Shown: piece by piece, positions 1 through 64,000 of the stretch
Numbering within the stretch: the stretch's first letter is position 1
Layout of the letters: each line of letters starts with the position of its first letter
Origin: an uncultured bacterium
GTDB lineage: Bacteria; Auribacterota; JACPWU01
Direction: 5' to 3'
Length of the DNA stretch: 64,000 bases
Assembly: GCA_964640155.1 (NCBI GenBank)
Contig: CAZXEQ010000002.1
Coordinates: forward strand, 322,342 to 386,341
Notes under the pieces: generated by a model
Told to the model about the DNA's origin: nothing
Database searches by the model: none
Seen by the model: only the letters and a program-made list of their open reading frames with translations
Position numbers and translations under genes: made by a program

Positions 1-207
1 CCTTTTTCTAAAGACCCAGGGAAAAGAGAATCTGATAAATATTGCAGTTTTTGCTTTAATAACGGAGAGCTCTGTTACAAGGGCAATGATCTCAAAGAGT
101 TTCAAAAAGTATGCCATGAGAGCATGCTTGAAAAAGGCCTGAATAAGTTCGTGGCAAAATTTTTCACATTTTGTATTCGATTTGCCCCACGGTGGGAGAA
201 AAAGTAA
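1..207 (+). CDS. 5'-truncated ORF, C-terminal fragment with Cys-rich zinc-ribbon-like motif (CSFCF...CYKG...C)
   Basis: Open frame 1 from window edge to TAA at 205-207; Cys spacing suggests zinc ribbon; no N-terminus in window. Confidence 0.3.
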   Translation, partial: PFSKDPGKRESDKYCSFCFNNGELCYKGNDLKEFQKVCHESMLEKGLNKFVAKFFTFCIRFAPRWEKK

Positions 208-377
208 ATCTAGAGCAAAAAATTCTGTGTCACTTTATCTCATTCCATTTATGAATGCGAAAAGTGCTTTTTTATGTAAAATTTAAAAGCTAAGATTAAA
301 AATGGTTACAACAAATCAGAATCAGAAGAAAAGCGAACAAAGTGTAGAGATGATCAAAAATAATTAAAGGAGATTTT

Positions 378-737
378 ATGCGCTACGTTGATGGATATGT
401 TTTACCCGTACCTAAGAAAAATTTGAAAGCCTATATACAAATGGCACAAATGGCTAGAAAAGTTTGGCGAGAGCACGGGGCTCTTGAATACGTTGAATGT
501 ATGGCTGATGATGTGAAGTCAGGCAAGTCCACGTCTTTCCCGCAAAGCGTAAAGCTAAAACCTGGCGAGATTGTGATTTTCGCGTACGTTGTATTTAAGT
601 CGCGCGCTCATCGTGACCGTGTCAATAGTAAGGTCATGAAAGATCCGAGAATTGCAAACATGTGTGATTCGAAAAAGATGCCTTTTGACGGGATGCGCAT
701 GTTCTGGGGTGGATTTAAGAGTATCGTTGAAGGCTGA
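378..737 (+). CDS. DUF1428 family protein
   Basis: 119 aa; YVDGYV.PVP...REHGALEYVEC..DDV...MPFDG.RM.WGGF pattern typical of DUF1428; AGGAG-like RBS upstream. Confidence 0.7.
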   Translation: MRYVDGYVLPVPKKNLKAYIQMAQMARKVWREHGALEYVECMADDVKSGKSTSFPQSVKLKPGEIVIFAYVVFKSRAHRDRVNSKVMKDPRIANMCDSKKMPFDGMRMFWGGFKSIVEG

Positions 738-826
738 GCAATTTTAAAAGCTTCTTGATTTGACGAATATGGTATTTTGAACTTTTGAATCCATAGATAT
801 TCAGATAGAGAAGGGGAATAAATGCT

Positions 827-1246
827 ATGCCGTTTGTGATAGAAAGAATCTTTGATGCTCCTGTAGAAGCCGTTTGGAAAGCCATTACTGACAAAGATCA
901 AATGAAACAATGGTATTTTGAACTGGCTGAGTTCAAGCCGGAAGTGGGATTTAAATTTCAATTTTTAGCTGGGAAAGATAACAAACAATATCTCCATCTT
1001 TGCAAAATAACAGATGTAATTCCTCAAAAGAAACTTGCCTATGATTGGTATTATGAAGTCTATGAAGGGAAATCGCATGTAACGTTTGAGTTATTTCCTG
1101 ATGGGAATAAAACAAAATTAAAACTTACCCATGAGGGACTTGAAACTTTTCAAACAGACAATCCTGATTTTGCAAAGGAAAGCTTTGCTGAAGGATGGAC
1201 TTATATCATTGGGACTTCTCTTAAGAATTATTTGGAATCGAAGTAA
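827..1246 (+). CDS. SRPBCC / AHSA1-like (START-fold) domain protein
   Basis: 139 aa; N-terminal RIFDAPVEAVWKAITD..QWY motif characteristic of Aha1/SRPBCC family. Confidence 0.65.
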   Translation: MPFVIERIFDAPVEAVWKAITDKDQMKQWYFELAEFKPEVGFKFQFLAGKDNKQYLHLCKITDVIPQKKLAYDWYYEVYEGKSHVTFELFPDGNKTKLKLTHEGLETFQTDNPDFAKESFAEGWTYIIGTSLKNYLESK

Positions 1247-1294
1247 GACAAGAATCGGATAGAACTCGATAAATGGTCAGTTACAATAGGTTCT

Positions 1295-2134
1295 ATGAAA
1301 AATAGAGAGGGACTACTTATTCAAGAAAAGATGGTGAAAGCTTGTCGATATATTGAAGAGAAAGAGAATTTGCCAAGTTTATCGAATGTCGCTCAGCCTG
1401 TCAATTTAAGCCCTACCTATTTTCAGAAAGCTTTCACAAAAGCCTTAAGTATTTCTCCTCGTCATTATGCAGATGCCATTCGCTTCGATCGTTTGCGTGA
1501 AGGATTGCAACAAGGCCATGATATTAATCATTCACTCTATGATGCTGGATTTGGAGCGAATAGTCGCCTATATGAATTTGCCCATCAGTATTTAGGCATG
1601 ACCCCAAAAACGTATCAAAGAAAAGGCCAAGGAATGGTTATTAGCTACACAATTGTGAATTCTCCTTTAGATTATTTGCTTCTGGCTGCGACAGAAAAAG
1701 GCATATGCTCGGTTAAATTAGGCAATGATAAAAGAGAATTAGAGCAGGAATTTCAAAAAGAATTTCGATCAGCACAGTTAATTGAGAATGATAAATATTT
1801 AAAAAAATGGACTCAAATTCTGATTAATTATTTGTCGGGGCGTAAACCATGGCCTATTTTGCCCTACGATGTTCAAGCAACTGCTTTTCAAAGACGCGTG
1901 TGGGAAACCTTACGAGCGATTCCTTCTGGAAAAACTTATCACTATTCTGAATTGGCAAAGGCAATAGGACAACCTACTGCTGCACGAGCAGTTGCGCGTG
2001 CCTGTGCTACAAATCCAGTTGCGCTTGTGATTCCTTGCCATCGTATTGTGCCTAAATCGGGTGGAATAGGGGGATATCGTTGGCATCACGATCGTAAACA
2101 AAAGTTGTTGGCACGCGAAAAAGCAATACAATAA
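1295..2134 (+). CDS. Ada-like protein: AraC-type HTH fused to methylated-DNA-protein-cysteine methyltransferase (Ogt/MGMT)
   Basis: C-terminal PCHRIV active-site motif and YSELA..IGQPTAARAVA pattern of O6-alkylguanine alkyltransferase; N-terminal AraC-like HTH region. Confidence 0.8.
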   Translation: MKNREGLLIQEKMVKACRYIEEKENLPSLSNVAQPVNLSPTYFQKAFTKALSISPRHYADAIRFDRLREGLQQGHDINHSLYDAGFGANSRLYEFAHQYLGMTPKTYQRKGQGMVISYTIVNSPLDYLLLAATEKGICSVKLGNDKRELEQEFQKEFRSAQLIENDKYLKKWTQILINYLSGRKPWPILPYDVQATAFQRRVWETLRAIPSGKTYHYSELAKAIGQPTAARAVARACATNPVALVIPCHRIVPKSGGIGGYRWHHDRKQKLLAREKAIQ

Positions 2135-2148
2135 TAGAAAGGAAGATC

Positions 2149-2610
2149 ATGAAAACTCTTATTCTTTTACTGGTATTTTTAGGTTCAACATTTCCATCGT
2201 TTGCATATCGAGAGAGGTTTACAAAAGTAATCCATGCCGAGCTTCAATTTGAAGCCGGGGATAAAGTGAAGCTTTCGATGGATCGTACTTCCTTGAAATC
2301 TCTAGAGCTTATTGCTACACAAGGGTCTTCTTCTGTTCCTAAAAAAGATCTTGAAGGTATTGCATATCCGAAATTGGATAATATTGCAGTTTTATTTGGA
2401 ACTTATGGGGATAGGAATGGAGAGTTGAAAGGGGTTGAATATAAATACATTCGCTTGAATTATGGCTCCGAAGAAGATAAAGCGTTTGGTGAATATCCTT
2501 CGGTCTCTTTTTTCTTTTACAATGGAAAATATCATCATCGAGATATTACGAGGAAAGTGTCAGACGCTTCTTGGCAAATAAATTCATCAGAAAAAGATAA
2601 AACAAAGTAG
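2149..2610 (+). CDS. hypothetical secreted protein
   Basis: 153 aa ORF with N-terminal hydrophobic signal-peptide-like segment; no recognised domain. Confidence 0.45.
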   Translation: MKTLILLLVFLGSTFPSFAYRERFTKVIHAELQFEAGDKVKLSMDRTSLKSLELIATQGSSSVPKKDLEGIAYPKLDNIAVLFGTYGDRNGELKGVEYKYIRLNYGSEEDKAFGEYPSVSFFFYNGKYHHRDITRKVSDASWQINSSEKDKTK

Positions 2611-2642
2611 AACTTATAATATTAATATAAGGAAGAGCTCCT

Positions 2643-3194
2643 ATGAAACGAACAATTTTGTTGTTTGGCTTATTTTTATTTTCTGTGAATTGTTTTGTTT
2701 TTTCAAATCTCAAAGATCAAAAATTAAATTTTAAAAATACTGAATATTTTCATCGTTGGTCACAAAACGGACAACATGAATTTACACCCAAAGGGCAAGA
2801 AGATTTAGAAAAGTGGTCCGACATGGTCACAATCAATGTTTATTCTGATGCTAAAGATGGAGATGGGTTGGCTTCTATTGCCAATGCGGTGCTCGGAAAT
2901 TATCAAAACGCTGGGGCAAAGATTTTAAAGACAGATTCTGTCCCAAGAACAGCACAAAAAGAGGCTGAGCATTTTATTTCAGCCATATTTCCCCAACCTC
3001 GTTTTATAGAAGTAGTTTTTGCTCATTTGAAGATGGTGGACGGAGTGGGCTGTGCCGTGATTTACTCTCATCGCATTTATGGTGAAAAGGCTGGCAATGA
3101 AGCGAGTGCTTGGTTAAGAGATAATGGACAAGCGACAGAGCAAGCTTTGATGAGTTGGGAGGCTATGCCATCTTTAGCAGACTGGAGAAATTGA
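2643..3194 (+). CDS. hypothetical secreted protein
   Basis: 183 aa ORF with signal-peptide-like N-terminus; tandem with neighbours. Confidence 0.45.
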   Translation: MKRTILLFGLFLFSVNCFVFSNLKDQKLNFKNTEYFHRWSQNGQHEFTPKGQEDLEKWSDMVTINVYSDAKDGDGLASIANAVLGNYQNAGAKILKTDSVPRTAQKEAEHFISAIFPQPRFIEVVFAHLKMVDGVGCAVIYSHRIYGEKAGNEASAWLRDNGQATEQALMSWEAMPSLADWRN

Positions 3195-3207
3195 TAGGGA
3201 GATATTT

Positions 3208-3636
3208 ATGTTCCAAAGAAAAATGATTTTCAAATTAATTATATTATTATTCGTGAGTCATATGCCCTTTTTATCATTACAAGCGGACATGCATGACAAT
3301 AAAATTCAAGAGAAAGAGGAGCCTATGGGAAAATCTGAATATGCACAAACTCTTCCCAAGGGCGGTTGGTGGATCGGATCTTCTGAAACGCCTGATAAAT
3401 ATCAAGAAGCAATGCAAGTGGTTGAAGAACTCCTAAAAAGTAGAGATGAAGATCCGTATGAGTTTTATGTGACGGTCACAGAAAAAGACAAGGATATTAT
3501 TATATTTCATCTTTGGCATAAAGATGCTTTTAAACCAGAAAATAGAAGAGTTATAGGAAATCCTGGTGGACGTTGTCGAGATATCCAATATCACAGTAAA
3601 ATGAAGAGAATTATAAACCAGTTGTTTTGGCAATAG
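3208..3636 (+). CDS. hypothetical secreted protein
   Basis: 142 aa ORF with signal-peptide-like N-terminus. Confidence 0.45.
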   Translation: MFQRKMIFKLIILLFVSHMPFLSLQADMHDNKIQEKEEPMGKSEYAQTLPKGGWWIGSSETPDKYQEAMQVVEELLKSRDEDPYEFYVTVTEKDKDIIIFHLWHKDAFKPENRRVIGNPGGRCRDIQYHSKMKRIINQLFWQ

Positions 3637-3648
3637 CAAAAGAAGAGT

Positions 3649-4578
3649 TTATTTCCAAAACTTTTTTAACCACTTTGCAGTTCCAGAAATTTCAACAGAC
3701 TCTGCAAATTTAACAAGATCCGGAATTTTTTTGACTTCATCGAGCCCAATCACTTTTCCACTTGTGAAAATAGGTGCAAGGCGATGGTAGTTATCTCCTA
3801 GCATTTGACGACATTGATAATCCGTTACACCACTCACGCCTTCCATAAGGATATTAATAATAGGTTTAACCCATTGGGCATGTCCCCAATCAAGTTCTTT
3901 TTTCTCAATGCGCATGAGAGATTGGCCTGTTCCTAATGAAAGAAGAACAATTTTTTCTGGAGAAGGTGGATTTTTGATGGCTCGTCGGTCTTGGGTTTGC
4001 GCCAAAGCAGCCATGCCGGGACTATTGGCACAAACACCTCCATCGATATAACCGTCCACGGATGGGAAATAAGTGGGAGCTGCACTGGTGTAAAGCGCAA
4101 TTTTATAAATGAGCTGTTCTCCATCACTGTCAGAGCCAGGGAAGTTATGAAAAAATTTTGGAGCCCAAGATCGTTTGTTGGGATCTGGATTTTCATTGTC
4201 CAGATCAAAAGTTGGAATTAGAACGCGTTTTTGTAAATTTGCTAATTTAGTTTTTCCAAAGATTCTTTTGAGTTCTTTAGATAAATTTTTATTGTCATAT
4301 TGGGCCCCCGTGATATTTCCCATATCTTTGAGATTATCTAGCCATGAATCATCAAAAATTTCTTTTCCTTTGCTCTCGTATAAACTCCGAAGTTCAGAAA
4401 GAGAGAGCCCGTGAGCAAGTCCCAATGCAATAATCCCTCCTGTGGAGGTTCCAGCCAATAAATCTATCTTGTCAAGCCAACCAGGCATTTCTTTTTCTAA
4501 ACGCTCAAGTAGAATTAGAGATAGCAACCCTCGAATACCTCCTCCGTCTAGAGATAATATTTTATAAAAAGGTTTCAT
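3649..4578 (-). CDS. patatin-like phospholipase family protein
   Basis: GGGIRG oxyanion-hole motif, GTSTGG (GxSxG) nucleophile elbow, DGG catalytic Asp motif. Confidence 0.85.
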   Translation of the reverse strand: MKPFYKILSLDGGGIRGLLSLILLERLEKEMPGWLDKIDLLAGTSTGGIIALGLAHGLSLSELRSLYESKGKEIFDDSWLDNLKDMGNITGAQYDNKNLSKELKRIFGKTKLANLQKRVLIPTFDLDNENPDPNKRSWAPKFFHNFPGSDSDGEQLIYKIALYTSAAPTYFPSVDGYIDGGVCANSPGMAALAQTQDRRAIKNPPSPEKIVLLSLGTGQSLMRIEKKELDWGHAQWVKPIINILMEGVSGVTDYQCRQMLGDNYHRLAPIFTSGKVIGLDEVKKIPDLVKFAESVEISGTAKWLKKFWK

Positions 4579-4734
4579 ATCTTAAACTCCATTTCGAAAA
4601 GGTTCAAAATTTCTTCAAATATGTATTTATAATAATATACCATTTGTTGCTTCCTGATGAGCTCAATGTGATAATAGTGATATTATTTAGAAAATCTTCT
4701 TAGAATAAAATAATACAGATCAGGATTTTGAAAA

Positions 4735-5163
4735 ATGATGAAAAGACCTTTTGTGATTAATTTTATAAGAGTTCTTACGTGGATTAAAATATTTCTGATT
4801 TGCTTTATTTTAGGCTTAACGGTGTTGTTTGCTGTATATATTCCTCAAAGCAATTTTTTCGGGAATTTTAGAAGAGGATGGATGCAAGCAGCCTTTGGTC
4901 AGAATTGGCAAGAAACAACCTCTTATACCTTAGGACAATTTACAGGAACTCTTATTTTCCCTCTCATCATTTCTATTCTCACTCTTTTATTCATCAGAAA
5001 ACGAATTTTTTATGGTTTGGTTGTGATATTGTTGATTAATATTTTAATGAGTTTGAAGGGAGTTTTAGCTACTTGTGTAGCGGTTATTTTATTTCTCGTT
5101 TTTATTCTAAATAAAAAAGCAAAAAATTATATGAAAAGAATAGATTTGCCCAAGGTAGAATAG
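4735..5163 (+). CDS. hypothetical integral membrane protein
   Basis: 142 aa, several hydrophobic helices; no recognised motif. Confidence 0.4.
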   Translation: MMKRPFVINFIRVLTWIKIFLICFILGLTVLFAVYIPQSNFFGNFRRGWMQAAFGQNWQETTSYTLGQFTGTLIFPLIISILTLLFIRKRIFYGLVVILLINILMSLKGVLATCVAVILFLVFILNKKAKNYMKRIDLPKVE

Positions 5164-5206
5164 AATGAGATTACTTCCTAAAAGTTAAAATGAAAGAACT
5201 CTTTTT

Positions 5207-5665
5207 ATGGAAATGAGTCGCATTATTCAGCTGATTCAGCAAGTGCTAGCCCCTGTCGTCATGGTTTCGAGTACGGCTTTACTTCTATTAGGGCTACAAA
5301 ATAAATTCTCAAATTTGGCGAGTCGTTTTCGAGTGTTGAACCATGAAAAACGACTTTTGCTTGCAAAAACAAGTCGTGAAACGCTAGAGGAAAATAGATT
5401 TCATAACTTGGTAGCTCAAGTCGATCATCTTATGAAACGAGCACGTTATGTGAAAAACGCAATTGTCTTGAGTTATCTGGGCATTGTTTTCTTTACAGGG
5501 ACGTCGGTTCTCATTTTTCTAAGTGCTTTTGCATCTTTTATGCCTCAGCTTTTAACTATAGGGATTTTTATGATGGGTCTTTTATGTATTTTTATTGCAT
5601 CAATCCTTATGATTTTAGAAGTGAACTTATTTCATAAGATTATTAGTTTAGAGTCTGAGTCTTAG
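5207..5665 (+). CDS. hypothetical membrane protein (DUF2721-like)
   Basis: 152 aa with hydrophobic segments at both ends around a charged central region; family assignment from memory only. Confidence 0.45.
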   Translation: MEMSRIIQLIQQVLAPVVMVSSTALLLLGLQNKFSNLASRFRVLNHEKRLLLAKTSRETLEENRFHNLVAQVDHLMKRARYVKNAIVLSYLGIVFFTGTSVLIFLSAFASFMPQLLTIGIFMMGLLCIFIASILMILEVNLFHKIISLESES

Positions 5666-5745
5666 TCTGTAAAAATTAAGGGTTTATTTTTTATGCCAAT
5701 AGGCTTTATAATAGGCCAAAGTTTTATTCAGGGACCCCAGACCGA

Positions 5746-6117
5746 ATGATTTTCTTCTGGAATAAGAACAGTACAAAAAATCGACGTAAAAAAGAACGTG
5801 TTTCTTTTCACGTTCCTGTAAAGATACTTGTTCCTTCTCTGGCTTCTATTCGTGGAGAAGCATATGTAGAGGTTCATGGGAAAAATATCAGTGAAGGTGG
5901 TATCCTTGTTGAGGCCAAGCGCAGTTATCCAAGGCTTGTTCCTTGCAGAATTAAAATTGACGGTCCTGGAGAATCGCAAGGGGCCGTTTTAGATGGAATG
6001 ATTATTTGGGCTGATGAGAATAGTAAGGTAGGAAATTGGGAAGTAGGAATTGCTTTTATTAATTTGCGTGAAGAAGAGAGAATGTTTCTCCATCAAATCG
6101 TTCTTCAATCCCAGTAA
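5746..6117 (+). CDS. PilZ domain protein (putative c-di-GMP binding)
   Basis: RRKKER (RxxxR-like) followed by NISEGG (D/NxSxxG) motif typical of PilZ. Confidence 0.55.
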   Translation: MIFFWNKNSTKNRRKKERVSFHVPVKILVPSLASIRGEAYVEVHGKNISEGGILVEAKRSYPRLVPCRIKIDGPGESQGAVLDGMIIWADENSKVGNWEVGIAFINLREEERMFLHQIVLQSQ

Positions 6118-6199
6118 GAATCTTTTGTAAAGGTGGTTAATTCTAGTTTCAATTTAACCCTACGATCTATACCCTAATCCCTATTCCCTGCTTTTAAAT

Positions 6200-6284
6200 G
6201 GAGAGGTGCGTGAGCGGCTGAAGCGGCACGCCTGGAAAGCGTGTAAACTGAAAGGTTTCGGGGGTTCGAATCCCCCCCTCTCCG
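6200..6284 (+). tRNA. tRNA-Ser (anticodon GGA)
   Basis: Cloverleaf with long variable arm, anticodon loop cuGGAaa, T-arm GGTTCGAATCC; acceptor ggagagg/cctctcc. Confidence 0.85.
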
Positions 6285-6346
6285 AGATTTACTTCTATTT
6301 GGGACACAAATCTTATCGGATACTTAATGGAACTTGTCATTTCCTT

Positions 6347-6976
6347 ATGAAGAAAATAGAGGATCCAACAACCTTACACCATTTATCTTTGCAGGCTAAG
6401 AAGTATCTGAGTGCATTTACAGATCGATCCATAAGCAACATGCTACCCTTTGTAGCTCCAAAAGTTCTTGAAAAATTAGGTGGAGAAGAAAATTTTGAAC
6501 AGTGCATGAAGCAGATTTTTTCAGAAGCTGATGGGAATTTAGATAAGGCAGCAATGCTTGATATCACAATTCAAGATCCTAAAGAAATATGTTCTATAGA
6601 TAGTAAGTTTATAAGTATATTGAAAAGCGAAGTTCCTTTTGTATTAGAAGGAAAATTGCTTGGGATAATCAATGGGATTACTATCGCTCTTTCGTCTGAT
6701 AAAGGTGAACACTGGGTATTTGTTGAAGGTACAGAAAATGGATTATCCTTACTTGATGAGAAAGAACAGGAGACGTTGGAACAAATAGGCCTCCCTAAAC
6801 CATCTTTTAAACCTGTGAAAGGTAGAAAAAGAATATACAAAGACCAATCAAGCATGCAAAGACATATGTTACTTATGACGTTATCAATTATGAAGCCGGA
6901 AATGGTTGCGGACAGTGCGTTGGATTTACGTAAATTTGTACAGCAATTGTTTAAGAATGCAAAACCATATGAATAG
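6347..6976 (+). CDS. hypothetical protein
   Basis: ORF 6206-6976 trimmed to first Met downstream of the tRNA (MKKIED...); no recognised domain. Confidence 0.4.
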   Translation: MKKIEDPTTLHHLSLQAKKYLSAFTDRSISNMLPFVAPKVLEKLGGEENFEQCMKQIFSEADGNLDKAAMLDITIQDPKEICSIDSKFISILKSEVPFVLEGKLLGIINGITIALSSDKGEHWVFVEGTENGLSLLDEKEQETLEQIGLPKPSFKPVKGRKRIYKDQSSMQRHMLLMTLSIMKPEMVADSALDLRKFVQQLFKNAKPYE

Positions 6977-7062
6977 ACAAATCAAAGAGGAATGTCGGCA
7001 CAAAAAAGTAAAACGTCAACTTCTGTATATTTTATCAACCTTTTTACATCTAGGGATTAATA

Positions 7063-8781
7063 TTGAGATTTAAAATCAGTATATTTTTATCGATTTTTAT
7101 TTTAGGAGTTTTTACATTATCTATGGCCGAACCTTATTCTATTACTGCAAAAATAAAAATTTCTAAGAATGCTTTTCAAAAATATCTCAAGAGTCAGTCT
7201 GTATCTAGAGATGCCTATTCTGATTGGACGGATATGGATAAGAGCATCACCAAGGATTGGATAAAAGATATTAGAAAGAGCGAAGGGAAAGATTTGGATA
7301 AAGGTACAAATGCAGACTATTTTGCAGGAGTTTTGATCGATATTATCAATACACCACTTCAAGATATCTTTATATTTAAATATTTAGAAGAGGAGCAAAC
7401 TATTTTTTATTATCGCATGATCAATCATGATTGGTATGTGTTTGTAAGAAGCGAGTTGACAGCTCTTCGAGAAATTTCAAAGTACAAAGACATTGTAACA
7501 GAAGATATGGTTGTAATTTCTAATTATCCTTATGCAGATGGATTTAACAGCAATTTTGCTATTTTAAAAATATTCAAAGAGAAAAGTCATTTCATAAAAA
7601 ACGATACTTCTATTAAAGAAATAACCCGTTCATATGCATCTTCAATAGATGATTATTTTAATCAACTTGGTAAAAAATACAAAGATCCCAGTGTTGGAGA
7701 TTATTTTAAAGATAAAAAGTTTATTGAACCTATCATCAGGAATAGATATCTCTCATTATTAAAAAGAATAGAAAAAGAGGAAAAACCCTCAAAAATTGCG
7801 ACTGCAACTTCAGAAAAACCATTTTATCTTTGTGGTAATTTTTATACAGATGGGAAAAATGTTTATACTCATGCAGTTATCGAATATCGAATGGTAGAAA
7901 AAGTGGTCAAAGATGCAGATCCCTATAGCTTTAAGCCTTTAAAGGATAATTATTATATAGATAAAAATTTTGCTTATCATTTTTATCAAAAAATAGAAGG
8001 TAGTCACGGTCCGACTTTTAAGGTTTTACCTGGAACTGACGGTGTTTATTGTCTAGATAAAAATTATTTATATTACAGTGGTAACCTACTCAAAGATGTT
8101 GATGTCAAAAATTATAAATTGATTAAAAATGCCTTTGTTATTTCAGGCCATCACGTTTTTATTTATGGGGAAAAGGCAGATTTCTTGGATGGAGAAACTT
8201 TTGAAGTTTTGTCGTCATATTATTTCAAAGATAAAAAAGGTATCTATGGATTAAATGTTTATCCTCTCGATAAAGAATTGGTAAAAGATAGTCTTGAAAT
8301 TAAAGAGGCGGATAAAGAGACGTTTGAAGTTGTTTTTGATAATTTTGATACTGACTATGCTGGTGGAGAGCATTGTGCTTATGCCAAGGACAAAAATAAT
8401 GCGTATTTCAAAAATGCTGTTTTAAAAGGAATTGATCCTGAAAACTTTAATTATAAAGGTAAGGGATACTTGATTGATGGCCAGAATATCTATTACCTTA
8501 ATAAACGGATTCAAGGAAGTGATGCAAAGACGTTAGATATTGATTTGCCTTTCTATTTTGCCAAAGACAAAAACAAGGCTTATTACTGCGGAATAGAATT
8601 GCCGAATGTAGACATTAAAACGTTCAAAGTTTTGCCCAACAGCGCTTATGCCCGAGATAAAAACAAAATATATTATATGAGTAAAGCGATGGTAAATGTG
8701 GATATTGACTCCTTTGAAGTCGTTACTTGGAATCAGGCAAAAGATAAAAAATCAAAAATTTATATGGATGAAAGAATCTAA
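7063..8781 (+). CDS. DKNYY-repeat family protein, secreted
   Basis: 572 aa, signal-peptide-like N-terminus; repeated motifs YAKDKNNAYF, FAKDKNKAYY, YARDKNKIYY, LDKNYLYY. Confidence 0.6.
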   Translation: MRFKISIFLSIFILGVFTLSMAEPYSITAKIKISKNAFQKYLKSQSVSRDAYSDWTDMDKSITKDWIKDIRKSEGKDLDKGTNADYFAGVLIDIINTPLQDIFIFKYLEEEQTIFYYRMINHDWYVFVRSELTALREISKYKDIVTEDMVVISNYPYADGFNSNFAILKIFKEKSHFIKNDTSIKEITRSYASSIDDYFNQLGKKYKDPSVGDYFKDKKFIEPIIRNRYLSLLKRIEKEEKPSKIATATSEKPFYLCGNFYTDGKNVYTHAVIEYRMVEKVVKDADPYSFKPLKDNYYIDKNFAYHFYQKIEGSHGPTFKVLPGTDGVYCLDKNYLYYSGNLLKDVDVKNYKLIKNAFVISGHHVFIYGEKADFLDGETFEVLSSYYFKDKKGIYGLNVYPLDKELVKDSLEIKEADKETFEVVFDNFDTDYAGGEHCAYAKDKNNAYFKNAVLKGIDPENFNYKGKGYLIDGQNIYYLNKRIQGSDAKTLDIDLPFYFAKDKNKAYYCGIELPNVDIKTFKVLPNSAYARDKNKIYYMSKAMVNVDIDSFEVVTWNQAKDKKSKIYMDERI

Positions 8782-8835
8782 AGTATAAATTTTTTTGATC
8801 TAGAACGTTTCTTTTAACCTACACATCATCTAACC

Positions 8836-9189
8836 ATGAAAAAAGATCAGTTGTTTCATGATTATGTTATTCATGAGGTTTTGAAAAACGTTGCTGATAT
8901 TACCAGCCGTGCCATGTTTGGAGGTTGGGGCATTTACAAAGATGGCATTATTTTTGCAATTATCGCTGATGGTGAACTCTATTTTAAAGTGGATGATAGT
9001 AATCGTGTTAATTTCGAAAAATTTGACAGCCATCCGTTTGTCTATTCTCAGGGCAAACATAAACAGACCACGATGTCTTATTGGTTATTGCCAGAAGAAA
9101 TTATGGAAGACGAGCTAGAGCTTACTCGATGGGTAGAGGGTTCGGTAAATGTAAGTAAGCAGAGCAAGAAAAAGATAACTTTGCAATAG
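8836..9189 (+). CDS. TfoX N-terminal domain protein
   Basis: 117 aa; RAMFGGWGIYKDGIIFAII.DGELYFK pattern typical of TfoX/Sxy N-domain. Confidence 0.6.
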   Translation: MKKDQLFHDYVIHEVLKNVADITSRAMFGGWGIYKDGIIFAIIADGELYFKVDDSNRVNFEKFDSHPFVYSQGKHKQTTMSYWLLPEEIMEDELELTRWVEGSVNVSKQSKKKITLQ

Positions 9190-9305
9190 AATTTTTCTTA
9201 AACATACAGCACATGAATCAATATTGAAGACAGAATTTATTTTATGATCTATCTCATAGAGCCTGGCAGTCTTTTCCTTTAAGCTTTCTCTCAAAGGAGT
9301 GAAAT

Positions 9306-11534
9306 ATGCCTCAAAAAATTATTGTTGTGGGTGGGGTTGCTGGAGGAGCAAGTGCTGCTGCAAAGGCCAGACGTGTCGATGAACATGCTGAGATTATTAT
9401 TTTTGAAAGAGGGAGGTATGTCTCTTTTGCAAATTGTGGTTTGCCTTATTATGTGGGGGGCGCAATCTCCAAGAGAGAGGCTCTTCTACTTCAAACTCCA
9501 GAAAGTTTTTGGAAACGTTTCAGAGTTAAAGTGTATATCCTCCAGGAAGTTTTAAGTGTGGATCGTCCCAATAAAAAAGTGAAAGTTAAAGATCTTGCAA
9601 CATCTCATGTCTTAGATTTTTCTTATGATAAATTGATTCTTGCGACTGGAGCAGGTGCGATCATTCCCCCACTTCCAGGAATTCAAGCCTACAATATTTT
9701 TACCGTCAAGACAGTTCCAGATTCTGACAAAATCAAAGAATATATCTCGAAATATCATCCAAAGCGTGTTGTTGTTGTGGGAGGAGGTTTTATTGGACTT
9801 GAATCCGCAGAGGCTTTAAAAAATCTAGGTTTACAAGTGACTTTAGTAGAGGCATTGCCACAGATTCTCCCTCCTTTTGATCCGGATATGGCTCGCTTTG
9901 TTGCCGATCAGATGACCAATGCAGGGATTGATTTGGTATTGGGAGATGGGATCAAGTCTTTTCAGGGAGCAGCATTAGCCAATGAAGTTGAATTACAGAG
10001 TGGGCGAAAACTTCCCATGGATTTTGCCATTCTTTCGATTGGTGTTCGGCCAGAATTAAAATTGGCACAGGACGCAGGTTTGATGATCGGTCATTCAGGC
10101 GGGATCTCTGTAAATGAATATCAACAGACATCGGATCCCAATATTTATGCAGCGGGAGATGCTGTTGAGATTGTGCATCTTGTGACAGGAGAAAAAACAA
10201 GAATTCCTCTTGCAGGTCCGGCCAATAAACAAGGGCGTGTGGCTGGAGCTAATGCGGCCGGAGGACATCTTGTTTTCCCTGGAGCTGTAGGAACGGCAAT
10301 TGTTGAATGTATGGGAATTACAGCTGCAAAAACAGGCCTTTCGGAAAGGGAAGCAGAAAAAAATGGATTGAAATTTTATTCGTCTCAAACCCATTCTTTG
10401 GATCATGCAGGTTATTATCCTGGAAGTAGTCTGCTCCATATGAAGATGATTGTAGAAATAGAAACAGGGCGTTTGCTAGGGGCCCAGGTGATAGGTGAAA
10501 AAGGAGTGGATAAACGCATTGATGTATTAGCGACAGCTCTTTTTTGTAAGATGAAAGTCAGCGACGTTGAAAATTTAGATTTGGCTTATGCTCCTCAATT
10601 CTCTTCAGCTAAAGACCCAGTGATTATGGCGGGTTTTGTTGCATCCAATATTCAACGTGCCGAGTTCAAAGGAATCACTTGTCAAGCTCTTCAAGAAAAA
10701 CTTCAGAAAAACAAAGATATTCAAATTGTGGATGTTCGCACTCGCGAAGAAGTTGCAAGTGGCTCGATACCTCAAGCTATTCTTATCCCCCTGGATGAAT
10801 TGCGAGAATGTTTGGATAAATTAAATCCGGAAAAAGAAACAGTGGTTTATTGTAAAGTAGGATTAAGAGGATATTTAGCTGCTAGAATATTGGAGCAAAG
10901 TGGATTTCATCACGTATTTAATTTGACAGGAGGACTTTTGTCCTGTCCGAGTCATGAAAAAGCTTTTCATGACATCGGGGGGAAAAATCCTGTTTCGAGT
11001 GTGAACGTTCATGAATTAAAAGCAATGGTTGAAAACAAGTCATGCCTTGTTATTGATGTGAGAGAAAAAGATGAGTTTAGATATGAATTCATTCCTCAGA
11101 CAAAAAATATTCCTTTAAGTCAGCTGAACTTGGAGAAGAATCAGTTGTCCAAGGAAACTCCTGTTTATGTGATGTGTCAAGCCGGAGCACGTTCCCGCGT
11201 GGCTGTTGATCAGTTGAGATCTTGGGGTTTTACAAGTCCCATTCTTGTCGAAGGAGGGCTTCAGGCTTGGAAAAATGCAGGTTTTTCGATCAAAAAAGTA
11301 GGGCCTCTTCCTCTCATGCGCCAGGTCCAAATTGTTGCAGGAGTATTGATTTTGATAGGCTCTTTATTACCAGGATTTAAAGGTATTGCAATTTTTGTAG
11401 GGGCTGGGCTTGTTTTTGCAGGAGCAAGTGGCTGGTGCGGTATGGCCATGTTGTTACAAAAGATGCCTTGGAATCAGCGTTTTTCGAAAAACATAAGCTG
11501 TGATACCCAGAACTCTCCTTGTTCAAAGAATTAA
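9306..11534 (+). CDS. CoA-disulfide reductase-like FAD/NAD(P) oxidoreductase with two rhodanese domains and C-terminal membrane segment
   Basis: N-terminal GGVAGGASAA dinucleotide motif, second VVGGGFIGLE motif, single redox Cys (SFANCGLPYY), two rhodanese-like regions, hydrophobic C-terminus. Confidence 0.8.
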   Translation: MPQKIIVVGGVAGGASAAAKARRVDEHAEIIIFERGRYVSFANCGLPYYVGGAISKREALLLQTPESFWKRFRVKVYILQEVLSVDRPNKKVKVKDLATSHVLDFSYDKLILATGAGAIIPPLPGIQAYNIFTVKTVPDSDKIKEYISKYHPKRVVVVGGGFIGLESAEALKNLGLQVTLVEALPQILPPFDPDMARFVADQMTNAGIDLVLGDGIKSFQGAALANEVELQSGRKLPMDFAILSIGVRPELKLAQDAGLMIGHSGGISVNEYQQTSDPNIYAAGDAVEIVHLVTGEKTRIPLAGPANKQGRVAGANAAGGHLVFPGAVGTAIVECMGITAAKTGLSEREAEKNGLKFYSSQTHSLDHAGYYPGSSLLHMKMIVEIETGRLLGAQVIGEKGVDKRIDVLATALFCKMKVSDVENLDLAYAPQFSSAKDPVIMAGFVASNIQRAEFKGITCQALQEKLQKNKDIQIVDVRTREEVASGSIPQAILIPLDELRECLDKLNPEKETVVYCKVGLRGYLAARILEQSGFHHVFNLTGGLLSCPSHEKAFHDIGGKNPVSSVNVHELKAMVENKSCLVIDVREKDEFRYEFIPQTKNIPLSQLNLEKNQLSKETPVYVMCQAGARSRVAVDQLRSWGFTSPILVEGGLQAWKNAGFSIKKVGPLPLMRQVQIVAGVLILIGSLLPGFKGIAIFVGAGLVFAGASGWCGMAMLLQKMPWNQRFSKNISCDTQNSPCSKN

Positions 11535-11608
11535 TAATCAATTTTTGTTTAAAAAATCTTTTGAATTGTTGTTCTTTTCTAATCTTCTAACATTTATAAT
11601 TACTCCCT

Positions 11609-12583
11609 ATGACCATCCCTCAAAAATTCTCTCAAGAAAAACTTAGCTCTCTTCTTCAAAATGCTTTCAATAAGAGAAAGCGGTTGTTAAATATTACAAA
11701 TGCAATCCGATTGGTGAATGGACAGGGAGATGGTTTAAAGGGATTGGTGATTGATCGATATCATTCTCATTACATGGTTCAGGTTTATGATGATCAATGG
11801 GCCTCACGTTTGGAAGAGATAAAAAAGATTATTTTGGATGAAGAACATCCTGAGTTTTTAATCTTTAAAGAAACCTCCTCAGAAAAATCAGATCAAAATA
11901 GTTTTTATCGGGACTTAACATTTATGCAAGCAAGTTCTAAAACCATTGTTGCTGAAAATGGTCTAAAATTTGAGGTTGATCTTGATGATGGCATAAATGC
12001 AGGCCTTTTTTTAGACATGCGTGCGAATCGTCAAAAAATACGAGAGATTGTAAAAGGAAAAGAAGTCCTTAATTGTTTTGCCTATACTTGTTCTTTTGGA
12101 GTTTATGCTCGTGCAGGAGGTGCCCTCAGAGTTGTGAATGTAGATATCAGTCAAAAAGCTCTCGACAAAGGGAAAAAGAATTATGAATTAAATCATCTTT
12201 CTCTGTCTGAAAACGAATTTGTAAAAATGGAGACGATAGAATATTTGGAAAGAGCCATCATTAAAAAAAATGTATTTGATGTTGTCATTATTGATCCTCC
12301 TTCTTTTGCAAGATATGATGGGAAAGTCTTTTCTGTAAGAGAGAAAATGGGACGATTGATCGAATTTGCAATGAGGATTCTGAAGCCCTCAGGATATTTG
12401 TTAATCGCAACGAATTTTTCAGAATTTTCTCTTACGATGCTTGAAAATGAGATAAAAGATAGACTGAGATTTCTGGGGAAAAAGATAAAACAGGTGGATG
12501 TTTTAGGACAAGACAGTGATTTCCGTGGAAGTGGAACCATGAAGGAAAGTTATTTGGCTGCAGTTCTCATAAATTTAGTATGA
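11609..12583 (+). CDS. class I SAM-dependent rRNA methyltransferase (RlmI/RlmK-like)
   Basis: 324 aa; C-terminal VIIDPPSFAR motif and overall layout typical of RlmI-type m5C methyltransferases. Confidence 0.65.
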   Translation: MTIPQKFSQEKLSSLLQNAFNKRKRLLNITNAIRLVNGQGDGLKGLVIDRYHSHYMVQVYDDQWASRLEEIKKIILDEEHPEFLIFKETSSEKSDQNSFYRDLTFMQASSKTIVAENGLKFEVDLDDGINAGLFLDMRANRQKIREIVKGKEVLNCFAYTCSFGVYARAGGALRVVNVDISQKALDKGKKNYELNHLSLSENEFVKMETIEYLERAIIKKNVFDVVIIDPPSFARYDGKVFSVREKMGRLIEFAMRILKPSGYLLIATNFSEFSLTMLENEIKDRLRFLGKKIKQVDVLGQDSDFRGSGTMKESYLAAVLINLV

Positions 12584-12677
12584 GATGAAACATTTTGATA
12601 GAATAATGGGCTTTAGAGGGGTGTAATTATTAGACGGGTTTTTTGATCTTTAGAATACGATAGATGAGGTTTTTTTA

Positions 12678-12764
12678 GGAAGGGTGGCTGAGTGGTTGAA
12701 AGCGCGGGTCTCGAAAATCCGTTTCCGAGCAATCGGAACGTGGGTTCGAATCCCACCCCTTCCG
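12678..12764 (+). tRNA. tRNA-Ser (anticodon CGA)
   Basis: Long variable arm, anticodon loop cuCGAaa, T-arm GGTTCGAATCC, acceptor ggaaggg/cccttcc. Confidence 0.85.
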
Positions 12765-12787
12765 ATTCTAAAATTTTTTGAATATAT

Positions 12788-12898
12788 GGTAGGGATTCGA
12801 AGGGTACCCGAGCGCGTCCTGTGGACGATGAAGCGAGGGACCCCGGCTCCGGAGGAACGAATGAAATGAGTGGGGTAGGAGGAATCCCACCCCTTCCG
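12788..12898 (+). repeat. tRNA-downstream element copy 1 (starts GGGATTCGAAGGG, ends with duplicate of tRNA-Ser(CGA) 3' end)
   Basis: Shares 5' motif and CCGGAG...AACGAA...TAGG...AATCCC 3' module with the three other copies; terminal ggaatcccaccccttccg repeats the tRNA 3' end. Confidence 0.5.
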
Positions 12899-13044
12899 TC
12901 AGACTACGCTTCTGGGGGGACTTTGTCTGGCAGTGCCAGGCATGTAATCTTTTAATTTAAGAAGTAGGTGAGAGGGATCTATTAACTAAGTTATTCAAGT
13001 TGTGTTAAGATGTCCGCTAAACATTTAGTTTAAAGGAGGTTATT

Positions 13045-13425
13045 ATGGAAGGAATGGTTACACGAAAGGTGGAATTAAGAGGAATTGGATTTTTTTCAGT
13101 ATTTAAGATTTTTTTCTCAATCATATTGTTTTTTTCATTAGTTTTTCTTATCCTGTTTGATCTTTTTGGCTTTCAAATTGTGGGGACTTTGGCTGGATGG
13201 ATAGGGGATATCAGACAGCTTTTTGTTGATTTGCAAACAAAGTTTCCAAGTATTTTTGATAACAAGATATTATTTTCTTTGTTTCAATCTTTGTTATTAG
13301 GACTTATTTTAGGGCTGTTTATTGGTATTGCAACAGGCATTTTCAACCTTTTTGTAGCTCTTTTAGGTGGATTGAGTATTAAAATTAGAGAGAAGACCCC
13401 CGAGAAAAAAACATCATATCTTTAA
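13045..13425 (+). CDS. hypothetical membrane protein
   Basis: 126 aa, strongly hydrophobic; no recognised motif. Confidence 0.4.
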   Translation: MEGMVTRKVELRGIGFFSVFKIFFSIILFFSLVFLILFDLFGFQIVGTLAGWIGDIRQLFVDLQTKFPSIFDNKILFSLFQSLLLGLILGLFIGIATGIFNLFVALLGGLSIKIREKTPEKKTSYL

Positions 13426-13520
13426 AACTAGGGGATGGGGAGTAGGGCATAGGGTTTAGGGGAGGTAAGTATGAAAGTATTTTATCCCTGAATTTTAAGC
13501 TCTACTCTCTATTTTTGTCG

Positions 13521-13594
13521 CGCCCGTAGCTCAGCTGGATAGAGCACTTGCCTACGAAGCAAGGGGCCACAGGTTCAAATCCTGTCGGGCGCAC
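13521..13594 (+). tRNA. tRNA-Arg (anticodon ACG)
   Basis: gcgcccgTAGCTCAGCTGGATAGAGC D-arm, anticodon loop cuACGaa, T-arm GGTTCAAATCC, acceptor pairing gcgcccg/cgggcgc. Confidence 0.85.
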
Positions 13595-13632
13595 GAATTC
13601 ACGAGTGCAATAATTACTTGAGTCATTAACGG

Positions 13633-13727
13633 CAGGATTTGAAGGGAGGGCCGGGTGGCCGACTTGTAGGTCGAAGACCGGAAGGCACCAAATCCTCTCT
13701 CCGGAGACGGGCATGCTGTCGGGCCCC
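13633..13727 (+). repeat. tRNA-downstream element copy 2 (shorter or degenerate)
   Basis: GGATTTGAAGGGAG...GGGTGGCCGAC motifs shared with copies 3 and 4; ends near a partial match to the tRNA-Arg 3' end (tgtcgggc). Confidence 0.4.
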
Positions 13728-13751
13728 AAACTTTATATGAAGTGTGAATGT

Positions 13752-14228
13752 ATGATACAAGAGACTCCTATTGATGAAAAAGATATAAAGTATATGACTG
13801 AAGCTTTGAAAGAAGCTCAGTATGCTTTTGATGATGGAGAAACACCTGTAGGAGCTTGTATTGTGTATGAAGGGAAAATTATTGCACGCTCTCATAATCA
13901 AGTGGAGCTTTTAAGAGATTCTACGGCTCATGCTGAGATGATTGCCATGACTCAAGCTGCCGATTTTCTGAATAACTGGCGATTGTTAAATTGTACACTT
14001 TATGTGACAAAAGAGCCTTGTTTGATGTGCACAGGTGCGATTTTGCTTTCAAGAATTCCTCGGCTTGTTTTTGGTGCTTTTGATGTGAGAAATAGGGGAT
14101 TAAGAGATTTAATTCATCCAGGTTATGAACCAGAAATGAAACAATTAAATATAGTGCAGGGAGTTTTAGAAGCAGATTGTCAATTTCTTTTGAAAGAATT
14201 TTTTAAGAAGGCTAGAGAAAAATCATAG
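13752..14228 (+). CDS. tadA: tRNA-specific adenosine(34) deaminase
   Basis: HAEMIAM and PCLMCTGA zinc-binding motifs; ~155 aa; start moved to Met (MIQETP) downstream of the repeat-overlapping ORF start at 13713. Confidence 0.85.
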   Translation: MIQETPIDEKDIKYMTEALKEAQYAFDDGETPVGACIVYEGKIIARSHNQVELLRDSTAHAEMIAMTQAADFLNNWRLLNCTLYVTKEPCLMCTGAILLSRIPRLVFGAFDVRNRGLRDLIHPGYEPEMKQLNIVQGVLEADCQFLLKEFFKKAREKS

Positions 14229-14282
14229 GTTGTAAATTAGTTTTTTATTTCGAATTACGATATACGAGATACTATTTTTGAA

Positions 14283-14371
14283 GGAGAGGTGGCTGAGTGG
14301 CCTAAAGCGACGGCTTGCTAAGCCGTTGTACTGTTAATTCAGTACCGGGGGTTCGAATCCCCCCCTCTCCG
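14283..14371 (+). tRNA. tRNA-Ser (anticodon GCU)
   Basis: Long variable arm, anticodon loop uuGCUaa, T-arm GGTTCGAATCC, acceptor ggagagg/cctctcc. Confidence 0.85.
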
Positions 14372-14445
14372 AAGTTTATTGGTAGCTTTAAAGTTAGCGG
14401 AAAGCAGCTTGAGCAAGAGGTCCATGTCGGTTATTGGGATTCGAA

Positions 14446-14564
14446 GGGAGGCCTGACATAGCATAATGCAAATCATGCACTGCATGATTTGCGACTGTTA
14501 GGAGGGCCGGGTGGCCGACCGGAGTGAGTGTAACGAACGTAGGCGCCGAATCCCCCCCTCTCCG
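14446..14564 (+). repeat. tRNA-downstream element copy 3
   Basis: GGGATTCGAAGGGAG start, internal hairpin (gcaaatcatgca/tgcatgatttgc), GGGTGGCCGACCGGAGTGA module, ends with cgaatccccccctctccgaagttta duplicating the tRNA-Ser(GCU) 3' end and flank. Confidence 0.5.
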
Positions 14565-14571
14565 AAGTTTA

Positions 14572-15261
14572 TCAAATCCATCCGGCAAAGAAAGCCACAC
14601 GTCCTTCTATATTCATTTTATAATTTTTGAAATTTTGGCTCAGAACTTTCTCCAAATCAGTCGCAGAATCTTTCTGATTTCCAAAAATTCCCTTCTTATT
14701 ATAGAGATTCATTAATTTTCTTCCTAGAAAGTTGTGTTCAATCCCTCCTCCCAAAATAGTTGTTCCAAAAATAACTCCTTGGGAACCCATCAAAGGTTTT
14801 AAGTGTTCAAAAACCTTTGCTTTATCTTGCATGTTTCCTGGAAGACAATGAAGAAGATATCCAAGTCCTATGGATGTGAAGTTTTTCTCATTCAATGGAA
14901 TGGGCTTGAGAACGTTTGCAACAAGTGTTTTAGGACGATACCGAGCAATGCGTCTGGTGGTGACCTCTAGACAATGAGGATTTAGATCCAAAAGAGTCAA
15001 AGAGAGATGCTGTGACGGGAATTGGCATTTATCTAAAAAGTAACCAGTTCCTACACCCACTTCTAAATGATGATCCGTTACATGATTGTTGTAAAAATCT
15101 AAAATTTTTTTTGTAGAACATTTCCATGCAAAATGATTTGAAAGTCCTAAAACAAAAAGATCATAGAGAGATAATACAAGCTTGGTATATACTGCTGCTC
15201 CAGAGTTTTCAGATGTATGTGTAGGGGCCATATGAACCTGGTTTTTCATGCAAGATAACAT
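14572..15261 (-). CDS. class I SAM-dependent methyltransferase
   Basis: LEVGVGTGYF glycine-rich SAM-binding motif I. Confidence 0.65.
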   Translation of the reverse strand: MLSCMKNQVHMAPTHTSENSGAAVYTKLVLSLYDLFVLGLSNHFAWKCSTKKILDFYNNHVTDHHLEVGVGTGYFLDKCQFPSQHLSLTLLDLNPHCLEVTTRRIARYRPKTLVANVLKPIPLNEKNFTSIGLGYLLHCLPGNMQDKAKVFEHLKPLMGSQGVIFGTTILGGGIEHNFLGRKLMNLYNKKGIFGNQKDSATDLEKVLSQNFKNYKMNIEGRVAFFAGWI

Positions 15262-15296
15262 CTTTGTATGGGTAAGAAAATAAAAAGCGATTTTTT

Positions 15297-16106
15297 ATGA
15301 CTTCTTTACAGAATATAAGTATTCTTAACAATTTTCTCAAATTTTTCAACATTTCTTCAAGTTTAAATGAAACTATGTTACTCGAGGCTGTTGTAAAGTC
15401 TTTTTCAAAGCTTCCTTATGAGAATCTGACAAAGATTATTTGTAAAGCAGAGGAAGGGACCCCCCAACGTGCCAGAAGAAATCCACAGAGAGTTTTAGGG
15501 GATCACTTTGATTTCGGAACAGGTGGAACTTGTTTTTCTTTAACTTCTACGCTTTTATGTTTGATTCGTTCACTCGGTTGGCAAGCGGAGCCTATTTTGG
15601 CGGATCGGCCTTATGGGCCCAATACGCATTGTGCCTTGCTGATTTGGATAGAGGGTAAACCCCATCTTTTAGATCCAGGTTTTCTTATTTTGAAACCTGT
15701 GTTTGTAGGTTTTGAAGAAGATCTTTGTTTGGAAACTTCTTTTAATCAAATGATCCTTTCTTCGCATGACAACCGCTTGAATCTTGCAACTCTTGAAAAA
15801 GGACAAAAGAAATTGAGAATGACCTATAAATTAAATCCTGTAGAGAAAAGCGAATTTTTAAAGGTTTGGGATGAATCTTTTGATTGGGAGATGATGCGAT
15901 ATCCTCTTTTGACAAAGATTGTAGAAAATCATCAGATTTATTTGAGAAAGACCCGACTACAAAATCGTTTTGCCAATGAGGCTCATCATTATGAATTAGC
16001 CGAAACAGAACTTTTAAAGAAAATTTCTCAAGAATTTAAAATTGCACCCATCATTGTTTCTAAAGCTTTAAATATTTTAAAGACCCAAGGAGAGCTTTGT
16101 GGCTAA
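15297..16106 (+). CDS. arylamine N-acetyltransferase (NAT) family protein
   Basis: GGTCFSL...IRSLGW catalytic-Cys region and THCALLIWIEGKPHLLDPGF matching the NAT Cys-His-Asp triad context. Confidence 0.6.
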   Translation: MTSLQNISILNNFLKFFNISSSLNETMLLEAVVKSFSKLPYENLTKIICKAEEGTPQRARRNPQRVLGDHFDFGTGGTCFSLTSTLLCLIRSLGWQAEPILADRPYGPNTHCALLIWIEGKPHLLDPGFLILKPVFVGFEEDLCLETSFNQMILSSHDNRLNLATLEKGQKKLRMTYKLNPVEKSEFLKVWDESFDWEMMRYPLLTKIVENHQIYLRKTRLQNRFANEAHHYELAETELLKKISQEFKIAPIIVSKALNILKTQGELCG

Positions 16107-16623
16107 GACAAGTTTTCCAACTCCCGTGAAGCTTTTCGTGGCAGTGCTTTGGACTAATTCTGATGTTTTGAATAAAGCTTACAAAGTGCTTCAAGAAAAA
16201 TGGGGATCTTTTGATTTTGAGGGACAAGATCATGCATTTGATATCACTGATTATTATGAGAATGAAATGGGGAAAAATCTTAAACGCAGATTGATTGCTT
16301 TTGAGAAGCTTGTTTCACCTGAAATTCTTGCGGGGGCCAAAATTCTTTGCAATGAAGTTGAAGAAAAGCTTAAGATTGAAAATAAAAGGCAAATCAATTT
16401 GGACATTGGATATTTAGACCATAACAAAATTGTTTTGGCTTCTGCCAAGGGTGCTGGGCAAAAGATTTATTTAAGAGATGGGATTTATGCAGATTTTATT
16501 GCCCGTTTTGGGAAAGGGCATTATCGGCCTTTTGAATGGTGTTTCCCTGATTTTAAAGATGGGAGATATGATAAAGAGCTTTTACAGATTCGAGAGAAAT
16601 ATTTAACACAATTGAAGAAATAA
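16099..16623 (+). CDS. hypothetical protein (possibly DUF4416-like)
   Basis: 174 aa; 8-nt overlap with upstream NAT-like gene suggests co-transcription; family from memory only. Confidence 0.45.
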   Translation: MAKTSFPTPVKLFVAVLWTNSDVLNKAYKVLQEKWGSFDFEGQDHAFDITDYYENEMGKNLKRRLIAFEKLVSPEILAGAKILCNEVEEKLKIENKRQINLDIGYLDHNKIVLASAKGAGQKIYLRDGIYADFIARFGKGHYRPFEWCFPDFKDGRYDKELLQIREKYLTQLKK

Positions 16624-16630
16624 TATAGGT

Positions 16631-16769
16631 AAATTGTCCAACAGAGTGTTCAGGCACGTTCATTTACCCCGGCGAGGTAAATGAACTCAAGGGAGATCTT
16701 GCTCCCCTGATGTCCATCGGGGTCCTTGCTCGCTTGATCTCTAGTGGTCTTCACTCTCCGTTGGACAAT
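16631..16769 (+). ncRNA. candidate structured RNA upstream of dnaX (identity unresolved)
   Basis: Long-range inverted repeats aattgtccaacagagtg / cactctccgttggacaat enclosing nested hairpins (gttcatttacc...ggtaaatgaac; cccctgatgtccatcgggg); lies where SRP RNA often sits relative to dnaX, but the SRP domain IV motif was not seen. Confidence 0.3.
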
Positions 16770-16909
16770 AGACAAGTTGAGTGTCCAAATCTCATATCCA
16801 TGTGCAACAATTGTCTGTAGATAGAATGCGATGAATAAGAGTTACCTCTTGATCCTATGAAGGTTTATCGGTTAAAGTTAGTCCTGTAAATTTCTGTAAG
16901 GAGAACAAA

Positions 16910-18553
16910 GTGAGTTATCTTGTTTTAGCGCGTAAATGGAGGCCCCAAACTTTTGAAGAAATCGTGGGCCAGCCCCATGTGGTGACAACATTAAAAAATG
17001 CGATTACGATGAATCGTGTTGCGCATGCCTATCTTTTAAGTGGGCCCAGAGGAGTGGGTAAGACCAGTACTGCTCGTGTTTTTGCAAAAGCACTTAATTG
17101 TAAAAAGGCAATAACACCAGAGCCCTGCAATACTTGCGTGAATTGTACAGAAATTGCAGCTGGCTCCAGCATGGATATTTTAGAAATTGATGGTGCTTCT
17201 AACCGTGGAATTGATCAAGTACGGGAGCTTCGAGACAATGTTAAATTTGCTCCTGCCTCTGGACGCTTTAAAGTGTATATCATTGATGAAGTTCACATGC
17301 TGACTCAAGAAGCTTTTAATGCTCTTTTAAAAACTTTGGAAGAACCTCCAAGTCATGTGAAATTTGTTTTTGCAACTACAGAAATTCATAAAGTTCCTGC
17401 GACCATTCTTTCCCGATGTCAGAGATTTGATTTAAGAAAGATTTCTACAAGCCAGATTTTGAATCATCTCAAAGAAATGGTGAAGAAAGAAAAAGTAAAA
17501 GCCGATGAAAAAATTCTTTTTGCAGTTGCTAAAATGGGAGACGGCAGTCTTCGAGATGCAGAGAGTTTGCTTGATCAGCTCATTTCGTTTTCCGAAGGCC
17601 ATATCAAATATGAAGAAGCCATGGATATTTTGGGTTGTGTCCCGCGAGAAAAAGTTCTTCAGCTGGTTGTGGCTTTAAAAGAAGGGGACTGGGAAAATCT
17701 TTTTGAAAATATTCGTAAAATGGATGAAGAAGGTAAAGACTTGAGTGTATTTGTGAGAGAGTTAGGGGCTCATTTAAGAGATCTTTTGATCCTTCAAATG
17801 GATTCAAAGCAGGTAGCCTTGGTTGAATTAAGCCCAGAAGATTTAGAGGAAGGTAAGCGGCAAACTCAATTCTTTTCAAGAGATCAACTTTTGCAAATGT
17901 TGGAAGTAACATTAGAAGCAGAAGATCGATTTAAAAATGCTTTATCAAAACGCTTTTTGCTCGAAGCTTTGTCAGTTCGGCTTTTTTTGATTGGACAGTC
18001 GATATCACTAGAAACATTGATTTCAAAAATAGATACTTTGGGGAATCTTCCTGCTTCTATCGCTCCCTCTGTAAAAAATAAACAAGAATCTCCAGTGGAA
18101 ACGCTAAAAAAAAACGAATCTTTTAGTATAACTCCTCGTACAAATAGTGTAGCTCCTGGTCATAAGCATACCGAAACCTGGGGGAAATTTTTGGTGGACA
18201 TCGGTGGGCGTAAACCCCTTTTACACGCATATCTAAGAGAAGGAATGTTCCAATCAGACGGGATTCGTCTTCAATTGATTTTTCCACAAGATAAAGCCTT
18301 TTTTCTAGATTCCTTAAAAGCACCCGAAAATCAAAAAGTGATTCGCGAGGGGATTCAAAAAACTTTTGGGAATGAATTTTCATTGGAATTTGTTTTAGGT
18401 TTCAAGAGCCCAATACAAAAGATGCAAGAGCAACCGAACAAAGTTTCAGAGCCAAGTGTTGTTGTGTCATCTGACATGGCGATTCAAGATGACCCTATCG
18501 TACAAAAGGCACTTGAAATTTTCGAAGGAAAAATTACGGAAATCAAAAAGTAA
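16910..18553 (+). CDS. dnaX: DNA polymerase III subunit gamma/tau
   Basis: GPRGVGKTS Walker A, clamp-loader motifs (SRCQRFDL); GTG start after GGAGAA RBS. Confidence 0.9.
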   Translation: MSYLVLARKWRPQTFEEIVGQPHVVTTLKNAITMNRVAHAYLLSGPRGVGKTSTARVFAKALNCKKAITPEPCNTCVNCTEIAAGSSMDILEIDGASNRGIDQVRELRDNVKFAPASGRFKVYIIDEVHMLTQEAFNALLKTLEEPPSHVKFVFATTEIHKVPATILSRCQRFDLRKISTSQILNHLKEMVKKEKVKADEKILFAVAKMGDGSLRDAESLLDQLISFSEGHIKYEEAMDILGCVPREKVLQLVVALKEGDWENLFENIRKMDEEGKDLSVFVRELGAHLRDLLILQMDSKQVALVELSPEDLEEGKRQTQFFSRDQLLQMLEVTLEAEDRFKNALSKRFLLEALSVRLFLIGQSISLETLISKIDTLGNLPASIAPSVKNKQESPVETLKKNESFSITPRTNSVAPGHKHTETWGKFLVDIGGRKPLLHAYLREGMFQSDGIRLQLIFPQDKAFFLDSLKAPENQKVIREGIQKTFGNEFSLEFVLGFKSPIQKMQEQPNKVSEPSVVVSSDMAIQDDPIVQKALEIFEGKITEIKK

Positions 18554-18554
18554 T

Positions 18555-19154
18555 ATGAGTTATAAGCTAGATGCTTTTCAAGATTTAATAGATGCTTTTA
18601 AGCTTTTCCCGGGTATTGGTACGAAAACTGCTGAACGCATGGCCCTTCATTTATTGAAGGCTCCTCTTCAGAAAACCAAAGATTTTTCAAGAATGGTCCA
18701 GGTTGCGCGAGAGCGCTTGAGATTTTGTTCAGAGTGTTTTCTCTTTACTGAGAAAAATCCATGTGCTGTATGTCAGGATTCTGAAAGAGATAGAAATATC
18801 ATTTGTGTTGTGGAGGAGGCTAAAGATGCTTTTGTCCTTGAGAGATCTGGGGGATTTCAAGGACTTTATCATGTTTTAATGGGGAAAATTTCTCCTTTGG
18901 ATGGAATTGGTCCTGATGAATTAAAAGTCATGGAACTTTTAAAGCGTGTTCAACAACTGAAGCCACGAGAAATTATTTTGGCGACAGGAATGGATGTAGA
19001 AGGAGAAGCAACAGCGCTTTATTTAGGGAAGTTGTTGTCAACGGAAGGGATTGTTATTTCTCGAATTGCTTATGGAATCCCTGTGGGAATGGGCTTAGAC
19101 TATGCAGATGAATTGACTTTGACTAGAGCTTTGGAAGCAAGAACAAGTCTTTAA
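18555..19154 (+). CDS. recR: recombination protein RecR
   Basis: HhH motif PGIGTKTAERMA, C4 zinc finger CSECFLF...CAVC, Toprim region; ATG 1 nt after dnaX stop. Confidence 0.9.
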   Translation: MSYKLDAFQDLIDAFKLFPGIGTKTAERMALHLLKAPLQKTKDFSRMVQVARERLRFCSECFLFTEKNPCAVCQDSERDRNIICVVEEAKDAFVLERSGGFQGLYHVLMGKISPLDGIGPDELKVMELLKRVQQLKPREIILATGMDVEGEATALYLGKLLSTEGIVISRIAYGIPVGMGLDYADELTLTRALEARTSL

Positions 19155-19238
19155 AAGAAGGGATTTCATTGCATTTGGATCAGACCTGTGTTACTAAAGA
19201 TGCTTGTTCTACTGTAGAGGAAAGGAAGTAAGAGTTCT

Positions 19239-21176
19239 ATGGCTAAAAAGAAAAAAGGTTTCCCAAAAGAAATGATGCAAGGTAAGCCCTTTAAGCCAGC
19301 GATGTTTTGGATTTTATTAGGCGCAGCCCTTCTCTATCTTTTTAATATTAATAATATTGCTAAAAAGGGTGTGGATCATCCTTCCTATAGCCAATTCTTT
19401 GAGTCCGTGAAAAGTGGCAATGTGCGTGGAGTTGATCTTATGGGCGATATTGTTCGGGGTGAATATCAAAATGGACAACGGTTTTTACTCAACATTCCTA
19501 AGGAAGACAGTGCGTTATTGGCTGCGTTAAGAGAGAATGTTCGAGATTTTAATATTCGCTCGGAAAATAACCTTTGGGCCAGCCTTCTTTTTTCATTAGC
19601 CCCTATGGTGCTCTTTATTGGGTTTTTATGGTTTTTTGTTTATCGTCAAATGAAAGGGGTTGGAGGCGGTGCGCTCAGTTTTGGAAAATCTCGAGCCAAA
19701 CTTTTGACCAAAGATCGGGAAAAAATTACTTTCAAAGATGTTGCAGGTGTAGATGAGGCGAAAGAAGAACTACAGGAAATCATCGAGTTTTTAAAAGACC
19801 CTAAAAAATTTCAGAAATTAGGCGGACGTATTCCCAAAGGCGTTTTATTAATGGGACCTCCAGGTTCAGGGAAAACACTTCTTGCGAAATCGGTTGCGGG
19901 TGAGGCAGATGTTCCTTTTTTTACCATTAGCGGGTCAGATTTTGTGGAGATGTTTGTGGGTGTAGGGGCTTCTCGCGTTCGTGATCTTTTTGAACAGGGG
20001 AAGAAGCATGCCCCCTGTATTATTTTTATTGATGAAATTGATGCAGTGGGTCGCCATCGTGGAGCTGGTATTGGTGGCGGACATGATGAGCGTGAACAAA
20101 CGTTGAACGCTATTTTGGTGGAGATGGATGGATTTGATACACAAGAAGGCGTGATCATCATGGCGGCTACCAACCGACCTGATGTATTGGATCCAGCTCT
20201 TTTGAGACCAGGTAGATTCGATCGACAAGTGGTTGTAGATTTACCGGATCTTCATGGACGTTTGGGCATTTTAAAGGTGCATACCAAAAGAGTGGTTTTG
20301 GCTCAAGATATTGATCTTTCTATCATTGCACGTGGTACGCCTGGTTTTTCTGGAGCAGATTTGGCTAATTTGGTGAATGAAGCGGCTCTTTTGGCTGCAC
20401 GACATGGCAAGAAATCCATTAGCTTGCCGGAAATGGAAGAAGCCAGGGATAAGGTGCGTTGGGGGCGTGAACGAAAAAGTCGAAATCTTTCTGAAGAAGA
20501 TAAAAGGATTACTGCCTATCACGAATCTGGACATGCCTTGGTTCTGCATTTGCTTCCAGAAACAGAACCTTTACATAAGGTAACGATTATTCCTAGAGGT
20601 GTCGCTTATTTGGGAGCTACCATGCAGCTTCCAGAAAGAGATAAATACACAGAATCTAAAAAAGAAATCTTAGGCCAGATTACAGGTATGATGGGGGGTC
20701 GTGTAGCTGAAGAAATTATGTTTGGAGAAATTACTTCGGGTGCGTCCAATGACATCAAAAACGCAACAACACTCGCCCGAAAAATGGTATGCGAATGGGG
20801 GATGAGTGATAAGTTAGGCCCTATGACTTTTGGCGAGCATGAAGAACATATTTTTTTAGGTAGAGAAATTTCAAGATCTGTTGATTATTCGGAATCCACA
20901 GCCATTGAAATTGATCGTGAGGTACGTCGCATCATTGATGAATGCTATCAGAGAGCCAAAAGCATTATTATAGAAAATAAAGACAAATTGATTGCCCTGG
21001 CTGAAACTTTAATCAAAAGAGAAGTGATGGAAGGCAAAGAAGTTGATGCGATTATCTCTGGGAAAGTAGTTCCTCATATCGAACCTTCTGCAAATCCTTA
21101 TGACCGGATTTTAAAGAAGCGGTCTCAACAAGATGTACAGGCGATTCATGAACCCCAAACCGAGTCTGCCCCCTGA
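19239..21176 (+). CDS. ftsH: ATP-dependent zinc metalloprotease FtsH
   Basis: N-terminal TM segments, AAA Walker A GPPGSGKT, Walker [10 protein letters not shown], zinc protease motif HESGHAL. Confidence 0.93.
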
Positions 21177-22014
21177 AGTAAAATCTATTTGGAAAATTAA
21201 AGATCGAACGTTGACCTTTTCTCGGCGTCCTCTCATCATGGCTATTCTCAATGTTACTCCAGACTCTTTTTCAGATGGAGGGCGATTTTTAGATAGAGGA
21301 AAAGCAATTGAGCAGGCAATGATATTGGTTAAAGAAGGTGCGGATATTTTGGACATTGGAGGGATGTCAACACGTCCAGGTGCAGAGGAAATCCCTGTAG
21401 AAGAAGAACTGAGGCGTGTGATTGAAGTAATTCAAGCTTTGAGTTCTCAAATTAAAATTCCTATTTCTATTGATACCTATCGAGCGCAGGTTGCTGAACA
21501 GGCTTTAGCAGCGGGTGCCCATATTGTGAATGATATTGGGGCTTTAGGCCTAGATTCTAGAATGGCTTCTGTTGTGAGGGACATGGGGGCAGGTCTTATT
21601 CTGATGCATATGAGAGGAACTCCCCAGACCATGCAAAAAGACTTACATTATGAAGATTTACTAGAAGAGGTTTCGAAATTTTTAAAGAATCGTTTACAAG
21701 TTGCTCGAGAAAATGGAATTAGTGAGGAGCAAATGGTTGTGGATCCCGGTCTTGGTTTTGGAAAAAGTTTCGAGCAAAATTTAGAAATCTTAAAGAATCT
21801 AGAGTTCTTTCATCAGATGGAACGTCCTCTTCTTGTAGGCCCTTCCCGAAAATCATTCATTGGCCAAATCTTGCAGAATACTCCTGAAAAAAGGCTCTGG
21901 GGGACACTTGCTTCTGTCACGGCCTGTTTTTATCACAGAGCAAATATTCTTCGTGTTCATGATGTGCTCCCTGTTTTTGAGTTTTTAAAAGTCCTTTGTG
22001 AAATTGAGAAATAG
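21133..22014 (+). CDS. folP: dihydropteroate synthase
   Basis: ILNVTPDSFSDGG pterin-binding signature; overlaps 3' end of ftsH so true start is probably an internal Met. Confidence 0.85.
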   Translation: MYRRFMNPKPSLPPEVKSIWKIKDRTLTFSRRPLIMAILNVTPDSFSDGGRFLDRGKAIEQAMILVKEGADILDIGGMSTRPGAEEIPVEEELRRVIEVIQALSSQIKIPISIDTYRAQVAEQALAAGAHIVNDIGALGLDSRMASVVRDMGAGLILMHMRGTPQTMQKDLHYEDLLEEVSKFLKNRLQVARENGISEEQMVVDPGLGFGKSFEQNLEILKNLEFFHQMERPLLVGPSRKSFIGQILQNTPEKRLWGTLASVTACFYHRANILRVHDVLPVFEFLKVLCEIEK

Positions 22015-22030
22015 GTTTTGCTATAAAAAT

Positions 22031-22150
22031 ATATTCTTTAAGTAAGAAGCGGGTCCTGACGCTTGGCAGCCTCACCATACTTATGAAAAATTGCGCGCGG
22101 TGGGGCTTCCCCGCCAAGCGTCACCCATATCTATAAAGAACATACTTTTA
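22031..22150 (+). repeat. palindromic repeat element (RPE-like) copy A, intergenic folP-cdaA
   Basis: Aligns to the other six copies (gggtcctgac...aaaaattgcgcgcgg.ggggc..ccccgcc.agcgtcaccc); most diverged copy. Confidence 0.6.
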
Positions 22151-22244
22151 ATAAGTTCAACCGGAAAAGTAGATTTTTGAATTTTCCGTTATCTCTTTCG
22201 AATCAAAATGAAGTAAAATCTTTTTAACAACAAAGCGAGATTTT

Positions 22245-23042
22245 ATGTCAAGCATCATTCACTTTATAGCTACTTCTTGGCGACCCGTCATAGAAGTCTC
22301 TATTTTAGCTGTCTTCTTTTACTATCTTTTTGGTTTTATTCAAGGGACACGTGCGGTTCAAGTGCTTAAGGGATTGGTCATTTTGTTGGCTATTTTCTTT
22401 GTAGCGCAACGATTAGACTTAAGTATTGTTAATTGGATTTTAGGGCGTGTCTTTCCTGTGGCAGTCATTGCACTTATTATTCTCTTTCAGCCAGAATTAA
22501 GAAAAGTATTGGCAGGGTTAGGGGGGAATCCCTTTATTCCAAGTCTCGGAAGAAATGAAGCGGTACTGGATATGATTGCAGAAACGTGTGAAATTCTCTC
22601 AAAAAAAAGAATTGGAGCCTTGATTGCCATTGAAGATGATGTAGGGCTTAAAAATTATGTGGAGAGTGGAATAAAGATTGACGCCCTTGTTTCTCAAGAA
22701 CTTTTGATTACGATTTTTTTTCAGAAAACACCCCTTCATGATGGAGGAGTGATTATTGAAGGGGAGCATATTTCAGCTGCTGCTTGTCTTTTCCCTTTAA
22801 CGCAACAGCCTCATATTCAAAAGTCTGTAGGTACGAGGCATCGTGCAGCCTTAGGACTTTCTGAAGAAACCGATGCGGCTGTGATTGTTGTGTCTGAAGA
22901 AACAGGCAGAATCTCTGTTGCTTTGGATGGGAAATTTGTTGAAGATCTAGATCAAGAAACTTTAAAGAAACTTCTCAAAGTTCGGCTTATTGGAGATCAA
23001 TCAAAAAAGGGTTGGTTTTATACGAGAAGAAAAAAGCTATGA
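22245..23042 (+). CDS. cdaA: diadenylate cyclase CdaA (DisA_N/DAC domain)
   Basis: N-terminal TM helices, LHDGGVII and TRHRAALG motifs of DAC domain. Confidence 0.8.
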   Translation: MSSIIHFIATSWRPVIEVSILAVFFYYLFGFIQGTRAVQVLKGLVILLAIFFVAQRLDLSIVNWILGRVFPVAVIALIILFQPELRKVLAGLGGNPFIPSLGRNEAVLDMIAETCEILSKKRIGALIAIEDDVGLKNYVESGIKIDALVSQELLITIFFQKTPLHDGGVIIEGEHISAAACLFPLTQQPHIQKSVGTRHRAALGLSEETDAAVIVVSEETGRISVALDGKFVEDLDQETLKKLLKVRLIGDQSKKGWFYTRRKKL

Positions 23043-23980
23043 ACATTCCATCTTGGTTGCATCATAATTTTTTGCTCAAAATTTCCTCGGTGCTTTTATC
23101 CATTGCGGTATGGACCATGGTGCGAGGAGAAGTGAGGACGACTAAAGTTTTTCATCGAGTGAACTATCAACTGGAAATTCCTTCTTCCATGGGTGTCGTT
23201 GAAAAAAGTGTTCGCTTCCTCAAGATTACTCTTACAGGCCCTCGAGATGTCATGAGAGAGACATTAAAGAACTCGATTCGTATTGTTCATCGTTTAAAGG
23301 GAATTCAAGGACCAGGCGCTGTTCAATTTCAATTGTCTTCGAAGGATTTTGCATTACCATCAGGGGTGGAACTCTTAGATGTTTCGCCTAGGTATTTAAG
23401 AGTAGTTTTAGATCGTTTGATTGATAAAGAGTTAAAAGTAAAACCTCAATTTGTAGGAAATCCAGGACAGGGTTTTCAAATGAGAGAACACTCTGTGAAT
23501 CCTACGATTGTAAAGGTGAGGGGTCCGGAAGGAAAGTTACAAAAATTAACAGAAATTGAGACACAACCTATTCTTTTGACTGGGAGAACACGTTCTTTTA
23601 TTCAAACTGTTGCTTTGAAACCTCTTTTAGAAGAAATTCACCATCAAAAGGTTCAGTATGTGGATGTGTATGTAAAAATTCAAACACAGTTATCTAAAAA
23701 AACATTTGAACATGTGCGATTGATGACATTACAAGGGAGCAAAGGGGAACCCGTCCATTTCGAACCTGCTACTGTGAAAGTGACTTTGGAAGGTCCGGGT
23801 GATTTCTTGGAGAAAATAAATGATACCGATATTCGAGCTTATGTAGATGTTGCAGATTTAAAGTCTGGGAAATATCAACTTCCAGTCAATATATTACCTA
23901 TTCAAGGTACTTCTGTTGTGAATGTAGACCCTCATGTTGTAGAAGTGGAAGTAATTGGAGCATTGGAGACTGTTTCATGA
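23039..23980 (+). CDS. cdaR: CdaA regulatory protein CdaR (YbbR-like)
   Basis: Immediately downstream of and overlapping cdaA, N-terminal TM, repeated beta-rich YbbR-like segments; start set at internal Met (MNIPSW). Confidence 0.65.
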   Translation: MNIPSWLHHNFLLKISSVLLSIAVWTMVRGEVRTTKVFHRVNYQLEIPSSMGVVEKSVRFLKITLTGPRDVMRETLKNSIRIVHRLKGIQGPGAVQFQLSSKDFALPSGVELLDVSPRYLRVVLDRLIDKELKVKPQFVGNPGQGFQMREHSVNPTIVKVRGPEGKLQKLTEIETQPILLTGRTRSFIQTVALKPLLEEIHHQKVQYVDVYVKIQTQLSKKTFEHVRLMTLQGSKGEPVHFEPATVKVTLEGPGDFLEKINDTDIRAYVDVADLKSGKYQLPVNILPIQGTSVVNVDPHVVEVEVIGALETVS

Positions 23981-25335
23981 TCTTAAAATTATTTGGAACA
24001 GATGGTATTCGGGGTGTAGCCAATACAGAGCCCATGACTGTTGAGATTGCATTACAATTGGGCCGAGCAGCAGCTCATGTTTTTGGAAATGAATCTAGGC
24101 GACACAGCGTTGTCATCGGAAAAGATACAAGACTTTCTGGTTACATGTTTGAAAGCGCTTTAGCAGCAGGCCTTTGCTCAATGGGCGTCGATGTATTACT
24201 TCTGGGGCCTCTTCCAACACCCGGAGTTGCTTTTATTACAAGGAGTTTAAGGGCAGATGCGGGGATTGTTATTTCTGCAAGTCATAATTCTTTTGAGGAC
24301 AATGGGATTAAATTTTTTTCAAACGAAGGATTAAAACTTCCTGAAGAATTAGAGCGAAAGATAGAATCTTTGATTTCTGAAGGAACCATTACGCATATTC
24401 GACCTACAGCACATCATGTAGGTAAAGCTTTTCGTATTGAGGATGCTTTGGGACGTTATGTGGAATTCGTCAAAAATTCATTCCCTAAGGGGATGACGTT
24501 GGATGGTTTGAAAATTGCCTTAGATTGTGCGAATGGAGCAGCCTACAAAGCTGCTCCTCTGGTGCTTCGAGAACTTGGAGCAAAACTGACTGTGGATCAT
24601 AATCAGCCAGATGGAATGAATATTAATAAGAATTGTGGTTCTTTATATCCTGAGCAGATTTGCCAAAAAGTTGTCAGAGAGCATGCGGATGTGGGAATTG
24701 CTTTAGATGGAGATGCAGATCGTGTCATTTTTTCTGATGAGAAAGGTCGAGAAGTGGATGGCGATGATATTATGGCCATTTGTGCAAAAGATTTCTTTAA
24801 AGATTCGACACGCAAAAAGCTTCTTGTGGCGACGGTGATGAGTAATTTTGGTTTGGATAAATTGATTGAATCTTTGGGAGGACAATTGATTCGTGCTCGC
24901 GTGGGGGATCGTTTCGTCATCGAAGAAATGCTTAAGCATAATGCTTATTTTGGAGGAGAACAGTCAGGTCATATTATTTTTAAAGATTTTACAACAACGG
25001 GAGATGGTCTTATTACGGCCTTACAAATTTTAAGAATTATGGTTGAAACTGGGAAAAAACTTTCAGAATTATGTCAACCTTTCGAAAGATTTCCTCAGAT
25101 TCTGCTAAATGTGAAAGTGAGAGAAAAGAAAAATCTTGATGAAATTGCTTCTGTACAAAAAGCTATTACACATGCCAATGAAATCTTGCAAAAACGTGGG
25201 AGAACTTTTGTACGCTATTCTGGAACAGAGCCTATTGCGCGTGTGATGGTTGAAGGAGAAAATCAAGGTCAAATTCAGGAACTGGCACAAAATATCATTA
25301 CTGCGATTAAAAAAGAAATAGGGGAAAAACCGTAA
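23977..25335 (+). CDS. glmM: phosphoglucosamine mutase
   Basis: LFGTDGIRG start, active-site SASHNSFEDNGIKFF, GDGDADR metal-binding loop; start overlaps cdaR stop (ATGA). Confidence 0.9.
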   Translation: MILKLFGTDGIRGVANTEPMTVEIALQLGRAAAHVFGNESRRHSVVIGKDTRLSGYMFESALAAGLCSMGVDVLLLGPLPTPGVAFITRSLRADAGIVISASHNSFEDNGIKFFSNEGLKLPEELERKIESLISEGTITHIRPTAHHVGKAFRIEDALGRYVEFVKNSFPKGMTLDGLKIALDCANGAAYKAAPLVLRELGAKLTVDHNQPDGMNINKNCGSLYPEQICQKVVREHADVGIALDGDADRVIFSDEKGREVDGDDIMAICAKDFFKDSTRKKLLVATVMSNFGLDKLIESLGGQLIRARVGDRFVIEEMLKHNAYFGGEQSGHIIFKDFTTTGDGLITALQILRIMVETGKKLSELCQPFERFPQILLNVKVREKKNLDEIASVQKAITHANEILQKRGRTFVRYSGTEPIARVMVEGENQGQIQELAQNIITAIKKEIGEKP

Positions 25336-25409
25336 TACGTGATGACGTACTGTGAAAGAATTTATCAAACTAAACGCAGGACGAAATACGCATCACGCAT
25401 GACAAATGT

Positions 25410-26138
25410 ATGATTCATCTAGGCATTAATATTGATCATATTGCAACTTTAAGACAAGCTCGACAGGGAGTGGAACCAGATCCTGTATGGGCTGCTTCTA
25501 TTTGTGAACTTGCGGGAGCTTATAACATTACGGTTCATTTGCGTGAAGACCGTAGACATATTCAGTCTCGAGATTTGGTTCTTTTAAGAGAAACCGTTAA
25601 AAGTAAACTCAATCTTGAAATGGGAAATAATTCTCAAATTCTTCGTGAGGCTCTTGCAGTAAAACCTGATCAAGTGACTTTGGTCCCTGAACGACGAGAA
25701 GAATTGACCACAGAAGGTGGGCTAAATGTTATTAAACATCGGTCTTCTTTATTAAGTTCGATTCAAAAACTTCAGAAAAAAGGGATTGAAACGGGTGTTT
25801 TTATCGAACCAGATGAAGATCAGGTGAAGGCTTCTTCTGAGATAGGCGTGAGCTTTGTTGAATTTCATACAGGTCGTTTTGCAAATGCAAAAAATCTAAA
25901 AGTTCAAGAAAAGGAATTGATTTTATTGTGCCAGGCCGCTGAAGAAGCACATGGCTTAAATTTACATGTTCATGCAGGGCATGGGCTCAATTTTTTGAAT
26001 ATTCATCCCATCAAGAAAATGCCTTATCTTGAGGAGGTTAATATTGGACATGCTATTATCAGTCGAGCGGTATTTATGGGACTTCAAAATGCTGTTCAAG
26101 AAATGTTGAACCTTCTTCGTGTCCCTAGTCCATTATGA
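25410..26138 (+). CDS. pdxJ: pyridoxine 5'-phosphate synthase
   Basis: LGINIDHIATLRQAR N-terminus and EFHTG motif typical of PdxJ. Confidence 0.88.
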   Translation: MIHLGINIDHIATLRQARQGVEPDPVWAASICELAGAYNITVHLREDRRHIQSRDLVLLRETVKSKLNLEMGNNSQILREALAVKPDQVTLVPERREELTTEGGLNVIKHRSSLLSSIQKLQKKGIETGVFIEPDEDQVKASSEIGVSFVEFHTGRFANAKNLKVQEKELILLCQAAEEAHGLNLHVHAGHGLNFLNIHPIKKMPYLEEVNIGHAIISRAVFMGLQNAVQEMLNLLRVPSPL

Positions 26139-26506
26139 AAATTTTAGGCATGGGGTTGGAAATTTTGGATCATCAAGTCTGGGATCAAAAGATTTCTAAG
26201 AAAAGAGAAATTTTTTTAAAAAATAATTTTACACCCTCAGAGAGAAAATATTGTGAGCAAAAAAGAAATTCTAATATGCACTATGGAGTCCGATGGGCTT
26301 GCAAAAATGCGCTCATTCAAGCGTTGCAACTTTCAAAAAAAAATAAAGTTTTTAAAAATATTGAAATAAAATCAAATTCTTCAGGTGTTCCAAAAATTCA
26401 TTTAAACTCTAAGATCTTTCAAGATAAGTTTAAAATTAAAGAAATAAAGTTAAGTCTTTCACATTCAGATGCTTATTCTGTTGCTGAAGTGATTGTTTTT
26501 GGATAA
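26135..26506 (+). CDS. acpS: holo-[acyl-carrier-protein] synthase
   Basis: 123 aa, overlaps pdxJ stop; N-terminal ILGMGLEI and C-terminal SLSHSDAYSVAEVIV pattern. Confidence 0.7.
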   Translation: MKILGMGLEILDHQVWDQKISKKREIFLKNNFTPSERKYCEQKRNSNMHYGVRWACKNALIQALQLSKKNKVFKNIEIKSNSSGVPKIHLNSKIFQDKFKIKEIKLSLSHSDAYSVAEVIVFG

Positions 26507-26517
26507 AGGAATTCAAG

Positions 26518-28092
26518 ATGAAAATTGTTTCTTCTGCACAGATGAGAGATTTGGATCGAAAAGCTATTCAGAATCATGAGATCACTGCTTTGACCTTGAT
26601 GGAAAGAGCGGGGACTGGAGTCGCAAATTTAGTTTTAAAATTATTAGAAGAAAATCATTGGTCTCGTAAAGTTGTTTTTTTTTCAGGCAAAGGAAATAAT
26701 GCAGGAGATGCTTTCGTTGCTGCAAGATTACTCGATGAAAAAGATGTTAAAACTTTGACTTTGGTTTTAGCTTCATTTGATCAAGTTAAAGGGGAAGCTA
26801 AAGAAAACTTAAAAAAATTGCGTTCACGTACGAATCAGGTTTTAGAAATTAAAACACGTGAAGATTTGATACGAATCTTGCACGAATTTTCAGATTGTTC
26901 AATAGGTATTGATGGAATGGTTGGAACAGGGGTTAAGGGGACCACTTTACAAGGTTTATTTGCTGAAGCAGCTGATATTCTCAATGAACTTCCCCTTCGA
27001 TCTGTTGTAGCTATTGATATCCCCAGTGGATTAAATCCTGATACAGGTTTGGTTGAAGGTCCTACAGTTAGAGCAGACCATACCTTAACTTTGGGTCTTC
27101 CTAAAAAAGGGCTTCTTATTCAAGATGGTTTAGAGTGGGCAGGACAGATTCATGTTTTAGACTTAGGATTTCCTAAAGATTTATTAGAAGAACTTGTAAG
27201 TCGTGAATTTCTTTTGACTCCAGATGCATTAAGTCCTTTACCTCAAAGAAATCGAATCAGTCATAAAGGCATCTATGGACATCTTTTTATTTTGGGGGGA
27301 TCTCCTGGTTTAACAGGGGCTCCTTGTCTAGCGGCTCTATCTGCTTTGAGATCGGGTGCAGGTCTTGTTACAGTGGGGATTGCTCAAAGTTTGAACTCTA
27401 TTTTAGAGATCAAACTTACGGAGCCCATGACGTTTCCTTTGCCAGAAAACCCAATTGGATATATAGGCACAAGAGCTTTAGATTCGATCCTTACTTTTTT
27501 AGAACGATGTACGGCGGTTGTTATTGGGCCAGGGCTAGGAAGAGAGAAAGAAACAGTGGAGATGCTGCATCAATTATTTTTAAAATTAGAAATTCCTGTA
27601 GTGATTGATGCCGATGGTTTAAATGCACTTGCACAGGACATTTCTATTTTAAAGAAAATGAAAGCGCCTGTCATTTTAACTCCTCATCCTGGAGAAATGG
27701 CTCGTCTTATGGGGGAGAAAATTTCAGAAATTCAATCTCATCGTTTGGAAATTGCAAAGGACTTTGCAAAAGACTATCAAATCACTCTTGTTTTAAAAGG
27801 GGCAGGGACTGTGATTGCATCTGCCGAAGATTCTATTTTTGTGAATGTGACAGGCAATCCTGGAATGGCAACAGGGGGAATGGGGGATATTTTGGCAGGT
27901 ATTATTGGAGGGTTTTTAGCTCAAGGTGTGAGTCCTTTAGAATCAGCCAAGGCAGGTGTCTATCTTCATGGCATTTGTGGAGATGAAAGCAAAAAGAAGT
28001 ATGCAGAAGAAGGTTTACTTGCAAGTGATCTTTTAAATTTTATTCCGTCTGAACTCAAACAATTAAAACAAACCAGAAGGAAAAAAACATGA
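26518..28092 (+). CDS. nnr: bifunctional NAD(P)H-hydrate epimerase / ADP-dependent dehydratase
   Basis: N-terminal YjeF_N (GKGNNAGDAFVAAR) plus C-terminal carbohydrate-kinase domain (GGSPGLTGAP; GNPGMATGGMGDILAG). Confidence 0.85.
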   Translation: MKIVSSAQMRDLDRKAIQNHEITALTLMERAGTGVANLVLKLLEENHWSRKVVFFSGKGNNAGDAFVAARLLDEKDVKTLTLVLASFDQVKGEAKENLKKLRSRTNQVLEIKTREDLIRILHEFSDCSIGIDGMVGTGVKGTTLQGLFAEAADILNELPLRSVVAIDIPSGLNPDTGLVEGPTVRADHTLTLGLPKKGLLIQDGLEWAGQIHVLDLGFPKDLLEELVSREFLLTPDALSPLPQRNRISHKGIYGHLFILGGSPGLTGAPCLAALSALRSGAGLVTVGIAQSLNSILEIKLTEPMTFPLPENPIGYIGTRALDSILTFLERCTAVVIGPGLGREKETVEMLHQLFLKLEIPVVIDADGLNALAQDISILKKMKAPVILTPHPGEMARLMGEKISEIQSHRLEIAKDFAKDYQITLVLKGAGTVIASAEDSIFVNVTGNPGMATGGMGDILAGIIGGFLAQGVSPLESAKAGVYLHGICGDESKKKYAEEGLLASDLLNFIPSELKQLKQTRRKKT

Positions 28093-28565
28093 AAATAAAT
28101 CATTTTTTTCTAAATACTTTTCTTCTTATATGTACTCTATATGTTATGGGATGTGGAGGTTCTCCGAAAGAAAAAATTAGTCAACATCGTGTGGGAGAAA
28201 AGATTTTGATGGATGACATCGCCTTCACCGTGACTGCGGTTTCTCGTCATCCACAACCTTCCTCTGAATTTTCCGGGCCCGGAGGCCAAGAACAGCTGGT
28301 TATAGATATTGCAGTGATCAATGAAGGAAAGCACCCCGCCGTTTTTAAACTGGAAGAAATTTCTTTAAAAGATGCAAATGGTAAAGTTTATCAAGGAACT
28401 CCAGCAGGAGGACCTGGAAGTCTTTTAAGTACAGGTCGTTTTTTGGCTATGGGAGATAAAATCATAGGGTCATTGCTTTATCAGATTAGTCCGGGAACGA
28501 AGGGTTTGGTTTTGAAGTATGAATGTAAGAAGTTAAAGAAGACATGCTTCATTAAATTGGATTAA
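28089..28565 (+). CDS. hypothetical lipoprotein
   Basis: Signal peptide with lipobox-like VMGC; overlaps nnr stop. Confidence 0.5.
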   Translation: MKINHFFLNTFLLICTLYVMGCGGSPKEKISQHRVGEKILMDDIAFTVTAVSRHPQPSSEFSGPGGQEQLVIDIAVINEGKHPAVFKLEEISLKDANGKVYQGTPAGGPGSLLSTGRFLAMGDKIIGSLLYQISPGTKGLVLKYECKKLKKTCFIKLD

Positions 28566-28589
28566 TGGCGCCGCAATAATCCTGGTGTT

Positions 28590-30182
28590 TTAATCATAAA
28601 GGCAAACCAGTCTTGCCTCAGAGGTTTGATTAGAACTTCTTCGCATTAGATCTCCAAAGGAAAGTGTTGTCATTTGTTTGCCTAGAAAAATACCATCATC
28701 AGATATCTCAAAAGCTTCACAACCTCCAGGTTCAGAGTATTTCCACTTTAATTGACCCGTTTTTTTATCAAGGCACTGAAGTCGCATAGCTTCTCCAAGG
28801 GTTCCCATATCTAAAAGATTCATCGTCGGTCTATTTTCTAACAAATATAGAGAATTATTTTTGAAAATAGGTTTCCCTGAGCAAAAATCTTTTTGCCATT
28901 TTACTTTTCCATCTAAATTTGAAATGCCATATAGGCGATTGACAGAAAAAATATCCTCAATGTTAGTTGCCAGAGGAGACTGAACGAGACATAACATCTG
29001 CTTTAAAGAGGGAGACAATTTCTTTTTAGTTTTAAAACTTCCCAAGGCATAAATCATTTTAGGTGCAATCTCCAATTTTTCTCGGGTAATCCCAATAGCC
29101 ACTTTCCACAACTTTTTCCCATCGGACTTTCGATAGCAACTCAAGTTACTGCCAGAAAGAACCAGTGGATTTCCTTCTGAGGTGAATTGTATTTGTTCAG
29201 GTATACGCTCTAAGGGACGTTTCCACAGAAGCTCTCCTTGTAGATTGAGAAAAAGTAAATTTCTTTTTTCTACAAAAAGAATGCCATGAGACTGAATTAA
29301 GGGTTGTACAGGTGTATTTAGATTGAGAGAGAAAGCTTTTTGCCAAAGTCTTGATCCTGTTTTAATTCCAATGGACTGAATGTTTATTTTTTTTGAATTT
29401 TCATAATCAACAATGAATAAATTTTCTTCCAAAAATACCATTTGAGTCGGTGTTTTGAGCTTGAGCATAATCACTTTTTCTTGAAGAAAAGAAGATATGT
29501 TGAGCTTGATCAATTGAAAAGAAACAGGCTGCATGGTAATGCCACTCTCGCTTTGCTGTGAGCGTGGTATTTTGCTTAAAAGCCATAGATGAGACTTAAC
29601 TTTCAAGGGGGCTTGCGGCATGCTTTCAGGGGCTTGAAAATGGAGCATAGGTTTCCCCGTAAGGATATCGAGGCCATATAGATTTTTTTTGTCTGCAAAA
29701 ATGACTGTTTTATTTTGAATTTCTAAAAATGAGAATAGGGGCAAATGAGAGGGAGATTGAAACTCCCAAAGAAATTTTCCATCTTTTATTTGATAGGCTT
29801 TGGCTTGGTTAGATGAAAAAAGAGCGTAAGAAATAGGGTTCTGGGATTTTAGAAAAAAGGGGGCTTCATTCAAGGTCGTTTCCCAGCGAACTTTCCCTGA
29901 AACGTCCGAAGATTTTAAGATGATCCAAAAAGTTAATATTCCTATAATAAGAGAAGGAATAATCCACACAAGAGTGATGGCAAAATGATTAGCTTGTCGA
30001 TCTAAAATTGAGAGTTTTTGTTTTTGATGAGAAGTTAGAATGGGGGCAATTTTCTCTTGGGCATCTTGTTTACATCGATCACTGCAATAATAACCAAATT
30101 CCTGAATGCATTCAGGACAAATATTTTTCCCACAAAGAGTACATTCTCCAACTGTTTTCAGATGATGTGTCAGACAGGCCAT
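28590..30182 (-). CDS. membrane-anchored PQQ-like beta-propeller repeat protein with N-terminal zinc ribbon
   Basis: N-terminal CxxC...CxxC, single TM helix, then repeated G.L.W.K motifs (LLWKRPLE, KKLWKVAIG, GKVKWQKDF, GQLKWKYSE). Confidence 0.5.
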   Translation of the reverse strand: MACLTHHLKTVGECTLCGKNICPECIQEFGYYCSDRCKQDAQEKIAPILTSHQKQKLSILDRQANHFAITLVWIIPSLIIGILTFWIILKSSDVSGKVRWETTLNEAPFFLKSQNPISYALFSSNQAKAYQIKDGKFLWEFQSPSHLPLFSFLEIQNKTVIFADKKNLYGLDILTGKPMLHFQAPESMPQAPLKVKSHLWLLSKIPRSQQSESGITMQPVSFQLIKLNISSFLQEKVIMLKLKTPTQMVFLEENLFIVDYENSKKINIQSIGIKTGSRLWQKAFSLNLNTPVQPLIQSHGILFVEKRNLLFLNLQGELLWKRPLERIPEQIQFTSEGNPLVLSGSNLSCYRKSDGKKLWKVAIGITREKLEIAPKMIYALGSFKTKKKLSPSLKQMLCLVQSPLATNIEDIFSVNRLYGISNLDGKVKWQKDFCSGKPIFKNNSLYLLENRPTMNLLDMGTLGEAMRLQCLDKKTGQLKWKYSEPGGCEAFEISDDGIFLGKQMTTLSFGDLMRRSSNQTSEARLVCLYD

Positions 30183-30322
30183 GTTGGGGATGCGTTAAAA
30201 ACCGCTAAAGTTCCACATGTATTTTATTGCAAGAATCATGAGAAGGGTAACGATCAGAATAAAAATAAAGGCTTTCAAGTACATGAGAAACTCCTTTATT
30301 CCTGAATAGAGTAGATGAATAA

Positions 30323-30805
30323 TTAAGCTTTGTAAGCCTTAACAGAGAGCAGCTTAAACTTTTTAGAACTACCAGGCAAAATGACAGTAGCTTCTTCGCC
30401 GGCTTGTTTTCCAATTAATCCTTTGGCCAAGGGAGATTGAAAAGAAATAATGCCATTGTCTGCATCAGAGTCTTCAGGTCCAAGAATAGTATAAGTAAAC
30501 TCCTCCTTTGAGGATAAGTCTTTTACATGGATAACGGTTCCGATGCTGACACGATCGCCAGGAACACGTAGATCTTCAATGAATTGAACGGACATAAGGG
30601 TTTCTTTGATATTGCCAATCTCCGTCATCACCAGGGCTTGTTTTTGTTTGGCCATTTCATATTCAGCATTTTCTCGCAAATCTCCTTTTTCTCTGGCCAC
30701 GGCGATTTCTTTGGAGAGCTCAATGCTTTCAACTTGCGATAAATGCTCAAGCCGCTCATGAAGTTTTTGATGCGTTTTCTTGGTCATGTAATGAGGCATA
30801 ATCAC
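30323..30805 (-). CDS. greA: transcription elongation factor GreA
   Basis: N-terminal coiled coil with AREKGDLRENAEY and C-terminal FKBP-like domain (SFQSPLAKGLIGK); true start may be Met-7 (MTKK). Confidence 0.85.
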   Translation of the reverse strand: MIMPHYMTKKTHQKLHERLEHLSQVESIELSKEIAVAREKGDLRENAEYEMAKQKQALVMTEIGNIKETLMSVQFIEDLRVPGDRVSIGTVIHVKDLSSKEEFTYTILGPEDSDADNGIISFQSPLAKGLIGKQAGEEATVILPGSSKKFKLLSVKAYKA

Positions 30806-30875
30806 AAAGTATAGAATTTGTGATGAATCTTTTCAATGATTTATAACAATGTTTGCTCAATAGATATTGTAATTA

Positions 30876-30998
30876 AAAGTGTGTACTTTTAAAAAAGTGG
30901 CAGGGCCTGACACTCGTCATCCCCACCGTGCTCATAAAAAATTGCGCGCGGCGGGGCTCCCCGCCGAGTGTCACCCGTATTATAAAGGACACACTTTT
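30876..30998 (+). repeat. palindromic repeat element (RPE-like) copy B, intergenic greA-pbpC
   Basis: Terminal inverted repeats aaagtgtgtactttt / aaaggacacactttt, internal GC-rich hairpin gcgcgcggcggggctccccgccgag. Confidence 0.7.
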
Positions 30999-31008
30999 AT
31001 ACATGCTA

Positions 31009-33210
31009 TCACTCAACATGAATATTCACTTTTGCTGAAGCGCCTGTTTCGTCTGTAACGTAAATCTCATGCAGGCCAGGTTGAGGAATCCAAAAAAGAG
31101 CTTTTTCTGGACGGGTTTTCCCTATGAGAAGCCCATTCACAAACCACCATCGCCAGGAATGAGGCGATCCTCCTATAGACTGAAGAGGTAGTTTTTGATT
31201 TTTTTGAAAAGAGGGGGCGTCTAAGAAAAATTTTTGATTTGAAGAAATAGAAGAAATGGTTAGTTTAGAAATATCTTTTTCAAGTTCAATAGATTTTGCT
31301 AAACCTTCGTCCTGGATTTGAGGCCATGGTTTATTTTTCGGCTTTAAGCAAGATAGAAGTTTTAAAGTCAAGGGTGCTGCCAAAGTTTGTCCAACTAATT
31401 CATGAGAGCCTTTCCCAAGAGAGTTTCCAAGCCATGTTACAAGTGTGTATTCATGTGTTACTGCTACACACCAAGCATCTTTGTGTGCACTGCTTGTGCC
31501 TGTTTTCCAGGCAGGATTAAATGGAATGGCTTCAGGACAAACAGCGTAAGTTCGTTTGGGATCACTTAAGGCATTCAGTACTTGCCAGCATGCTTTTTGA
31601 GATAATATATTTTGATGGTGTGAATAAAAGTGCGGTCCTTTAAAAAGTGGCGGGTCCTGCCACTCGTCAGCCCCAACGTGCTCACTAAAAGTTGCGCGCG
31701 ATGGGGCCCCCCGCCGAGTGTCACCCGCATCTGTAAAGGACACACTTTTATCTACAGGATTTACATTTTGTGTGGCAGTGTCAGTATTAGATGTTAAAAG
31801 AGGAATATAAGTGACAGGCAGATGAATTCCTCCTCGCCCCAGTGTTGCAAAAGCTTCTGCAAGTTCTATAGGAGAAGCCTCGGCTCCTCCTATAGCTAAA
31901 GAAAGGCCATATCGATCTGGAAATTGCTCCAGTCTTTTAAATCCTAAACTTTGTAAAATTCCAACTACGCGAGCGATGCCTATTTTAGAAAGTAAAATCA
32001 TGGCGGGGATATTTCGACTTTGAGCAAGTGCTTCTGCCGCACACATAAAGCCTCTAAAAGTATGATCAAAATTGCTAGGGGTGTAGCCCTCCCAGCTCAA
32101 AGGAAGGTCTTTTAAAATTGTTGTGGGGGTGCAAATTCCTGCTTCAAAAGCGGCTGCGTAAATAAATGGTTTTAATGTAGAACCTGTTGAATAGTAACGG
32201 TTGGATAAATCTAAATTATTTGCATCGTCACATAAATTAATCGAGGCCAAACACTCAGAAGTTTGTGTGTTTAAAAGAACAAGTGAAAGAGCGTTGATCT
32301 GAGAAGATTTTAACTTTTCGAATTCTTGTTTGGCTATGAGGGTTAACTGCTCTTGAATATCTTTATCTAAAGAGGTTTTAAATTTTCCTTGTTGAAATTT
32401 TTCCTTTAAGGTCAGTAAGATGGGCAGAATTCCTGATTTTTTTTCTTGTGGCAGAGCTTGCCATGTGGCTTGAATAGGTTCTTCAATAGCGCGTGCGTAA
32501 TCTTGCTCAGAGATCATTTTTTCTGATAACATTCGAAACAAAACGTGATTACGTCTCTTAAGTGCACGTTCTATAAAACGATCTGGGCGATAGCGATTGG
32601 GACTTTGAGGAAGGCCTGCCAAAAGGGCAGCTTGGCTTAAAGAAAGATTGCGACATGAAATTCCAAAATATCTCCAGCTTGCAGCACCTACCCCGATTAA
32701 ATTCCCTCCCAAAGGACATCGATTGAGATATTCTGTCAAAATTTCATTCTTACTCATTTTTCTTTCTAATTGATAAGCACGAATAGATTCAATCAGTTTG
32801 GATGAGAAAGTCCGTGGTTTTGGATAACGTAAATGTTCAACTTGCATGGTAAGAGTGCTTGCGCCACGTATGATTTTCATGGCTTTAAAATCTTGCCAAA
32901 GAGCAGCAGCAACGCCAATCCAGTCCACTCCATGGTGTTGATAAAAACGATGATCTTCGACGGCAACAATTGCTTTAAAAAGATAAGGGCTTATTTCTTC
33001 TTCTTTTAATGGAAAATACCATTCATTTTTTTCTGAAACAAAAGCCCCCAAAGGCTTTCCTTCTCGATCTTCTATCCAAAGGCTGGGTGGAGGTTTTGGA
33101 GTGGGAGGATAAGACCAGGAGTAAACTGCAATAGAAAACGAAATACAAATAAAACTGAATACGCTAATAATTCCCAGTATGAAAATTTTGAAAGAATGTT
33201 TAATGGTCAT
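31009..33210 (-). CDS. pbpC: penicillin-binding protein 1C (transglycosylase/transpeptidase)
   Basis: N-terminal TM, glycosyltransferase motifs (EDHRFYQHHGVD; RGASTLTMQ), transpeptidase STGSTLKP; start overlaps stop of upstream A2M gene. Confidence 0.88.
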   Translation of the reverse strand: MTIKHSFKIFILGIISVFSFICISFSIAVYSWSYPPTPKPPPSLWIEDREGKPLGAFVSEKNEWYFPLKEEEISPYLFKAIVAVEDHRFYQHHGVDWIGVAAALWQDFKAMKIIRGASTLTMQVEHLRYPKPRTFSSKLIESIRAYQLERKMSKNEILTEYLNRCPLGGNLIGVGAASWRYFGISCRNLSLSQAALLAGLPQSPNRYRPDRFIERALKRRNHVLFRMLSEKMISEQDYARAIEEPIQATWQALPQEKKSGILPILLTLKEKFQQGKFKTSLDKDIQEQLTLIAKQEFEKLKSSQINALSLVLLNTQTSECLASINLCDDANNLDLSNRYYSTGSTLKPFIYAAAFEAGICTPTTILKDLPLSWEGYTPSNFDHTFRGFMCAAEALAQSRNIPAMILLSKIGIARVVGILQSLGFKRLEQFPDRYGLSLAIGGAEASPIELAEAFATLGRGGIHLPVTYIPLLTSNTDTATQNVNPVDKSVSFTDAGDTRRGAPSRATFSEHVGADEWQDPPLFKGPHFYSHHQNILSQKACWQVLNALSDPKRTYAVCPEAIPFNPAWKTGTSSAHKDAWCVAVTHEYTLVTWLGNSLGKGSHELVGQTLAAPLTLKLLSCLKPKNKPWPQIQDEGLAKSIELEKDISKLTISSISSNQKFFLDAPSFQKNQKLPLQSIGGSPHSWRWWFVNGLLIGKTRPEKALFWIPQPGLHEIYVTDETGASAKVNIHVE
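31627..31750 (+). repeat. palindromic repeat element (RPE-like) copy C, in frame inside pbpC
   Basis: Reverse complement translates without stops as KSVSFTDAGDTRRGAPSRATFSEHVGADEWQDPPLFKGPHF within the PbpC ORF. Confidence 0.7.
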
Positions 33211-36200
33211 GAATGTGAATGGGTTGCAATTTTCATTGTTTCATTGTCACGACTGATGCTGTTAATTGAAATATCATACATGCATTCAGCTTTTACAGGG
33301 GGAACAGTAAAAGTTCCAGGAGTCACAGCCCTGGCTAGATAAGTATATTGTGCTTTCCCTTTGTCTAACATTTTTCCGTAGAGCACAAGACGATCATCAC
33401 GAATATCGATATGACTATCCATAAATGTAGTTTGAGTAGGGTCTTTGAGAATAGAAGCTGAAGTTGCAAGCCTTGGATTTTCAATTTCAAGTCCAGCGGG
33501 AAGCAAATCTTCAATGACCATATTGTCATAACCCAAAGGACATTCTAGATGTATCTCTACTTGTATCAAGTCTCCACTACAAATTTTATCTAGGGCGATT
33601 GCGTGTCCCTGTTGATCAAGATATCTTTTTCTCACACTTATCCCATGATCTTCATTTAAAGGAGGCTCTTTGGCAAGGCCTGTGATGCTCCATGCAACAT
33701 AGCCCTTTGTTTTTTCAGCTCCTGAGATTTTAACTGAAAATTCTTTCCCATTCAGAAATTTATTTGAAGAATTCCAGAGAAGAGAATCTCCATTCCCTGT
33801 TTCAGAAATTTTCTCTGTCCCCGCCCAAAGTTCGGCTGATGTAAAAGGTTCTCCAAAATCTGTTTCCTTTAAATAAGACCCCAGTGCAAGAAGAGCAAAA
33901 GCATGATCTTGCGTACTTTGCCATTTTTTTTCGCCGCCGGCTTGGGCAAGTTCTTTAACCAATTTGGGAAGGGCTGGATTTTGTGGATCAAGTTCAATCA
34001 GACTTTGAATTAAAATAGCTTGATCTCGAATAGGGGACCCAATGTTTCCAGATAGGTCTCTGTTTTGGCGAGGGTGAGGTAGATTCTGAGGAATTAACTT
34101 TAAGGCCAAATCTCGTCTGCCAGAATAAAGCCAGGCCAGGGCAAGATAAAAGCGAGTTGAAGGATGGATGCTAGAGGAGATAGAAGTTGGGAGAGTGGAA
34201 GGTCTTTGAAAAATATCTTCCAGACGTGACATCATGGATCTCTGGGGATATCCCGCTTTAGCAAGAACAAAACAGGCATAAGCCTGAATCTCTAAAATAT
34301 TGGGTTGATCAGAACTTTCGTTTAATAATTTTCGAACATAATTTAAAAGTCGATCGCGAAAATCAGTTGGAATAGAGAAGCCGGCGTTTTCTGCTTCGGT
34401 GATAAAATGTGTTGCATAAACACTGGCCCAGCTCCAGCTCTCAGTATAGCCAGGCCACATAGCAAGTCCCCCTTCAGCTGTTTGCATACTGATCAAACGA
34501 TTAAGAGCTGTTTCAACTCTTTGATGAATGTATTGAGTATTAAATGGTTCTGGGAAAATCTTCTCTCCTAGTTTTTGCAATCCAATGAGAGGAAAGGTGG
34601 TGCTAACCGTTTGTTCGGCACATCCATGGGGGTATTCATTGAGATAATCCAAAGCCTTTGTCAGATTTAAAGTGGGAAATGGAGTTACGTGAATATTCAA
34701 CTGTGTTGTTCCCTCAATCCATTTTTCTGGAATTCTGATTTTAAAATCTTGATGGGGTTTAAGGGTTGCATATCCTCCTTCAGAAATTGAAGGACAGGCA
34801 GGACGAATAGGGAATATGAGATTTTGCTGATATTCTTGTCCATTGAGTTGCGCTTTGATTTTAAGACGAGCTATTCCCATTTTATTCTTAGCTTTCAAAG
34901 GAATGGTGATCACGGTTTGAGCGTTATCGGGAATGGAGTTTGTAGTAAAATTGATTTTTCTTTCGGAGGAGTGTGGAAAATAAACAGGACTTTTATTGTC
35001 TAGTTCTATTGAGAGGTTAGCAATGCCTTCACTTCCCGTATGATTGAAAATGACAATCGGTATTTCAAAATGATCATTATTTGCAGCAAAGCGAGGAGTA
35101 GTACTTTGTAACATGAGAGGAGATTTAACAAAAATGGGCTTAGATGCTGATCCAAAAAATTTTTTAGAATGAGCAATGGCCATGACTCGCAATTGACCTG
35201 TGAATTCTGGAAGACGAAAATCAACTTTTACGTTTCCATTTTCGTCACAGCGAAGTACTTTTGAAACAAGTGCAACATTTTTCATACGTTGTATAGACAA
35301 TGGAGTTAAATGACGTGGCTCATAACCTCCATCTCCTCCCACCGAACTTTTAGGATTTATTTTTGGAATCTCTGGGAAAAGTTCTCCATAAAGATCTGAA
35401 ACAAATACGTTCAAAGCTCGATTTCGATGAAAGAATGAAAAAGGATCTGGGGGTGAGAAATTCGTGAGTTGAAGAATCCCTTCATCTACGATTAACAAAG
35501 TGACCCTTGCATTTTTAGCAGGTTTATTTTGAGGGGTTAAAACTTTTGCTTCAACACGGATTTTGTTTTTGGGCAGGATTTCTTTTTTTGTTTGAATCTT
35601 TATTTTCAGCTTTTGATCGTTATTGTTGATCGCAAGGCGAGTCACGCCAAAAGCACGATGGATTTTCCATGGAGCCTTGGAATGGACGGGCTGAATCACC
35701 GTCGCACTTACATAGGCATTGGGACGATAGCTTTCTAAAATATCAATCGGAATAGATATATGAGATTGTGTCATGGTCAGAACTTTGTGAAAGAGAACAT
35801 TCTCTGTTTCTATCGTTAAAAGAAGTTGCCCTGGGAAAGGACTGCGAACAATGACTTGCGCTTGACCTCCAACTTTCAAAGAGGACGAATATCTATTAAA
35901 GTGCGTCTTTTTAAAAAGAAGTGGGTCCTGCCGCTCGTCAGCCCCATCGTGCTCAGTAAAAGTTGCGCTCGATGGGGCCCCCCGCCGAGCGTCACCCACA
36001 TTTTTAGAATCATTTTTTAATTCTTTGCCCATAGGAATAATTTCAATTTGTAATTGCTCTGGGTTCTCTCGAGAGACTGAATCCTCCCAGCCATTTTCAC
36101 TGCTCACATAAAATCCATGTGAAGTGAAGCTGCCTGTTTGAGAATCTTTGATAGCAATCACATAAGACCCTTCACTGGGAGGAATGATTTCAAAATGTCC

Positions 36201-38948
36201 TTTCTCTTGTTCTAAAATTGCATAAGAAGAAGATGCTTTTTCCAGTATACGTGTTGAGTCATAATGATAGCTCCCATCGCGATAGGTCATGATATTGTTC
36301 CAAGTCTCACGAAAAAGTTGTATCTCCATTTGTTTCGAAATCTTGGCTATTTGCCCATGCCCAGAAACACATGCAATATCAAAAACATACGGAGAACCGG
36401 GCTGAGCTTTTTGATTTTGTTGAGGACGTATGCCGACATAATATGGAACAGTATCAATGAAAACTCTTTTTGTGGCACTGACAGCCCTACCGCCCATTTC
36501 TTGAACACTTCCCAGAACAGTTAATTGCCAGGGACCCGTATACGAGGGGGTTTCTTTTATAAGAGAGTTCGGGGGGTGATTGAGAAGAAGAGAAAGATCT
36601 ACTTTCCATTCACCTTTGCCTTTCTCATTTAATTTAATCTTAGGCGACTCAATCGATTGTCCTTGGGGAAGAATACCTCCAAGTGTTTTAAAAGCATTGG
36701 CAGAATCTGTGAAAGTCCATTCTTTCCAATGTTTGGGTTTGAATGGTGCAGGATCGAGACGACTTGAAAGTGTTGCATCTGTTCCTGAAGCAGGTTGTCC
36801 AAAAAGATAGTTTGCTGCAATATGAACTGAAAGAGATTGTGAGGATAAAGTATAGCGATCATGGCGAATATTTTTTAAATTTAAAGCAACTTTCATTCTA
36901 TCGGGAATAAATTCCTCAACAAAAAAAGAAGTTGTTCCAAATGTTTTAGCATCAGCATCTTTTGATTTTGGAAGGCCAATGGATACAGTCCAATTTCCAG
37001 TGGGAATATCTTGAGGTAATTTGACAGAAAGGTAAACCATTCCAGAACTGTCCACCTTGGCCATGTGTCCTTTCCAATTTCTCCCATCGGGCCTATAAAA
37101 TTGACACCAGACAGGAAATTCTTCGGGGGTACTTAAATGAGGCCCTCGAATGATTGCCCAGAGATGGACTTTTTCACCGGGTCTATAGGCTCCACGTTCA
37201 GAGTAGACAAAAGCTTCATAGGCTTTGGATGAATAAGGACTCCCAGAAATATCAAAATGAGAATAGGAAAGTTCGCTTGTTCTTAAATCTAACCATGTCA
37301 AATGGGCGGGCTCTGTGGCAGCGTTAAAATTTGCAACTACTACGACAGGTTTCTCATCGTTAGAGGTTTCAATGGTATTGATTTTAATAATACCATTTTC
37401 ATCAGAAATTCCTTCTCCCAAAAGTTGATTCTTATTGGAAAATAAGCGAATGCGTACATGCTCCATGGGTTTACCTGTACTTAAAGACAGAGTCCAAACA
37501 AAAAGACCATGAGGGAATCTCTTGGCCACTAAACCAATGTCAGATAATGTAACAACCGTTGTATCGGATAACTCCCAGGCATATCCTTGATTCTCATTCT
37601 CGGCTTTGATTTGAATTTCATAAACCCCATTTTGCTTGAGATTTTCAGGCAGGAGCTCATCCAAGGATAAATGAATATCCTGAACTTTATTTTTCTCCAT
37701 TTCTAATTTAAGAGATTTTTGTGCGATTACTTGACTAAAATGATGAAGACCCATCCATTGATTCTCATAAACCGTGTTTCTCCAATGGACAATATTATTC
37801 TCATACATTTTTGTGAGAGTGATTTGAATGTTTTGAACATTGATAGCGTGAGCTAGAATCATTCGATTCCCTTTAGCTCCCAAAAACCCATGATCCTGTT
37901 CAAACCACACAGAAGCCTTACGATCTGGGATAAAAACACTAAAGAGATCTTCCTGAGGATAATTTTTCGAATCATTTTTGATGCGAGGTGCATTTACTTT
38001 CAATGCATATCGGTTTCCAGGGATAAAATCTGCCTCAAGACTGACTCCAAACCATTCTCGAATCAGTGTGAAGGGTAAAATAGGTTCAATAGAAAGAATT
38101 TCTTTTAAAATTTCTATATCGACATCATTATTGAAATAAAGTTGCAGTCTAATTTTTCCTTTTGAAGAAGAATAAGGTTCTACTTTTGTAATCATTAAGT
38201 GGCGGTTAAGGGTCAATTGCGTTTCATAAAGATTGGTTAATCCTAAAGGCCCACTAATCCCACATAGTCCTTCTCGAATCCTTACAATCACTTGAAGATA
38301 AGAGGATATATTTTGATAGAGAAAAGGAGTGGGCTCTGTCATCACGCGTATCACATTTGCGGTTACGCCTTCATAAAGGCGAAAAGGGATTTTTTGATGA
38401 ACCAGAGATTCAATCTCCAGAAATTTTGCAACTTCAGTTGGAAGCATTTTGTCGTTAAATTCAATTTCAATCATAAACTGATTTTTTTCGTCAAAGGCTG
38501 CTTGGCGTACAGATAAAATTTGCAAGGCTGGGGTTTTGACGGTTGCAGAATACGACTGATTCAGTAAAAACCCTTCCTTGGACTTTAAAGAATGAAGAGG
38601 AAAAGTAAAAGTAAAGGCTGTTGCTTTGGGGAGGTCTTTCTGGGGTGTAAAAGTAAGCTTTCGAGTGTTCACCCATTCCCAATGTCCAGGGATGAGGTAA
38701 GACGCATCGCCTGAACTCTTGATGATGACTTTGGATGAAACATCTTCACAAACCATATCTAAATTAAATTCCCAGGATAAAACAGGCCGTGTTCCTGTCT
38801 CAATATTGTTTCCTGGGTTAAAGCGTTCTATTTTAAGAACATTGAGCGTTTTTAATTGATAAGCATGATGAAATGCTGCCCAGGCAAGAATATTTGTAAT
38901 TGCAAAACAAAAAACGGTTATCCAAAATCGTTTGTGTAACATGAACAT
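33207..38948 (-). CDS. alpha-2-macroglobulin family protein (bacterial A2M, thioester-containing)
   Basis: 1913 aa, N-terminal signal/anchor, thioester motif GCAEQ, large MG-domain architecture; genetically coupled to pbpC. Confidence 0.9.
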   Translation of the reverse strand: MFMLHKRFWITVFCFAITNILAWAAFHHAYQLKTLNVLKIERFNPGNNIETGTRPVLSWEFNLDMVCEDVSSKVIIKSSGDASYLIPGHWEWVNTRKLTFTPQKDLPKATAFTFTFPLHSLKSKEGFLLNQSYSATVKTPALQILSVRQAAFDEKNQFMIEIEFNDKMLPTEVAKFLEIESLVHQKIPFRLYEGVTANVIRVMTEPTPFLYQNISSYLQVIVRIREGLCGISGPLGLTNLYETQLTLNRHLMITKVEPYSSSKGKIRLQLYFNNDVDIEILKEILSIEPILPFTLIREWFGVSLEADFIPGNRYALKVNAPRIKNDSKNYPQEDLFSVFIPDRKASVWFEQDHGFLGAKGNRMILAHAINVQNIQITLTKMYENNIVHWRNTVYENQWMGLHHFSQVIAQKSLKLEMEKNKVQDIHLSLDELLPENLKQNGVYEIQIKAENENQGYAWELSDTTVVTLSDIGLVAKRFPHGLFVWTLSLSTGKPMEHVRIRLFSNKNQLLGEGISDENGIIKINTIETSNDEKPVVVVANFNAATEPAHLTWLDLRTSELSYSHFDISGSPYSSKAYEAFVYSERGAYRPGEKVHLWAIIRGPHLSTPEEFPVWCQFYRPDGRNWKGHMAKVDSSGMVYLSVKLPQDIPTGNWTVSIGLPKSKDADAKTFGTTSFFVEEFIPDRMKVALNLKNIRHDRYTLSSQSLSVHIAANYLFGQPASGTDATLSSRLDPAPFKPKHWKEWTFTDSANAFKTLGGILPQGQSIESPKIKLNEKGKGEWKVDLSLLLNHPPNSLIKETPSYTGPWQLTVLGSVQEMGGRAVSATKRVFIDTVPYYVGIRPQQNQKAQPGSPYVFDIACVSGHGQIAKISKQMEIQLFRETWNNIMTYRDGSYHYDSTRILEKASSSYAILEQEKGHFEIIPPSEGSYVIAIKDSQTGSFTSHGFYVSSENGWEDSVSRENPEQLQIEIIPMGKELKNDSKNVGDARRGAPSSATFTEHDGADERQDPLLFKKTHFNRYSSSLKVGGQAQVIVRSPFPGQLLLTIETENVLFHKVLTMTQSHISIPIDILESYRPNAYVSATVIQPVHSKAPWKIHRAFGVTRLAINNNDQKLKIKIQTKKEILPKNKIRVEAKVLTPQNKPAKNARVTLLIVDEGILQLTNFSPPDPFSFFHRNRALNVFVSDLYGELFPEIPKINPKSSVGGDGGYEPRHLTPLSIQRMKNVALVSKVLRCDENGNVKVDFRLPEFTGQLRVMAIAHSKKFFGSASKPIFVKSPLMLQSTTPRFAANNDHFEIPIVIFNHTGSEGIANLSIELDNKSPVYFPHSSERKINFTTNSIPDNAQTVITIPLKAKNKMGIARLKIKAQLNGQEYQQNLIFPIRPACPSISEGGYATLKPHQDFKIRIPEKWIEGTTQLNIHVTPFPTLNLTKALDYLNEYPHGCAEQTVSTTFPLIGLQKLGEKIFPEPFNTQYIHQRVETALNRLISMQTAEGGLAMWPGYTESWSWASVYATHFITEAENAGFSIPTDFRDRLLNYVRKLLNESSDQPNILEIQAYACFVLAKAGYPQRSMMSRLEDIFQRPSTLPTSISSSIHPSTRFYLALAWLYSGRRDLALKLIPQNLPHPRQNRDLSGNIGSPIRDQAILIQSLIELDPQNPALPKLVKELAQAGGEKKWQSTQDHAFALLALGSYLKETDFGEPFTSAELWAGTEKISETGNGDSLLWNSSNKFLNGKEFSVKISGAEKTKGYVAWSITGLAKEPPLNEDHGISVRKRYLDQQGHAIALDKICSGDLIQVEIHLECPLGYDNMVIEDLLPAGLEIENPRLATSASILKDPTQTTFMDSHIDIRDDRLVLYGKMLDKGKAQYTYLARAVTPGTFTVPPVKAECMYDISINSISRDNETMKIATHSHS
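35898..36010 (+). repeat. palindromic repeat element (RPE-like) copy D, in frame inside the A2M gene
   Basis: Encodes VGDARRGAPSSATFTEHDGADERQDPLLFKKTHF inside the A2M ORF, homologous to the peptide encoded by copy C. Confidence 0.65.
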
Positions 38949-39008
38949 TCTCCAAAATCCAAAGTTTTTTAGTTAGAAATAGTAGGAAAATAATCTCACA
39001 TATAAACT

Positions 39009-39156
39009 TAAGTCCTCGGGCTTTTCACCGTCCTTTAGGATGAGGTAAGAAACGGGGCCTGCCACTCGTCAGCCCTACCGTGCTCATGAAAAATTGCGCG
39101 CGGGGCGGGGCTCCCCCCGCCGAGTGTCACCCGTATTGTAAAGGACACACTTTTTT
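39009..39156 (+). repeat. palindromic repeat element (RPE-like) copy E, long variant
   Basis: Core as other copies plus 5' extension gtcctcgggcttttcaccgtcctttaggatgaggtaagaaacgg shared with copy G. Confidence 0.7.
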
Positions 39157-39368
39157 ACACACGATCGGGAAAATTTTCTTAAAAACACTTTGAGATTTTC
39201 GAGAAGCAGGGTCAAGAAGAAAACAGAAGTGATTTATAAAATACGAAGTAACTCGCTGAAGGAGAGAAAGTAGGGATAAAATTTTTTTGAAAAATTATTT
39301 TACAATTAAAAAAACTTGAAGATTTTTCTAAATCTCAAGCTCGAAGTTTAAGGGATTTCTCAAAAGGA

Positions 39369-40508
39369 TTAAAGCTTTCTTACTTTGACATGAGCTTCTT
39401 CTAATAAGCGTAGACTTACATCCCCTACAGAATAGGCATGACTATAAACAACTTCTTTGATGCCACTATTGATAATCATTTTGGTACACATCAGACAAGG
39501 TGAAAAAGTAGAGTAAATTGTAGAGTCTTTAATGCTGACCCCATGATAAGCCGATTGTGTGATCGCATTTTCTTCAGCATGTGAGCATAAACATTCATCG
39601 AGCTGAGTCCCTTGTTGGGAGAAGCTGTTGCATCGTAGACAACCTCCATCCATACAATTCTTAGTACCACGGGGCGTTCCATTATAGCCCGTGGCAATGA
39701 TGCGTTTGTCTTTAACAATAACCGCCGCGACTTTTCGTTTGATACAATTGCTGCGTAAGGCAACTACTTTAGCAATTCCTATAAAATAATCATCCCAGCC
39801 AGGTCGACTAGAATTTGTTCCATATTTTTTTAATACCTCAATCACTTGTTCGTAAATTTTTTCAAGAGATCCTGCATTCATTAAAGAAGTATCTGAAATG
39901 GCTTGTGTTTGGTCTAGTTGTTGATGGTTAGGATTTTGAGATGAACGTTCTGCGTTTTCCAGACGTATAAATTCTTCTAGAGTCTGAGGGTCATTCTCTC
40001 TTCCTCGGGCTTTGATTCGCTCAAAACGTAGTTCCAGAGGAGCATCAATAAAAAGCAGAATAAAATCTTTTCTTTTCTTGAGGGATTTAGCTTCTTCAGG
40101 ATTGCGGATAGAATCTACAACATAATTTTTATCAACATCTAGAGTAGACGAAATCTTATCTGCTAAAACGGAAGGTCCAAACTGACTACGAAGTTCATTC
40201 CCAACTTGAATTAAATTTTCGCGTGTGATTTGAGTCCGTCGATTTTTGAGTTCATCTCGAAGAACATCCGAAAGCGAGGAATAAATAAACCCCCGTTGTT
40301 TTAAAAATTCTGCGATAACTCCTTTGCCTGAGCCATTTCTTCCAGTGAGTCCAATAATCACAAGATTAGAATCCTTTCTTATCAATTCTACTTTCTCGAT
40401 AGATTCTACTATGAGGCGAGTTGTTGGACAACCATTGTTTAAACTAAAAGCGAGAACGATTTTATAATTAAAAGTGTGTACTTTTAAAAAAGTGGCAGAG
40501 CCTGCCAC
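39369..40508 (-). CDS. P-loop nucleotide kinase / dCMP-type zinc deaminase fusion protein
   Basis: N-terminal IIGLTGRNGSGKG Walker A (CoaE/dNMP-kinase-like), C-terminal deaminase with CSHAEENAI and SPCLMCTKMI zinc motifs; the annotated Met start lies inside repeat copy F so the true start is uncertain. Confidence 0.7.
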   Translation of the reverse strand: MAGSATFLKVHTFNYKIVLAFSLNNGCPTTRLIVESIEKVELIRKDSNLVIIGLTGRNGSGKGVIAEFLKQRGFIYSSLSDVLRDELKNRRTQITRENLIQVGNELRSQFGPSVLADKISSTLDVDKNYVVDSIRNPEEAKSLKKRKDFILLFIDAPLELRFERIKARGRENDPQTLEEFIRLENAERSSQNPNHQQLDQTQAISDTSLMNAGSLEKIYEQVIEVLKKYGTNSSRPGWDDYFIGIAKVVALRSNCIKRKVAAVIVKDKRIIATGYNGTPRGTKNCMDGGCLRCNSFSQQGTQLDECLCSHAEENAITQSAYHGVSIKDSTIYSTFSPCLMCTKMIINSGIKEVVYSHAYSVGDVSLRLLEEAHVKVRKL

Positions 40509-40596
40509 TCGTCAGCCCCACCGTGCTCATGAAAAATTGCGCGCGGCGGGGCTCCCCCCGCCGAGTGTCACCCGCATATATAAAGTACACACTTTT
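40471..40596 (+). repeat. palindromic repeat element (RPE-like) copy F, overlapping the 5' end of the kinase-deaminase ORF
   Basis: Near-identical to copy B (aaagtgtgtacttttaaaaaagtggcag.gcctg...). Confidence 0.7.
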
Positions 40597-40831
40597 CTAC
40601 ACATCATCGCAAGAACTTCAATTAGAATATTTTAATTTTACTTTAATGATTTTTTAACCTTTCTACTGAGATAATGCCTCTGTTAAAAAAGGCAGCATTG
40701 TTTCAGAGATAAAAAAATCTTTTCTTCAAATAGGGGGTTATGGTATATTTTGCGCACCTTACTCATCATGTGGGATGATGAGAGGATGTAGTTCAAAGTT
40801 AATTATTTAAATCAAACCAAGGAGATCAGTA

Positions 40832-41398
40832 ATGAAGAAGTTATTAGCGATTGCCCTTCTTTGCTTAGGCGTAGCAGGTTATGCCAAGGCTGATGAAGGT
40901 TCAGCATGTGTGCTTCATGGTTTTTATCTTGAACCAACTGTAGAAGCTTTTATTCCTTTCAATGATGATTTGGATTCTACAGTTTATGCAGGCGGTAAAG
41001 GTGGATATCAGTTCAACGAATGGTTTGCTGCTGAAATCGAAGCAGGTTGGGCAAACCCAGATCTTGCTGATGTAGGTGATGTCTCCACAGTACCTTTGCT
41101 TTTCAATGCCCGCATTAATTTATGGCCTGGCGTTTACTGTGTTGATCCTTATGTATTCGGCGGTATTGGTATTGCTTTCAATGAACTTGATGGCGTTCCA
41201 GCCGGTGTTGAGATTGATGACAGCTTTGCAGGTCAAATTGGCGCAGGAATTGAATACCATATCAACGAATCTCTTTCAGCTCAGCTTGAGTTGGATTTCT
41301 ACTTTAACAGCCCCGATTTAAACGTCCCTTTATTAGATGAAGAGGATGTTGAATTAAATGCTTTCCGTATCGGTGGCGGTATTACTTGGAGATTCTAA
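40832..41398 (+). CDS. outer membrane beta-barrel protein (OmpW/OmpA-like small porin family)
   Basis: Signal peptide, alternating hydrophobic beta-strand pattern, C-terminal aromatic ITWRF typical of OMP barrels. Confidence 0.6.
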   Translation: MKKLLAIALLCLGVAGYAKADEGSACVLHGFYLEPTVEAFIPFNDDLDSTVYAGGKGGYQFNEWFAAEIEAGWANPDLADVGDVSTVPLLFNARINLWPGVYCVDPYVFGGIGIAFNELDGVPAGVEIDDSFAGQIGAGIEYHINESLSAQLELDFYFNSPDLNVPLLDEEDVELNAFRIGGGITWRF

Positions 41399-41428
41399 TT
41401 TCTCAAATTTGAGAAATTATTTTTTAAA

Positions 41429-41456
41429 GGGCGGGATTATTCCCGCCCTTTTTCTT
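41429..41456 (+). terminator. rho-independent terminator after the OMP gene
   Basis: Perfect hairpin gggcggga-ttat-tcccgccc followed by tttttcttttt. Confidence 0.65.
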
Positions 41457-41770
41457 TTTAGAGATTTTTCAGAAAAAGGGTGTTCTTTGTAATGCGGATG
41501 ACACTTGTCGGTGGGACTGACAAGTGGTAGGAACCACTATTCCTACAAAGAATACACTTGCTATAATTAATGTTTATTTACATTCTTTAAATTGGTATTC
41601 TTATCCAGTATTAGCTTCGCCCTTGGAGGGGAGCCAACGGGCCTATCCAACATTGTGAGAAAAACATTCAAATCCTATTAAAGGGATATTGAAAGTTTTT
41701 CTTTCTCTAGATTTTGGCCCTGTCAGTATTCGAATGTCCAACGTGTGTCTTGGGGAGCCATAAAGCTATT

Positions 41771-43078
41771 ATGAAAGCGCCAAAAGTTTTAGTGGTAGAT
41801 GATGAACAGGGAATACAAGAATCATTAAAAATGATTTTAAAAGAAGATTATCATGTCTTCACTGCTCCAAATGGTGAAGAGGCTTTTAAAGTTTTAAGTC
41901 AAGAATCTCCAGATTTGGTTCTCCTCGATGTTTTATTGCCTGGTATGGGTGGTATTGAAATTTTAAAAAAAGTAAAGGTTTCTAACCCGCAAACTCAAGT
42001 CATCATGGTGACAGGACAGGGGAAATTAAAAACAGCGGTAGAAGCTATTAAACTAGGTGCTTTCGATTACATTCATAAACCTTTTGATATTGAAGAATTA
42101 CGCAGAGTGGTCAAAAAGGCCATTGAACAAAGAAAATTTAAAGAGAGTGTTGATTTTCTAAAAGTAGAAGCCAAGCGCTCTTCCCAATTTGATGGAATTG
42201 TAGGATTTAGTCAAAAGATGAAGGACTTATTTGAAATCATCTCTCGTGTGATGAATTCGAATTCGAATGTTTTAATTACAGGAGAAAGTGGCACGGGAAA
42301 AGAATTGGTAGCTCGAGCTCTCCATTACAATGGTGTGAGAAAAGAAGGCCCTTTTGTGGTGGTTCATACTTCGGCGATTCCAGATAAACTCTTGGAAAGT
42401 GAACTTTTTGGCCATGAAAAAGGTGCCTTTACAGAAGAATTTCGACGTGTAGGTGGCATAGAATCGATTCATGTAGATGTTCGCTTTGTGGCTGCGACCA
42501 ATAAAAATTTAGAAAAGGCAATTCAATCAAATGACTTTCGAGAAGATCTATATTATAGATTGAGTGTGGTTCCTATCGTATTACCTCCATTGCGGGACAG
42601 AAGAGAAGATATCCCCTTGCTTGTTTATCATTTCCTTGAACGCAATCGTGCAAATAATAAAAATACGAAGGTAGAGGGATTTTCTCAAGAAGCTTTAGAT
42701 GCTTTAAGCTCTTATGATTGGCCCGGAAATGTTCGAGAATTACAAAATGTTATTGAAAACCTTGTTGTTATGAGCGATCGATATTTGATACAAATCGAAG
42801 ATCTTCCTCAAACCATTCGTATGAATCAATTGCAAAAAACTTTTTTTAATCGCAGTTCCCAAAATGGGGCTTCTTTGGAAGAAGTGGTTGCTGCTTTTGA
42901 GAAACAATTGATTTCTGAAGCCCTGCAAAAATGTAATGGTGTTTATACGCGAGCGGCTAAGCTCTTGGGAACAACGAGGCGTATCTTAAAATACCGTATT
43001 GATCAATTACAAATTGTGATTGAAAAGCGTAGACGACGAGTCTCTAAAATTAAAGAAGCAGTCCCTGTTTCTTTGTAA
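41771..43078 (+). CDS. sigma-54-dependent response regulator (receiver + AAA+ + Fis-type HTH), apparently lacking the Walker B region
   Basis: Receiver domain (VLVVDDE...LLDVLLPGMGG), Walker A GESGTGKE, ESELFGHEKGAFTEE (GAFTGA variant), R-finger FREDLYYRL, sensor II WPGNVREL, C-terminal HTH; start set at internal Met (MKAPKV). Confidence 0.8.
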   Translation: MKAPKVLVVDDEQGIQESLKMILKEDYHVFTAPNGEEAFKVLSQESPDLVLLDVLLPGMGGIEILKKVKVSNPQTQVIMVTGQGKLKTAVEAIKLGAFDYIHKPFDIEELRRVVKKAIEQRKFKESVDFLKVEAKRSSQFDGIVGFSQKMKDLFEIISRVMNSNSNVLITGESGTGKELVARALHYNGVRKEGPFVVVHTSAIPDKLLESELFGHEKGAFTEEFRRVGGIESIHVDVRFVAATNKNLEKAIQSNDFREDLYYRLSVVPIVLPPLRDRREDIPLLVYHFLERNRANNKNTKVEGFSQEALDALSSYDWPGNVRELQNVIENLVVMSDRYLIQIEDLPQTIRMNQLQKTFFNRSSQNGASLEEVVAAFEKQLISEALQKCNGVYTRAAKLLGTTRRILKYRIDQLQIVIEKRRRRVSKIKEAVPVSL

Positions 43079-43267
43079 ACATTTTTGTACAATCTTGTAT
43101 TTCTCGCCATTTTTGTTCATTCATATGCAAGTGCAATATCTTATCAGCATCCATCTCCTCACTTCTTAACTTGTTATGATTTAAATAGTTAAGACTATTT
43201 TTGTTGTTATTTTTATTTTTGGCATAAAACTTGATTATCCATAGGATGAGTGCTTCCTCGTTCAAAT

Positions 43268-43312
43268 CCCGCGGAAGGTAGGCAAAAACCTGCTTTCCGT
43301 GGGAATTTTTTT
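43268..43312 (+). terminator. candidate rho-independent terminator
   Basis: Stem cccgcggaagg / cctgctttccgtggg (with G-U pairs) followed by aattttttt. Confidence 0.4.
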
Positions 43313-43325
43313 GATATCCCTAATA

Positions 43326-43475
43326 AAAAGTGTGTCTTCGGACTTTTCGCCACCTTTAGGATTATATAAGAAACGGGTCCTGCCACTCGTCAGCCCCACC
43401 GTGCTCATAAAAAATTGCGCGCGGTGGGGGGCCTCTCCGCCGAGTGTCACCCGTAGTGTAAAGGACACACTTTTT
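43326..43475 (+). repeat. palindromic repeat element (RPE-like) copy G, long variant
   Basis: TIRs aaagtgtgtc / aaaggacacac; 5' extension cttcggacttttcgccacctttaggat shared with copy E. Confidence 0.7.
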
Positions 43476-43580
43476 GCGCACGATTGATTTTCCTCATTGG
43501 TCCTCAAATTCTACAGTTCTGGTCCCTATGACGTGAGTATGCATAAGAAAAAGTTTGAGGGTATTTAAAATTCGGATAGA

Positions 43581-44045
43581 ATGTTCCACATGTTTGGAAA
43601 AAGAATATTTCAAAAACCTGAGCAGCATGTTTCGGCAGGGGGGTTGGTTTATCGCCCACAAACTGCTGGAGCTATACAAGTTGTTTTAATTTCTCGTCTC
43701 GGGGGTAAGGTGTGGTGTCTGCCTAAGGGGCATGTTGAGAAAGGTGAAACCTTTGAGCAAGCTGCCCAAAGAGAAGTGAAAGAAGAAACAGGACTTGTGG
43801 CGGAGGTTGTTTCTCCCTTGGGGGATGTGCAGTATGGATATTATGACAAATGGGAGAAAAAGAAAATTTCTAAAACCGTTCATTTTTTTCTCCTACTTTA
43901 TAAAATGGGGGATGTCGATAACCATGATCGTGAAGTAGATGAAGCCAGATGGTTTTCAATTGAAGAAGCTTTGACAAAAATAACTTACTCAAGTGAAAGA
44001 GGCGTTTTTGAAAAAGCGATTAAAGCGTTAGAAAAGAATTTGTAA
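43581..44045 (+). CDS. NUDIX hydrolase
   Basis: Nudix box GHVEKGETFEQAAQREVKEETGL. Confidence 0.8.
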   Translation: MFHMFGKRIFQKPEQHVSAGGLVYRPQTAGAIQVVLISRLGGKVWCLPKGHVEKGETFEQAAQREVKEETGLVAEVVSPLGDVQYGYYDKWEKKKISKTVHFFLLLYKMGDVDNHDREVDEARWFSIEEALTKITYSSERGVFEKAIKALEKNL

Positions 44046-44152
44046 GTTCTGCATATTTAAATTAGATCTTAGCATTTTTTACGAATAGCATCTTCAGTGT
44101 TGAGGCTAAAAACTTTTTTTGTTAATGTCTCTGGTCGAAATTTAGAATTTAC

Positions 44153-44224
44153 GCTGGTGTAGCTCAACGGTAGAGCACCTGATTTGTAATCAGGCGGTTG
44201 CGGGTTCAAATCCCATCACCAGCT
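44153..44224 (+). tRNA. tRNA-Thr (anticodon UGU)
   Basis: gctggtgTAGCTCAACGGTAGAGC, anticodon loop uuUGUaa, T-loop TTCAAATCC; one apparent T-stem mismatch. Confidence 0.7.
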
Positions 44225-44277
44225 GTTTCTTTGTGCAGTAGGAAATTGCAAAGGAATCTCACAGACTTGAAGAGCTG

Positions 44278-44412
44278 ATGGGAGGATTTGAAGGGAGCTC
44301 CGACGCCTTTATGATGCTGATCATGCGGTGCATGATCAGCGACGTCTAGTCGGAGCGGGTGGCCGACCGGAGTGAACGAAGTGAACATAGGCGCCAAATC
44401 CCATCACCAGCT
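44278..44412 (+). repeat. tRNA-downstream element copy 4
   Basis: GGGAGGATTTGAAGGGAG start, long hairpin (gctccgac...gatgctgatcatgc-ggt-gcatgatcagc...gtcggagc), GGGTGGCCGACCGGAGTGA module, ends with caaatcccatcaccagctgtt duplicating the tRNA-Thr 3' end. Confidence 0.5.
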
Positions 44413-44486
44413 GTTTTTTTATCATTCATAAAATAACCTCTTGGTTTTTTCTGATCCGTAGTAAAATGTGAAAGGGATTTATCTAC

Positions 44487-45719
44487 ATGCAAATCACATT
44501 TATTTTTCTCTCTCTTATTCTAGGTGTTTTTTTGGGATTGGCTTTGGCAGGGCTTTTACGCTGGTTCAAAACGAGAACAGCTTATGAATTAGCAGAAGAA
44601 TTATATCGCCAGAATGAAACGATGAGAAAGAGTGAAGTGGGGGAACTCATTCAAAATCTAAAGGCGAATTTTGGCAGCCTCTCTCTTGAAGCTTTATCTA
44701 AGTCTACCGAAGAATTACTTAAACTTGCTCAATCTAAGTTTCAGTCTGAAAGAGAATCTTACACAAAAGATCTTGAAACAAAAAAAGGATTAATTGACCA
44801 ACAGCTGACGAACATGAATCAGGAATTGGAAAAAGTTACTGATTTGATGAAAACCTTGGAGAATGATCGTGTTCAAAAATTTGGACAATTAGAATCTCAG
44901 CTAAAAAATCAAAATGAACAAGTATCAAAATTATCTCAAACAGCACAAACTTTGAAAGAAGCCTTAGCCGGTACTAAAACCAGAGGACAATTAGGAGAGA
45001 AGCTTGCTGAAGATGTTTTGCGTTTGATGGGTTTTATCGAAAATGTCAATTATCAAAAACAACGCATGATTGAAACAGAGGGAACAAAACCAGATTTCAC
45101 GTTTCTTTTACCAAAAGATCTTAAACTTAACATGGATGTTAAATTCCCCTTAAGTAGTTACTTGAGGCATCTTGAAGCCCCGTCTAAAATAGAAAAAGAC
45201 CAGCATTTAGCGCAATTTTTGAAAGATGTTCGAGCTAGAGTCAAAGAGATTACGTCGCGTGATTATATTAATCCAGCGCAAAATACTTTAGATTACGTCC
45301 TTCTTTTTATCCCTAACGAGCAAGTTTATGCTTTTATTCAAGAGAACGATGCCAGCATTTTTGATGATGCTCTTAAAACCAAAGTTGTTTTTTGTTCTCC
45401 TTTAACGCTCTATGCCATTCTTGCTGTAATCCGGCAGGCCATTGATAATTTTGCTCTTGAGAAAGCATCTAAAGAAATGCTGTCTTTATTTGGAGCTTTT
45501 AGAAAGCAATGGACGGAATTCGTAAAGAAGATGGAAACCTTAGGTAAAAAAATTGATGATGCTCAAGAAACTTTTGCATCTTTGATGAGTACACGACAAA
45601 GAGAATTAGAAAAACCTCTCAATAAAATTGAAGAATTAAGAAAAGCAGAAGGTTTGCCTTTAGCGACAATCGAAGAGATAAAAGAACCTCTCTTACTATC
45701 AGAAGTAAAAGAGTCTTGA
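44487..45719 (+). CDS. rmuC: DNA recombination protein RmuC
   Basis: N-terminal TM, long coiled coil, C-terminal RmuC-type domain (TRGQLGEKLAEDVLRLMGF...). Confidence 0.75.
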   Translation: MQITFIFLSLILGVFLGLALAGLLRWFKTRTAYELAEELYRQNETMRKSEVGELIQNLKANFGSLSLEALSKSTEELLKLAQSKFQSERESYTKDLETKKGLIDQQLTNMNQELEKVTDLMKTLENDRVQKFGQLESQLKNQNEQVSKLSQTAQTLKEALAGTKTRGQLGEKLAEDVLRLMGFIENVNYQKQRMIETEGTKPDFTFLLPKDLKLNMDVKFPLSSYLRHLEAPSKIEKDQHLAQFLKDVRARVKEITSRDYINPAQNTLDYVLLFIPNEQVYAFIQENDASIFDDALKTKVVFCSPLTLYAILAVIRQAIDNFALEKASKEMLSLFGAFRKQWTEFVKKMETLGKKIDDAQETFASLMSTRQRELEKPLNKIEELRKAEGLPLATIEEIKEPLLLSEVKES

Positions 45720-46002
45720 AAGAACCGTACGTCTTTGAAAAATTATCTTGTCAAAAATAAGTGATTTAAGTTATAGTACCCCTACATGATTTAATTTTAA
45801 TCAAAGCTCTTAAGCGTAAAGAGCAGGTCGCTCTTTCTGCGTTTGGGTTTTGTTTTATTTTTACGGTTTAATTACAGTGTTCTGGCGTGAACCGCATCGT
45901 TTTCCTGTGGTGTTGCACTCCGGTAGAATCTGTAGCACAATCGGCAGTTGGATAATAGAACAGGGAATGCTTTATGTTTTTCCCTTGTTAATTTGGTATG
46001 CA

Positions 46003-46084
46003 GGGCAGGTACCAAAGCGGCCAACTGGGCCAGACTGTAAATCTGGTGGCTATGCCTACGAAGGTTCGAATCCTTCCCTGCCCA
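46003..46084 (+). tRNA. tRNA-Tyr (anticodon GUA)
   Basis: Acceptor gggcagg/cctgccc, D-arm CCAAAGCGGCCAACTGG, anticodon loop cuGUAaa, long variable arm, T-arm GAAGGTTCGAATCCTTC. Confidence 0.8.
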
Positions 46085-46174
46085 TAAAAGTAGGGTTTAG
46101 GGCATAGGGATAAGGGTTGAGAGATACGTTTTTCTCTAAACCCTAGACCCTATACGCTAAGTCCTGAGTTTAAT

Positions 46175-46245
46175 GCGGGAGTAGCTCAATGGTAGAGTTC
46201 CAGCCTTCCAAGCTGGCCATGCGGGTTCGATTCCCGTCTCCCGCT
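46175..46245 (+). tRNA. tRNA-Gly (anticodon UCC)
   Basis: gcgggagTAGCTCAATGGTAGAG, anticodon loop cuUCCaa, T-arm GGGTTCGATTCCCG. Confidence 0.85.
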
Positions 46246-46304
46246 CGAAAAACTCGAGCAGGTGAGACGAGATGTATAAGGTAATATAAGCCCTGATTTT
46301 AACT

Positions 46305-46377
46305 GCCGAGATAGCTCAGCCGGCAGAGCACGTCCTTGGTAAGGACGAGGCCACGGGTTCGATTCCCGTTCTCGGCT
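46305..46377 (+). tRNA. tRNA-Thr (anticodon GGU)
   Basis: gccgagaTAGCTCAGCCGGCAGAGC, anticodon loop uuGGUaa, T-arm CGGGTTCGATTCCCG. Confidence 0.85.
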
Positions 46378-46475
46378 AAGTTATGAGGCTTAGAATAAAT
46401 TTAGAAACAAACGGGATTTGAATTTTTTAAGACGTGGAAATATTAAGAAGAACTTGAATAGGGGAGAAAAACAAA

Positions 46476-47672
46476 ATGGCTAAGGAAAAATTTGAGAGAA
46501 AGAAACCACATGTAAACGTGGGAACGATTGGACACGTAGATCATGGTAAAACGACATTGACCGCAGCATTGACCAAAGTACTGTCAAAGAAGGGTCAAGC
46601 CAAAGAAATCACCTATGCCGACATCGCCAAAGGCGGAGTCGTGCGAGATGACTCAAAGATTGTAACCATTGCCGTATCACACGTAGAATACGAAAGCACC
46701 AATCGACACTATGCGCATATCGATTGTCCAGGACATGCCGACTATGTCAAAAACATGATCACTGGAGCAGCCCAAATGGATGGAGCCATTCTAGTGGTAA
46801 GTGCAACTGATGGACCCATGCCCCAAACAAGAGAACACATCTTATTGGCAAGGCAAGTCGGAGTACCTAACATCGTCGTATTCTTAAACAAATGTGACAC
46901 CGTAGATGATCCAGAACTATTAGACCTCGTAGAACTAGAAGTAAGAGAACTATTAACACAATATCAATTCCCCGGAGACAAAACTCCTATCGTCAGAGGA
47001 AGCGCATTAAAAGCACTACAGGGAGACACGAGCGAACTGGGAGAGCCATCCATTGCTAAACTACTAGAAGCATTGGACAGCTACATTCCAGAACCCAAAA
47101 GAGAAATCGACAAACCCTTCCTCATGCCCGTAGAAGACGTATTCAGCATCACTGGAAGAGGAACCGTAGCAACGGGAAGAATTGAAAGAGGCATCGTAAA
47201 AGTAGGAGAAACCCTAGAAGTCGTAGGACTCAAACCCACTAAAAACGTCGTCGTCACTGGAGTAGAAATGTTCCGAAAAGAACTAGACCAGGGACAAGCA
47301 GGAGACAACGTAGGAGCCTTGCTTAGAGGAGCAGAAAAAGACGACATCGAAAGAGGACAAGTCTTAGCGGCACCCGGAAGCATCAAGCCGCATACCAAAT
47401 TCAAAGCAGAAGTCTATGTCTTGAGCAAAGAAGAAGGAGGAAGGCACACACCCTTCTTCAATGGATACAGACCTCAATTCTACTTCAGAACAACGGATGT
47501 GACTGGAGTGGCGAACCTAGCAGGTGGAATAGAAATGGTAATGCCTGGAGACAACACGGCATTAGAAGTAGAGTTGATCAGTCCAATTGCAATGGACAAG
47601 GGCTTAAGATTTGCAATCCGAGAGGGAGGCAAGACCATCGGAGCAGGTAGAGTTACTGATATTATTGCGTAA
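46476..47672 (+). CDS. tuf: elongation factor Tu (copy 1)
   Basis: [11 protein letters not shown]1 motif, [12 protein letters not shown]; 398 aa; nucleotide-identical to copy at 62231-63427. Confidence 0.95.
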
Positions 47673-47722
47673 ATTAAATACAGGGAGCATGGAATAGGAT
47701 TTAGAACTATTCCTGATTTTAT

Positions 47723-47872
47723 ATGAGAGAAATGATTATTCTCGCGTGCACGGAATGTAAAGACCGAAATTATTGTACTTATAAAAATAAGAAAACGACT
47801 CAAAATCGGTTAGAAAGAAATAAGTTTTGTAGACATTGCCGCAAGCATACGTTGCACAAGGAGACGAAGTAA
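47723..47872 (+). CDS. rpmG: 50S ribosomal protein L33
   Basis: 49-aa [52 protein letters not shown] with CxxC...CxxC zinc ribbon; not in the supplied ORF track; conserved position before secE-nusG. Confidence 0.8.
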
Positions 47873-47964
47873 AAGCGTCGTTTGTTTCTCGCATTTTGTT
47901 TCGTTCAATAATTTTAGTCATAAAAACGAATTACGAATAACAACATACGAGAGACGGTTTTTGA

Positions 47965-48038
47965 AGGCCAGTAGCTCCAATGGCTAGAGCGGCGGTCTCC
48001 AAAACCGCATGTTGCAGGTTCAAGTCCTGCCTGGCCTG
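47965..48038 (+). tRNA. tRNA-Trp (anticodon CCA)
   Basis: aggccagTAGCTCCAATGGCTAGAGC, anticodon loop cuCCAaa, T-arm GCAGGTTCAAGTCCTGC. Confidence 0.85.
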
Positions 48039-48101
48039 GATATTAGAGGGTTAGAGGGCTTGAGTGGTTTTTAAAAATATTTTTATTTAAAAGGTTGAAG
48101 C

Positions 48102-48296
48102 ATGGCAAATCCTGTAAGAAAGTTAGCTAGTTTTTTTGTAGATGCACGACAGGAATTAAAAAAAGTGTCTTGGCCGACTTTAGATGAGTTAAGGGATTCA
48201 ACGATTGTTGTCATTGTTTCAATTGTCTTATTAGCAGCTTTTATTGGAGCAGTTGATTTTCTTTTATCAAAAGTGATTGAAGTTGTGATTCGTTAA
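48102..48296 (+). CDS. secE: preprotein translocase subunit SecE
   Basis: 64 aa, single C-terminal TM, ELKKVSWPT motif; conserved position upstream of nusG. Confidence 0.85.
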   Translation: MANPVRKLASFFVDARQELKKVSWPTLDELRDSTIVVIVSIVLLAAFIGAVDFLLSKVIEVVIR

Positions 48297-48318
48297 GGGA
48301 GAGCATAAGAGCATTGTT

Positions 48319-48846
48319 ATGGCACCTAAATGGTATGTAGTTCATACATTATCTGGTCAGGAAGCAAGAGTTAAAGAGCAACTAGATAAAAAGATTGCGA
48401 TGGAAGGCATTCAGGAAAAGATCACAAACGTCCTGGTCCCGATTGAAAATGTTTCTGAAATCCGATCAGGGAAGAAAAAAATTACAAAAAGAAAATTTTT
48501 CCCAGGATATATCCTTGTTGAAATGGATATGAATGATGATACCTGGTATTTAATAAAAAACACTCAAGGCGTGATTGGTTTTGTAGGTGCAGGAACTCCT
48601 GTCGCTTTGATGGAATCAGAAATTCAAAGCATTTTGAATCAGATTGAAGAGAAAAAAGAAAAGGTTAAACCCAAAGTTATTTTTGAAAAGGGTGAAGCGG
48701 TCAAAGTGAATGATGGTCCGTTCGTCAATTTTACAGGGACTGTCGAAGAATTAGATCCAGATCGAGGCAAGCTTAAAGTCATGGTTTCTATTTTTGGAAG
48801 AGCAACTCCAGTTGAGCTTGAATATTGGCAGGTGGAGAGATCTTAA
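48319..48846 (+). CDS. nusG: transcription termination/antitermination factor NusG
   Basis: WYVVHT.SGQE NGN-domain start and C-terminal KOW motif (GEAVKVNDGPF). Confidence 0.92.
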   Translation: MAPKWYVVHTLSGQEARVKEQLDKKIAMEGIQEKITNVLVPIENVSEIRSGKKKITKRKFFPGYILVEMDMNDDTWYLIKNTQGVIGFVGAGTPVALMESEIQSILNQIEEKKEKVKPKVIFEKGEAVKVNDGPFVNFTGTVEELDPDRGKLKVMVSIFGRATPVELEYWQVERS

Positions 48847-48891
48847 AGAGCGTATATTGCATCTTGAAGTTCGTTATAAAGGAATAAGACA

Positions 48892-49317
48892 ATGGCAAAA
48901 AAAGTAACGGCATTGATTAAATTACAAGTTTCAGCAGGTCAAGCAAATCCTGCTCCTCCGATTGGTCCAGCCTTGGGTCAGCATGGAGTTAATATTATGG
49001 AGTTTTGCAAACAGTTTAATGCAAAAACTCAAGATAAAGCAGGATTGGTGATTCCTGTTGTGATCACTGTTTTTCAGGATAGAACATTTACTTTTATCAT
49101 GAAATCACCCCCTGTTGCTACGCTTCTGAAGCGAGCGGTCGGGATTGCAGTTGCATCTGGAAAACCTAACAAAGAAAAAGTAGGGAAAGTGACCTTAGCT
49201 CAGGTAAAAGAAATCGTGAAGCAGAAAATGGAAGATTTGAATACCAAGAGTGAAGATGCTGCAATGAAAATGGTCATGGGGACGGCTCGAAGTATGGGCA
49301 TTGATATTGCAAGTTAA
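48892..49317 (+). CDS. rplK: 50S ribosomal protein L11
   Basis: [28 protein letters not shown] signature. Confidence 0.93.
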
Positions 49318-49343
49318 ACATACCCAAAGTTAGAAGGTTCTTT

Positions 49344-50048
49344 ATGAAGACACATTCGAAAAGATTTGAAGCAGGAAAAAAATTGGTTGATTCAGAAAAA
49401 TTATACTCTGTTGCAGAAAGCGTTTCTGTATTGAAAAGTTTTCCAAAAACAAAGTTTGATGAGACAGTAGATTTATCTATTAAATTGGGCGTAGATCCTA
49501 AGCAAACAGATCAACAAGTCCGTGGTACTGTTTCCCTTCCTCATGGAACGGGGAAAAAAGTACGTGTGGTTGTTTTTGCAAAAGGTGAATCAGCCAAACT
49601 TGCAAAGGAAGCAGGAGCAGACCATGTAGGGTTAGACGATTTGGTAGAAAAGATTAATAAAGGTTGGTTTGACTTTGATGTGGTGATTGCTTCTCCAGAA
49701 ACCATGAGAGAAGTAGGAAAGCTTGGAAAAGTATTAGGTCCTAAGGGATTGATGCCAAGCCCAAAGACGGGAACAGTTACCCTTGATGTTGACAAAGCTG
49801 TTAAGGAAGTTAAAGCCGGACGTGTTGAGTTTAAAATGGATAAAAGTGGAAATTTACATTTACCGATTGGAAAAATTTCTTTTGAAGAAAAAGCTTTGGT
49901 TGAAAATGCTTCTGCCGTTTTAGATGCGGTTTATCGATCAAAGCCTTCCACAAGCAAAGGTAGTTTTATGGAAGGGTGTACCATTTCGTCAACCATGAGT
50001 CCGGGAGTTCGCATTCGTACGAGAGGTGGTGAGTCAGATGAGGCCTGA
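49344..50048 (+). CDS. rplA: 50S ribosomal protein L1
   Basis: L1 family sequence ([16 protein letters not shown]...[13 protein letters not shown]). Confidence 0.93.
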
Positions 50049-50571
50049 GAAAGTTTGGATAGTCGATAACCTTAAAAGTGTTTCTAAAGATAAGCCTGTT
50101 ATCGTTTTAACAGACTACACGGGTGTTTCTGCAATTGCGCTTGGAAAACTCAGGGCGCGTTTGAAAGAAGTTTCCGGATCTTATCTTGTTGTTAAAAATC
50201 GTTTGTTTAGATTCGCAGCTAAGGAAGTTTTAGGAGAGGAATCTGTTACAAAAGTTTCTGGGTCTACCGGAGTGGCTTACAGTGACGATCCTGTGAGTCT
50301 TGCTAAAGTCTTGAAAGATTTTTCATCTGAAAATGAAGCTTTCAAGTTGAAAATGGGCTTCTTAAAAAATCGTGTTTTGGATAAGGCTCAAATACTAGAG
50401 CTTTCAAAAATTCCATCCAAGCCGGTTTTAATTGCTCAACTGCTTGGGATTCTCAAGCGCCCCATGTCAGATTTAGTATACGTCTTGAAATCACAAATTT
50501 CAGGCTTGGCCATTGCATTAGAGGCCATTAAGGAACAAAAACAAAAGGCCGAACAAAATAAGGCTTCATAA
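50038..50571 (+). CDS. rplJ: 50S ribosomal protein L10
   Basis: L10 family; conserved rplA-rplJ-rplL order; start ambiguous between 50026 and 50038. Confidence 0.85.
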   Translation: MRPEKVWIVDNLKSVSKDKPVIVLTDYTGVSAIALGKLRARLKEVSGSYLVVKNRLFRFAAKEVLGEESVTKVSGSTGVAYSDDPVSLAKVLKDFSSENEAFKLKMGFLKNRVLDKAQILELSKIPSKPVLIAQLLGILKRPMSDLVYVLKSQISGLAIALEAIKEQKQKAEQNKAS

Positions 50572-50631
50572 AGATAAATCTATAAAAAAGAAAACAATCA
50601 AGATAAAGAAAGAATATAGGAGGAAGAAAAC

Positions 50632-51012
50632 ATGCAACAAATGATCGAGCAAATCGAAAAAATGACAGTATTAGAGCTTTCAGAGTTAGTGAAGGCTTTG
50701 GAGCAAAAGTTTGGTGTAACAGCTCAAGCCCCAGTCATGGGCGTTGCTGTCGCAGGTGCCGCTGGTCAAGCAGGTGGTGCAGCAGCTGCAGTAGAAGAGA
50801 AAACAGAGTTCACTGTTATTCTTGCCAATGCTGGCGATAAGAAAATCAATGTCATTAAAGAAGTAAGAGCCATTACAGGATTAGGCTTAAAAGAAGCGAA
50901 AGATTTAGTTGAGGGAGCTCCAAAACCATTGAAGGAAGGCGTTGCCAAGAAAGAAGCTGAAGAGATCAAGGCAAAGCTTGAAGCTCAGGGTGCAAAGATC
51001 GAACTCAAGTAA
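50632..51012 (+). CDS. rplL: 50S ribosomal protein L7/L12
   Basis: Ala-rich hinge, C-terminal domain [24 protein letters not shown]. Confidence 0.93.
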
Positions 51013-51212
51013 TCTAGAGTTTTTAAAGACGAGTTTTGAATACAGAAATTAAGAATCATTCATAAGAAGAAGTGGTTCGTATGTTGGATTAAGTTGTTTT
51101 GATTAAACAATATACGAGTCCCCAATCTGCTGCCCTCCAGGTCAGATGATTAATCTGTAGGCTCAAAAACTTTAAGACTGACGACTCGCGACTTTTATTA
51201 TAAAGGAAGGTT

Positions 51213-54200
51213 ATGGCCACAAAAACAAAGACAGAGTTAGGGGAATTTGAAGGGAAGAATATTCAAGAGATTTTAGAGCTTCCTAATTTAATTCAAATTC
51301 AAACAAAATCTTATTATGACTTTTTGCAGGCGGAGGTTTTGCCTGAAGAGCGTGAAAATGTTGGACTTCATGCTGTTTTTAATGAAGTTTTCCCAATTCA
51401 AAGTTACGATGAAAACTTGTCTTTGGAATATCTAGGATATTCTTTAGGGGCTCCTAAATATGACATTCTTGAGTCTCAGAGAAGAGGCCTTACCTATTCA
51501 GCTCCTTTGAATGTTACTTTCCGGTTAAAAGAAGGTGACACTGTTAAAGAAGAAACCGTTTATATGGGCAATATCCCCTTAATGACGGATACAGGTACTT
51601 TTATTATCAACGGTGCTGAACGTGTTATTGTCAGTCAGTTGCATCGTTCTCCAGGTGTTTTCTTCGAGCATGAAATCCATGCTGGAGGAATGACTTTATA
51701 TGTCGCTCGTATTATTCCTTATCGTGGAACGTGGATTGAATCCCAATTTGATATTAATGACGTCATTTATGTCTATATGGATAGGCAGAAGAGACGACGA
51801 AAAATTTTAGCAACAGCATTCTTGAGAGCTTTAGGGTATTCCTCAGACAAAGATATTTTGTCTCTTTTCTATGAAGTTGAAGAAGTCAATATTGATAAGA
51901 AGCTCGATCCTTCGACCATTAAAAATCGAATTCTTGCTGATTCTGTGGTTGAGACAAGTACAGGGGCAGTGATTGAAAAAGCAGGTCACAAAGTTTCCAA
52001 AGCCTTGCTTGATAAAATGGATATGTTAGGTCTTAAGAAGCTTTCATTATTAAAAGATGCAGCAGAAGAAGATCCTATGATTAAGATGATTGTGCGTGAT
52101 GCGACAGATTCTACAGATGCTGCTTTAAAAGAAATTTATCGCAGACTGCGACCCGGAGATCCTCCGACTGTTTCTAATGCTAGAACTTTGATTAAAAGGC
52201 TTTTCTTTGATTCAAAGCGCTATGATTTGGGCCGCGTAGGGCGATATAAATTAAATCAACGTCTGGGTCTTTCCATGACGGATGCGCGTCTTCGTAATAC
52301 AGTTCTTGAAAAAGAAGATGTGGTTGAGTCCCTTCGGTATTTGCTTGATTTACGAAAAGGAAAAGGCCAAACGGATGATATTGATCATTTAGGAAATCGT
52401 CGTATTCGTTCCGTAGGCGAGCTTTTGATGAATCAATGTCGTGTAGGTTTAGCAAGAATGGAAAGAGTGATTCGTGAAAGAATGAATCTTTTTGACTCAG
52501 AGGCAGAAATGTTGACGCCTCATAAATTATTGAATCCAAAAGGTCTTTCCGGTGTGATCCGTGATTTCTTTGGTCGCAGTCAGCTTTCTCAATTTTTAGA
52601 TCAAACCAATCCTTTGGCTGAGCTAACGCATAAGCGTCGTCTTTCAGCTCTTGGACCAGGCGGGTTGAATCGAGATCGTGCAGGATTTGAAGTCCGTGAC
52701 GTTCACACCAGTCATTATGGGCGTATTTGTCCTATTGAAACACCTGAAGGTCCAAACATTGGACTTATTTCATCTTTGTCCACTTACGCTAGAATCAATG
52801 ATTATGGGTTTCTTGAAACGCCCTATCGAAAAGTAGTGGATGGTTGTGTGACGGATAAAATTGTTCATGTCACTGCAGATTTGGAAGAAAATAATGTAAT
52901 CGCTCAGGCCAGTGCGAAATTGGATGAAAAAGGGCGCTTTCTGGAAGAATGGGTTCAGGTTCGCCATAAAGGTGAATTCATGAAAGTAGAACCTGCTCGA
53001 GTCGATTATATGGACGTGTCACCTCTTCAGTTGGTGAGTGTGGCTGCAGGGTTGATTCCTTTCTTGGAACATGATGATGCAAACCGAGCTTTGATGGGAT
53101 CGAACATGCAACGTCAGGGAGTTCCTCTTCTTTCAACAGAAGCTCCTCTTGTTTCAACAGGATTAGAACATCGTGCTGCGAAGGATTCGGGGGTTGTGGT
53201 TGTTGCTCGTAATTCTGGTGAAGTTACCTATTCAGATTCTTCTGAGATTGTGATTGGAGATCAAGTTCACCCTCTTAAGAAATTCTTAAGGTCTAATGCA
53301 GGTACAACGGTGAATCAGAGACCTTTGGTTAAAAAAGGTGACAAGGTTAAAGCGGGACAAGTGATTGCAGACGGTATGGCGACAAAAGGTGGGCATTTGG
53401 CTTTGGGGCGAAATGTGTTGGTCGCCTTTATGCCATGGGAAGGATATAACTTTGAAGATGCTATTTTGATCAGTCAAAGATTGGTCAAAGAAGATGTATA
53501 CACCTCTATTCATATTGAGGAATTTGAAATTGGAGCTCGCGATACTAAGTTAGGTAAAGAAGAAATTACCCGTGATATTCCCAATGTCGGTGAAGAAGCC
53601 TTAAAAAATCTTGGCGAAGACGGCATCATTCGCATTGGTGCTGAAGTAAAGCCAGGGGATGTTTTGGTTGGAAAAATCACACCCAAAAGTGAAACAGAAC
53701 TTTCTCCAGAAGAGCGCTTGCTCAGAGCCATTTTCGGCGAAAAAGCGGCAGATGTAAGAGACACTTCTTTGAGAGTGCCCAGCGGTACTGAAGGCATTGT
53801 TATTGATGTGAAAGTATTTTCCAGAAAAGAAAAAGCTGCTGGGGATGAAGAACAGGCCGAAGAGAGATCCAAAGTTCGTCGCTTGAATGATGATTATCGT
53901 AAGAAATGTGCAGATTTGAAGAAAACGGCTTTTACTAAAATTCGCGATATTTTGTTAGATGTTAAATTGGCAGTGGATATTGTCAATTCTGAAACAGGCG
54001 AAATTGTAATTCCTCGTAACAACAAAGTTAGTAAAGCCATGCTCGATAAATTAGAAGAGATGGAATATGAATCAATCGAGATGGAAAAATGTGTTGAGCG
54101 AGATAGAATGAAAATGGCTCTTTGGGAATATCGCAATAGCTTAGATGCTGTTCAAACCATTCATAGCATGGAAATTGAGAAATTGAAAAAAGGCGACGAG

Positions 54201-54944
54201 CTTGAACCCGGCGTGATTAAGAAAGTAAAGGCATATGTTGCAACTAAACGAAAGCTTTCTGTCGGTGATAAAATGGCCGGTCGTCATGGAAATAAAGGTG
54301 TTATTGCAAAAGTAATTCCTGAAGAAGATATGCCATTTTTGGCAGATGGAACACCCGTAGATATGGTGTTGAATCCTTTGGGTGTGCCCTCCAGAATGAA
54401 CGTGGGACAGGTTATGGAAACCCATTTGGGAATTGTTGCTAGAACATTAGGAATGAAAATTGTGTCTCCTGTGTTTAGAGGTATTAAAGATGCTGATATC
54501 CGTGCTTTGTTAAAACAAGCAGGTTATCCTGAAACTGGCAAAATGATTCTTTATGATGGAAGAACAGGAGAGTCTTTTGATCAAGATGTCGTAGTGGGAT
54601 ATATTTATATGTTGAAGTTGGCTCATTTGGCAGCAGATAAGATTCATGCCAGAGCCATTGGTCCTTACTCTTTGGTGACACAACAGCCTTTGGGTGGTAA
54701 AGCCCAATTTGGTGGCCAGAGATTTGGAGAAATGGAAGTTTGGGCTTTAGAGGCCTATGGAGCAGCTTATACATTGCAGGAAATTTTGACAGTTAAATCT
54801 GATGATGTGGCAGGTCGAACCAGGATGTATGAATCCATTGTCAAAGGACAAAATGTATTAGAAGCTGGAACTCCAGAATCATTTAATGTTTTGGTGAAAG
54901 AAATCCAAAGTCTTGCTTTGGATATTCGGGCCGAAAAAGACTAA
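51213..54944 (+). CDS. rpoB: DNA-directed RNA polymerase subunit beta
   Basis: 1243 aa with conserved beta-subunit blocks (e.g. [18 protein letters not shown]; NMQRQ). Confidence 0.97.
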
Positions 54945-54972
54945 CAGCTCAGGCGACTTCTTAATAAGGAGA

Positions 54973-57900
54973 ATGAATCAAATGTCAGAACTAGATTTAG
55001 AGAAAAAAGCAATATTGGGTTTCGATGAAGGTCCTTTGTTCAGCAAGATTTCTATTCGTCTTGCCCCAGGGGAAATAATTAAAGAATGGTCAAAAGGAGA
55101 AGTAAAAAATCCAGAGACCATTAATTATCGTACTTTCAAGCCTGAAAAAGGTGGTCTTTTCTGTGAAAGAATTTTTGGTCCTACCAAAGATTGGGAATGC
55201 AGTTGCGGTAAATACAAAAGAATTAAACACAAGGGCGTGGTGTGCGATCGTTGCGGTGTAGAAGTCACACAAGCTCGTGTAAGACGTGAACGTATGGGGC
55301 ATATTGAACTTGCGGCTCCTGTGGCGCATATTTGGTTTTTTAAAGCGATGCCGAGTCGTATCGGTAATATGTTAGGTATTTCTACGCGATCTTTGGAAAG
55401 AGTTCTTTACTATGAAGATCATATTGTGACAGATCCTGGAAATACTGCTTTAGAGCTTCAACAACTTTTAACGGAATCTGAATATCGTCAAGCACAAGAA
55501 ACGTATGGTAAGGGTTTTACTGCTAAGATGGGTGCAGAGGCTATTAAAGAACTTTTGAAAAAAATTGATCTTTCAAAGCTTGCGACTCAATTAAGAGCAG
55601 AGCTGAAGAAAACAAAAAGTCAGCAAGCGAAGAAAAAAATCAGCAAACGCTTGAAGATTGTCGAAGGTTTTCGTAGATCAGCCAATAAACCAGATTCAAT
55701 GATTTTAGATGTGGTTCCTGTGATCCCGCCTGATTTAAGACCTTTAGTTCCTTTAGAAGGCGGTCGTTTTGCTACGTCTGATTTGAATGATCTCTATCGA
55801 CGTGTGATTAACCGAAATAATCGTCTGAAAACCATTTTGCAATTAAAAACGCCGGATGTTATTGTTCGCAATGAAAAGCGCATGCTTCAGGAAGCAGTGG
55901 ATGCTCTTTTTGATAATGGAAGACATGGGCGTCCTGTGTTGGGTTCAGGAAATCGTCCTTTAAAATCATTGGCAGAAATGCTGAAGGGTAAACAGGGGCG
56001 TTTTAGGCAAAACTTACTCGGTAAACGTGTGGATTATTCAGGCCGTGCGGTTATTGTGGTGGGCCCTGAATTGAAGCTTCATCAATGTGGACTCCCAAAG
56101 AAAATGGCTTTAGAGCTTTTTGAGCCTTTTATCATTCGTCATTTAAAAGATTTGGGGCATGTTCATACGATTCGAAGTGCAAAAAAAATGATTGAGTCGG
56201 GTGCGCCCGAAGTATGGGATATTTTGGAAACAGTGACGAAGGACCATCCGGTTCTTTTGAATCGAGCTCCAACGCTGCATCGTTTGGGAATTCAAGCTTT
56301 TGAGCCTGTCCTTGTTGAGGGAGAAGCGATTCGTGTTCATCCTCTTGTTTGTACAGCCTTTAATGCTGACTTTGATGGTGACCAGATGGCGGTTCACGTG
56401 CCTCTTTCTGTTGAAGCTCAGTTGGAAGCGCGTTTGCTGATGCTTTCATCCAATAATGTGTTTTCTCCTTCAAGTGGAAAACCCGTTTTAACACCTACGC
56501 AGGATATTATTTTGGGTTGTTATTATTTAACGAAGAGTCCACGCCCAAATTCTAAAGTGACAAAATCATTTTCAAGTGTGGATGAAGTGATGTTGGCCTA
56601 TTCAGAAAAAGTCATTAAAATTCATGATTTGATTAAAATCCGTATTGATGGCAAATCGATTGAGACCACATGTGGACGTGCAATTTTCAACGAAAGTTTG
56701 CCCAAAGAGTTATGGTTTGTGAATCATGAAATTGATAAAAAAGCCCTTTCTAAGTTGATCATCCGTTGTTATGAAAAAGTAGGGCATCAACGAACGATTG
56801 AAACTTTGGATCGCCTTAAACAGTTGGGTTTCCATTCTGCGACGAAGGCCGGTATTTCTATTTCAGTGTCCGACATGATGATTCCAAAAGAGAAAGATGG
56901 AATTATTCAAGCTGCGCACAAAGAAGTTGAAAAAGTTGAAAAGCAATATCGTGCAGGGTCTATCACAGAAGGTGAACGTTATAATAAAATTATTGATATT
57001 TGGACACATGCGACCGATGGTATTTCTGAAGCCTTGTTTAGAGGCCTTGAAGATAATCGTGAGAATAGAGGTATTAATCCTCTCTTTATCATGGTGGATT
57101 CAGGCGCCAGAGGTTCTAAACAACAGATTCGTCAGCTTTCAGGAATGCGTGGTTTGATGGCGAAGCCTTCAGGAGAAATTATTGAAAGCCCCATTACATC
57201 AAACTTTAAAGAAGGCTTGAGCGTGTTGGAATACTTTATTTCAACGCACGGAGCTCGTAAAGGTCTTGCCGATACAGCCTTGAAAACAGCCGATTCAGGC
57301 TATTTAACGCGTCGATTGGTGGATGTCGGACAAGATGTCATTATTACTGAGATGGATTGCCGAACATTGAATGGAATTGAAGCTCGTCCTATTTTTGAAG
57401 GTGACGAAGAAATGGTCACTTTGCGCGAAAGAATTTTTGGACGCGTAAGTTTGGATGATGTATTTAATCCTATTACCAAAGAAGCGGTGGTTCATGCCGA
57501 TGAAGAAATAAATGAAAAAGCTTGTGAGAATGTTGAGAAAATGGGTCTTGAAAAACTCAGAATCCGATCTGTTTTAACTTGTGAGTCTCTTCGAGGAATT
57601 TGTGCCAAATGTTATGGTCGAAATCTTTCAACAGGAAAGCTTGTGGATCTTGGAGTTGCAGCGGGAATTATAGCAGCCCAATCGATTGGAGAGCCTGGAA
57701 CGCAGTTGACCATGAGAACGTTCCATATCGGTGGAACGGCCAGTCAGATTTTTAAACAACCCCAGATTGCTGCAAAAAATGACGGGACTTTGCGTTATAA
57801 CGAAGCCAAAGTCGTTGTTAATAAAGAAGGCAATCACATTGTTCTAAATAAAACAGGAACGGTGTCTGTTGATAGTGACGATGGACGAGAGCTTGAGAAG

Positions 57901-59046
57901 CATACTTTAGTCGTGGGTGCTGTGGTTAGCATTCCTCCTGGAGGTAAGGTGAAGAAGGGGGAGATCTTTATTCGATGGGATCCATACAATATTCCTATTT
58001 TGACAGAACAATCAGGTTATATTCGATTCCACGATATTATTGAAGGTTCCACCATGAAAAAAGATCTTGATCAATCCACGGGATTGATCGGGACGATCAT
58101 CATGGAGCACAAAGAAGATCTACATCCTCAAATTATCGTAACTGATAAGGATGGAAAAGAAATTTACGGATATTATTCTATTCCAGCTGGAGCTCACGTT
58201 GTAGTGAGTGAAGGGGATCATGTTGAGGGAGGAAGTTTATTAGCAAAAACACCTCGAAAAGTTTCAAAAACAAAAGATATCACTGGAGGTCTTCCACGTG
58301 TGGCTGAACTTTTTGAAGCGCGTCGTCCTAAAGATGCCTCTGAAATTGCAAAAATTGATGGAGTTGTGGAATTCAGAGGAACGTTCAAAGGTAAGCGTTT
58401 ATTAATAGTGAAGGATGAAATTACAGGTATTGAAGAGGAGCATCTTATTCCTCACAAGAAACATTTGACAGTTTATAAAGGGGATCGTGTTAAGAAAGGC
58501 CAGCAATTAACGGAAGGCCCAATTGTTCCTCAAGAAATATTACAAGTGTGCGGACCAAAAGAATTGCAAGAATATCTGGTCAATCAGATCCAAGAAGTGT
58601 ATCGTCTTCAGGGAGTTGAAATTAACGATAAGCATATTGAAATTATTATTCGTCAGATGCTGAGAAAGGTTTCAATTACAGATCCAGGAGATACGGATTT
58701 TCTTTTCAATGAACAAATTGATAAAATCCGTTTTCGACAAGAAAATGAACGCGTGATTAAGAATGGTGGAACGCCTGCAGAGGCTTCTCCTCTTCTCTTG
58801 GGAATTACCAAAGCTTCATTAACAACAGAGAGCTTTATTTCGGCAGCATCGTTCCAAGAAACAACACGTGTCTTGACGGAAGCCGCTTCAGAGGGCAAAA
58901 TAGATTATTTACGCGGGTTTAAAGAGAATGTCATCATGGGACATCTTATCCCGGCTGGAACAGGCGCTACGACATATCGCGATATTAAAGTTGTTAAAGG
59001 TAAGTCAGAAGAGCTTGCGATATTAGAAGAGTCTGGAAAAATATGA
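54973..59046 (+). CDS. rpoC: DNA-directed RNA polymerase subunit beta'
   Basis: Zinc-binding CxxC region, [12 protein letters not shown] catalytic motif; start placed at ATG after AAGGAG RBS rather than the overlapping upstream Met. Confidence 0.95.
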
Positions 59047-59067
59047 AATTGATGATAGGGAGTTTTT

Positions 59068-59457
59068 ATGCCAACAATTAATCAATTGGTAAGAAAAGGG
59101 CGTCGTAAGCCTGTGTATCGAAGTAAAAGTCCTGCTCTTGTGGGTTCTCCTCAAAGACGAGGGGTATGTTTGGTTGTTAAAACGATGACACCTAAAAAGC
59201 CAAACTCAGCACTTCGTAAAATTGCTCGTGTACGTTTAAGCAATGGTCAAGAAGTGACGGCCTATATTCCGGGCATCGGACATAATTTACAAGAACACTC
59301 GATTGTTTTAGTTCGTGGAGGACGTGTCAAAGATTTACCAGGTGTTCGTTATCATATTGTACGAGGAACATTGGATGCTCAAGGCGTTGCGAATCGTGGT
59401 CAAGGTCGCAGCAAGTACGGAGCTAAGGTTCCTAAGCAATCCGAAAAGAAAGCGTAA
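59068..59457 (+). CDS. rpsL: 30S ribosomal protein S12
   Basis: [12 protein letters not shown] start, [10 protein letters not shown] motif. Confidence 0.96.
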
Positions 59458-59469
59458 AAGGATAGAGTC

Positions 59470-59937
59470 ATGAGAAGAAGACAGGCGATTAAAAGAAAAT
59501 CATCACCCGACATTCGTTATGGCAGCTTAGCTGTGACAAGATTTATTAATACGATTTTACGATGCGGGAAAAGAAGTTTGGCAGAACGTATTTTTTATAA
59601 CGCTCTCTCGAAAGTAAGCGAGAAGGTTGGGAAGCCTCCGATGGATGTTCTTGAAAAGGCTTTGAATCACGTGAAGCCTATCATTGAAACAAAGTCGCGA
59701 AGAGTGGGCGGTGCTACGTATCAAGTGCCCGTTGAAATTACTCCTGAGCGCCAGATTGCATTGGCCAGTCGTTGGATTATTGATTATGCAAAAGATCGTA
59801 AAGGTGTGGCCATGGAAGATGCTTTGGTTCAAGAGTTAGTAGATGCTTACAACAATACAGGTGCGGCTCTCAAGAAAAGAGAAGATACGCATAAAATGGC
59901 AGAATCCAATCGGGCTTTTGCTCATTATAGATGGTAA
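59470..59937 (+). CDS. rpsG: 30S ribosomal protein S7
   Basis: S7 family sequence; conserved rpsL-rpsG order. Confidence 0.95.
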   Translation: MRRRQAIKRKSSPDIRYGSLAVTRFINTILRCGKRSLAERIFYNALSKVSEKVGKPPMDVLEKALNHVKPIIETKSRRVGGATYQVPVEITPERQIALASRWIIDYAKDRKGVAMEDALVQELVDAYNNTGAALKKREDTHKMAESNRAFAHYRW

Positions 59938-59969
59938 TTTAAACAAAGCTTAAAGGTTCAGAAAAAGTT

Positions 59970-60083
59970 ATGAAAGTAAGAGCTTCGATTAAAAGATTAT
60001 GTGTGAAATGCAAAATTGTTCGTCGTAAAGGACGACTTTATATTATTTGTTCGGATTCTCGACACAAACAAAGACAAGGATAA
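59970..60083 (+). CDS. rpmJ: ribosomal protein L36-like (zinc-ribbon type)
   Basis: 37-aa [40 protein letters not shown] matching the L36 pattern (C-x2-C...C...H); not in the supplied ORF track; unusual position between rpsG and fusA. Confidence 0.7.
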
Positions 60084-60124
60084 ATTAATCCGAAAATAAA
60101 AATTTGGATTTTAAAAGAGATTTT

Positions 60125-62194
60125 ATGGCAAGAGAATACCCTTTAGAAAAAACAAGAAATATTGGAATTTCTGCGCATATTGATGCAGGTAAAACCACGA
60201 CGACAGAACGTATCCTCTTTTATACTGGAAAAGTTCATAAAATTGGAGAAGTTCATGATGGTGCAGCTACCATGGATTGGATGCCTCAGGAGCAAGAACG
60301 AGGTATTACGATTACGGCTGCTTGTACAACCTGCTTTTGGAGAGGAATGCGTGTTAATATTATTGATACGCCAGGACATGTGGACTTCACGATGGAAGTT
60401 GAAAGATCTTTGCGTGTTTTGGATGGAGCTGTGATTGTTTTTTGTGGCGTTGGAGGTGTAGAGCCTCAATCTGAAACGGTTTGGCGTCAGGCGGAACGTT
60501 ATGTCGTTCCACGTATTACTTTTGTTAACAAAATGGATCGTATTGGTGCAGATTTTTTTACTGCAGTAGCTGAGATGAAAGAAAAATTAGGAGCGCATGC
60601 TGTTCCTATTCAAATTCCCTTGGGATCCGAAGACCAATTAAAAGGCGTGATTGATCTTGTTAAAATGAAGGCCATTGTTTTTGATGAAGAATCAAAAGGT
60701 CAAAAATTTGAAGAAGTTGAAATCCCAGCAGAGTATGCAGAAAAGGCTAAAGAATGGCATCACAAGTTGATTGAAGGTTTGGCTGAAAACGACGAAGCTA
60801 TTTTAGAACAGTTCATTGAAGGAAAAGAGCCAACGATTCCAGAGATCAAAGCATCGATTCGAAAAAGTTGTATTGCTGTAAAATTATTTCCAGTAGTGTG
60901 TGGCTCTGCTTTTAAAAACAAAGGTGTTCAGCAAATGTTGGATGCTGTCATTGACTATCTTCCAAGTCCCTTGGATAAACCTCCTGTCATAGGGAAAGAT
61001 CCTGTGACGCATGCAGAAATAGAAAGAAGTACTGGGGATGAAAAACCTCTCTCTGCTTTGGCTTTTAAAATTATGAGTGATCCCTTTGTAGGAAAATTAA
61101 CTTATTTTAGAGTTTATTCAGGCGTTCTTTCCAAAGGTTCTTATGTTTATAACAGTGTAACAGGTCGTAAAGAAAGAATTGGAAGACTTTTAAGAATGCA
61201 TGCGAATCATCGCGAAGACATCGATGAGGTTGGTTCTGGAGATATTGCAGCTGCGGTGGGTATTAAAGAAACACTGACAGGTCAGACTATTTGTGATGAA
61301 GAAAATCAGGTTATTTTAGAATCGATGCATTTCCCAGAACCTGTTATTTCTATGGCCATTGAGCCAAAGACGCAAGCGGATCGCGACAAGCTTTCTATTG
61401 CTTTAGGACGTTTATCTGAAGAAGATCCAACTTTTAGGGTGACTTCGAATCCAGAAACAGGTCAAACCATTATCAGTGGAATGGGAGAGCTTCATTTGGA
61501 TGTTTTAAGAGACAGAATGTTTAGAGAATTTAAGGTTGAGGCCAATGTTGGCGCTCCTCAAGTCGCTTATCGTGAAACCATTGAGAAGCCTGCAGAAGCT
61601 GAAGGAAAATATATTCGACAAACGGGAGGTCGTGGACAGTATGGACATGTCTATGTTGAAATTGAACCTCTTGAGCGTGGCAAGGGTCTTGAATTTGTTG
61701 ACAAAATTGTAGGAGGCGTTGTTCCTCGAGAATATATTTCTTCCGTTGAGACCGGTATCGTCAACGCTGCAAAAGGCGGAATTCTTGGTGGATATCCAGT
61801 GGTAGACCTTCAAGTAAGATTGGTGGATGGTTCTTATCATGAAGTGGATTCGTCAGATATTGCATTCCAAATTGCAGGTTCATACGCTTTTAAAGATGCA
61901 GTCAAAAAGGCATCCCCGATTCTTCTAGAACCCATTATGAAAGTAGATGTGCTTACGCCTGAAGATTATATGGGAGATATTATTGGAGATTTAAACTCCA
62001 GACGTGGACGTATCAATGATATTGAAACTCGTACGAAGAGCAAAGTAGTTCATGCGGATGTTCCTTTGTCTGAAATGTTCGGATATGCGACAGCAATACG
62101 GTCCTTGACAAAGGGACGTGCAAGTTATTCAATGGAGCCCAGTCATTTTGAAAAGGTTCCCAGAAATATTTCTGAAAAGGTGTTAGCAAAATAA
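60125..62194 (+). CDS. fusA: elongation factor G
   Basis: [13 protein letters not shown]1 motif and five-domain EF-G architecture; start set at ATG (MAREYP) rather than the upstream TTG used by the ORF track. Confidence 0.95.
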
Positions 62195-62230
62195 ATTTTG
62201 ATTTAAATTTTTAATCATAGGAGACAATCC

Positions 62231-63427
62231 ATGGCTAAGGAAAAATTTGAGAGAAAGAAACCACATGTAAACGTGGGAACGATTGGACACGTAGATCATG
62301 GTAAAACGACATTGACCGCAGCATTGACCAAAGTACTGTCAAAGAAGGGTCAAGCCAAAGAAATCACCTATGCCGACATCGCCAAAGGCGGAGTCGTGCG
62401 AGATGACTCAAAGATTGTAACCATTGCCGTATCACACGTAGAATACGAAAGCACCAATCGACACTATGCGCATATCGATTGTCCAGGACATGCCGACTAT
62501 GTCAAAAACATGATCACTGGAGCAGCCCAAATGGATGGAGCCATTCTAGTGGTAAGTGCAACTGATGGACCCATGCCCCAAACAAGAGAACACATCTTAT
62601 TGGCAAGGCAAGTCGGAGTACCTAACATCGTCGTATTCTTAAACAAATGTGACACCGTAGATGATCCAGAACTATTAGACCTCGTAGAACTAGAAGTAAG
62701 AGAACTATTAACACAATATCAATTCCCCGGAGACAAAACTCCTATCGTCAGAGGAAGCGCATTAAAAGCACTACAGGGAGACACGAGCGAACTGGGAGAG
62801 CCATCCATTGCTAAACTACTAGAAGCATTGGACAGCTACATTCCAGAACCCAAAAGAGAAATCGACAAACCCTTCCTCATGCCCGTAGAAGACGTATTCA
62901 GCATCACTGGAAGAGGAACCGTAGCAACGGGAAGAATTGAAAGAGGCATCGTAAAAGTAGGAGAAACCCTAGAAGTCGTAGGACTCAAACCCACTAAAAA
63001 CGTCGTCGTCACTGGAGTAGAAATGTTCCGAAAAGAACTAGACCAGGGACAAGCAGGAGACAACGTAGGAGCCTTGCTTAGAGGAGCAGAAAAAGACGAC
63101 ATCGAAAGAGGACAAGTCTTAGCGGCACCCGGAAGCATCAAGCCGCATACCAAATTCAAAGCAGAAGTCTATGTCTTGAGCAAAGAAGAAGGAGGAAGGC
63201 ACACACCCTTCTTCAATGGATACAGACCTCAATTCTACTTCAGAACAACGGATGTGACTGGAGTGGCGAACCTAGCAGGTGGAATAGAAATGGTAATGCC
63301 TGGAGACAACACGGCATTAGAAGTAGAGTTGATCAGTCCAATTGCAATGGACAAGGGCTTAAGATTTGCAATCCGAGAGGGAGGCAAGACCATCGGAGCA
63401 GGTAGAGTTACTGATATTATTGCGTAA
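62231..63427 (+). CDS. tuf: elongation factor Tu (copy 2)
   Basis: Identical in nucleotide sequence to 46476-47672 as far as I can read it; canonical fusA-tuf-rpsJ position. Confidence 0.95.
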
Positions 63428-63499
63428 AAAAGTTTACGATTTTCAGTGTAAAATTCACAGCAAATGGTAGACTGCTAACTTAAAAGTTATAGGGAAGTC

Positions 63500-63802
63500 A
63501 TGCAAAGGATTAGAATTAAGCTTAGAGGATATGATCAAAGAGTTTTAGATCAATCAACAACTGAGATTGTAGATACGGCAAAGAGAACGGGTGCTTCTAT
63601 TAAAGGCCCCATTCCGTTACCTACTCAGATCGAGAGATTTACTGTTTTAAGATCTCCTCATGTGGATAAAAAATCTAGAGAACAGTTTGAGATTCGAACG
63701 CATAAACGGCTTTTGGATATTGTAGATCCGACGGCAAAAACAATTGATGAGTTGAAAAGGTTGAATTTGCCAGCCGGAGTTGATATCAATATTAAGCTCT
63801 AA
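63500..63802 (+). CDS. rpsJ: 30S ribosomal protein S10
   Basis: [12 protein letters not shown]...[14 protein letters not shown]10 signature. Confidence 0.95.
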
Positions 63803-63891
63803 AAATCGAAAAAAAATAAAAACTCTTGAATTAAATCTCAAGAGAAGCTATTCTTTTTTGCTTTTTAGGGAACTTTTTAAGGGGATTAAAA

Positions 63892-64000
63892 ATGTCGATC
63901 GGTATGTTGGGTAAAAAAGTAGGTATGACAAGAATATTCAATGAAGCAGGTAAGGCTATTCCTGTGACAGTGATTGAAGCAGGTCCTTGTAAAGTTACAC
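63892..64000 (+). CDS. rplC: 50S ribosomal protein L3 (3'-truncated at window edge)
   Basis: ATG at 63892 then [33 protein letters not shown], typical L3 N-terminus; runs off the window. Confidence 0.8.

Follow-up and report, generated by a model that had tools for sequence, protein, structure and literature searches.

The spacer between the tRNA-Tyr and tRNA-Gly genes at positions 46085–46174 of the window (the whole 64-kb stretch of DNA analysed) contains a run of TAGGG-type units repeated every seven nucleotides, and it raises the question of whether such runs beside tRNA genes are telomere-like repeats, G-quadruplex (G4) elements, or parts of another structure. The original prediction had described three clusters of this kind, here called sites A, B, and C, as telomere-like G-tracts that recur specifically at tRNA loci, with a canonical G4 pattern at site A. 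All three sequences were present where it had placed them; a fourth array, on the minus strand at 46134–46159, had been missed and is the complement of site A. The explanation that we favour, with a probability of about 0.55, is that inverted pairs of heptamer repeats fill the spacers 5′ of tRNAs and fold as RNA hairpins of the REP type.

Heptamer arrays and neighbouring tRNA genes

The arrays, their pairing arms, and the adjacent tRNA genes were located as follows:

46091–46116, plus strand: G-rich 5′ arm of site A, with the units TAGGGTT, TAGGGCA, TAGGGAT, and AAGGG (array TAGGGTTTAGGGCATAGGGATAAGGG)
46134–46159, minus strand: complementary arm of site A, reading TAGCGTA, TAGGGTC, TAGGGTT, and TAGAG on the minus strand
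46085–46174, plus strand: predicted hairpin A, the whole tRNA-Tyr to tRNA-Gly spacer, with pairs running from 46085 to 46172
46003–46084, plus strand: tRNA-Tyr(GTA), the upstream neighbour of hairpin A
46175–46246, plus strand: tRNA-Gly(TCC), which begins next to the base of hairpin A
13429–13463, plus strand: G-rich 5′ arm of site B, with the units TAGGGGA, TGGGGAG, TAGGGCA, TAGGGTT, and TAGGGGA (array TAGGGGATGGGGAGTAGGGCATAGGGTTTAGGGGA)
13485–13516, plus strand: U/C-rich 3′ arm of site B, with the reverse complement TAGAGAG, TAGAGCT, TAAAATT, and CAGGGA
13520–13594, plus strand: tRNA-Arg(ACG), which begins next to the base of predicted hairpin B
6158–6190, minus strand: orphan array of site C, with the units CAGGGAA, TAGGGAT, TAGGGTA, TAGATCG, and TAGGG (the minus strand carries CAGGGAATAGGGATTAGGGTATAGATCGTAGGG)
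6199–6285, plus strand: tRNA-Ser(GGA), downstream of orphan array C

The units followed the consensus TAGGGNN, equivalent to GGGNNTA, with two variable positions each; GGGTTTA, GGGCATA, GGGATAA, GGGAGTA, GGGAATA, and GGGATTA all occurred. At site A the array begins after a gap of 6 nt from the end of tRNA-Tyr (46084); a fifth unit in degenerate form, GAGAG, comes after it at 46119–46123. The arm at 46134–46159, C-rich on the tRNA-sense strand, pairs with 46091–46123 in the predicted fold. The array of site B starts 4 nt past the stop codon of a 126-aa ORF (13045–13425) and lies 56 nt ahead of tRNA-Arg (13520). Its 3′ arm, which ends 3 nt short of that tRNA and pairs with the G-rich arm largely via G·U, looks in sequence like a set of decayed heptamers. 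Site C is separated by 8 nt from tRNA-Ser(GGA) (6199) and is C-rich on the tRNA-sense strand; at −41 to −9 of the tRNA it sits where A and B have their 3′ arms. No partner arm was found for it. None of the nine tRNA genes of the window, tRNA-Tyr(GTA) included, has an encoded CCA, and the GC skew was positive throughout.

The pentamer TAGGG alone was not enriched in the window (78 matches vs. 71 expected). When a period-7 array was defined as at least three in-phase units, four arrays were observed compared to 0.007 expected from 300 local shuffles, among which the maximum was one, so that the non-random occurrence of the motif was upheld. Each of the four comprised 3–5 in-phase units. Its description as telomere-like was not: telomere repeats form extended arrays of one unvarying unit at the termini of linear replicons, whereas the arrays found here have 3–5 units with two variable positions each and lie inside a 501,885-bp contig. 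A CRISPR-like array was also considered and dropped.

Predicted hairpins

On the plus strand, hairpin A was predicted at −36.8 kcal/mol (z −5.5) and hairpin B (13426–13519) at −41.1 kcal/mol (z −7.2), and in neither case was any of 200 shuffled sequences as stable. Shuffling arm by arm, which left each arm as G-rich or U/C-rich as before, gave z −5.6 for A and z −5.9 for B. The predicted stems comprise 30–37 bp on the tRNA-sense strand, with the base 0–6 nt from the end of the upstream gene and 2 nt (A) or 3 nt (B) ahead of the 5′ end of the next tRNA. Hairpin B consists of 23 Watson-Crick and 14 G·U pairs, and its minus strand folded at −13.8 kcal/mol vs. −41.1 kcal/mol for the plus strand. 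Because the complement folds weakly, hairpin B can exist only in RNA of the tRNA-sense strand or in single-stranded DNA. The arms are complementary by Watson-Crick or G·U pairing, of which the latter works only in tRNA-sense RNA.

At site C no hairpin was predicted on either strand (z +0.59), and a partner arm hidden in the upstream ORF was considered and dropped. We infer that the orphan array is the surviving 3′ arm of a former hairpin; the RNA-hairpin model alone covers five of the six cases, site C being the exception. Searches with Rfam covariance models at gathering and E-value thresholds returned no family: 46085–46174 had no match at all, and 13428–13518 gave only chance-level matches to miRNA-precursor models (E 0.9–4.6).

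The same G-tracts could instead act as a G4 element, in which four G3 tracts form an intramolecular quadruplex, in non-template DNA or in RNA, that affects how the neighbouring tRNA is transcribed or processed. Within the 64 kb, the canonical motif (four G3+ tracts with loops of N1–7) occurred at 13431–13462 and 46093–46116 and nowhere else, so that the G4 pattern holds by sequence at A and B and fails at C, where one loop is 11 nt long. Consistent with a quadruplex, the 4–5 units at A and B fit the four-unit preference of G4-forming heptameric repeats, and oligonucleotides of the related Xanthomonas/Nostoc class form G4s in vitro (PMC4692102). The predicted energies pointed the other way. Folded in isolation as G4s (ViennaRNA), the G-rich arms reached −8.4 kcal/mol at A and −12.1 kcal/mol at B, much less stable than the hairpins with which they compete, and the minimum-energy fold was still the hairpin when the G-quadruplex model of ViennaRNA was switched on.

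Comparison with a close relative

The comparison was made with one relative, represented by two short contigs (L129 and L221) of the Logan sample SRR22387960, in which RmuC is 85% and the 126-aa ORF 72% identical to those of the window. The Tyr-Gly spacer of L129 was predicted to form a full-length hairpin at −34.9 kcal/mol (z −4.7; minus strand −25.2 kcal/mol). It has the same number of units as the window, and its units 3 and 4 read TAGTG/CACTA where the window has TAGGG/CCCTA, which amounts to two compensatory double changes from G-C to U-A (GGG/CCC to GTG/CAC); all four units of its 3′ arm are of the CAC type. At the tRNA-Arg position, the L221 leader folds as a hairpin of ATGGGGTGTAGGGG...CTCTACACCCCAT (z −4.0) and is set apart from that of the window by an indel of 14 nt, equal to exactly two units. 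On the tRNA-sense strand, neither the Tyr-Gly spacer of L129 nor the region upstream of the tRNA in L221 contained a canonical G4 motif.

Between the window and this one relative, the hairpin and the heptamer phasing are thus conserved and the G4 motif is not. The G4 reading is further weakened by the manner of its loss, since the change of GGG to GTG in the L129 units, along with their partners, saved the pairing while destroying the G-tracts; neither orthologous site retains the motif on the tRNA-sense strand, and site C never matched it. With predicted hairpins at about −37 and −41 kcal/mol vs. G4s at about −8 and −12 kcal/mol, the quadruplex probably does not describe the structure formed, and a G4 element acting on the tRNAs appears to us quite unlikely. 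The modelled energies suggest that the hairpin, and not the G4, is the relevant structure.

The same double changes weigh against a heptad operator, in which a repeat-reading protein would regulate tRNA transcription by binding the heptads in duplex DNA. An analogue is the omega ribbon-helix-helix repressor of plasmid pSM19035, which binds heptads, and the sites studied here do offer contiguous heptads, direct and inverted, near gene starts. Site C fits such an operator in either orientation, and stretches of TACGA-type heptamers, which differ from the TAGGG arrays, run from −38 to −8 of tRNA-Ser(GCT). An operator of this kind is nevertheless highly improbable: the 5-nt core, TAGGG in the window and TAGTG in the relative, has changed jointly with the sequence it pairs with, site B still pairs as RNA even though its 3′ arm is degenerate as DNA, and the arrays do not lie at a consistent distance from the tRNA start (−90 to −57 vs. 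−41 to −9).

An intrinsic terminator or attenuator would likewise use the stem, combined with a U-run, to end transcription of the upstream gene or to damp read-through into the tRNA. AUUUUU follows hairpin B, the L221 hairpin, and both L129 hairpins, and B begins 4 nt past a stop codon. Hairpin A has no U-run after it, and nearly all tRNAs in the window share a U-rich 5′ leader, including those that have no hairpin. The 2–3 nt between hairpin and tRNA leave no room for a promoter, and the hairpin sites were unlisted in a consensus terminator scan. We therefore consider termination very unlikely.

The Gly-Thr spacer of L129 contains an additional inverted pair of TAGGG arms that is absent from the window. 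In the alignment these arms formed two separate indels, one on either side of a homologous centre, and for that reason they are better explained by growth or loss in place than by a single insertion of a mobile element. Their presence in one relative and absence in the other could by itself suggest the ends or remnants of a tRNA-targeting mobile element of the MITE or REP type, as could the richness of the window in small elements (a 7-copy MITE and an element at tRNA 3′ ends) and the GTAG ahead of some units, which we take to be reminiscent of REP heads. The two indels around a homologous centre are at odds with that origin, as are the unrelated internal sequences of the A, B, and L129 elements, the lack of target-site duplications, and length changes in whole 7-nt units, and we find it hardly plausible at all. 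MITEs have multiple copies with a conserved internal sequence, terminal inverted repeats, and target-site duplications, and are present or absent as single indels; the hairpins contrast in this with the 7-copy family of the window, which is a true MITE.

Under a non-adaptive origin, slippage, together with correction of quasi-palindromes by template switching, would generate paired arrays that are tolerated without function in the few stretches flanking tRNAs, which are non-coding, highly transcribed, and negatively supercoiled. Turnover between the relatives was indeed fast (the 14-nt indel, the changed units, and the Gly-Thr arms present or absent), site C is an orphan, and units have been homogenised within an arm, as in the 3′ arm of L129 (four of four CAC-type). 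Heptamers are moreover the commonest class of long simple-sequence repeats in prokaryotes and are ascribed to polymerase slippage (PMC4679880, PMC4692102). Template switching, however, gives perfect Watson-Crick palindromes, and it leaves unexplained a 37-pair stem with 14 G·U pairs and about two disruptions that folds in a single strand only. Both orthologous positions also kept their hairpins while the sequence turned over, and in our own rough binomial calculation at least 14 of 16 changes preserved pairing, which has P ~1e-4 if at most 40% of changes would do so. This covariation rests on two sequences, where arm homogenisation or template switching could mimic compensatory change without selection, and strand-biased C-to-T mutation pressure could likewise yield G·U pairs without selection. 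On balance we regard a purely non-adaptive by-product as unlikely.

The search was also extended to organisms with EF-Tu 89–99% identical; where their DNA was examined, they had the rpsL-rpsG-fusA-tuf copy without tRNAs. One EF-Tu relative (L225), an organism of 59% GC, has a Tyr-Gly spacer of 14 nt.

Association with tRNA genes

In the window, all three array loci lay in tRNA-adjacent intergenic DNA, which makes up 1.5 of the 5.9 kb of intergenic sequence (P = 0.018), and all three lay in tRNA 5′ leaders (1.15 kb; P = 0.0075); both values are nominal and were obtained post hoc, from three loci in 64 kb. A lag-7 scan of intergenic regions of at least 54 nt gave five regions with at least 14 matches of 21, four of which were tRNA 5′ leaders (Fisher's exact P = 0.015); the TACGA-type run ahead of tRNA-Ser(GCT) was among these four. 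The specificity for tRNA loci that had been proposed thus stands in so far as the arrays occur only beside tRNA genes in the window, and it extends no further than three loci in 64 kb.

Sequences from elsewhere served to place these values. Distant metagenome loci anchored on NusG, with a best identity of only 66% and used as a background rate, contained no TAGGG array and one TAGTG array in 546 kb with 105 tRNAs. In an Auribacterota MAG (JAYRIK01), the eight loci sharing the MITE of the window (52 kb) had no arrays, nor did they have tRNAs; the MITE search also returned three chance matches besides these loci. When viral contigs were scanned for three consecutive TAGGGNN units, at least 120 loci were found, and none among the matches listed had a tRNA within 200 nt, so that TAGGG arrays are not tied to tRNAs as a general rule. 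Taken together, the observations are only suggestive of a tentative, lineage-specific association. It may instead stem from the tendency of the repeat class as a whole to lie at gene ends between co-directional genes (PMC4692102).

Two other kinds of small element were noted in the window. One is a 7-copy MITE family. The other occurs after four tRNAs and is a duplicate of the 3′ part of the tRNA, beginning at the T-loop; an internal segment is complementary to the duplicated copy and covaries with the identity of the tRNA, and a relative has an empty site. This element had no Rfam match, and its core gave 25 matches in viral contigs, all of them chance matches in GC-rich DNA with none near a tRNA, several resembling coding sequence. 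It looks more unusual than the heptamer hairpins.

Proposed formation and role of the hairpins

According to the favoured explanation, that of heptamer inverted pairs folding as REP-type RNA hairpins in tRNA spacers, a G-rich arm followed by its complementary C/U-rich arm would occupy the entire spacer directly 5′ of the tRNA. Length changes by whole 7-nt units would arise by replication slippage, and the complementarity of the arms would be kept by selection on the RNA, possibly aided by template switching between them. If the spacer is co-transcribed with the tRNA, as we assume, RNase Z and RNase P would cut it out as a block, in keeping with hairpin bases only 2–3 nt ahead of the tRNA 5′ ends and with tRNA genes that lack an encoded CCA. 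By analogy with REP-type spacer stem-loops, the hairpin may insulate the tRNA from the upstream RNA while also shielding the 3′ end of the latter, and by a similar analogy the long duplex would be a plausible substrate for RNase III.

A more ambitious version, to which we attach a low probability, holds that the hairpins are a selected, lineage-specific signal in pre-tRNA, with a duplex occupying all of the leader or spacer, so that RNase Z/RNase P or RNase III would release it as a discrete, stable spacer RNA, and with genome-wide targeting to tRNA leaders. If this were true, they would be a tRNA-dedicated subclass and provide the first function for G-rich heptameric repeats, which occur in large numbers in certain bacteria and have been put forward as G4 elements, with no known function. 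Should the link to tRNA leaders hold genome-wide, it would suggest that the repeats take part in pre-tRNA processing in a candidate phylum about which little is known; failing that, the arrays would be an ordinary member of a known repeat class. The two relatives form a natural comparison, in which the hairpin was kept via compensatory and G·U changes and the G4 motif was lost, and this argues that constraint acts on the stem-loop and not on the G4, at least in the paired form.

Comparison with known repeat systems

The functional analogy drawn above comes from the REP/BIME elements of enterobacteria and pseudomonads, which are transcribed, imperfect palindromes of 20–40 nt with a conserved GTAG head, are mobilised by RAYTs, and have roles in protecting upstream RNA 3′ ends and in differential expression within operons. 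They resemble the hairpins described here as intergenic stem-loops between co-directional genes and differ in that REPs are not built of tandem heptamers. The Escherichia coli sponges 3′ETS-leuZ and ITS-metZW are stable RNAs from transcribed spacers of tRNA operons and are alike in the proposed form, that of a spacer freed by tRNA-processing nucleases as a discrete RNA. Unlike the hairpins, they act by pairing of a short single-stranded seed with small RNAs.

Among long heptanucleotide repeats of prokaryotes, the STRR heptamers of cyanobacteria form another group beside the TAACTGA repeats. The latter are direct repeats reported from marine Beggiatoaceae, cyanobacteria, and Bacteroidetes (MacGregor, 2015; PMC4679880). 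The arrays of the window share with such repeats a short intergenic form of 2–6 copies, restriction to a lineage, variability among relatives, and an origin ascribed to slippage. TAACTGA-type repeats differ in being mostly direct, in lying just upstream of start codons, and in not being G-rich; inverted arms are rare among them, with one indirect repeat among the 170 sets of BOGUAY (PMC4679880).

The closest match is the class of G-rich heptameric repeats described by Rehm et al. (2015; PMC4692102), with the units GGGAATC in Xanthomonas and GGGGA(C/T)T in Nostoc. These repeats are intergenic and transcribed, prefer four units, and have no known function, and G4 formation is the favoured reading for them; the G-rich strand lies just past stop codons or, in antisense, just ahead of genes (PMC4692102). 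Unit number varies among species, with position and type kept, and in Xanthomonas 70–75 convergent inverted pairs per genome could form stem-loops, for which a competition between hairpin and G4 was raised as possible without a decision (PMC4692102). Genomes with this class contain roughly 180 arrays or more; the repeat count of Xcc, a Xanthomonas campestris strain, is 186 (PMC4692102).

The arrays of the window have head-to-tail 7-nt units with a G3–4 tract, about four units per array, and an intergenic location between co-directional genes, as in that class. Their sense G-rich arms start 6 nt past tRNA-Tyr (A) and 4 nt past a stop codon (B), and the antisense-G arrays (C and the 3′ arm of A) lie 8–16 nt ahead of a tRNA, with a limit of 50 bp in the class. 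Site A is a convergent inverted pair, and the two-unit indel relative to L221 changed the length with the position kept. The local array density of 47–62 per Mb (in 64 kb) is comparable to the ~37 repeats per Mb of Xcc, calculated with a genome size of 5.08 Mb. The arrays are thus another example of the known G-rich heptameric simple-sequence repeats, in the inverted-pair form and of a different sequence family: the unit is GGGNNTA rather than GGGNATC or GGGGA(C/T)T, the host is of low GC and probably Auribacterota-related, and all loci lie in tRNA leaders or spacers, whereas no link to tRNA was reported for the class (the word tRNA occurs zero times in PMC4692102). They differ from it also in that the hairpin is here predicted to out-compete the G4, and that it was kept where the G4 motif was lost.

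Elements at tRNA 3' ends

Immediately 3' of four tRNA genes in the window lay an element of 100–190 nt, present as a short variant after tRNA-Arg and with further copies in L149, a contig of a relative.

Copies of the tRNA-3'-end element
12765-12898, after tRNA-Ser-CGA
13595-13703, short variant, after tRNA-Arg
14372-14564, after tRNA-Ser-GCT
44225-44412, after tRNA-Thr-TGT
L149 4890-4985 and 5883-6042, further copies

Three of the four window copies terminated in a direct repeat of the 3' end of their own tRNA, running from the T-loop onward for 17–26 nt; the short copy had only CAAATCCT in common with tRNA-Arg and then continued as a tRNA-Ser 3'-end-like sequence. The conserved core read CGGGTGGCCGACC(N)GGAG..GAACGA..TAGGCGCC. 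The 5' motif matched the T-arm copy in reverse complement and varied with the identity of the tRNA, the motif/copy pairs being GGGATTCG/CGAATCCC for Ser, GGATTTG/CAAATCC for Thr and Arg, and GGCGGAATCGA/TCGATTCCGCC for Gly in L149. Folding of the alignment showed compensatory pairs in the closing helix formed by these two parts and in an inner hairpin.

The site after tRNA-Thr-TGT was empty in L129, a short contig from a close relative. The genes adjoining the element as cargo in relatives were a GIY-YIG gene in L221, a second short contig of the relative represented by L129, and an AbiJ-like ORF in L149. No Rfam family matched the element, and all of its matches in viral sequences were at chance level. 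This could be a miniature element that integrates at tRNAs, its attachment site being folded or guide-like.

Analysis of L221 also showed a gene in the position of tRNA-Arg (1007-1160), of which only about 30 nt matched the tRNA of the window, followed by divergent, structured, GC-rich sequence as far as the contig end. Neither Rfam nor alignment recovered a complete tRNA in this interval; it could be a tRNA gene that contains an intron or one that has been replaced.

tRNA flanks and gene order

CCA was not encoded in any of the window's nine tRNA genes; most had a U-rich leader whose last nucleotides were TTTTTGA, TTTTAAA or TTTTGTC, and GAAAA followed several of them. The leader GAGTTT of tRNA-Gly was complementary to its trailer AAACTC. 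The gene order was Thr-Tyr-Gly-Thr-tuf-Trp-secE-nusG-rplKAJL-rpoBC-rpsLG-fusA-tuf-rpsJ. Over at least the first 300 nt (46476-46775 and 62231-62530) the two tuf genes were 100% identical, suggesting that tufA and tufB have undergone gene conversion.

Short-period repeats and paired arrays

Further heptamer-periodic stretches, with a TACGA-type core, were present at 14245-14275, 47925-47958 and 25381-25408. One (TTTCGAA TTACGAT ATACGAG ATACTAT TTTTGAA) reached the 5' end of tRNA-Ser(GCT) in phase, and similar stretches lay upstream of tRNA-Trp and of an ORF at 25410. They may represent repeats of the promoter region or else arrays that have decayed. Additionally, a G-tract pair of period 8, TTAGAGGG TTAGAGGG, was located at 48043-48058, starting 5 nt 3' of tRNA-Trp; no C-rich partner for it was found ahead of secE.

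Paired heptamer arrays like those of the window's hairpins were also detected in some IMG/VR viral contigs (44% and 70% GC), laid out as a G-rich heptamer array, a core of 40–80 nt and an inverted C-rich array.

Paired-array elements in viral contigs
L028 2514-2617 and 4691-4794
L047 3703-3781 and 4797-4875
L118

The core was almost identical between the L028 copies, which sat between co-directional genes. No tRNAs were found close to the viral elements.

A seven-copy MITE

Seven copies of a MITE, about 130 nt long and bounded by terminal inverted repeats (AAAAGTGTGTCCTTTA...TAAAGGACACACTTTT), were present in the window, and the MITE was also found at eight loci of the Candidatus Auribacterota MAG JAYRIK01. 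This sharing offers the strongest indication of the taxon behind the window.

MITE copies and MITE-bearing ORFs
22029-22135, MITE
30880-31010, MITE
31630-31760, MITE
35901-36031, MITE
39032-39166, MITE
40475-40607, MITE
43353-43486, MITE
31009-33210, minus strand, PBP1C-like gene
33207-38948, minus strand, bacterial alpha-2-macroglobulin gene

Two of the copies lay in frame within these large ORFs, at inter-domain linkers, an arrangement reminiscent of the Rickettsia palindromic elements.

Follow-up and report, generated by a model that had tools for sequence, protein, structure and literature searches.

The DNA analysed here, referred to below as the window, is a 64-kb stretch from the genome of an uncultured lineage of the PVC group with about 38% GC. 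It carries two genes for elongation factor Tu (EF-Tu), one behind a cluster of tRNA genes (copy A) and one in the str operon (copy B):

46003..46377, + strand: tRNA-Tyr(GUA), tRNA-Gly(UCC) and tRNA-Thr(GGU), just ahead of copy A in a tRNA-tufB-type arrangement
46476..47672, + strand: tuf copy A, a complete CDS for EF-Tu (398 aa; Pfam GTP_EFTU, D2 and D3)
62231..63427, + strand: tuf copy B, last gene of the str operon (rpsL-rpsG-fusA-tuf), with rpsJ after it

The gene order around copy A is tRNA-Tyr/Gly/Thr, tuf, rpmG, tRNA-Trp, secE and nusG, followed by rplKAJL and rpoBC. The tRNA cluster is presumably the counterpart of that in the thrU-tyrU-glyT-thrT-tufB operon of E. coli, with tRNA-Tyr(GUA), tRNA-Gly(UCC) and tRNA-Thr(GGU) immediately upstream of one tuf gene, although here an RmuC gene lies between tRNA-Thr(UGU) and the cluster. 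Promoter and terminator scans gave nothing beyond consensus-level matches, among them a promoter-like site at 45748-45777.

The two tuf copies are identical at 1197 of 1197 nucleotides. The shared stretch extends 0 nt upstream of the ATG and 1 nt beyond the stop codon, and the flanks are unrelated. Four independent sequencing runs with their Logan assemblies contain the same tuf, with 0-2 synonymous differences, on the same unique flanks. Logan contigs also cross-join the two loci, linking the upstream flank of copy A to the downstream flank of copy B and the reverse, which indicates that the copies are indistinguishable in other samples too. In a relative, contig L090 ends inside tuf at both ends and has the same arrangement, indicating that the two-copy arrangement is older than the clade. 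Mobile elements were found at neither tuf locus, and both contexts are canonical. With two conserved contexts and identity limited to the gene, the pair is of the known, concertedly evolving tufA/tufB type. Gene conversion between two ancient tuf loci is supported as the process that keeps the copies identical, and the homogenisation suggested in the initial annotation is borne out by the identity from the ATG to 1 nt past the stop codon and by the cross-joined assemblies.

Conversion of tuf is reported for six phyla and 29 orders in PMC6053082, which cites Lathe & Bork 2001, and the kinetics of tuf gene conversion have also been described (PMC5485169). Like the tufA/tufB pairs covered there, the pair in the window occupies a str-operon context and a tRNA-tuf-secE-nusG context, with identical CDSs and unrelated flanks. 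Unlike described pairs, it shows 100% identity that stops exactly at the CDS borders. The pair belongs to the PVC group, whose phyla are absent from those named for tuf in the passages considered from PMC6053082.

Codon usage of tuf and of the other genes in the window

Both tuf copies had been described in the initial annotation as using mostly A- and C-ending codons and no CGT, and the counts agree. Third positions in tuf are A in.45, C in.28, G in.12 and T in.14 of codons, while T3 ranges from.32 to.47 in the other ~50 ORFs of the window, rplL being the exception at.25. Valine is encoded by GTA 22 times, GTC 12, GTG 5 and GTT only once in 40, glycine by GGA at 32 of 40 positions, and alanine by GCA 18, GCC 8 and GCT 2 times. 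Arginine is encoded by AGA 14 times, by CGA 4 times and by CGT at 0 of 20 positions; CTA occurs 10 times against a single CTT, CCC 9 times, and ACC accounts for 10 of the 29 threonine codons. The difference is genuine and highly significant (tuf tested against all the rest, chi2=350.9, df=41, p=7.7e-51). The further claim that the neighbouring genes favour T-ending codons was correct in that they are T3-rich, with GTT, GCT and CGT common, but not for fusA throughout, where GGT and CGT are matched in frequency by GGA and AGA.

Log odds for tuf were calculated with 33 non-translation ORFs on the same strand as the reference. The S statistic, which reportedly goes back to Sharp et al. 2005, contrasts C with U in the codons for Phe, Tyr, Ile and Asn. 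In tuf the C:T ratio in these codons is 37:19 against 291:1300 in the background, giving S=+2.15±0.29. Over six NNY families it is 58:33 against 381:1825 (lnOR +2.12±0.22), each NNY family by itself favouring C over T. In the four-fold boxes, the lnOR is +1.99±0.25 for A versus T, +1.92±0.27 for C versus T and +1.21±0.26 for A versus G. Two six-codon families are switched as a whole, Arg from CGN to AGA (16:4 against 163:256 in the background) and Ser from TCN to AGC (9:4 against 151:363). T3 is depleted before any next base, most strongly before T (2% vs 51%); a context-specific avoidance of T was ruled out by this generality. GC3 is 0.40 in tuf against 0.30, with C3 up by.17 and G3 down by.07, and the combination of A3>>T3 with C3>>G3 is a strong violation of strand parity. 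The gene is the compositional outlier of the window.

When the window's 50 ORFs are ranked for the shift, tuf is followed by rplL and then by orf378 and an outer-membrane protein gene:

50632..51012, + strand: rplL (L7/L12), the only other gene clearly shifted to the tuf codon profile
40832..41398, + strand: small outer-membrane beta-barrel protein with signal peptide (PF13505, E=4.5e-15)

In rplL, S is +1.50±0.56, T3 is.25 and A outnumbers G by 21:2 in the four-fold boxes; its tuf-likeness of -0.222, against -0.452±0.075 in the background, places it ~26% of the way to tuf (z≈+3), and its codon shifts correlate with those of tuf (Spearman r=+0.37). L7/L12 is present in several copies per ribosome. 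The outer-membrane protein gene has a weak C preference (NNY C:T 20:40, lnOR +0.79, p=0.007, uncorrected over 50 genes), as is expected of another abundant protein. No shift was found in 17 ribosomal-protein genes of the window and of Logan contig L089 (S=-0.17±0.16), nor in fusA (S=0.00±0.25) and rpoBC (+0.08±0.14), and the tuf-likeness scale puts the S10 operon some 2% along from the background towards tuf. The bias is thus not common to the standard highly expressed set of ribosomal proteins and EF-G, in which rplL alone is shifted. The codon shift appears to scale with presumed protein abundance, from EF-Tu far above L7/L12 to the outer-membrane protein and then the ordinary ribosomal proteins. 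Because linear scaling predicts a small positive S for the ribosomal proteins, whose S is about 0, the gradient is steeper than in textbook cases.

The tRNA genes fit this profile in part. The tRNA-Gly and tRNA-Thr encoded just before copy A have GGA and ACC as their Watson-Crick codons, and tuf uses these two most often for Gly and Thr. Among the nine tRNA genes of the window, Gly-UCC (GGA), Thr-GGU (ACC) and Ser-GCU (AGC) fit the tuf codons, while tRNA-Arg(ACG), tRNA-Thr(UGU) and tRNA-Ser(CGA) do not, CGN, ACA and TCG being under-used in tuf.

Persistence of the bias in relatives and across lineages

The depletion of T3 in tuf recurs in relatives. In L086/L087, L093 (90% EF-Tu identity) and L174/L175 (82%), T3 of tuf is.17-.22 against.26-.38 in the neighbouring genes, and rplL is again intermediate in those with a T3-depleted tuf. 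Scans of genome and metagenome contigs yielded no relative closer than 77-83% among the matches listed, and they served as a broad survey. Between the tuf genes of the window and of L086, 54 of 149 four-fold sites are identical against 36 expected, and the sites are thus nearly randomised. Since they are near saturation and the relatives are T3-depleted all the same, the depletion has been maintained in each lineage and not merely inherited. The T3 profile along the gene is also the same in L086; a mosaic origin of the central part of tuf was rejected for this reason, and the common profile reflects regional amino-acid content, not recombination.

The preferred third base differs between these lineages, being A or C here (GC3 0.30) and G in the relatives (GC3 0.39-0.48), where AAG and CAG replace AAA and CAA in tuf. 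In L086 the shift is to purines (GTG, ACG, CCG and ATA, 10/27 vs 11/184), with little NNC preference, which looks more like a base-level purine preference than anticodon matching. Optimal codons were shown to shift when the GC content of a genome changes (Sun, Tamarit & Andersson 2016, PMC5629928). As in that study, the third base favoured in a given highly expressed gene is not the same in close relatives of differing GC; unlike there, the shift is seen in tuf alone and is inferred from metagenomic contigs.

How unusual this is was judged from a survey of 111 loci, in which tuf was compared with neighbouring translation and transcription genes by a within-family codon distance corrected for amino-acid composition. 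The window ranked 2nd of 111 lineages with a distance of 0.364 (median 0.156, 90th percentile 0.247), and all its clade-mates were within the top 11. The same T-to-A change in tuf was also seen in L085 and L054, lineages unrelated to this one, and G3 is gained with loss of C3 or T3 in about twenty others. In all, tuf-specific third-base shifts (gain of A3 or G3, loss of T3 or C3) were seen in about a fifth of the 111 lineages, many of them environmental MAGs, indicating that a tuf-specific bias is recurrent. The clade is an extreme case of it, and its A+C flavour is rare.

Explanations for the codon profile

The initial annotation pointed to horizontal replacement, in which a foreign tuf allele would have displaced the native one, kept its codon usage and spread to the second locus by conversion. 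Part of the argument turns on one segment of the protein:

46581..46685, + strand (62336-62440 in copy B): non-canonical switch I/effector loop, tuf codons 36-70

A replacement of this kind would suit the outlying composition of tuf in the window and the identity of its two copies, as well as this segment of ~30-35 residues, the only part of tuf with a discordant phylogenetic affinity: it is of an 'AKGG' type common to Omnitrophica-labelled proteins (~77% identity there), the equally close L175 being canonical. Outside switch I, however, EF-Tu is closest to the canonical-type clade-mates (86%), other AKGG proteins being below 81%. Neighbour-joining (NJ) trees on p-distances, with the switch I segment removed and 100 bootstrap replicates, placed the body of EF-Tu with the clade-mates at 87% bootstrap; in 92 of 100 replicates the sister group of the window's EF-Tu contained no AKGG-type protein, and monophyly of all AKGG proteins was recovered in 0/100. 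The closest named matches of RpoB are 'MAG: Chlamydiae bacterium' (82%), then Auribacterota-labelled (~66%) and Verrucomicrobia-labelled (~64%) proteins, from which the lineage is assigned to the PVC group; Aureabacteria-labelled EF-Tu proteins are adjacent in the NJ tree, as for RpoB, with a joint grouping at only 15% bootstrap. The conflict with core markers that a transfer would produce is thus not seen for the gene body, switch I alone being discordant. Divergence is in proportion as well: EF-Tu is 90% identical to that of L086, in line with EF-G (86), S10 (89), L14 (88), L16 (89) and S12 (94), and the corresponding values against L175 are 86 for EF-G, 82 for NusG and 86 for both L11 and L7/L12. 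Neither divergence, synteny nor mobile flanks indicate acquisition, the contexts being canonical and free of mobile elements and the two-tuf arrangement being the same in L090. Against L086 the synonymous sites are near saturation, both genes are T3-depleted and the replacement bases differ, and T3 is no different in the codons of switch I (5/35) from that in the rest of tuf. We know of no genome background that combines A3>>T3 with C3>>G3, and a profile that breaks strand parity is not a plausible signature of a donor genome. The gene body has descended vertically, and with its proportional divergence, canonical synteny and synonymous turnover a foreign origin of the codon profile is unsupported; we regard horizontal replacement as very unlikely. 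Scarcely any credence is due to an artefact, that is, a chimeric assembly with the tuf of another organism or an overlapping gene that constrains third positions. It is true that tuf is a conserved repeat often mishandled by assemblers and that such trouble was met here (the L090 contig ending in tuf, internally duplicated tuf in L085/L088 and the cross-joined Logan contigs), but in each of four independent runs the gene, with 0-2 differences, is joined to the same unique flanks, the identity of the copies stops exactly at the CDS borders, and the divergence of EF-Tu matches that of its neighbours. As for an overlapping gene, the antisense strand of tuf had been called almost free of stop codons, which is wrong: its three frames contain 21, 10 and 22 stops, or 2.5-5.5 per 100 codons against 1.3-8.6 in other genes. 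Its longest open run is 110 codons, no different in size from spurious antisense ORFs in rpoB and fusA. The only frame opened by the loss of T3 is the sense +2 frame (3.5 vs 8-10 stops per 100 codons), and it holds no full-length ORF, and the alternative sense frames of tuf have 3.5-9.3 stops per 100 codons. No antisense or alternative-frame gene was found across tuf, no open run exceeding 110 codons, and an Rfam scan gave no family besides tRNAs.

The remaining alternatives act on the message or on mutation. Selection on the tuf mRNA, with U or pyrimidines avoided to limit secondary structure, unwanted RNA-RNA pairing or cleavage of the RNase E/Y type in a transcript of extreme abundance, would account for the avoidance of T beyond third positions by family switches (AGC in place of TCN for Ser, CTA in place of TTR/CTT for Leu, AGA in place of CGT for Arg), for the strongest depletion of T3 before a following T (2% vs 51%), for the shift of the relatives to purines, the normally rare ATA included, and for the tuf-specific gain of G3 or A3 in many unrelated lineages; the tuf codon set also gives predicted local folding weaker by ~2 kcal per 120 nt than recoding with the usage of the neighbours. 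On the other hand, native tuf is more structured than synonymous shuffles of its own codons (z=-2.1 here, -3.7 in L054), and with a gap to the recoded gene of only ~2 kcal, selection for an unstructured message is unsupported and was rejected as the primary cause. Moreover, there is a strong enrichment here (+0.17) of C3, the pairing partner of the G that abounds at first positions, the AAG and CAG that replace AAA and CAA in the relatives are purine-to-purine changes for which avoidance of U or pyrimidines fails, and ribosomal-protein mRNAs are also abundant yet unshifted. We therefore consider an mRNA-level cause unlikely, though still conceivable in the form of U avoidance for RNase resistance. 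A neutral, gene-specific mutational cause could be a transcription-associated strand asymmetry or GC-biased conversion between the copies, and tuf, a known substrate of conversion (PMC5485169, PMC6053082) that is presumably transcribed more than any other protein gene, does have a GC3 raised from 0.30 to 0.40. However, GC-biased conversion would lift G3 and C3 alike, whereas here C3 rises by.17 and G3 falls by.07, with the reverse in the relatives; the single-copy rplL is, moreover, partly shifted in the same direction. Transcription-associated bias as reported in bacteria is C-to-T on the coding strand and would raise T3, which is lowered in tuf. Mutation pressure of either kind is accordingly highly improbable.

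The reading we favour, with a probability of about 0.65, is that the tuf profile results from translational selection for efficient decoding, visible almost only in the most heavily translated gene. Broken strand parity, a dose-like gradient and persistence over saturated synonymous sites argue for selection, which the initial annotation had named as its other option; the form favoured here is the ordinary, expression-linked translational one, with S decreasing from tuf to rplL. Selection would outweigh the mutational equilibrium of the genome, which is rich in AT and in T3, in no mRNA other than the one translated most heavily. It would favour codons whose third base is Watson-Crick matched to the usual first base of the anticodon (NNA with U34, NNC with G34), AGA would be favoured over CGU, the latter being read by inosine, and T-ending codons, always read by wobble, would be purged, with G-ending codons mildly reduced. 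To our knowledge, no bacterial tRNA is Watson-Crick matched to a T-ending codon, since the sole A34 tRNA, Arg-ACG, carries inosine. Gene conversion, which keeps both tuf genes identical, would allow each codon gain to be shared by the two, and the higher-GC, G3-preferring relatives may have putative CNN tRNAs that the AT-richer genome here would lack. The data show the pattern with its statistics, the dose-like ranking, the recurrence in relatives and the vertical descent of the gene body; we infer that selection acts on the efficiency of decoding and that the favoured codons are those suited to the tRNA pool. An accuracy-based (Akashi-type) version of this selection found no support, preferred codons showing no clear enrichment at conserved EF-Tu residues (Mantel-Haenszel OR 1.28).

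The profile agrees with the major-codon-preference model of selected codon bias in several respects. As in selected bias elsewhere, NNY codons show a preference for C over U, codons that suit G34 and U34 anticodons are favoured, and the effect is strongest in what is presumably the most abundant protein and appears graded. Unlike in usual cases, the reference set is heterogeneous, with S≈0 in 17 ribosomal-protein genes, fusA and rpoBC. The four-fold boxes of E. coli and Bacillus typically prefer T-ending CGT, GGT, GCT and GTT, unlike those of tuf here, which prefer A and C. In Salmonella, EF-Tu is the most highly expressed protein, and replacement of optimal codons in tuf costs 0.2-4.2e-4 per codon per generation (Brandis & Hughes 2016, PMC4786093). 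The gene pair is the same as in the window, and codon choice in it is visible to selection there; unlike the situation here, Salmonella is a fast grower whose ribosomal-protein genes are also biased and whose optimal codons are others (PMC4786093). The kind of phenomenon is already known, and the steepness of a bias limited to tuf is unusual.

It is rather doubtful that tuf is under a gene-specific synonymous constraint and not just at the top end of general translational selection. The 17 unshifted ribosomal-protein genes and the tuf-specific shifts in about a fifth of the 111 lineages are compatible with such a constraint, which might consist in a need for the EF-Tu message itself to be decoded without wobble or through purine-ended codons, the supply of EF-Tu limiting its own synthesis. 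If it were true, tuf would not belong together with ribosomal-protein genes in a reference set for codon usage, and a bias of tuf alone could reveal decoding constraints where selected bias is thought absent.

Judging from the favoured reading, expression-linked selection, the window is a clean example of an atypical composition in a core gene that is no evidence of transfer, and selected codon bias, at least within this PVC clade, can be restricted to EF-Tu, with a faint extension to L7/L12. Ribosomal proteins and elongation factors have been pooled as a reference set (PMC3522724). Where the bias is confined to EF-Tu, such pooling would score the genome as unselected, which would affect pooled estimates of growth rate or of translational selection; in practical terms the effect is modest.

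The switch I loop deserves a separate remark. The canonical loop reads …IDNAPEEKARGITI… and is present in L175, while the EF-Tu of the window, to which L175 is as close as the other relatives, does not have it. A third type, …VAKASESQGRRD…, occurs in Aureabacteria-, Holophagales- and Phycisphaerae-labelled proteins. Because EF-Tu outside the loop is nearest to clade-mates of the canonical type, the segment behaves, as far as these comparisons go, as a cassette that may have been exchanged by recombination between close relatives or repeatedly remodelled. The tuf gene of L175 is T3-depleted as well in spite of its canonical loop, and the cassette is therefore unrelated to the codon anomaly.

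Codon usage of tuf in other lineages

In about one-fifth of the 111 lineages surveyed, tuf shows a gain in G at third codon positions (G3; up to +0.29) together with a loss of C3 or T3, while the adjacent fusA, ribosomal-protein and rpoBC genes of the same lineages do not show this G3-gain shift. Many of these lineages are represented by metagenome-assembled genomes (MAGs) from environmental samples. Because such tuf-only shifts occur in about one-fifth of lineages, the codon usage of tuf often departs from that of the "highly expressed" genes usually taken as a reference set. The loci below illustrate the shift, together with the tuf gene of a relative of the window.

L046, L096, L002, L021, L075, L011: tuf-only G3 gain relative to flanking genes
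L077, L003, L029, L169, L004, L176: further loci with tuf-only G3 gain relative to flanking genes
L086 2815-4011: tuf of a relative whose EF-Tu is 90% identical to that of the window

ATA is normally the rarest isoleucine codon. It accounts for 10 of the 27 isoleucine codons in L086 tuf versus 11 of 184 in the neighboring genes. This tuf also favors GTG, ACG, CCG, TTG, AAG, and CAG. Its profile is purine-ending, unlike that of the window tuf, which is A/C-ending.

The switch I loop of EF-Tu

The EF-Tu of the window has a non-canonical switch I/effector loop of the "AKGG" type.

Window 46581-46685 and 62336-62440: non-canonical switch I/effector loop, tuf codons 36-70
L175 2849-4039 and L092 13930-15126: loci listed with the switch I comparison

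L175, a relative that is just as close (EF-G 86%), carries the canonical loop IDNAPEEKARGVTI, and a third loop type, VAKASESQGRRD, was found in proteins labeled Aureabacteria, Holophagales, and Phycisphaerae. In the alignment, a Lys of this AKGG-type variant is positioned with the Gly of canonical "RGITI." When the loop was excluded, the window EF-Tu clustered with its canonical-type clade-mates (87% bootstrap), and monophyly of the AKGG-type EF-Tu proteins was never recovered. This functionally central loop looks to have undergone either cassette exchange or repeated remodeling.

Repeated tuf copies, assembly errors and the str operon

Some EF-Tu proteins in public assemblies are "long," with a stretch of ~80 residues in domains II-III repeated in tandem inside the protein.

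L085 9040-10479 and L088 8183-9610: "long" EF-Tu proteins P0006-P0008, 475-491 aa
L090 12586-12699: rpmJ (L36) between rpsG and fusA

The two copies of the repeat match exactly in L085 but differ from each other in L088. We do not read these proteins as real variants; most likely they arose when two tuf copies, or strain variants, were mis-assembled. Logan contigs L081 and L082, from short-read assemblies, were compared with window positions 46416-47732 and 62171-63487, and were found to link the two loci crosswise: the flank upstream of copy A is connected with the one downstream of copy B, and the flank upstream of copy B with the one downstream of copy A. Both ends of L090 (GCA_016178055.1, an 82%-RpoB relative) break within tuf. 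MAG contigs of this clade are systematically fragmented or chimerized by the tuf repeats. The str operon of L090 carries the rpmJ insertion between rpsG and fusA, which is missing from that position in the window.

Other genes in the window

31009-38948, - strand: bacterial alpha-2-macroglobulin (1913 aa) and adjoining PBP1C-type gene
39369-40508, - strand: 379-aa ORF, AAA_17/AAA_18 plus deaminase
40832-41398, + strand: small outer-membrane beta-barrel protein

The alpha-2-macroglobulin carries MG and bait-region domains and is directly followed downstream by a PBP1C-type transglycosylase/transpeptidase gene (BiPBP_C domain); the two constitute a known gene pair, A2M-PbpC. In the 379-aa ORF, an AAA_17/AAA_18 (adenylate-kinase-like) domain at the N terminus is joined to a dCMP/cytidine deaminase domain at the C terminus. 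Third positions of the beta-barrel gene are unusually pyrimidine-rich (C3.21, T3.47, G3.09), with a mild NNC preference, and its product is possibly a major outer-membrane protein.

Follow-up and report, generated by a model that had tools for sequence, protein, structure and literature searches.

Two identical tuf genes in the tufB-secE-rpoBC-str-S10 cluster of an uncultured bacterium: a probable case of ancient paralogs homogenised by gene conversion

We analysed a 64,000-nt stretch of DNA from an uncultured bacterium, hereafter the window, which carries two tuf genes that are identical from start to stop codon and stand in unrelated surroundings. The best explanation, to which we assign a probability of about 0.9, is that the two genes are ancient tufA/tufB paralogs homogenised by recombination-driven gene conversion. 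The pair is a textbook tufA/tufB case of a kind already known, and its biological payoff is accordingly small: it adds one more instance of the best-documented long-lasting concerted evolution in bacteria. It widens the taxonomic range of tuf concerted evolution and leaves the concept unchanged, as the clade concerned, probably Omnitrophota/PVC judging by the switch-I region of its EF-Tu, is absent from PMC6053082. The consequence for assembly is more practical. At exactly the start and stop codons of tuf, the repeat breaks or misjoins contigs of short-read metagenomes, and the resulting tRNA-tuf-rpsJ and fusA-tuf-rpmG chimeras span the ribosomal-protein/RNA-polymerase marker-gene cluster. Such misjoins are relevant to the quality control of metagenome-assembled genomes (MAGs), to synteny analyses and to the use of tuf and its neighbours as phylogenetic markers.

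The two tuf copies and their gene neighbourhood

An exact string search of the 64-kb window located the two copies on the same strand, as direct repeats with a start-to-start spacing of 15,755 bp and no differences over 1,197 nt. The original prediction had described a base-for-base match over 1197 bp; the search agreed and extended the maximal exact repeat to 1,198 bp, with no bases in common 5' of the ATG and a single one (A) past the TAA. The extra base corresponds to a 1-in-4 chance expectation and is meaningless; a chance origin of the 1,198-nt exact match is impossible. The flanks had also been called unrelated. When the comparison was extended into them, the ungapped identity over the next 20-200 nt was 25-40% upstream and 24-30% downstream, which is the random level. 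Both copies are intact, full-length ORFs that encode an EF-Tu of 398 aa, scoring 706 bits against TIGR00485 (cut-off 522) and 731 bits against NF009372. The features of the two loci and of the DNA between them are as follows.

44153-44224, tRNA-Thr(tgt), further upstream of copy 1 (ARAGORN, Rfam)
46003..46377, + strand, tRNA-Tyr(gta), tRNA-Gly(tcc) and tRNA-Thr(ggt), directly 5' of copy 1 (ARAGORN, Rfam)
46476..47672, + strand, tuf copy 1 (tufB-type), encoding the 398-aa EF-Tu; the exact repeat reaches 47673
47723-47872, + strand, rpmG, 3' of copy 1 (translation)
47965-48038, + strand, tRNA-Trp (ARAGORN)
48102-48296, + strand, secE (SecE TIGR00964, above cut-off)
48319-48846, + strand, nusG (NusG TIGR00922, above cut-off)
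48892..60000, + strand, block of rplK, rplA, rplJ, rplL, rpoB, rpoC, rpsL and rpsG between the tuf repeats
51213-54944, + strand, rpoB (size, gene order and Pfam labels on the identical contig L214)
54913-59046, + strand, rpoC with a mechanical start (size, order and L214 Pfam labels)
59068-59457, + strand, rpsL (NCBIfam S12)
59470-59937, + strand, rpsG (NCBIfam S7)
60104..62194, + strand, fusA (EF-G), immediately 5' of copy 2 (ORF and translation; mechanical TTG start at 60104)
62231..63427, + strand, tuf copy 2 (tufA-type), the final gene of the str operon; the exact repeat reaches 63428
63500..63802, + strand, rpsJ (S10), the first gene of the S10 operon (NF001861/TIGR01049, above cut-off)

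Within the block between the repeats, rplK and rplA were identified by NCBIfam L11 and L1 matches, and rplJ and rplL were assigned from their size, their order and the Pfam labels on L214. A homologous fusA-tuf arrangement with Pfam EF-G domains is present on contigs L085 and L088 of relatives. The true start of fusA is likely the ATG at 60125 (MAREYPLEK), 21 nt past the TTG, and the TTG start of rpoC, which overlaps the end of rpoB by 32 nt, is probably not the true one.

Copy 1 thus lies in the canonical tufB context, tRNA-Tyr/Gly/Thr-tuf-rpmG-tRNA-Trp-secE-nusG, and copy 2 in the canonical tufA context, rpsL-rpsG-fusA-tuf-rpsJ. The placement of the copies in the original prediction, the first after tRNA-Tyr, tRNA-Gly and tRNA-Thr(ggt) and the second after fusA, was correct. 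As direct repeats, the copies bracket ∼14.6 kb of essential genes, and the window is an undisrupted tufB-secE-rpoBC-str-S10 supercluster. This cluster has been reconstructed as ancestral (PMC6735719, PMC8046335). The window has the same gene order and orientation as the reconstruction, with both tuf genes in one contiguous cluster, and rpmG belongs to the secE operon, an arrangement also inferred for the ancestor of the proteobacteria. It differs in that its organism is not a proteobacterium and in that an RmuC-like gene splits the tRNA set.

The latter is an ORF of 410 aa at 44487-45719 that matched NF007686 with E = 1.4e-22, under the family cut-off. It separates tRNA-Thr(tgt) from tRNA-Tyr and so interrupts the Thr-Tyr-Gly-Thr series of tRNAs that is conserved in the tufB operon. 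When the surroundings of both tuf copies were scanned for promoters and terminators, match counts were close to those of shuffled sequence; one promoter-like site lies at 45748-45777, 5' of tRNA-Tyr. The Rfam scan returned tRNAs only.

Both contexts are the same as those of E. coli and Salmonella, thrU-tyrU-glyT-thrT-tufB-secE and rpsL-rpsG-fusA-tufA, and the Thr-Tyr-Gly-Thr tRNA set of the window equals thrU-tyrU-glyT-thrT. Unlike in those species, rpmG and tRNA-Trp lie between tuf and secE in the window. A comparison of tufA with tufB in E. coli K-12 gave 13 differences over 1,185 positions, of which eight fall within the first 135 nt and three within the last 20. Outside these two genes, the match continues for 0 nt upstream and 2 nt downstream, and flank identity is 26-27%. 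In both organisms, then, homology is confined to the coding sequence (0/2 nt beyond it in E. coli, 0/1 nt in the window) and the flanks are at random level. By contrast, the copies of E. coli and Salmonella diverge mostly at the gene edges, whereas those of the window diverge nowhere.

Repeat junctions in short-read assemblies

Evidence on the junctions between repeat and flanks was obtained from exact-protein look-ups, which led to short-read Logan contigs from other sequencing runs that were compared with the window. All four junctions are present in other Logan assemblies, possibly including that of the source sample of the window's assembly. The junction from the tRNA flank into tuf occurs on L001, that from tuf into rpsJ on L001 and L003, that from tuf into the rpmG flank on L002 and L214, and that from fusA into tuf on L002, L090 and L091. 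The original prediction had considered that there might be a single tuf locus; the four junctions in other assemblies effectively exclude this.

Several contigs delimit the repeat. L004, recorded in three samples, is exactly 1,198 nt long and consists of the tuf repeat alone. L003 begins exactly at the ATG and continues into the rpsJ flank. L214, which is from the sample of L004, begins exactly 30 nt inside the 3' end of the repeat and matches the rpmG-secE-nusG side of the window over 4,203 nt with no mismatches. The 30-nt overlap fits k-1 if the graph k was 31, as we assume. Together, L004 and L214 are the graph signature of one common node with two exits.

Two further contigs connect the flanks in the wrong combination: L001 (2.2 kb) joins the tRNA flank via tuf to the rpsJ flank, and L002 (1.5 kb) joins the fusA flank to the rpmG-side flank. 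They are reciprocal chimeras of the window's species. The hazard of assembly collapse or misjoin that had been raised for this repeat therefore actually occurs; in addition, five other contigs (L003, L004, L090, L091 and L214) have breaks that coincide with the boundaries of the repeat. In the wider clade, contig ends fall 0-7 nt from the tuf start or stop on L093, L097, L104 (1,206 nt), L124, L129, L198 and L208. In this respect tuf resembles the rRNA operons, which are a classic cause of assembly breaks and are likewise translation genes that occur in several copies, are strongly expressed and are held uniform through conversion within the genome. The rRNA operons differ in being non-coding, ∼5 kb long and usually present in more than two copies.

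L001 and L002 might instead be real structural variants, namely junctions of tandem duplications or deletions that formed when the direct tuf repeats crossed over unequally and that some members of the population carry. Repeats of 1.2 kb in direct orientation lend themselves well to unequal exchange, and swapped contexts are frequent among the short-read contigs of the clade (11 tRNA-tuf-rpsJ and three fusA-tuf-rpmG). However, the deletion junction loses rpoBC and ribosomal protein genes, which is lethal, and L001 and L002 are so short that a missing graph branch would look alike. Moreover, the swapped contig L123 in sample Ga0302242 is accompanied by an orphan fusA-side contig, L100, and the swapped type occurs once in 80 species-representative reference genome contigs among the matches listed. 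We consider real structural variants to be improbable. The same low likelihood attaches to the idea that recombination between the tuf repeats allows the 15.7-kb transcription/translation block to be amplified in tandem and reversibly. If amplification were to take place, L002 from the window's species and L107, L148 and L199 from relatives would be real duplication junctions in natural populations.

The identity of the copies could also be an artefact of assembly or polishing, in which a single tuf was placed twice or slightly different copies were polished to identity. An exact repeat of 1.2 kb exceeds short reads and is a classic site of error, the chimeras L001 and L002 show that assemblers err at tuf, and bubble-popping (in Logan) or polishing may hide one to a few SNPs between the copies. 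Nevertheless, 4/4 junctions were recovered from other assemblies, the repeat-only contig L004 and the k-1 start of L214 form the signature of a shared node, and both loci occupy the canonical positions that would be expected. The interpretation would stand even with a few hidden SNPs. The one-locus artefact is rejected, and an artefact of either kind is very improbable.

Age of the two loci and concerted evolution of tuf

To place the two loci in a wider clade, metagenomes were searched with degenerate probes. A narrow, clade-specific DNA probe returned no loci from the JGI metagenomes though the pattern was valid; near relatives are not in that collection. A broader probe for the clade-specific switch-I peptide yielded 120 metagenome loci, whose contexts were counted from same-strand neighbours within 1.5 kb of tuf.

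tRNA-tuf-rpmG, 25 loci of 120
fusA-tuf-rpsJ, 11 loci of 120
fusA-tRNA-Thr-tuf-rpsJ, 3 loci of 120
swapped, tRNA-tuf-rpsJ, 11 loci of 120
swapped, fusA-tuf-rpmG, 3 loci of 120

Within one organism of the clade, the tuf genes of L134 (tuf-rpmG) and L174 (fusA-tuf-rpsJ) differ at one of 1,206 nt, and their identity reaches 17 nt upstream and 0 nt downstream of the gene. In sample Ga0302242, the orphan fusA-side contig matches the swapped contig from exactly the ATG onward. A less uniform pair comes from sample Ga0209211, in which L115 (fusA-tuf, partial) and L146 (tRNA-tuf-rpmG) are 97.4% identical. All of their 21 mismatches over 802 nt are at third positions; none is in the first 161 nt and eight are clustered in nt 400-500. 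If L115 and L146 are paralogs from a single genome, this distribution would reflect conversion tracts that covered part of the gene, and homogenisation would be incomplete in some members of the clade. On L096 (tuf at 6584-7789), L122, L197 and L185, fusA and tuf have tRNA-Thr(ggt) between them, as though the upstream tRNA had once belonged to the unit that was transferred from one locus to the other.

More distant genomes were surveyed by a search with the whole EF-Tu protein, in which the relatives among the matches listed had at most 77% identity. Among the 80 in the matches listed, 34 had the tRNA-tuf-rpmG/secE context, 28 the fusA-tuf-rpsJ context and one a swapped context. The occurrence of both contexts in distant genomes and in the window's own EF-Tu clade indicates that the two loci long predate the window's species. 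Near-identity bounded by the coding sequence is the rule at every depth examined, and the loci are old.

A sister species is represented by L090 and L091, from two further samples. Its tuf differs from that of the window at 113 of 1,198 nt (9.4%); 105 of these 113 changes are at third codon positions and only four amino acids are altered. The fusA flank is diverged by ∼7% (77/1,096 and 45/685 nt, respectively). Both contigs end exactly 1 nt past the tuf stop, which is the repeat boundary of the window, and from these ends in two samples we infer that the sister species also has a tRNA-side tuf locus. An exact-protein look-up of RpmG, aimed at that locus, found the protein not to be on record. 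If the loci are older than the split from the sister species, ∼100 differences between the paralogs would be expected under independent evolution; the window has none.

A close strain is represented by L002, whose tuf carries two synonymous changes, C453T and A1092G. At both sites the base of the sister species is that of the window, which places the origin of the changes in the lineage of L002. They lie on a contig that is joined to flanks of both loci, and this suggests, on what is a chimeric contig, that new substitutions spread to both tuf copies.

More distant are L085, L086 and L088, longer contigs with ∼90% amino-acid identity that run unbroken through fusA-tuf-rpsJ; these organisms may be without an identical second tuf copy. 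The tuf gene of L085 differs from that of the window at 296 of 1,197 nt. In L088, tuf (5408-6584) is split into calls of 352 aa and 45 aa by an apparent frameshift, which is probably a sequencing or assembly error in this older JGI assembly. P0003 and P0004, from a single ENA sample, are further ∼90% relatives whose contigs measure 1.6-1.8 kb. P0006, P0007 and P0008 (L087, L089), which had high bit scores, were tried as close relatives and dropped: these longer EF-Tu variants have 475-491 aa, a canonical switch-I and 70-73% identity.

Overall, the paralogs of the window differ at 0/1,197 positions, as against 113/1,198 to the sister species and 296/1,197 to L085, which is the pattern of concerted evolution. 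The window is in this like tuf across bacteria, for which Wang & Chen 2018 (PMC6053082), and Lathe & Bork 2001 as cited in the literature, describe paralogs that are closer to each other than are orthologs between species. As in PMC6053082, the copies can be told apart by genomic context alone. Concerted evolution of tuf has been found in 6 phyla, 29 orders and 221 species, and was explained by a duplication of ancient date with subsequent conversion and with losses in particular lineages (PMC6053082).

The original prediction had offered recent duplication or ongoing gene conversion for the pair. The second part is supported by the ancient contexts, by the 9.4% divergence between orthologs versus none between paralogs, and by homology that ends at the CDS edges as in E. 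coli; the first part did not hold. A recent segmental duplication, in which tuf was copied too recently for substitutions to accumulate and no conversion took place, would account for 0 differences over 1,198 bp and could draw on the unbroken L085, L086 and L088, which might have only one identical copy, but it is very improbable: it gives no reason for ends at the ATG and at stop+1, where arbitrary ends and copied flanking DNA are expected; the second copy would have landed exactly in the conserved tufB slot, with tRNA-Thr(ggt) on one side and rpmG on the other, where dozens of distant lineages have a tuf; the sister, 9.4% diverged, breaks at the identical stop+1 boundary; other members of the clade have both contexts with near-identical tuf genes; and E. 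coli, in which the duplication is known to be ancient, has equally CDS-bounded homology.

Experimental evidence for non-reciprocal, recA-dependent transfer between tuf copies is known only from Salmonella and E. coli (PMC5485169). According to PMC6735719, which cites Abdulkarim & Hughes 1996, tuf genes evolve in concert via homologous recombination. In the double-strand-break repair model, the intact paralog is copied once RecBCD has processed the break and RecA has mediated strand invasion, and the Salmonella version of the model assumes that conversion tracts stop at the ends of the repeat (PMC5485169). Conversion of tuf is rare, at about once per 10^5-10^6 generations; its rate is greatly reduced in recA strains, and mismatch repair makes conversion less frequent and its tracts shorter (PMC5485169).

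We infer the mechanism at the window's tuf genes by analogy with this work in Salmonella and E. coli. Homologous recombination of the RecA type, in the course of break repair, would copy non-reciprocally from one tuf into the other. A new substitution would in this way either be erased or come to be present in both copies. As a conversion tract requires homologous sequence on each side, it would be unable to enter the long-diverged flanks, which would explain why identity ends at the start codon and just past the stop. A selective advantage of uniform EF-Tu at high expression probably contributes. As the window pair has no divergence even at its edges, the last homogenising event would have been recent or would have spanned the whole gene.

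The geometry of the window differs from that of Salmonella. There, the tuf copies are inverted and ∼760 kb apart, and exchange leads to inversions (PMC6735719, PMC5485169). In the window, they are direct repeats 15.7 kb apart, and a reciprocal exchange would leave the essential rpoBC block either lost or doubled. Products that have lost it should thus not last, and with direct repeats only conversion or transient duplications should be seen.

EF-Tu switch-I and other repeats of the window

Residues ∼47-72 of the window's EF-Tu form a non-canonical switch-I/effector region in place of the usual IDxAPEEKARGITINTxHVEY. Among the matches listed, this type of switch-I is common to Omnitrophota-labelled proteins, one Verrucomicrobiae MAG and one Bdellovibrionota MAG. 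Planctomycetota-, Holophagales- and Thermoanaerobaculia-labelled proteins carry another variant, VAKASESQGRRDPxKILTIATSHVEY, again among the matches listed.

The window also contains two other kinds of repeat. The first is a GC-rich interspersed element of ∼120 nt, present in seven copies between 22029 and 43486, in a region of ∼39% GC.

Starts of the ∼120-nt GC-rich element: 22029, 30880, 31630, 35901, 39032, 40475, 43353

Five copies are intergenic, and those at 31630 and 35901 lie inside long minus-strand mechanical ORFs. According to RNAalifold, the element would fold into a long imperfect hairpin of 29 pairs, six of them with compensatory changes, at -32 kcal/mol. It had no Rfam match at the gathering threshold, and it looks like a REP/MITE-like or structured RNA family. 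The second is a 92-nt direct repeat (14463-14554 and 44311-44402) with 77% identity between its copies and short palindromes inside. Its copies lie ∼90 nt downstream of tRNA-Ser(gct) (14283-14371) and tRNA-Thr(tgt), respectively, and the repeat could be an integration-site remnant or a small RNA.
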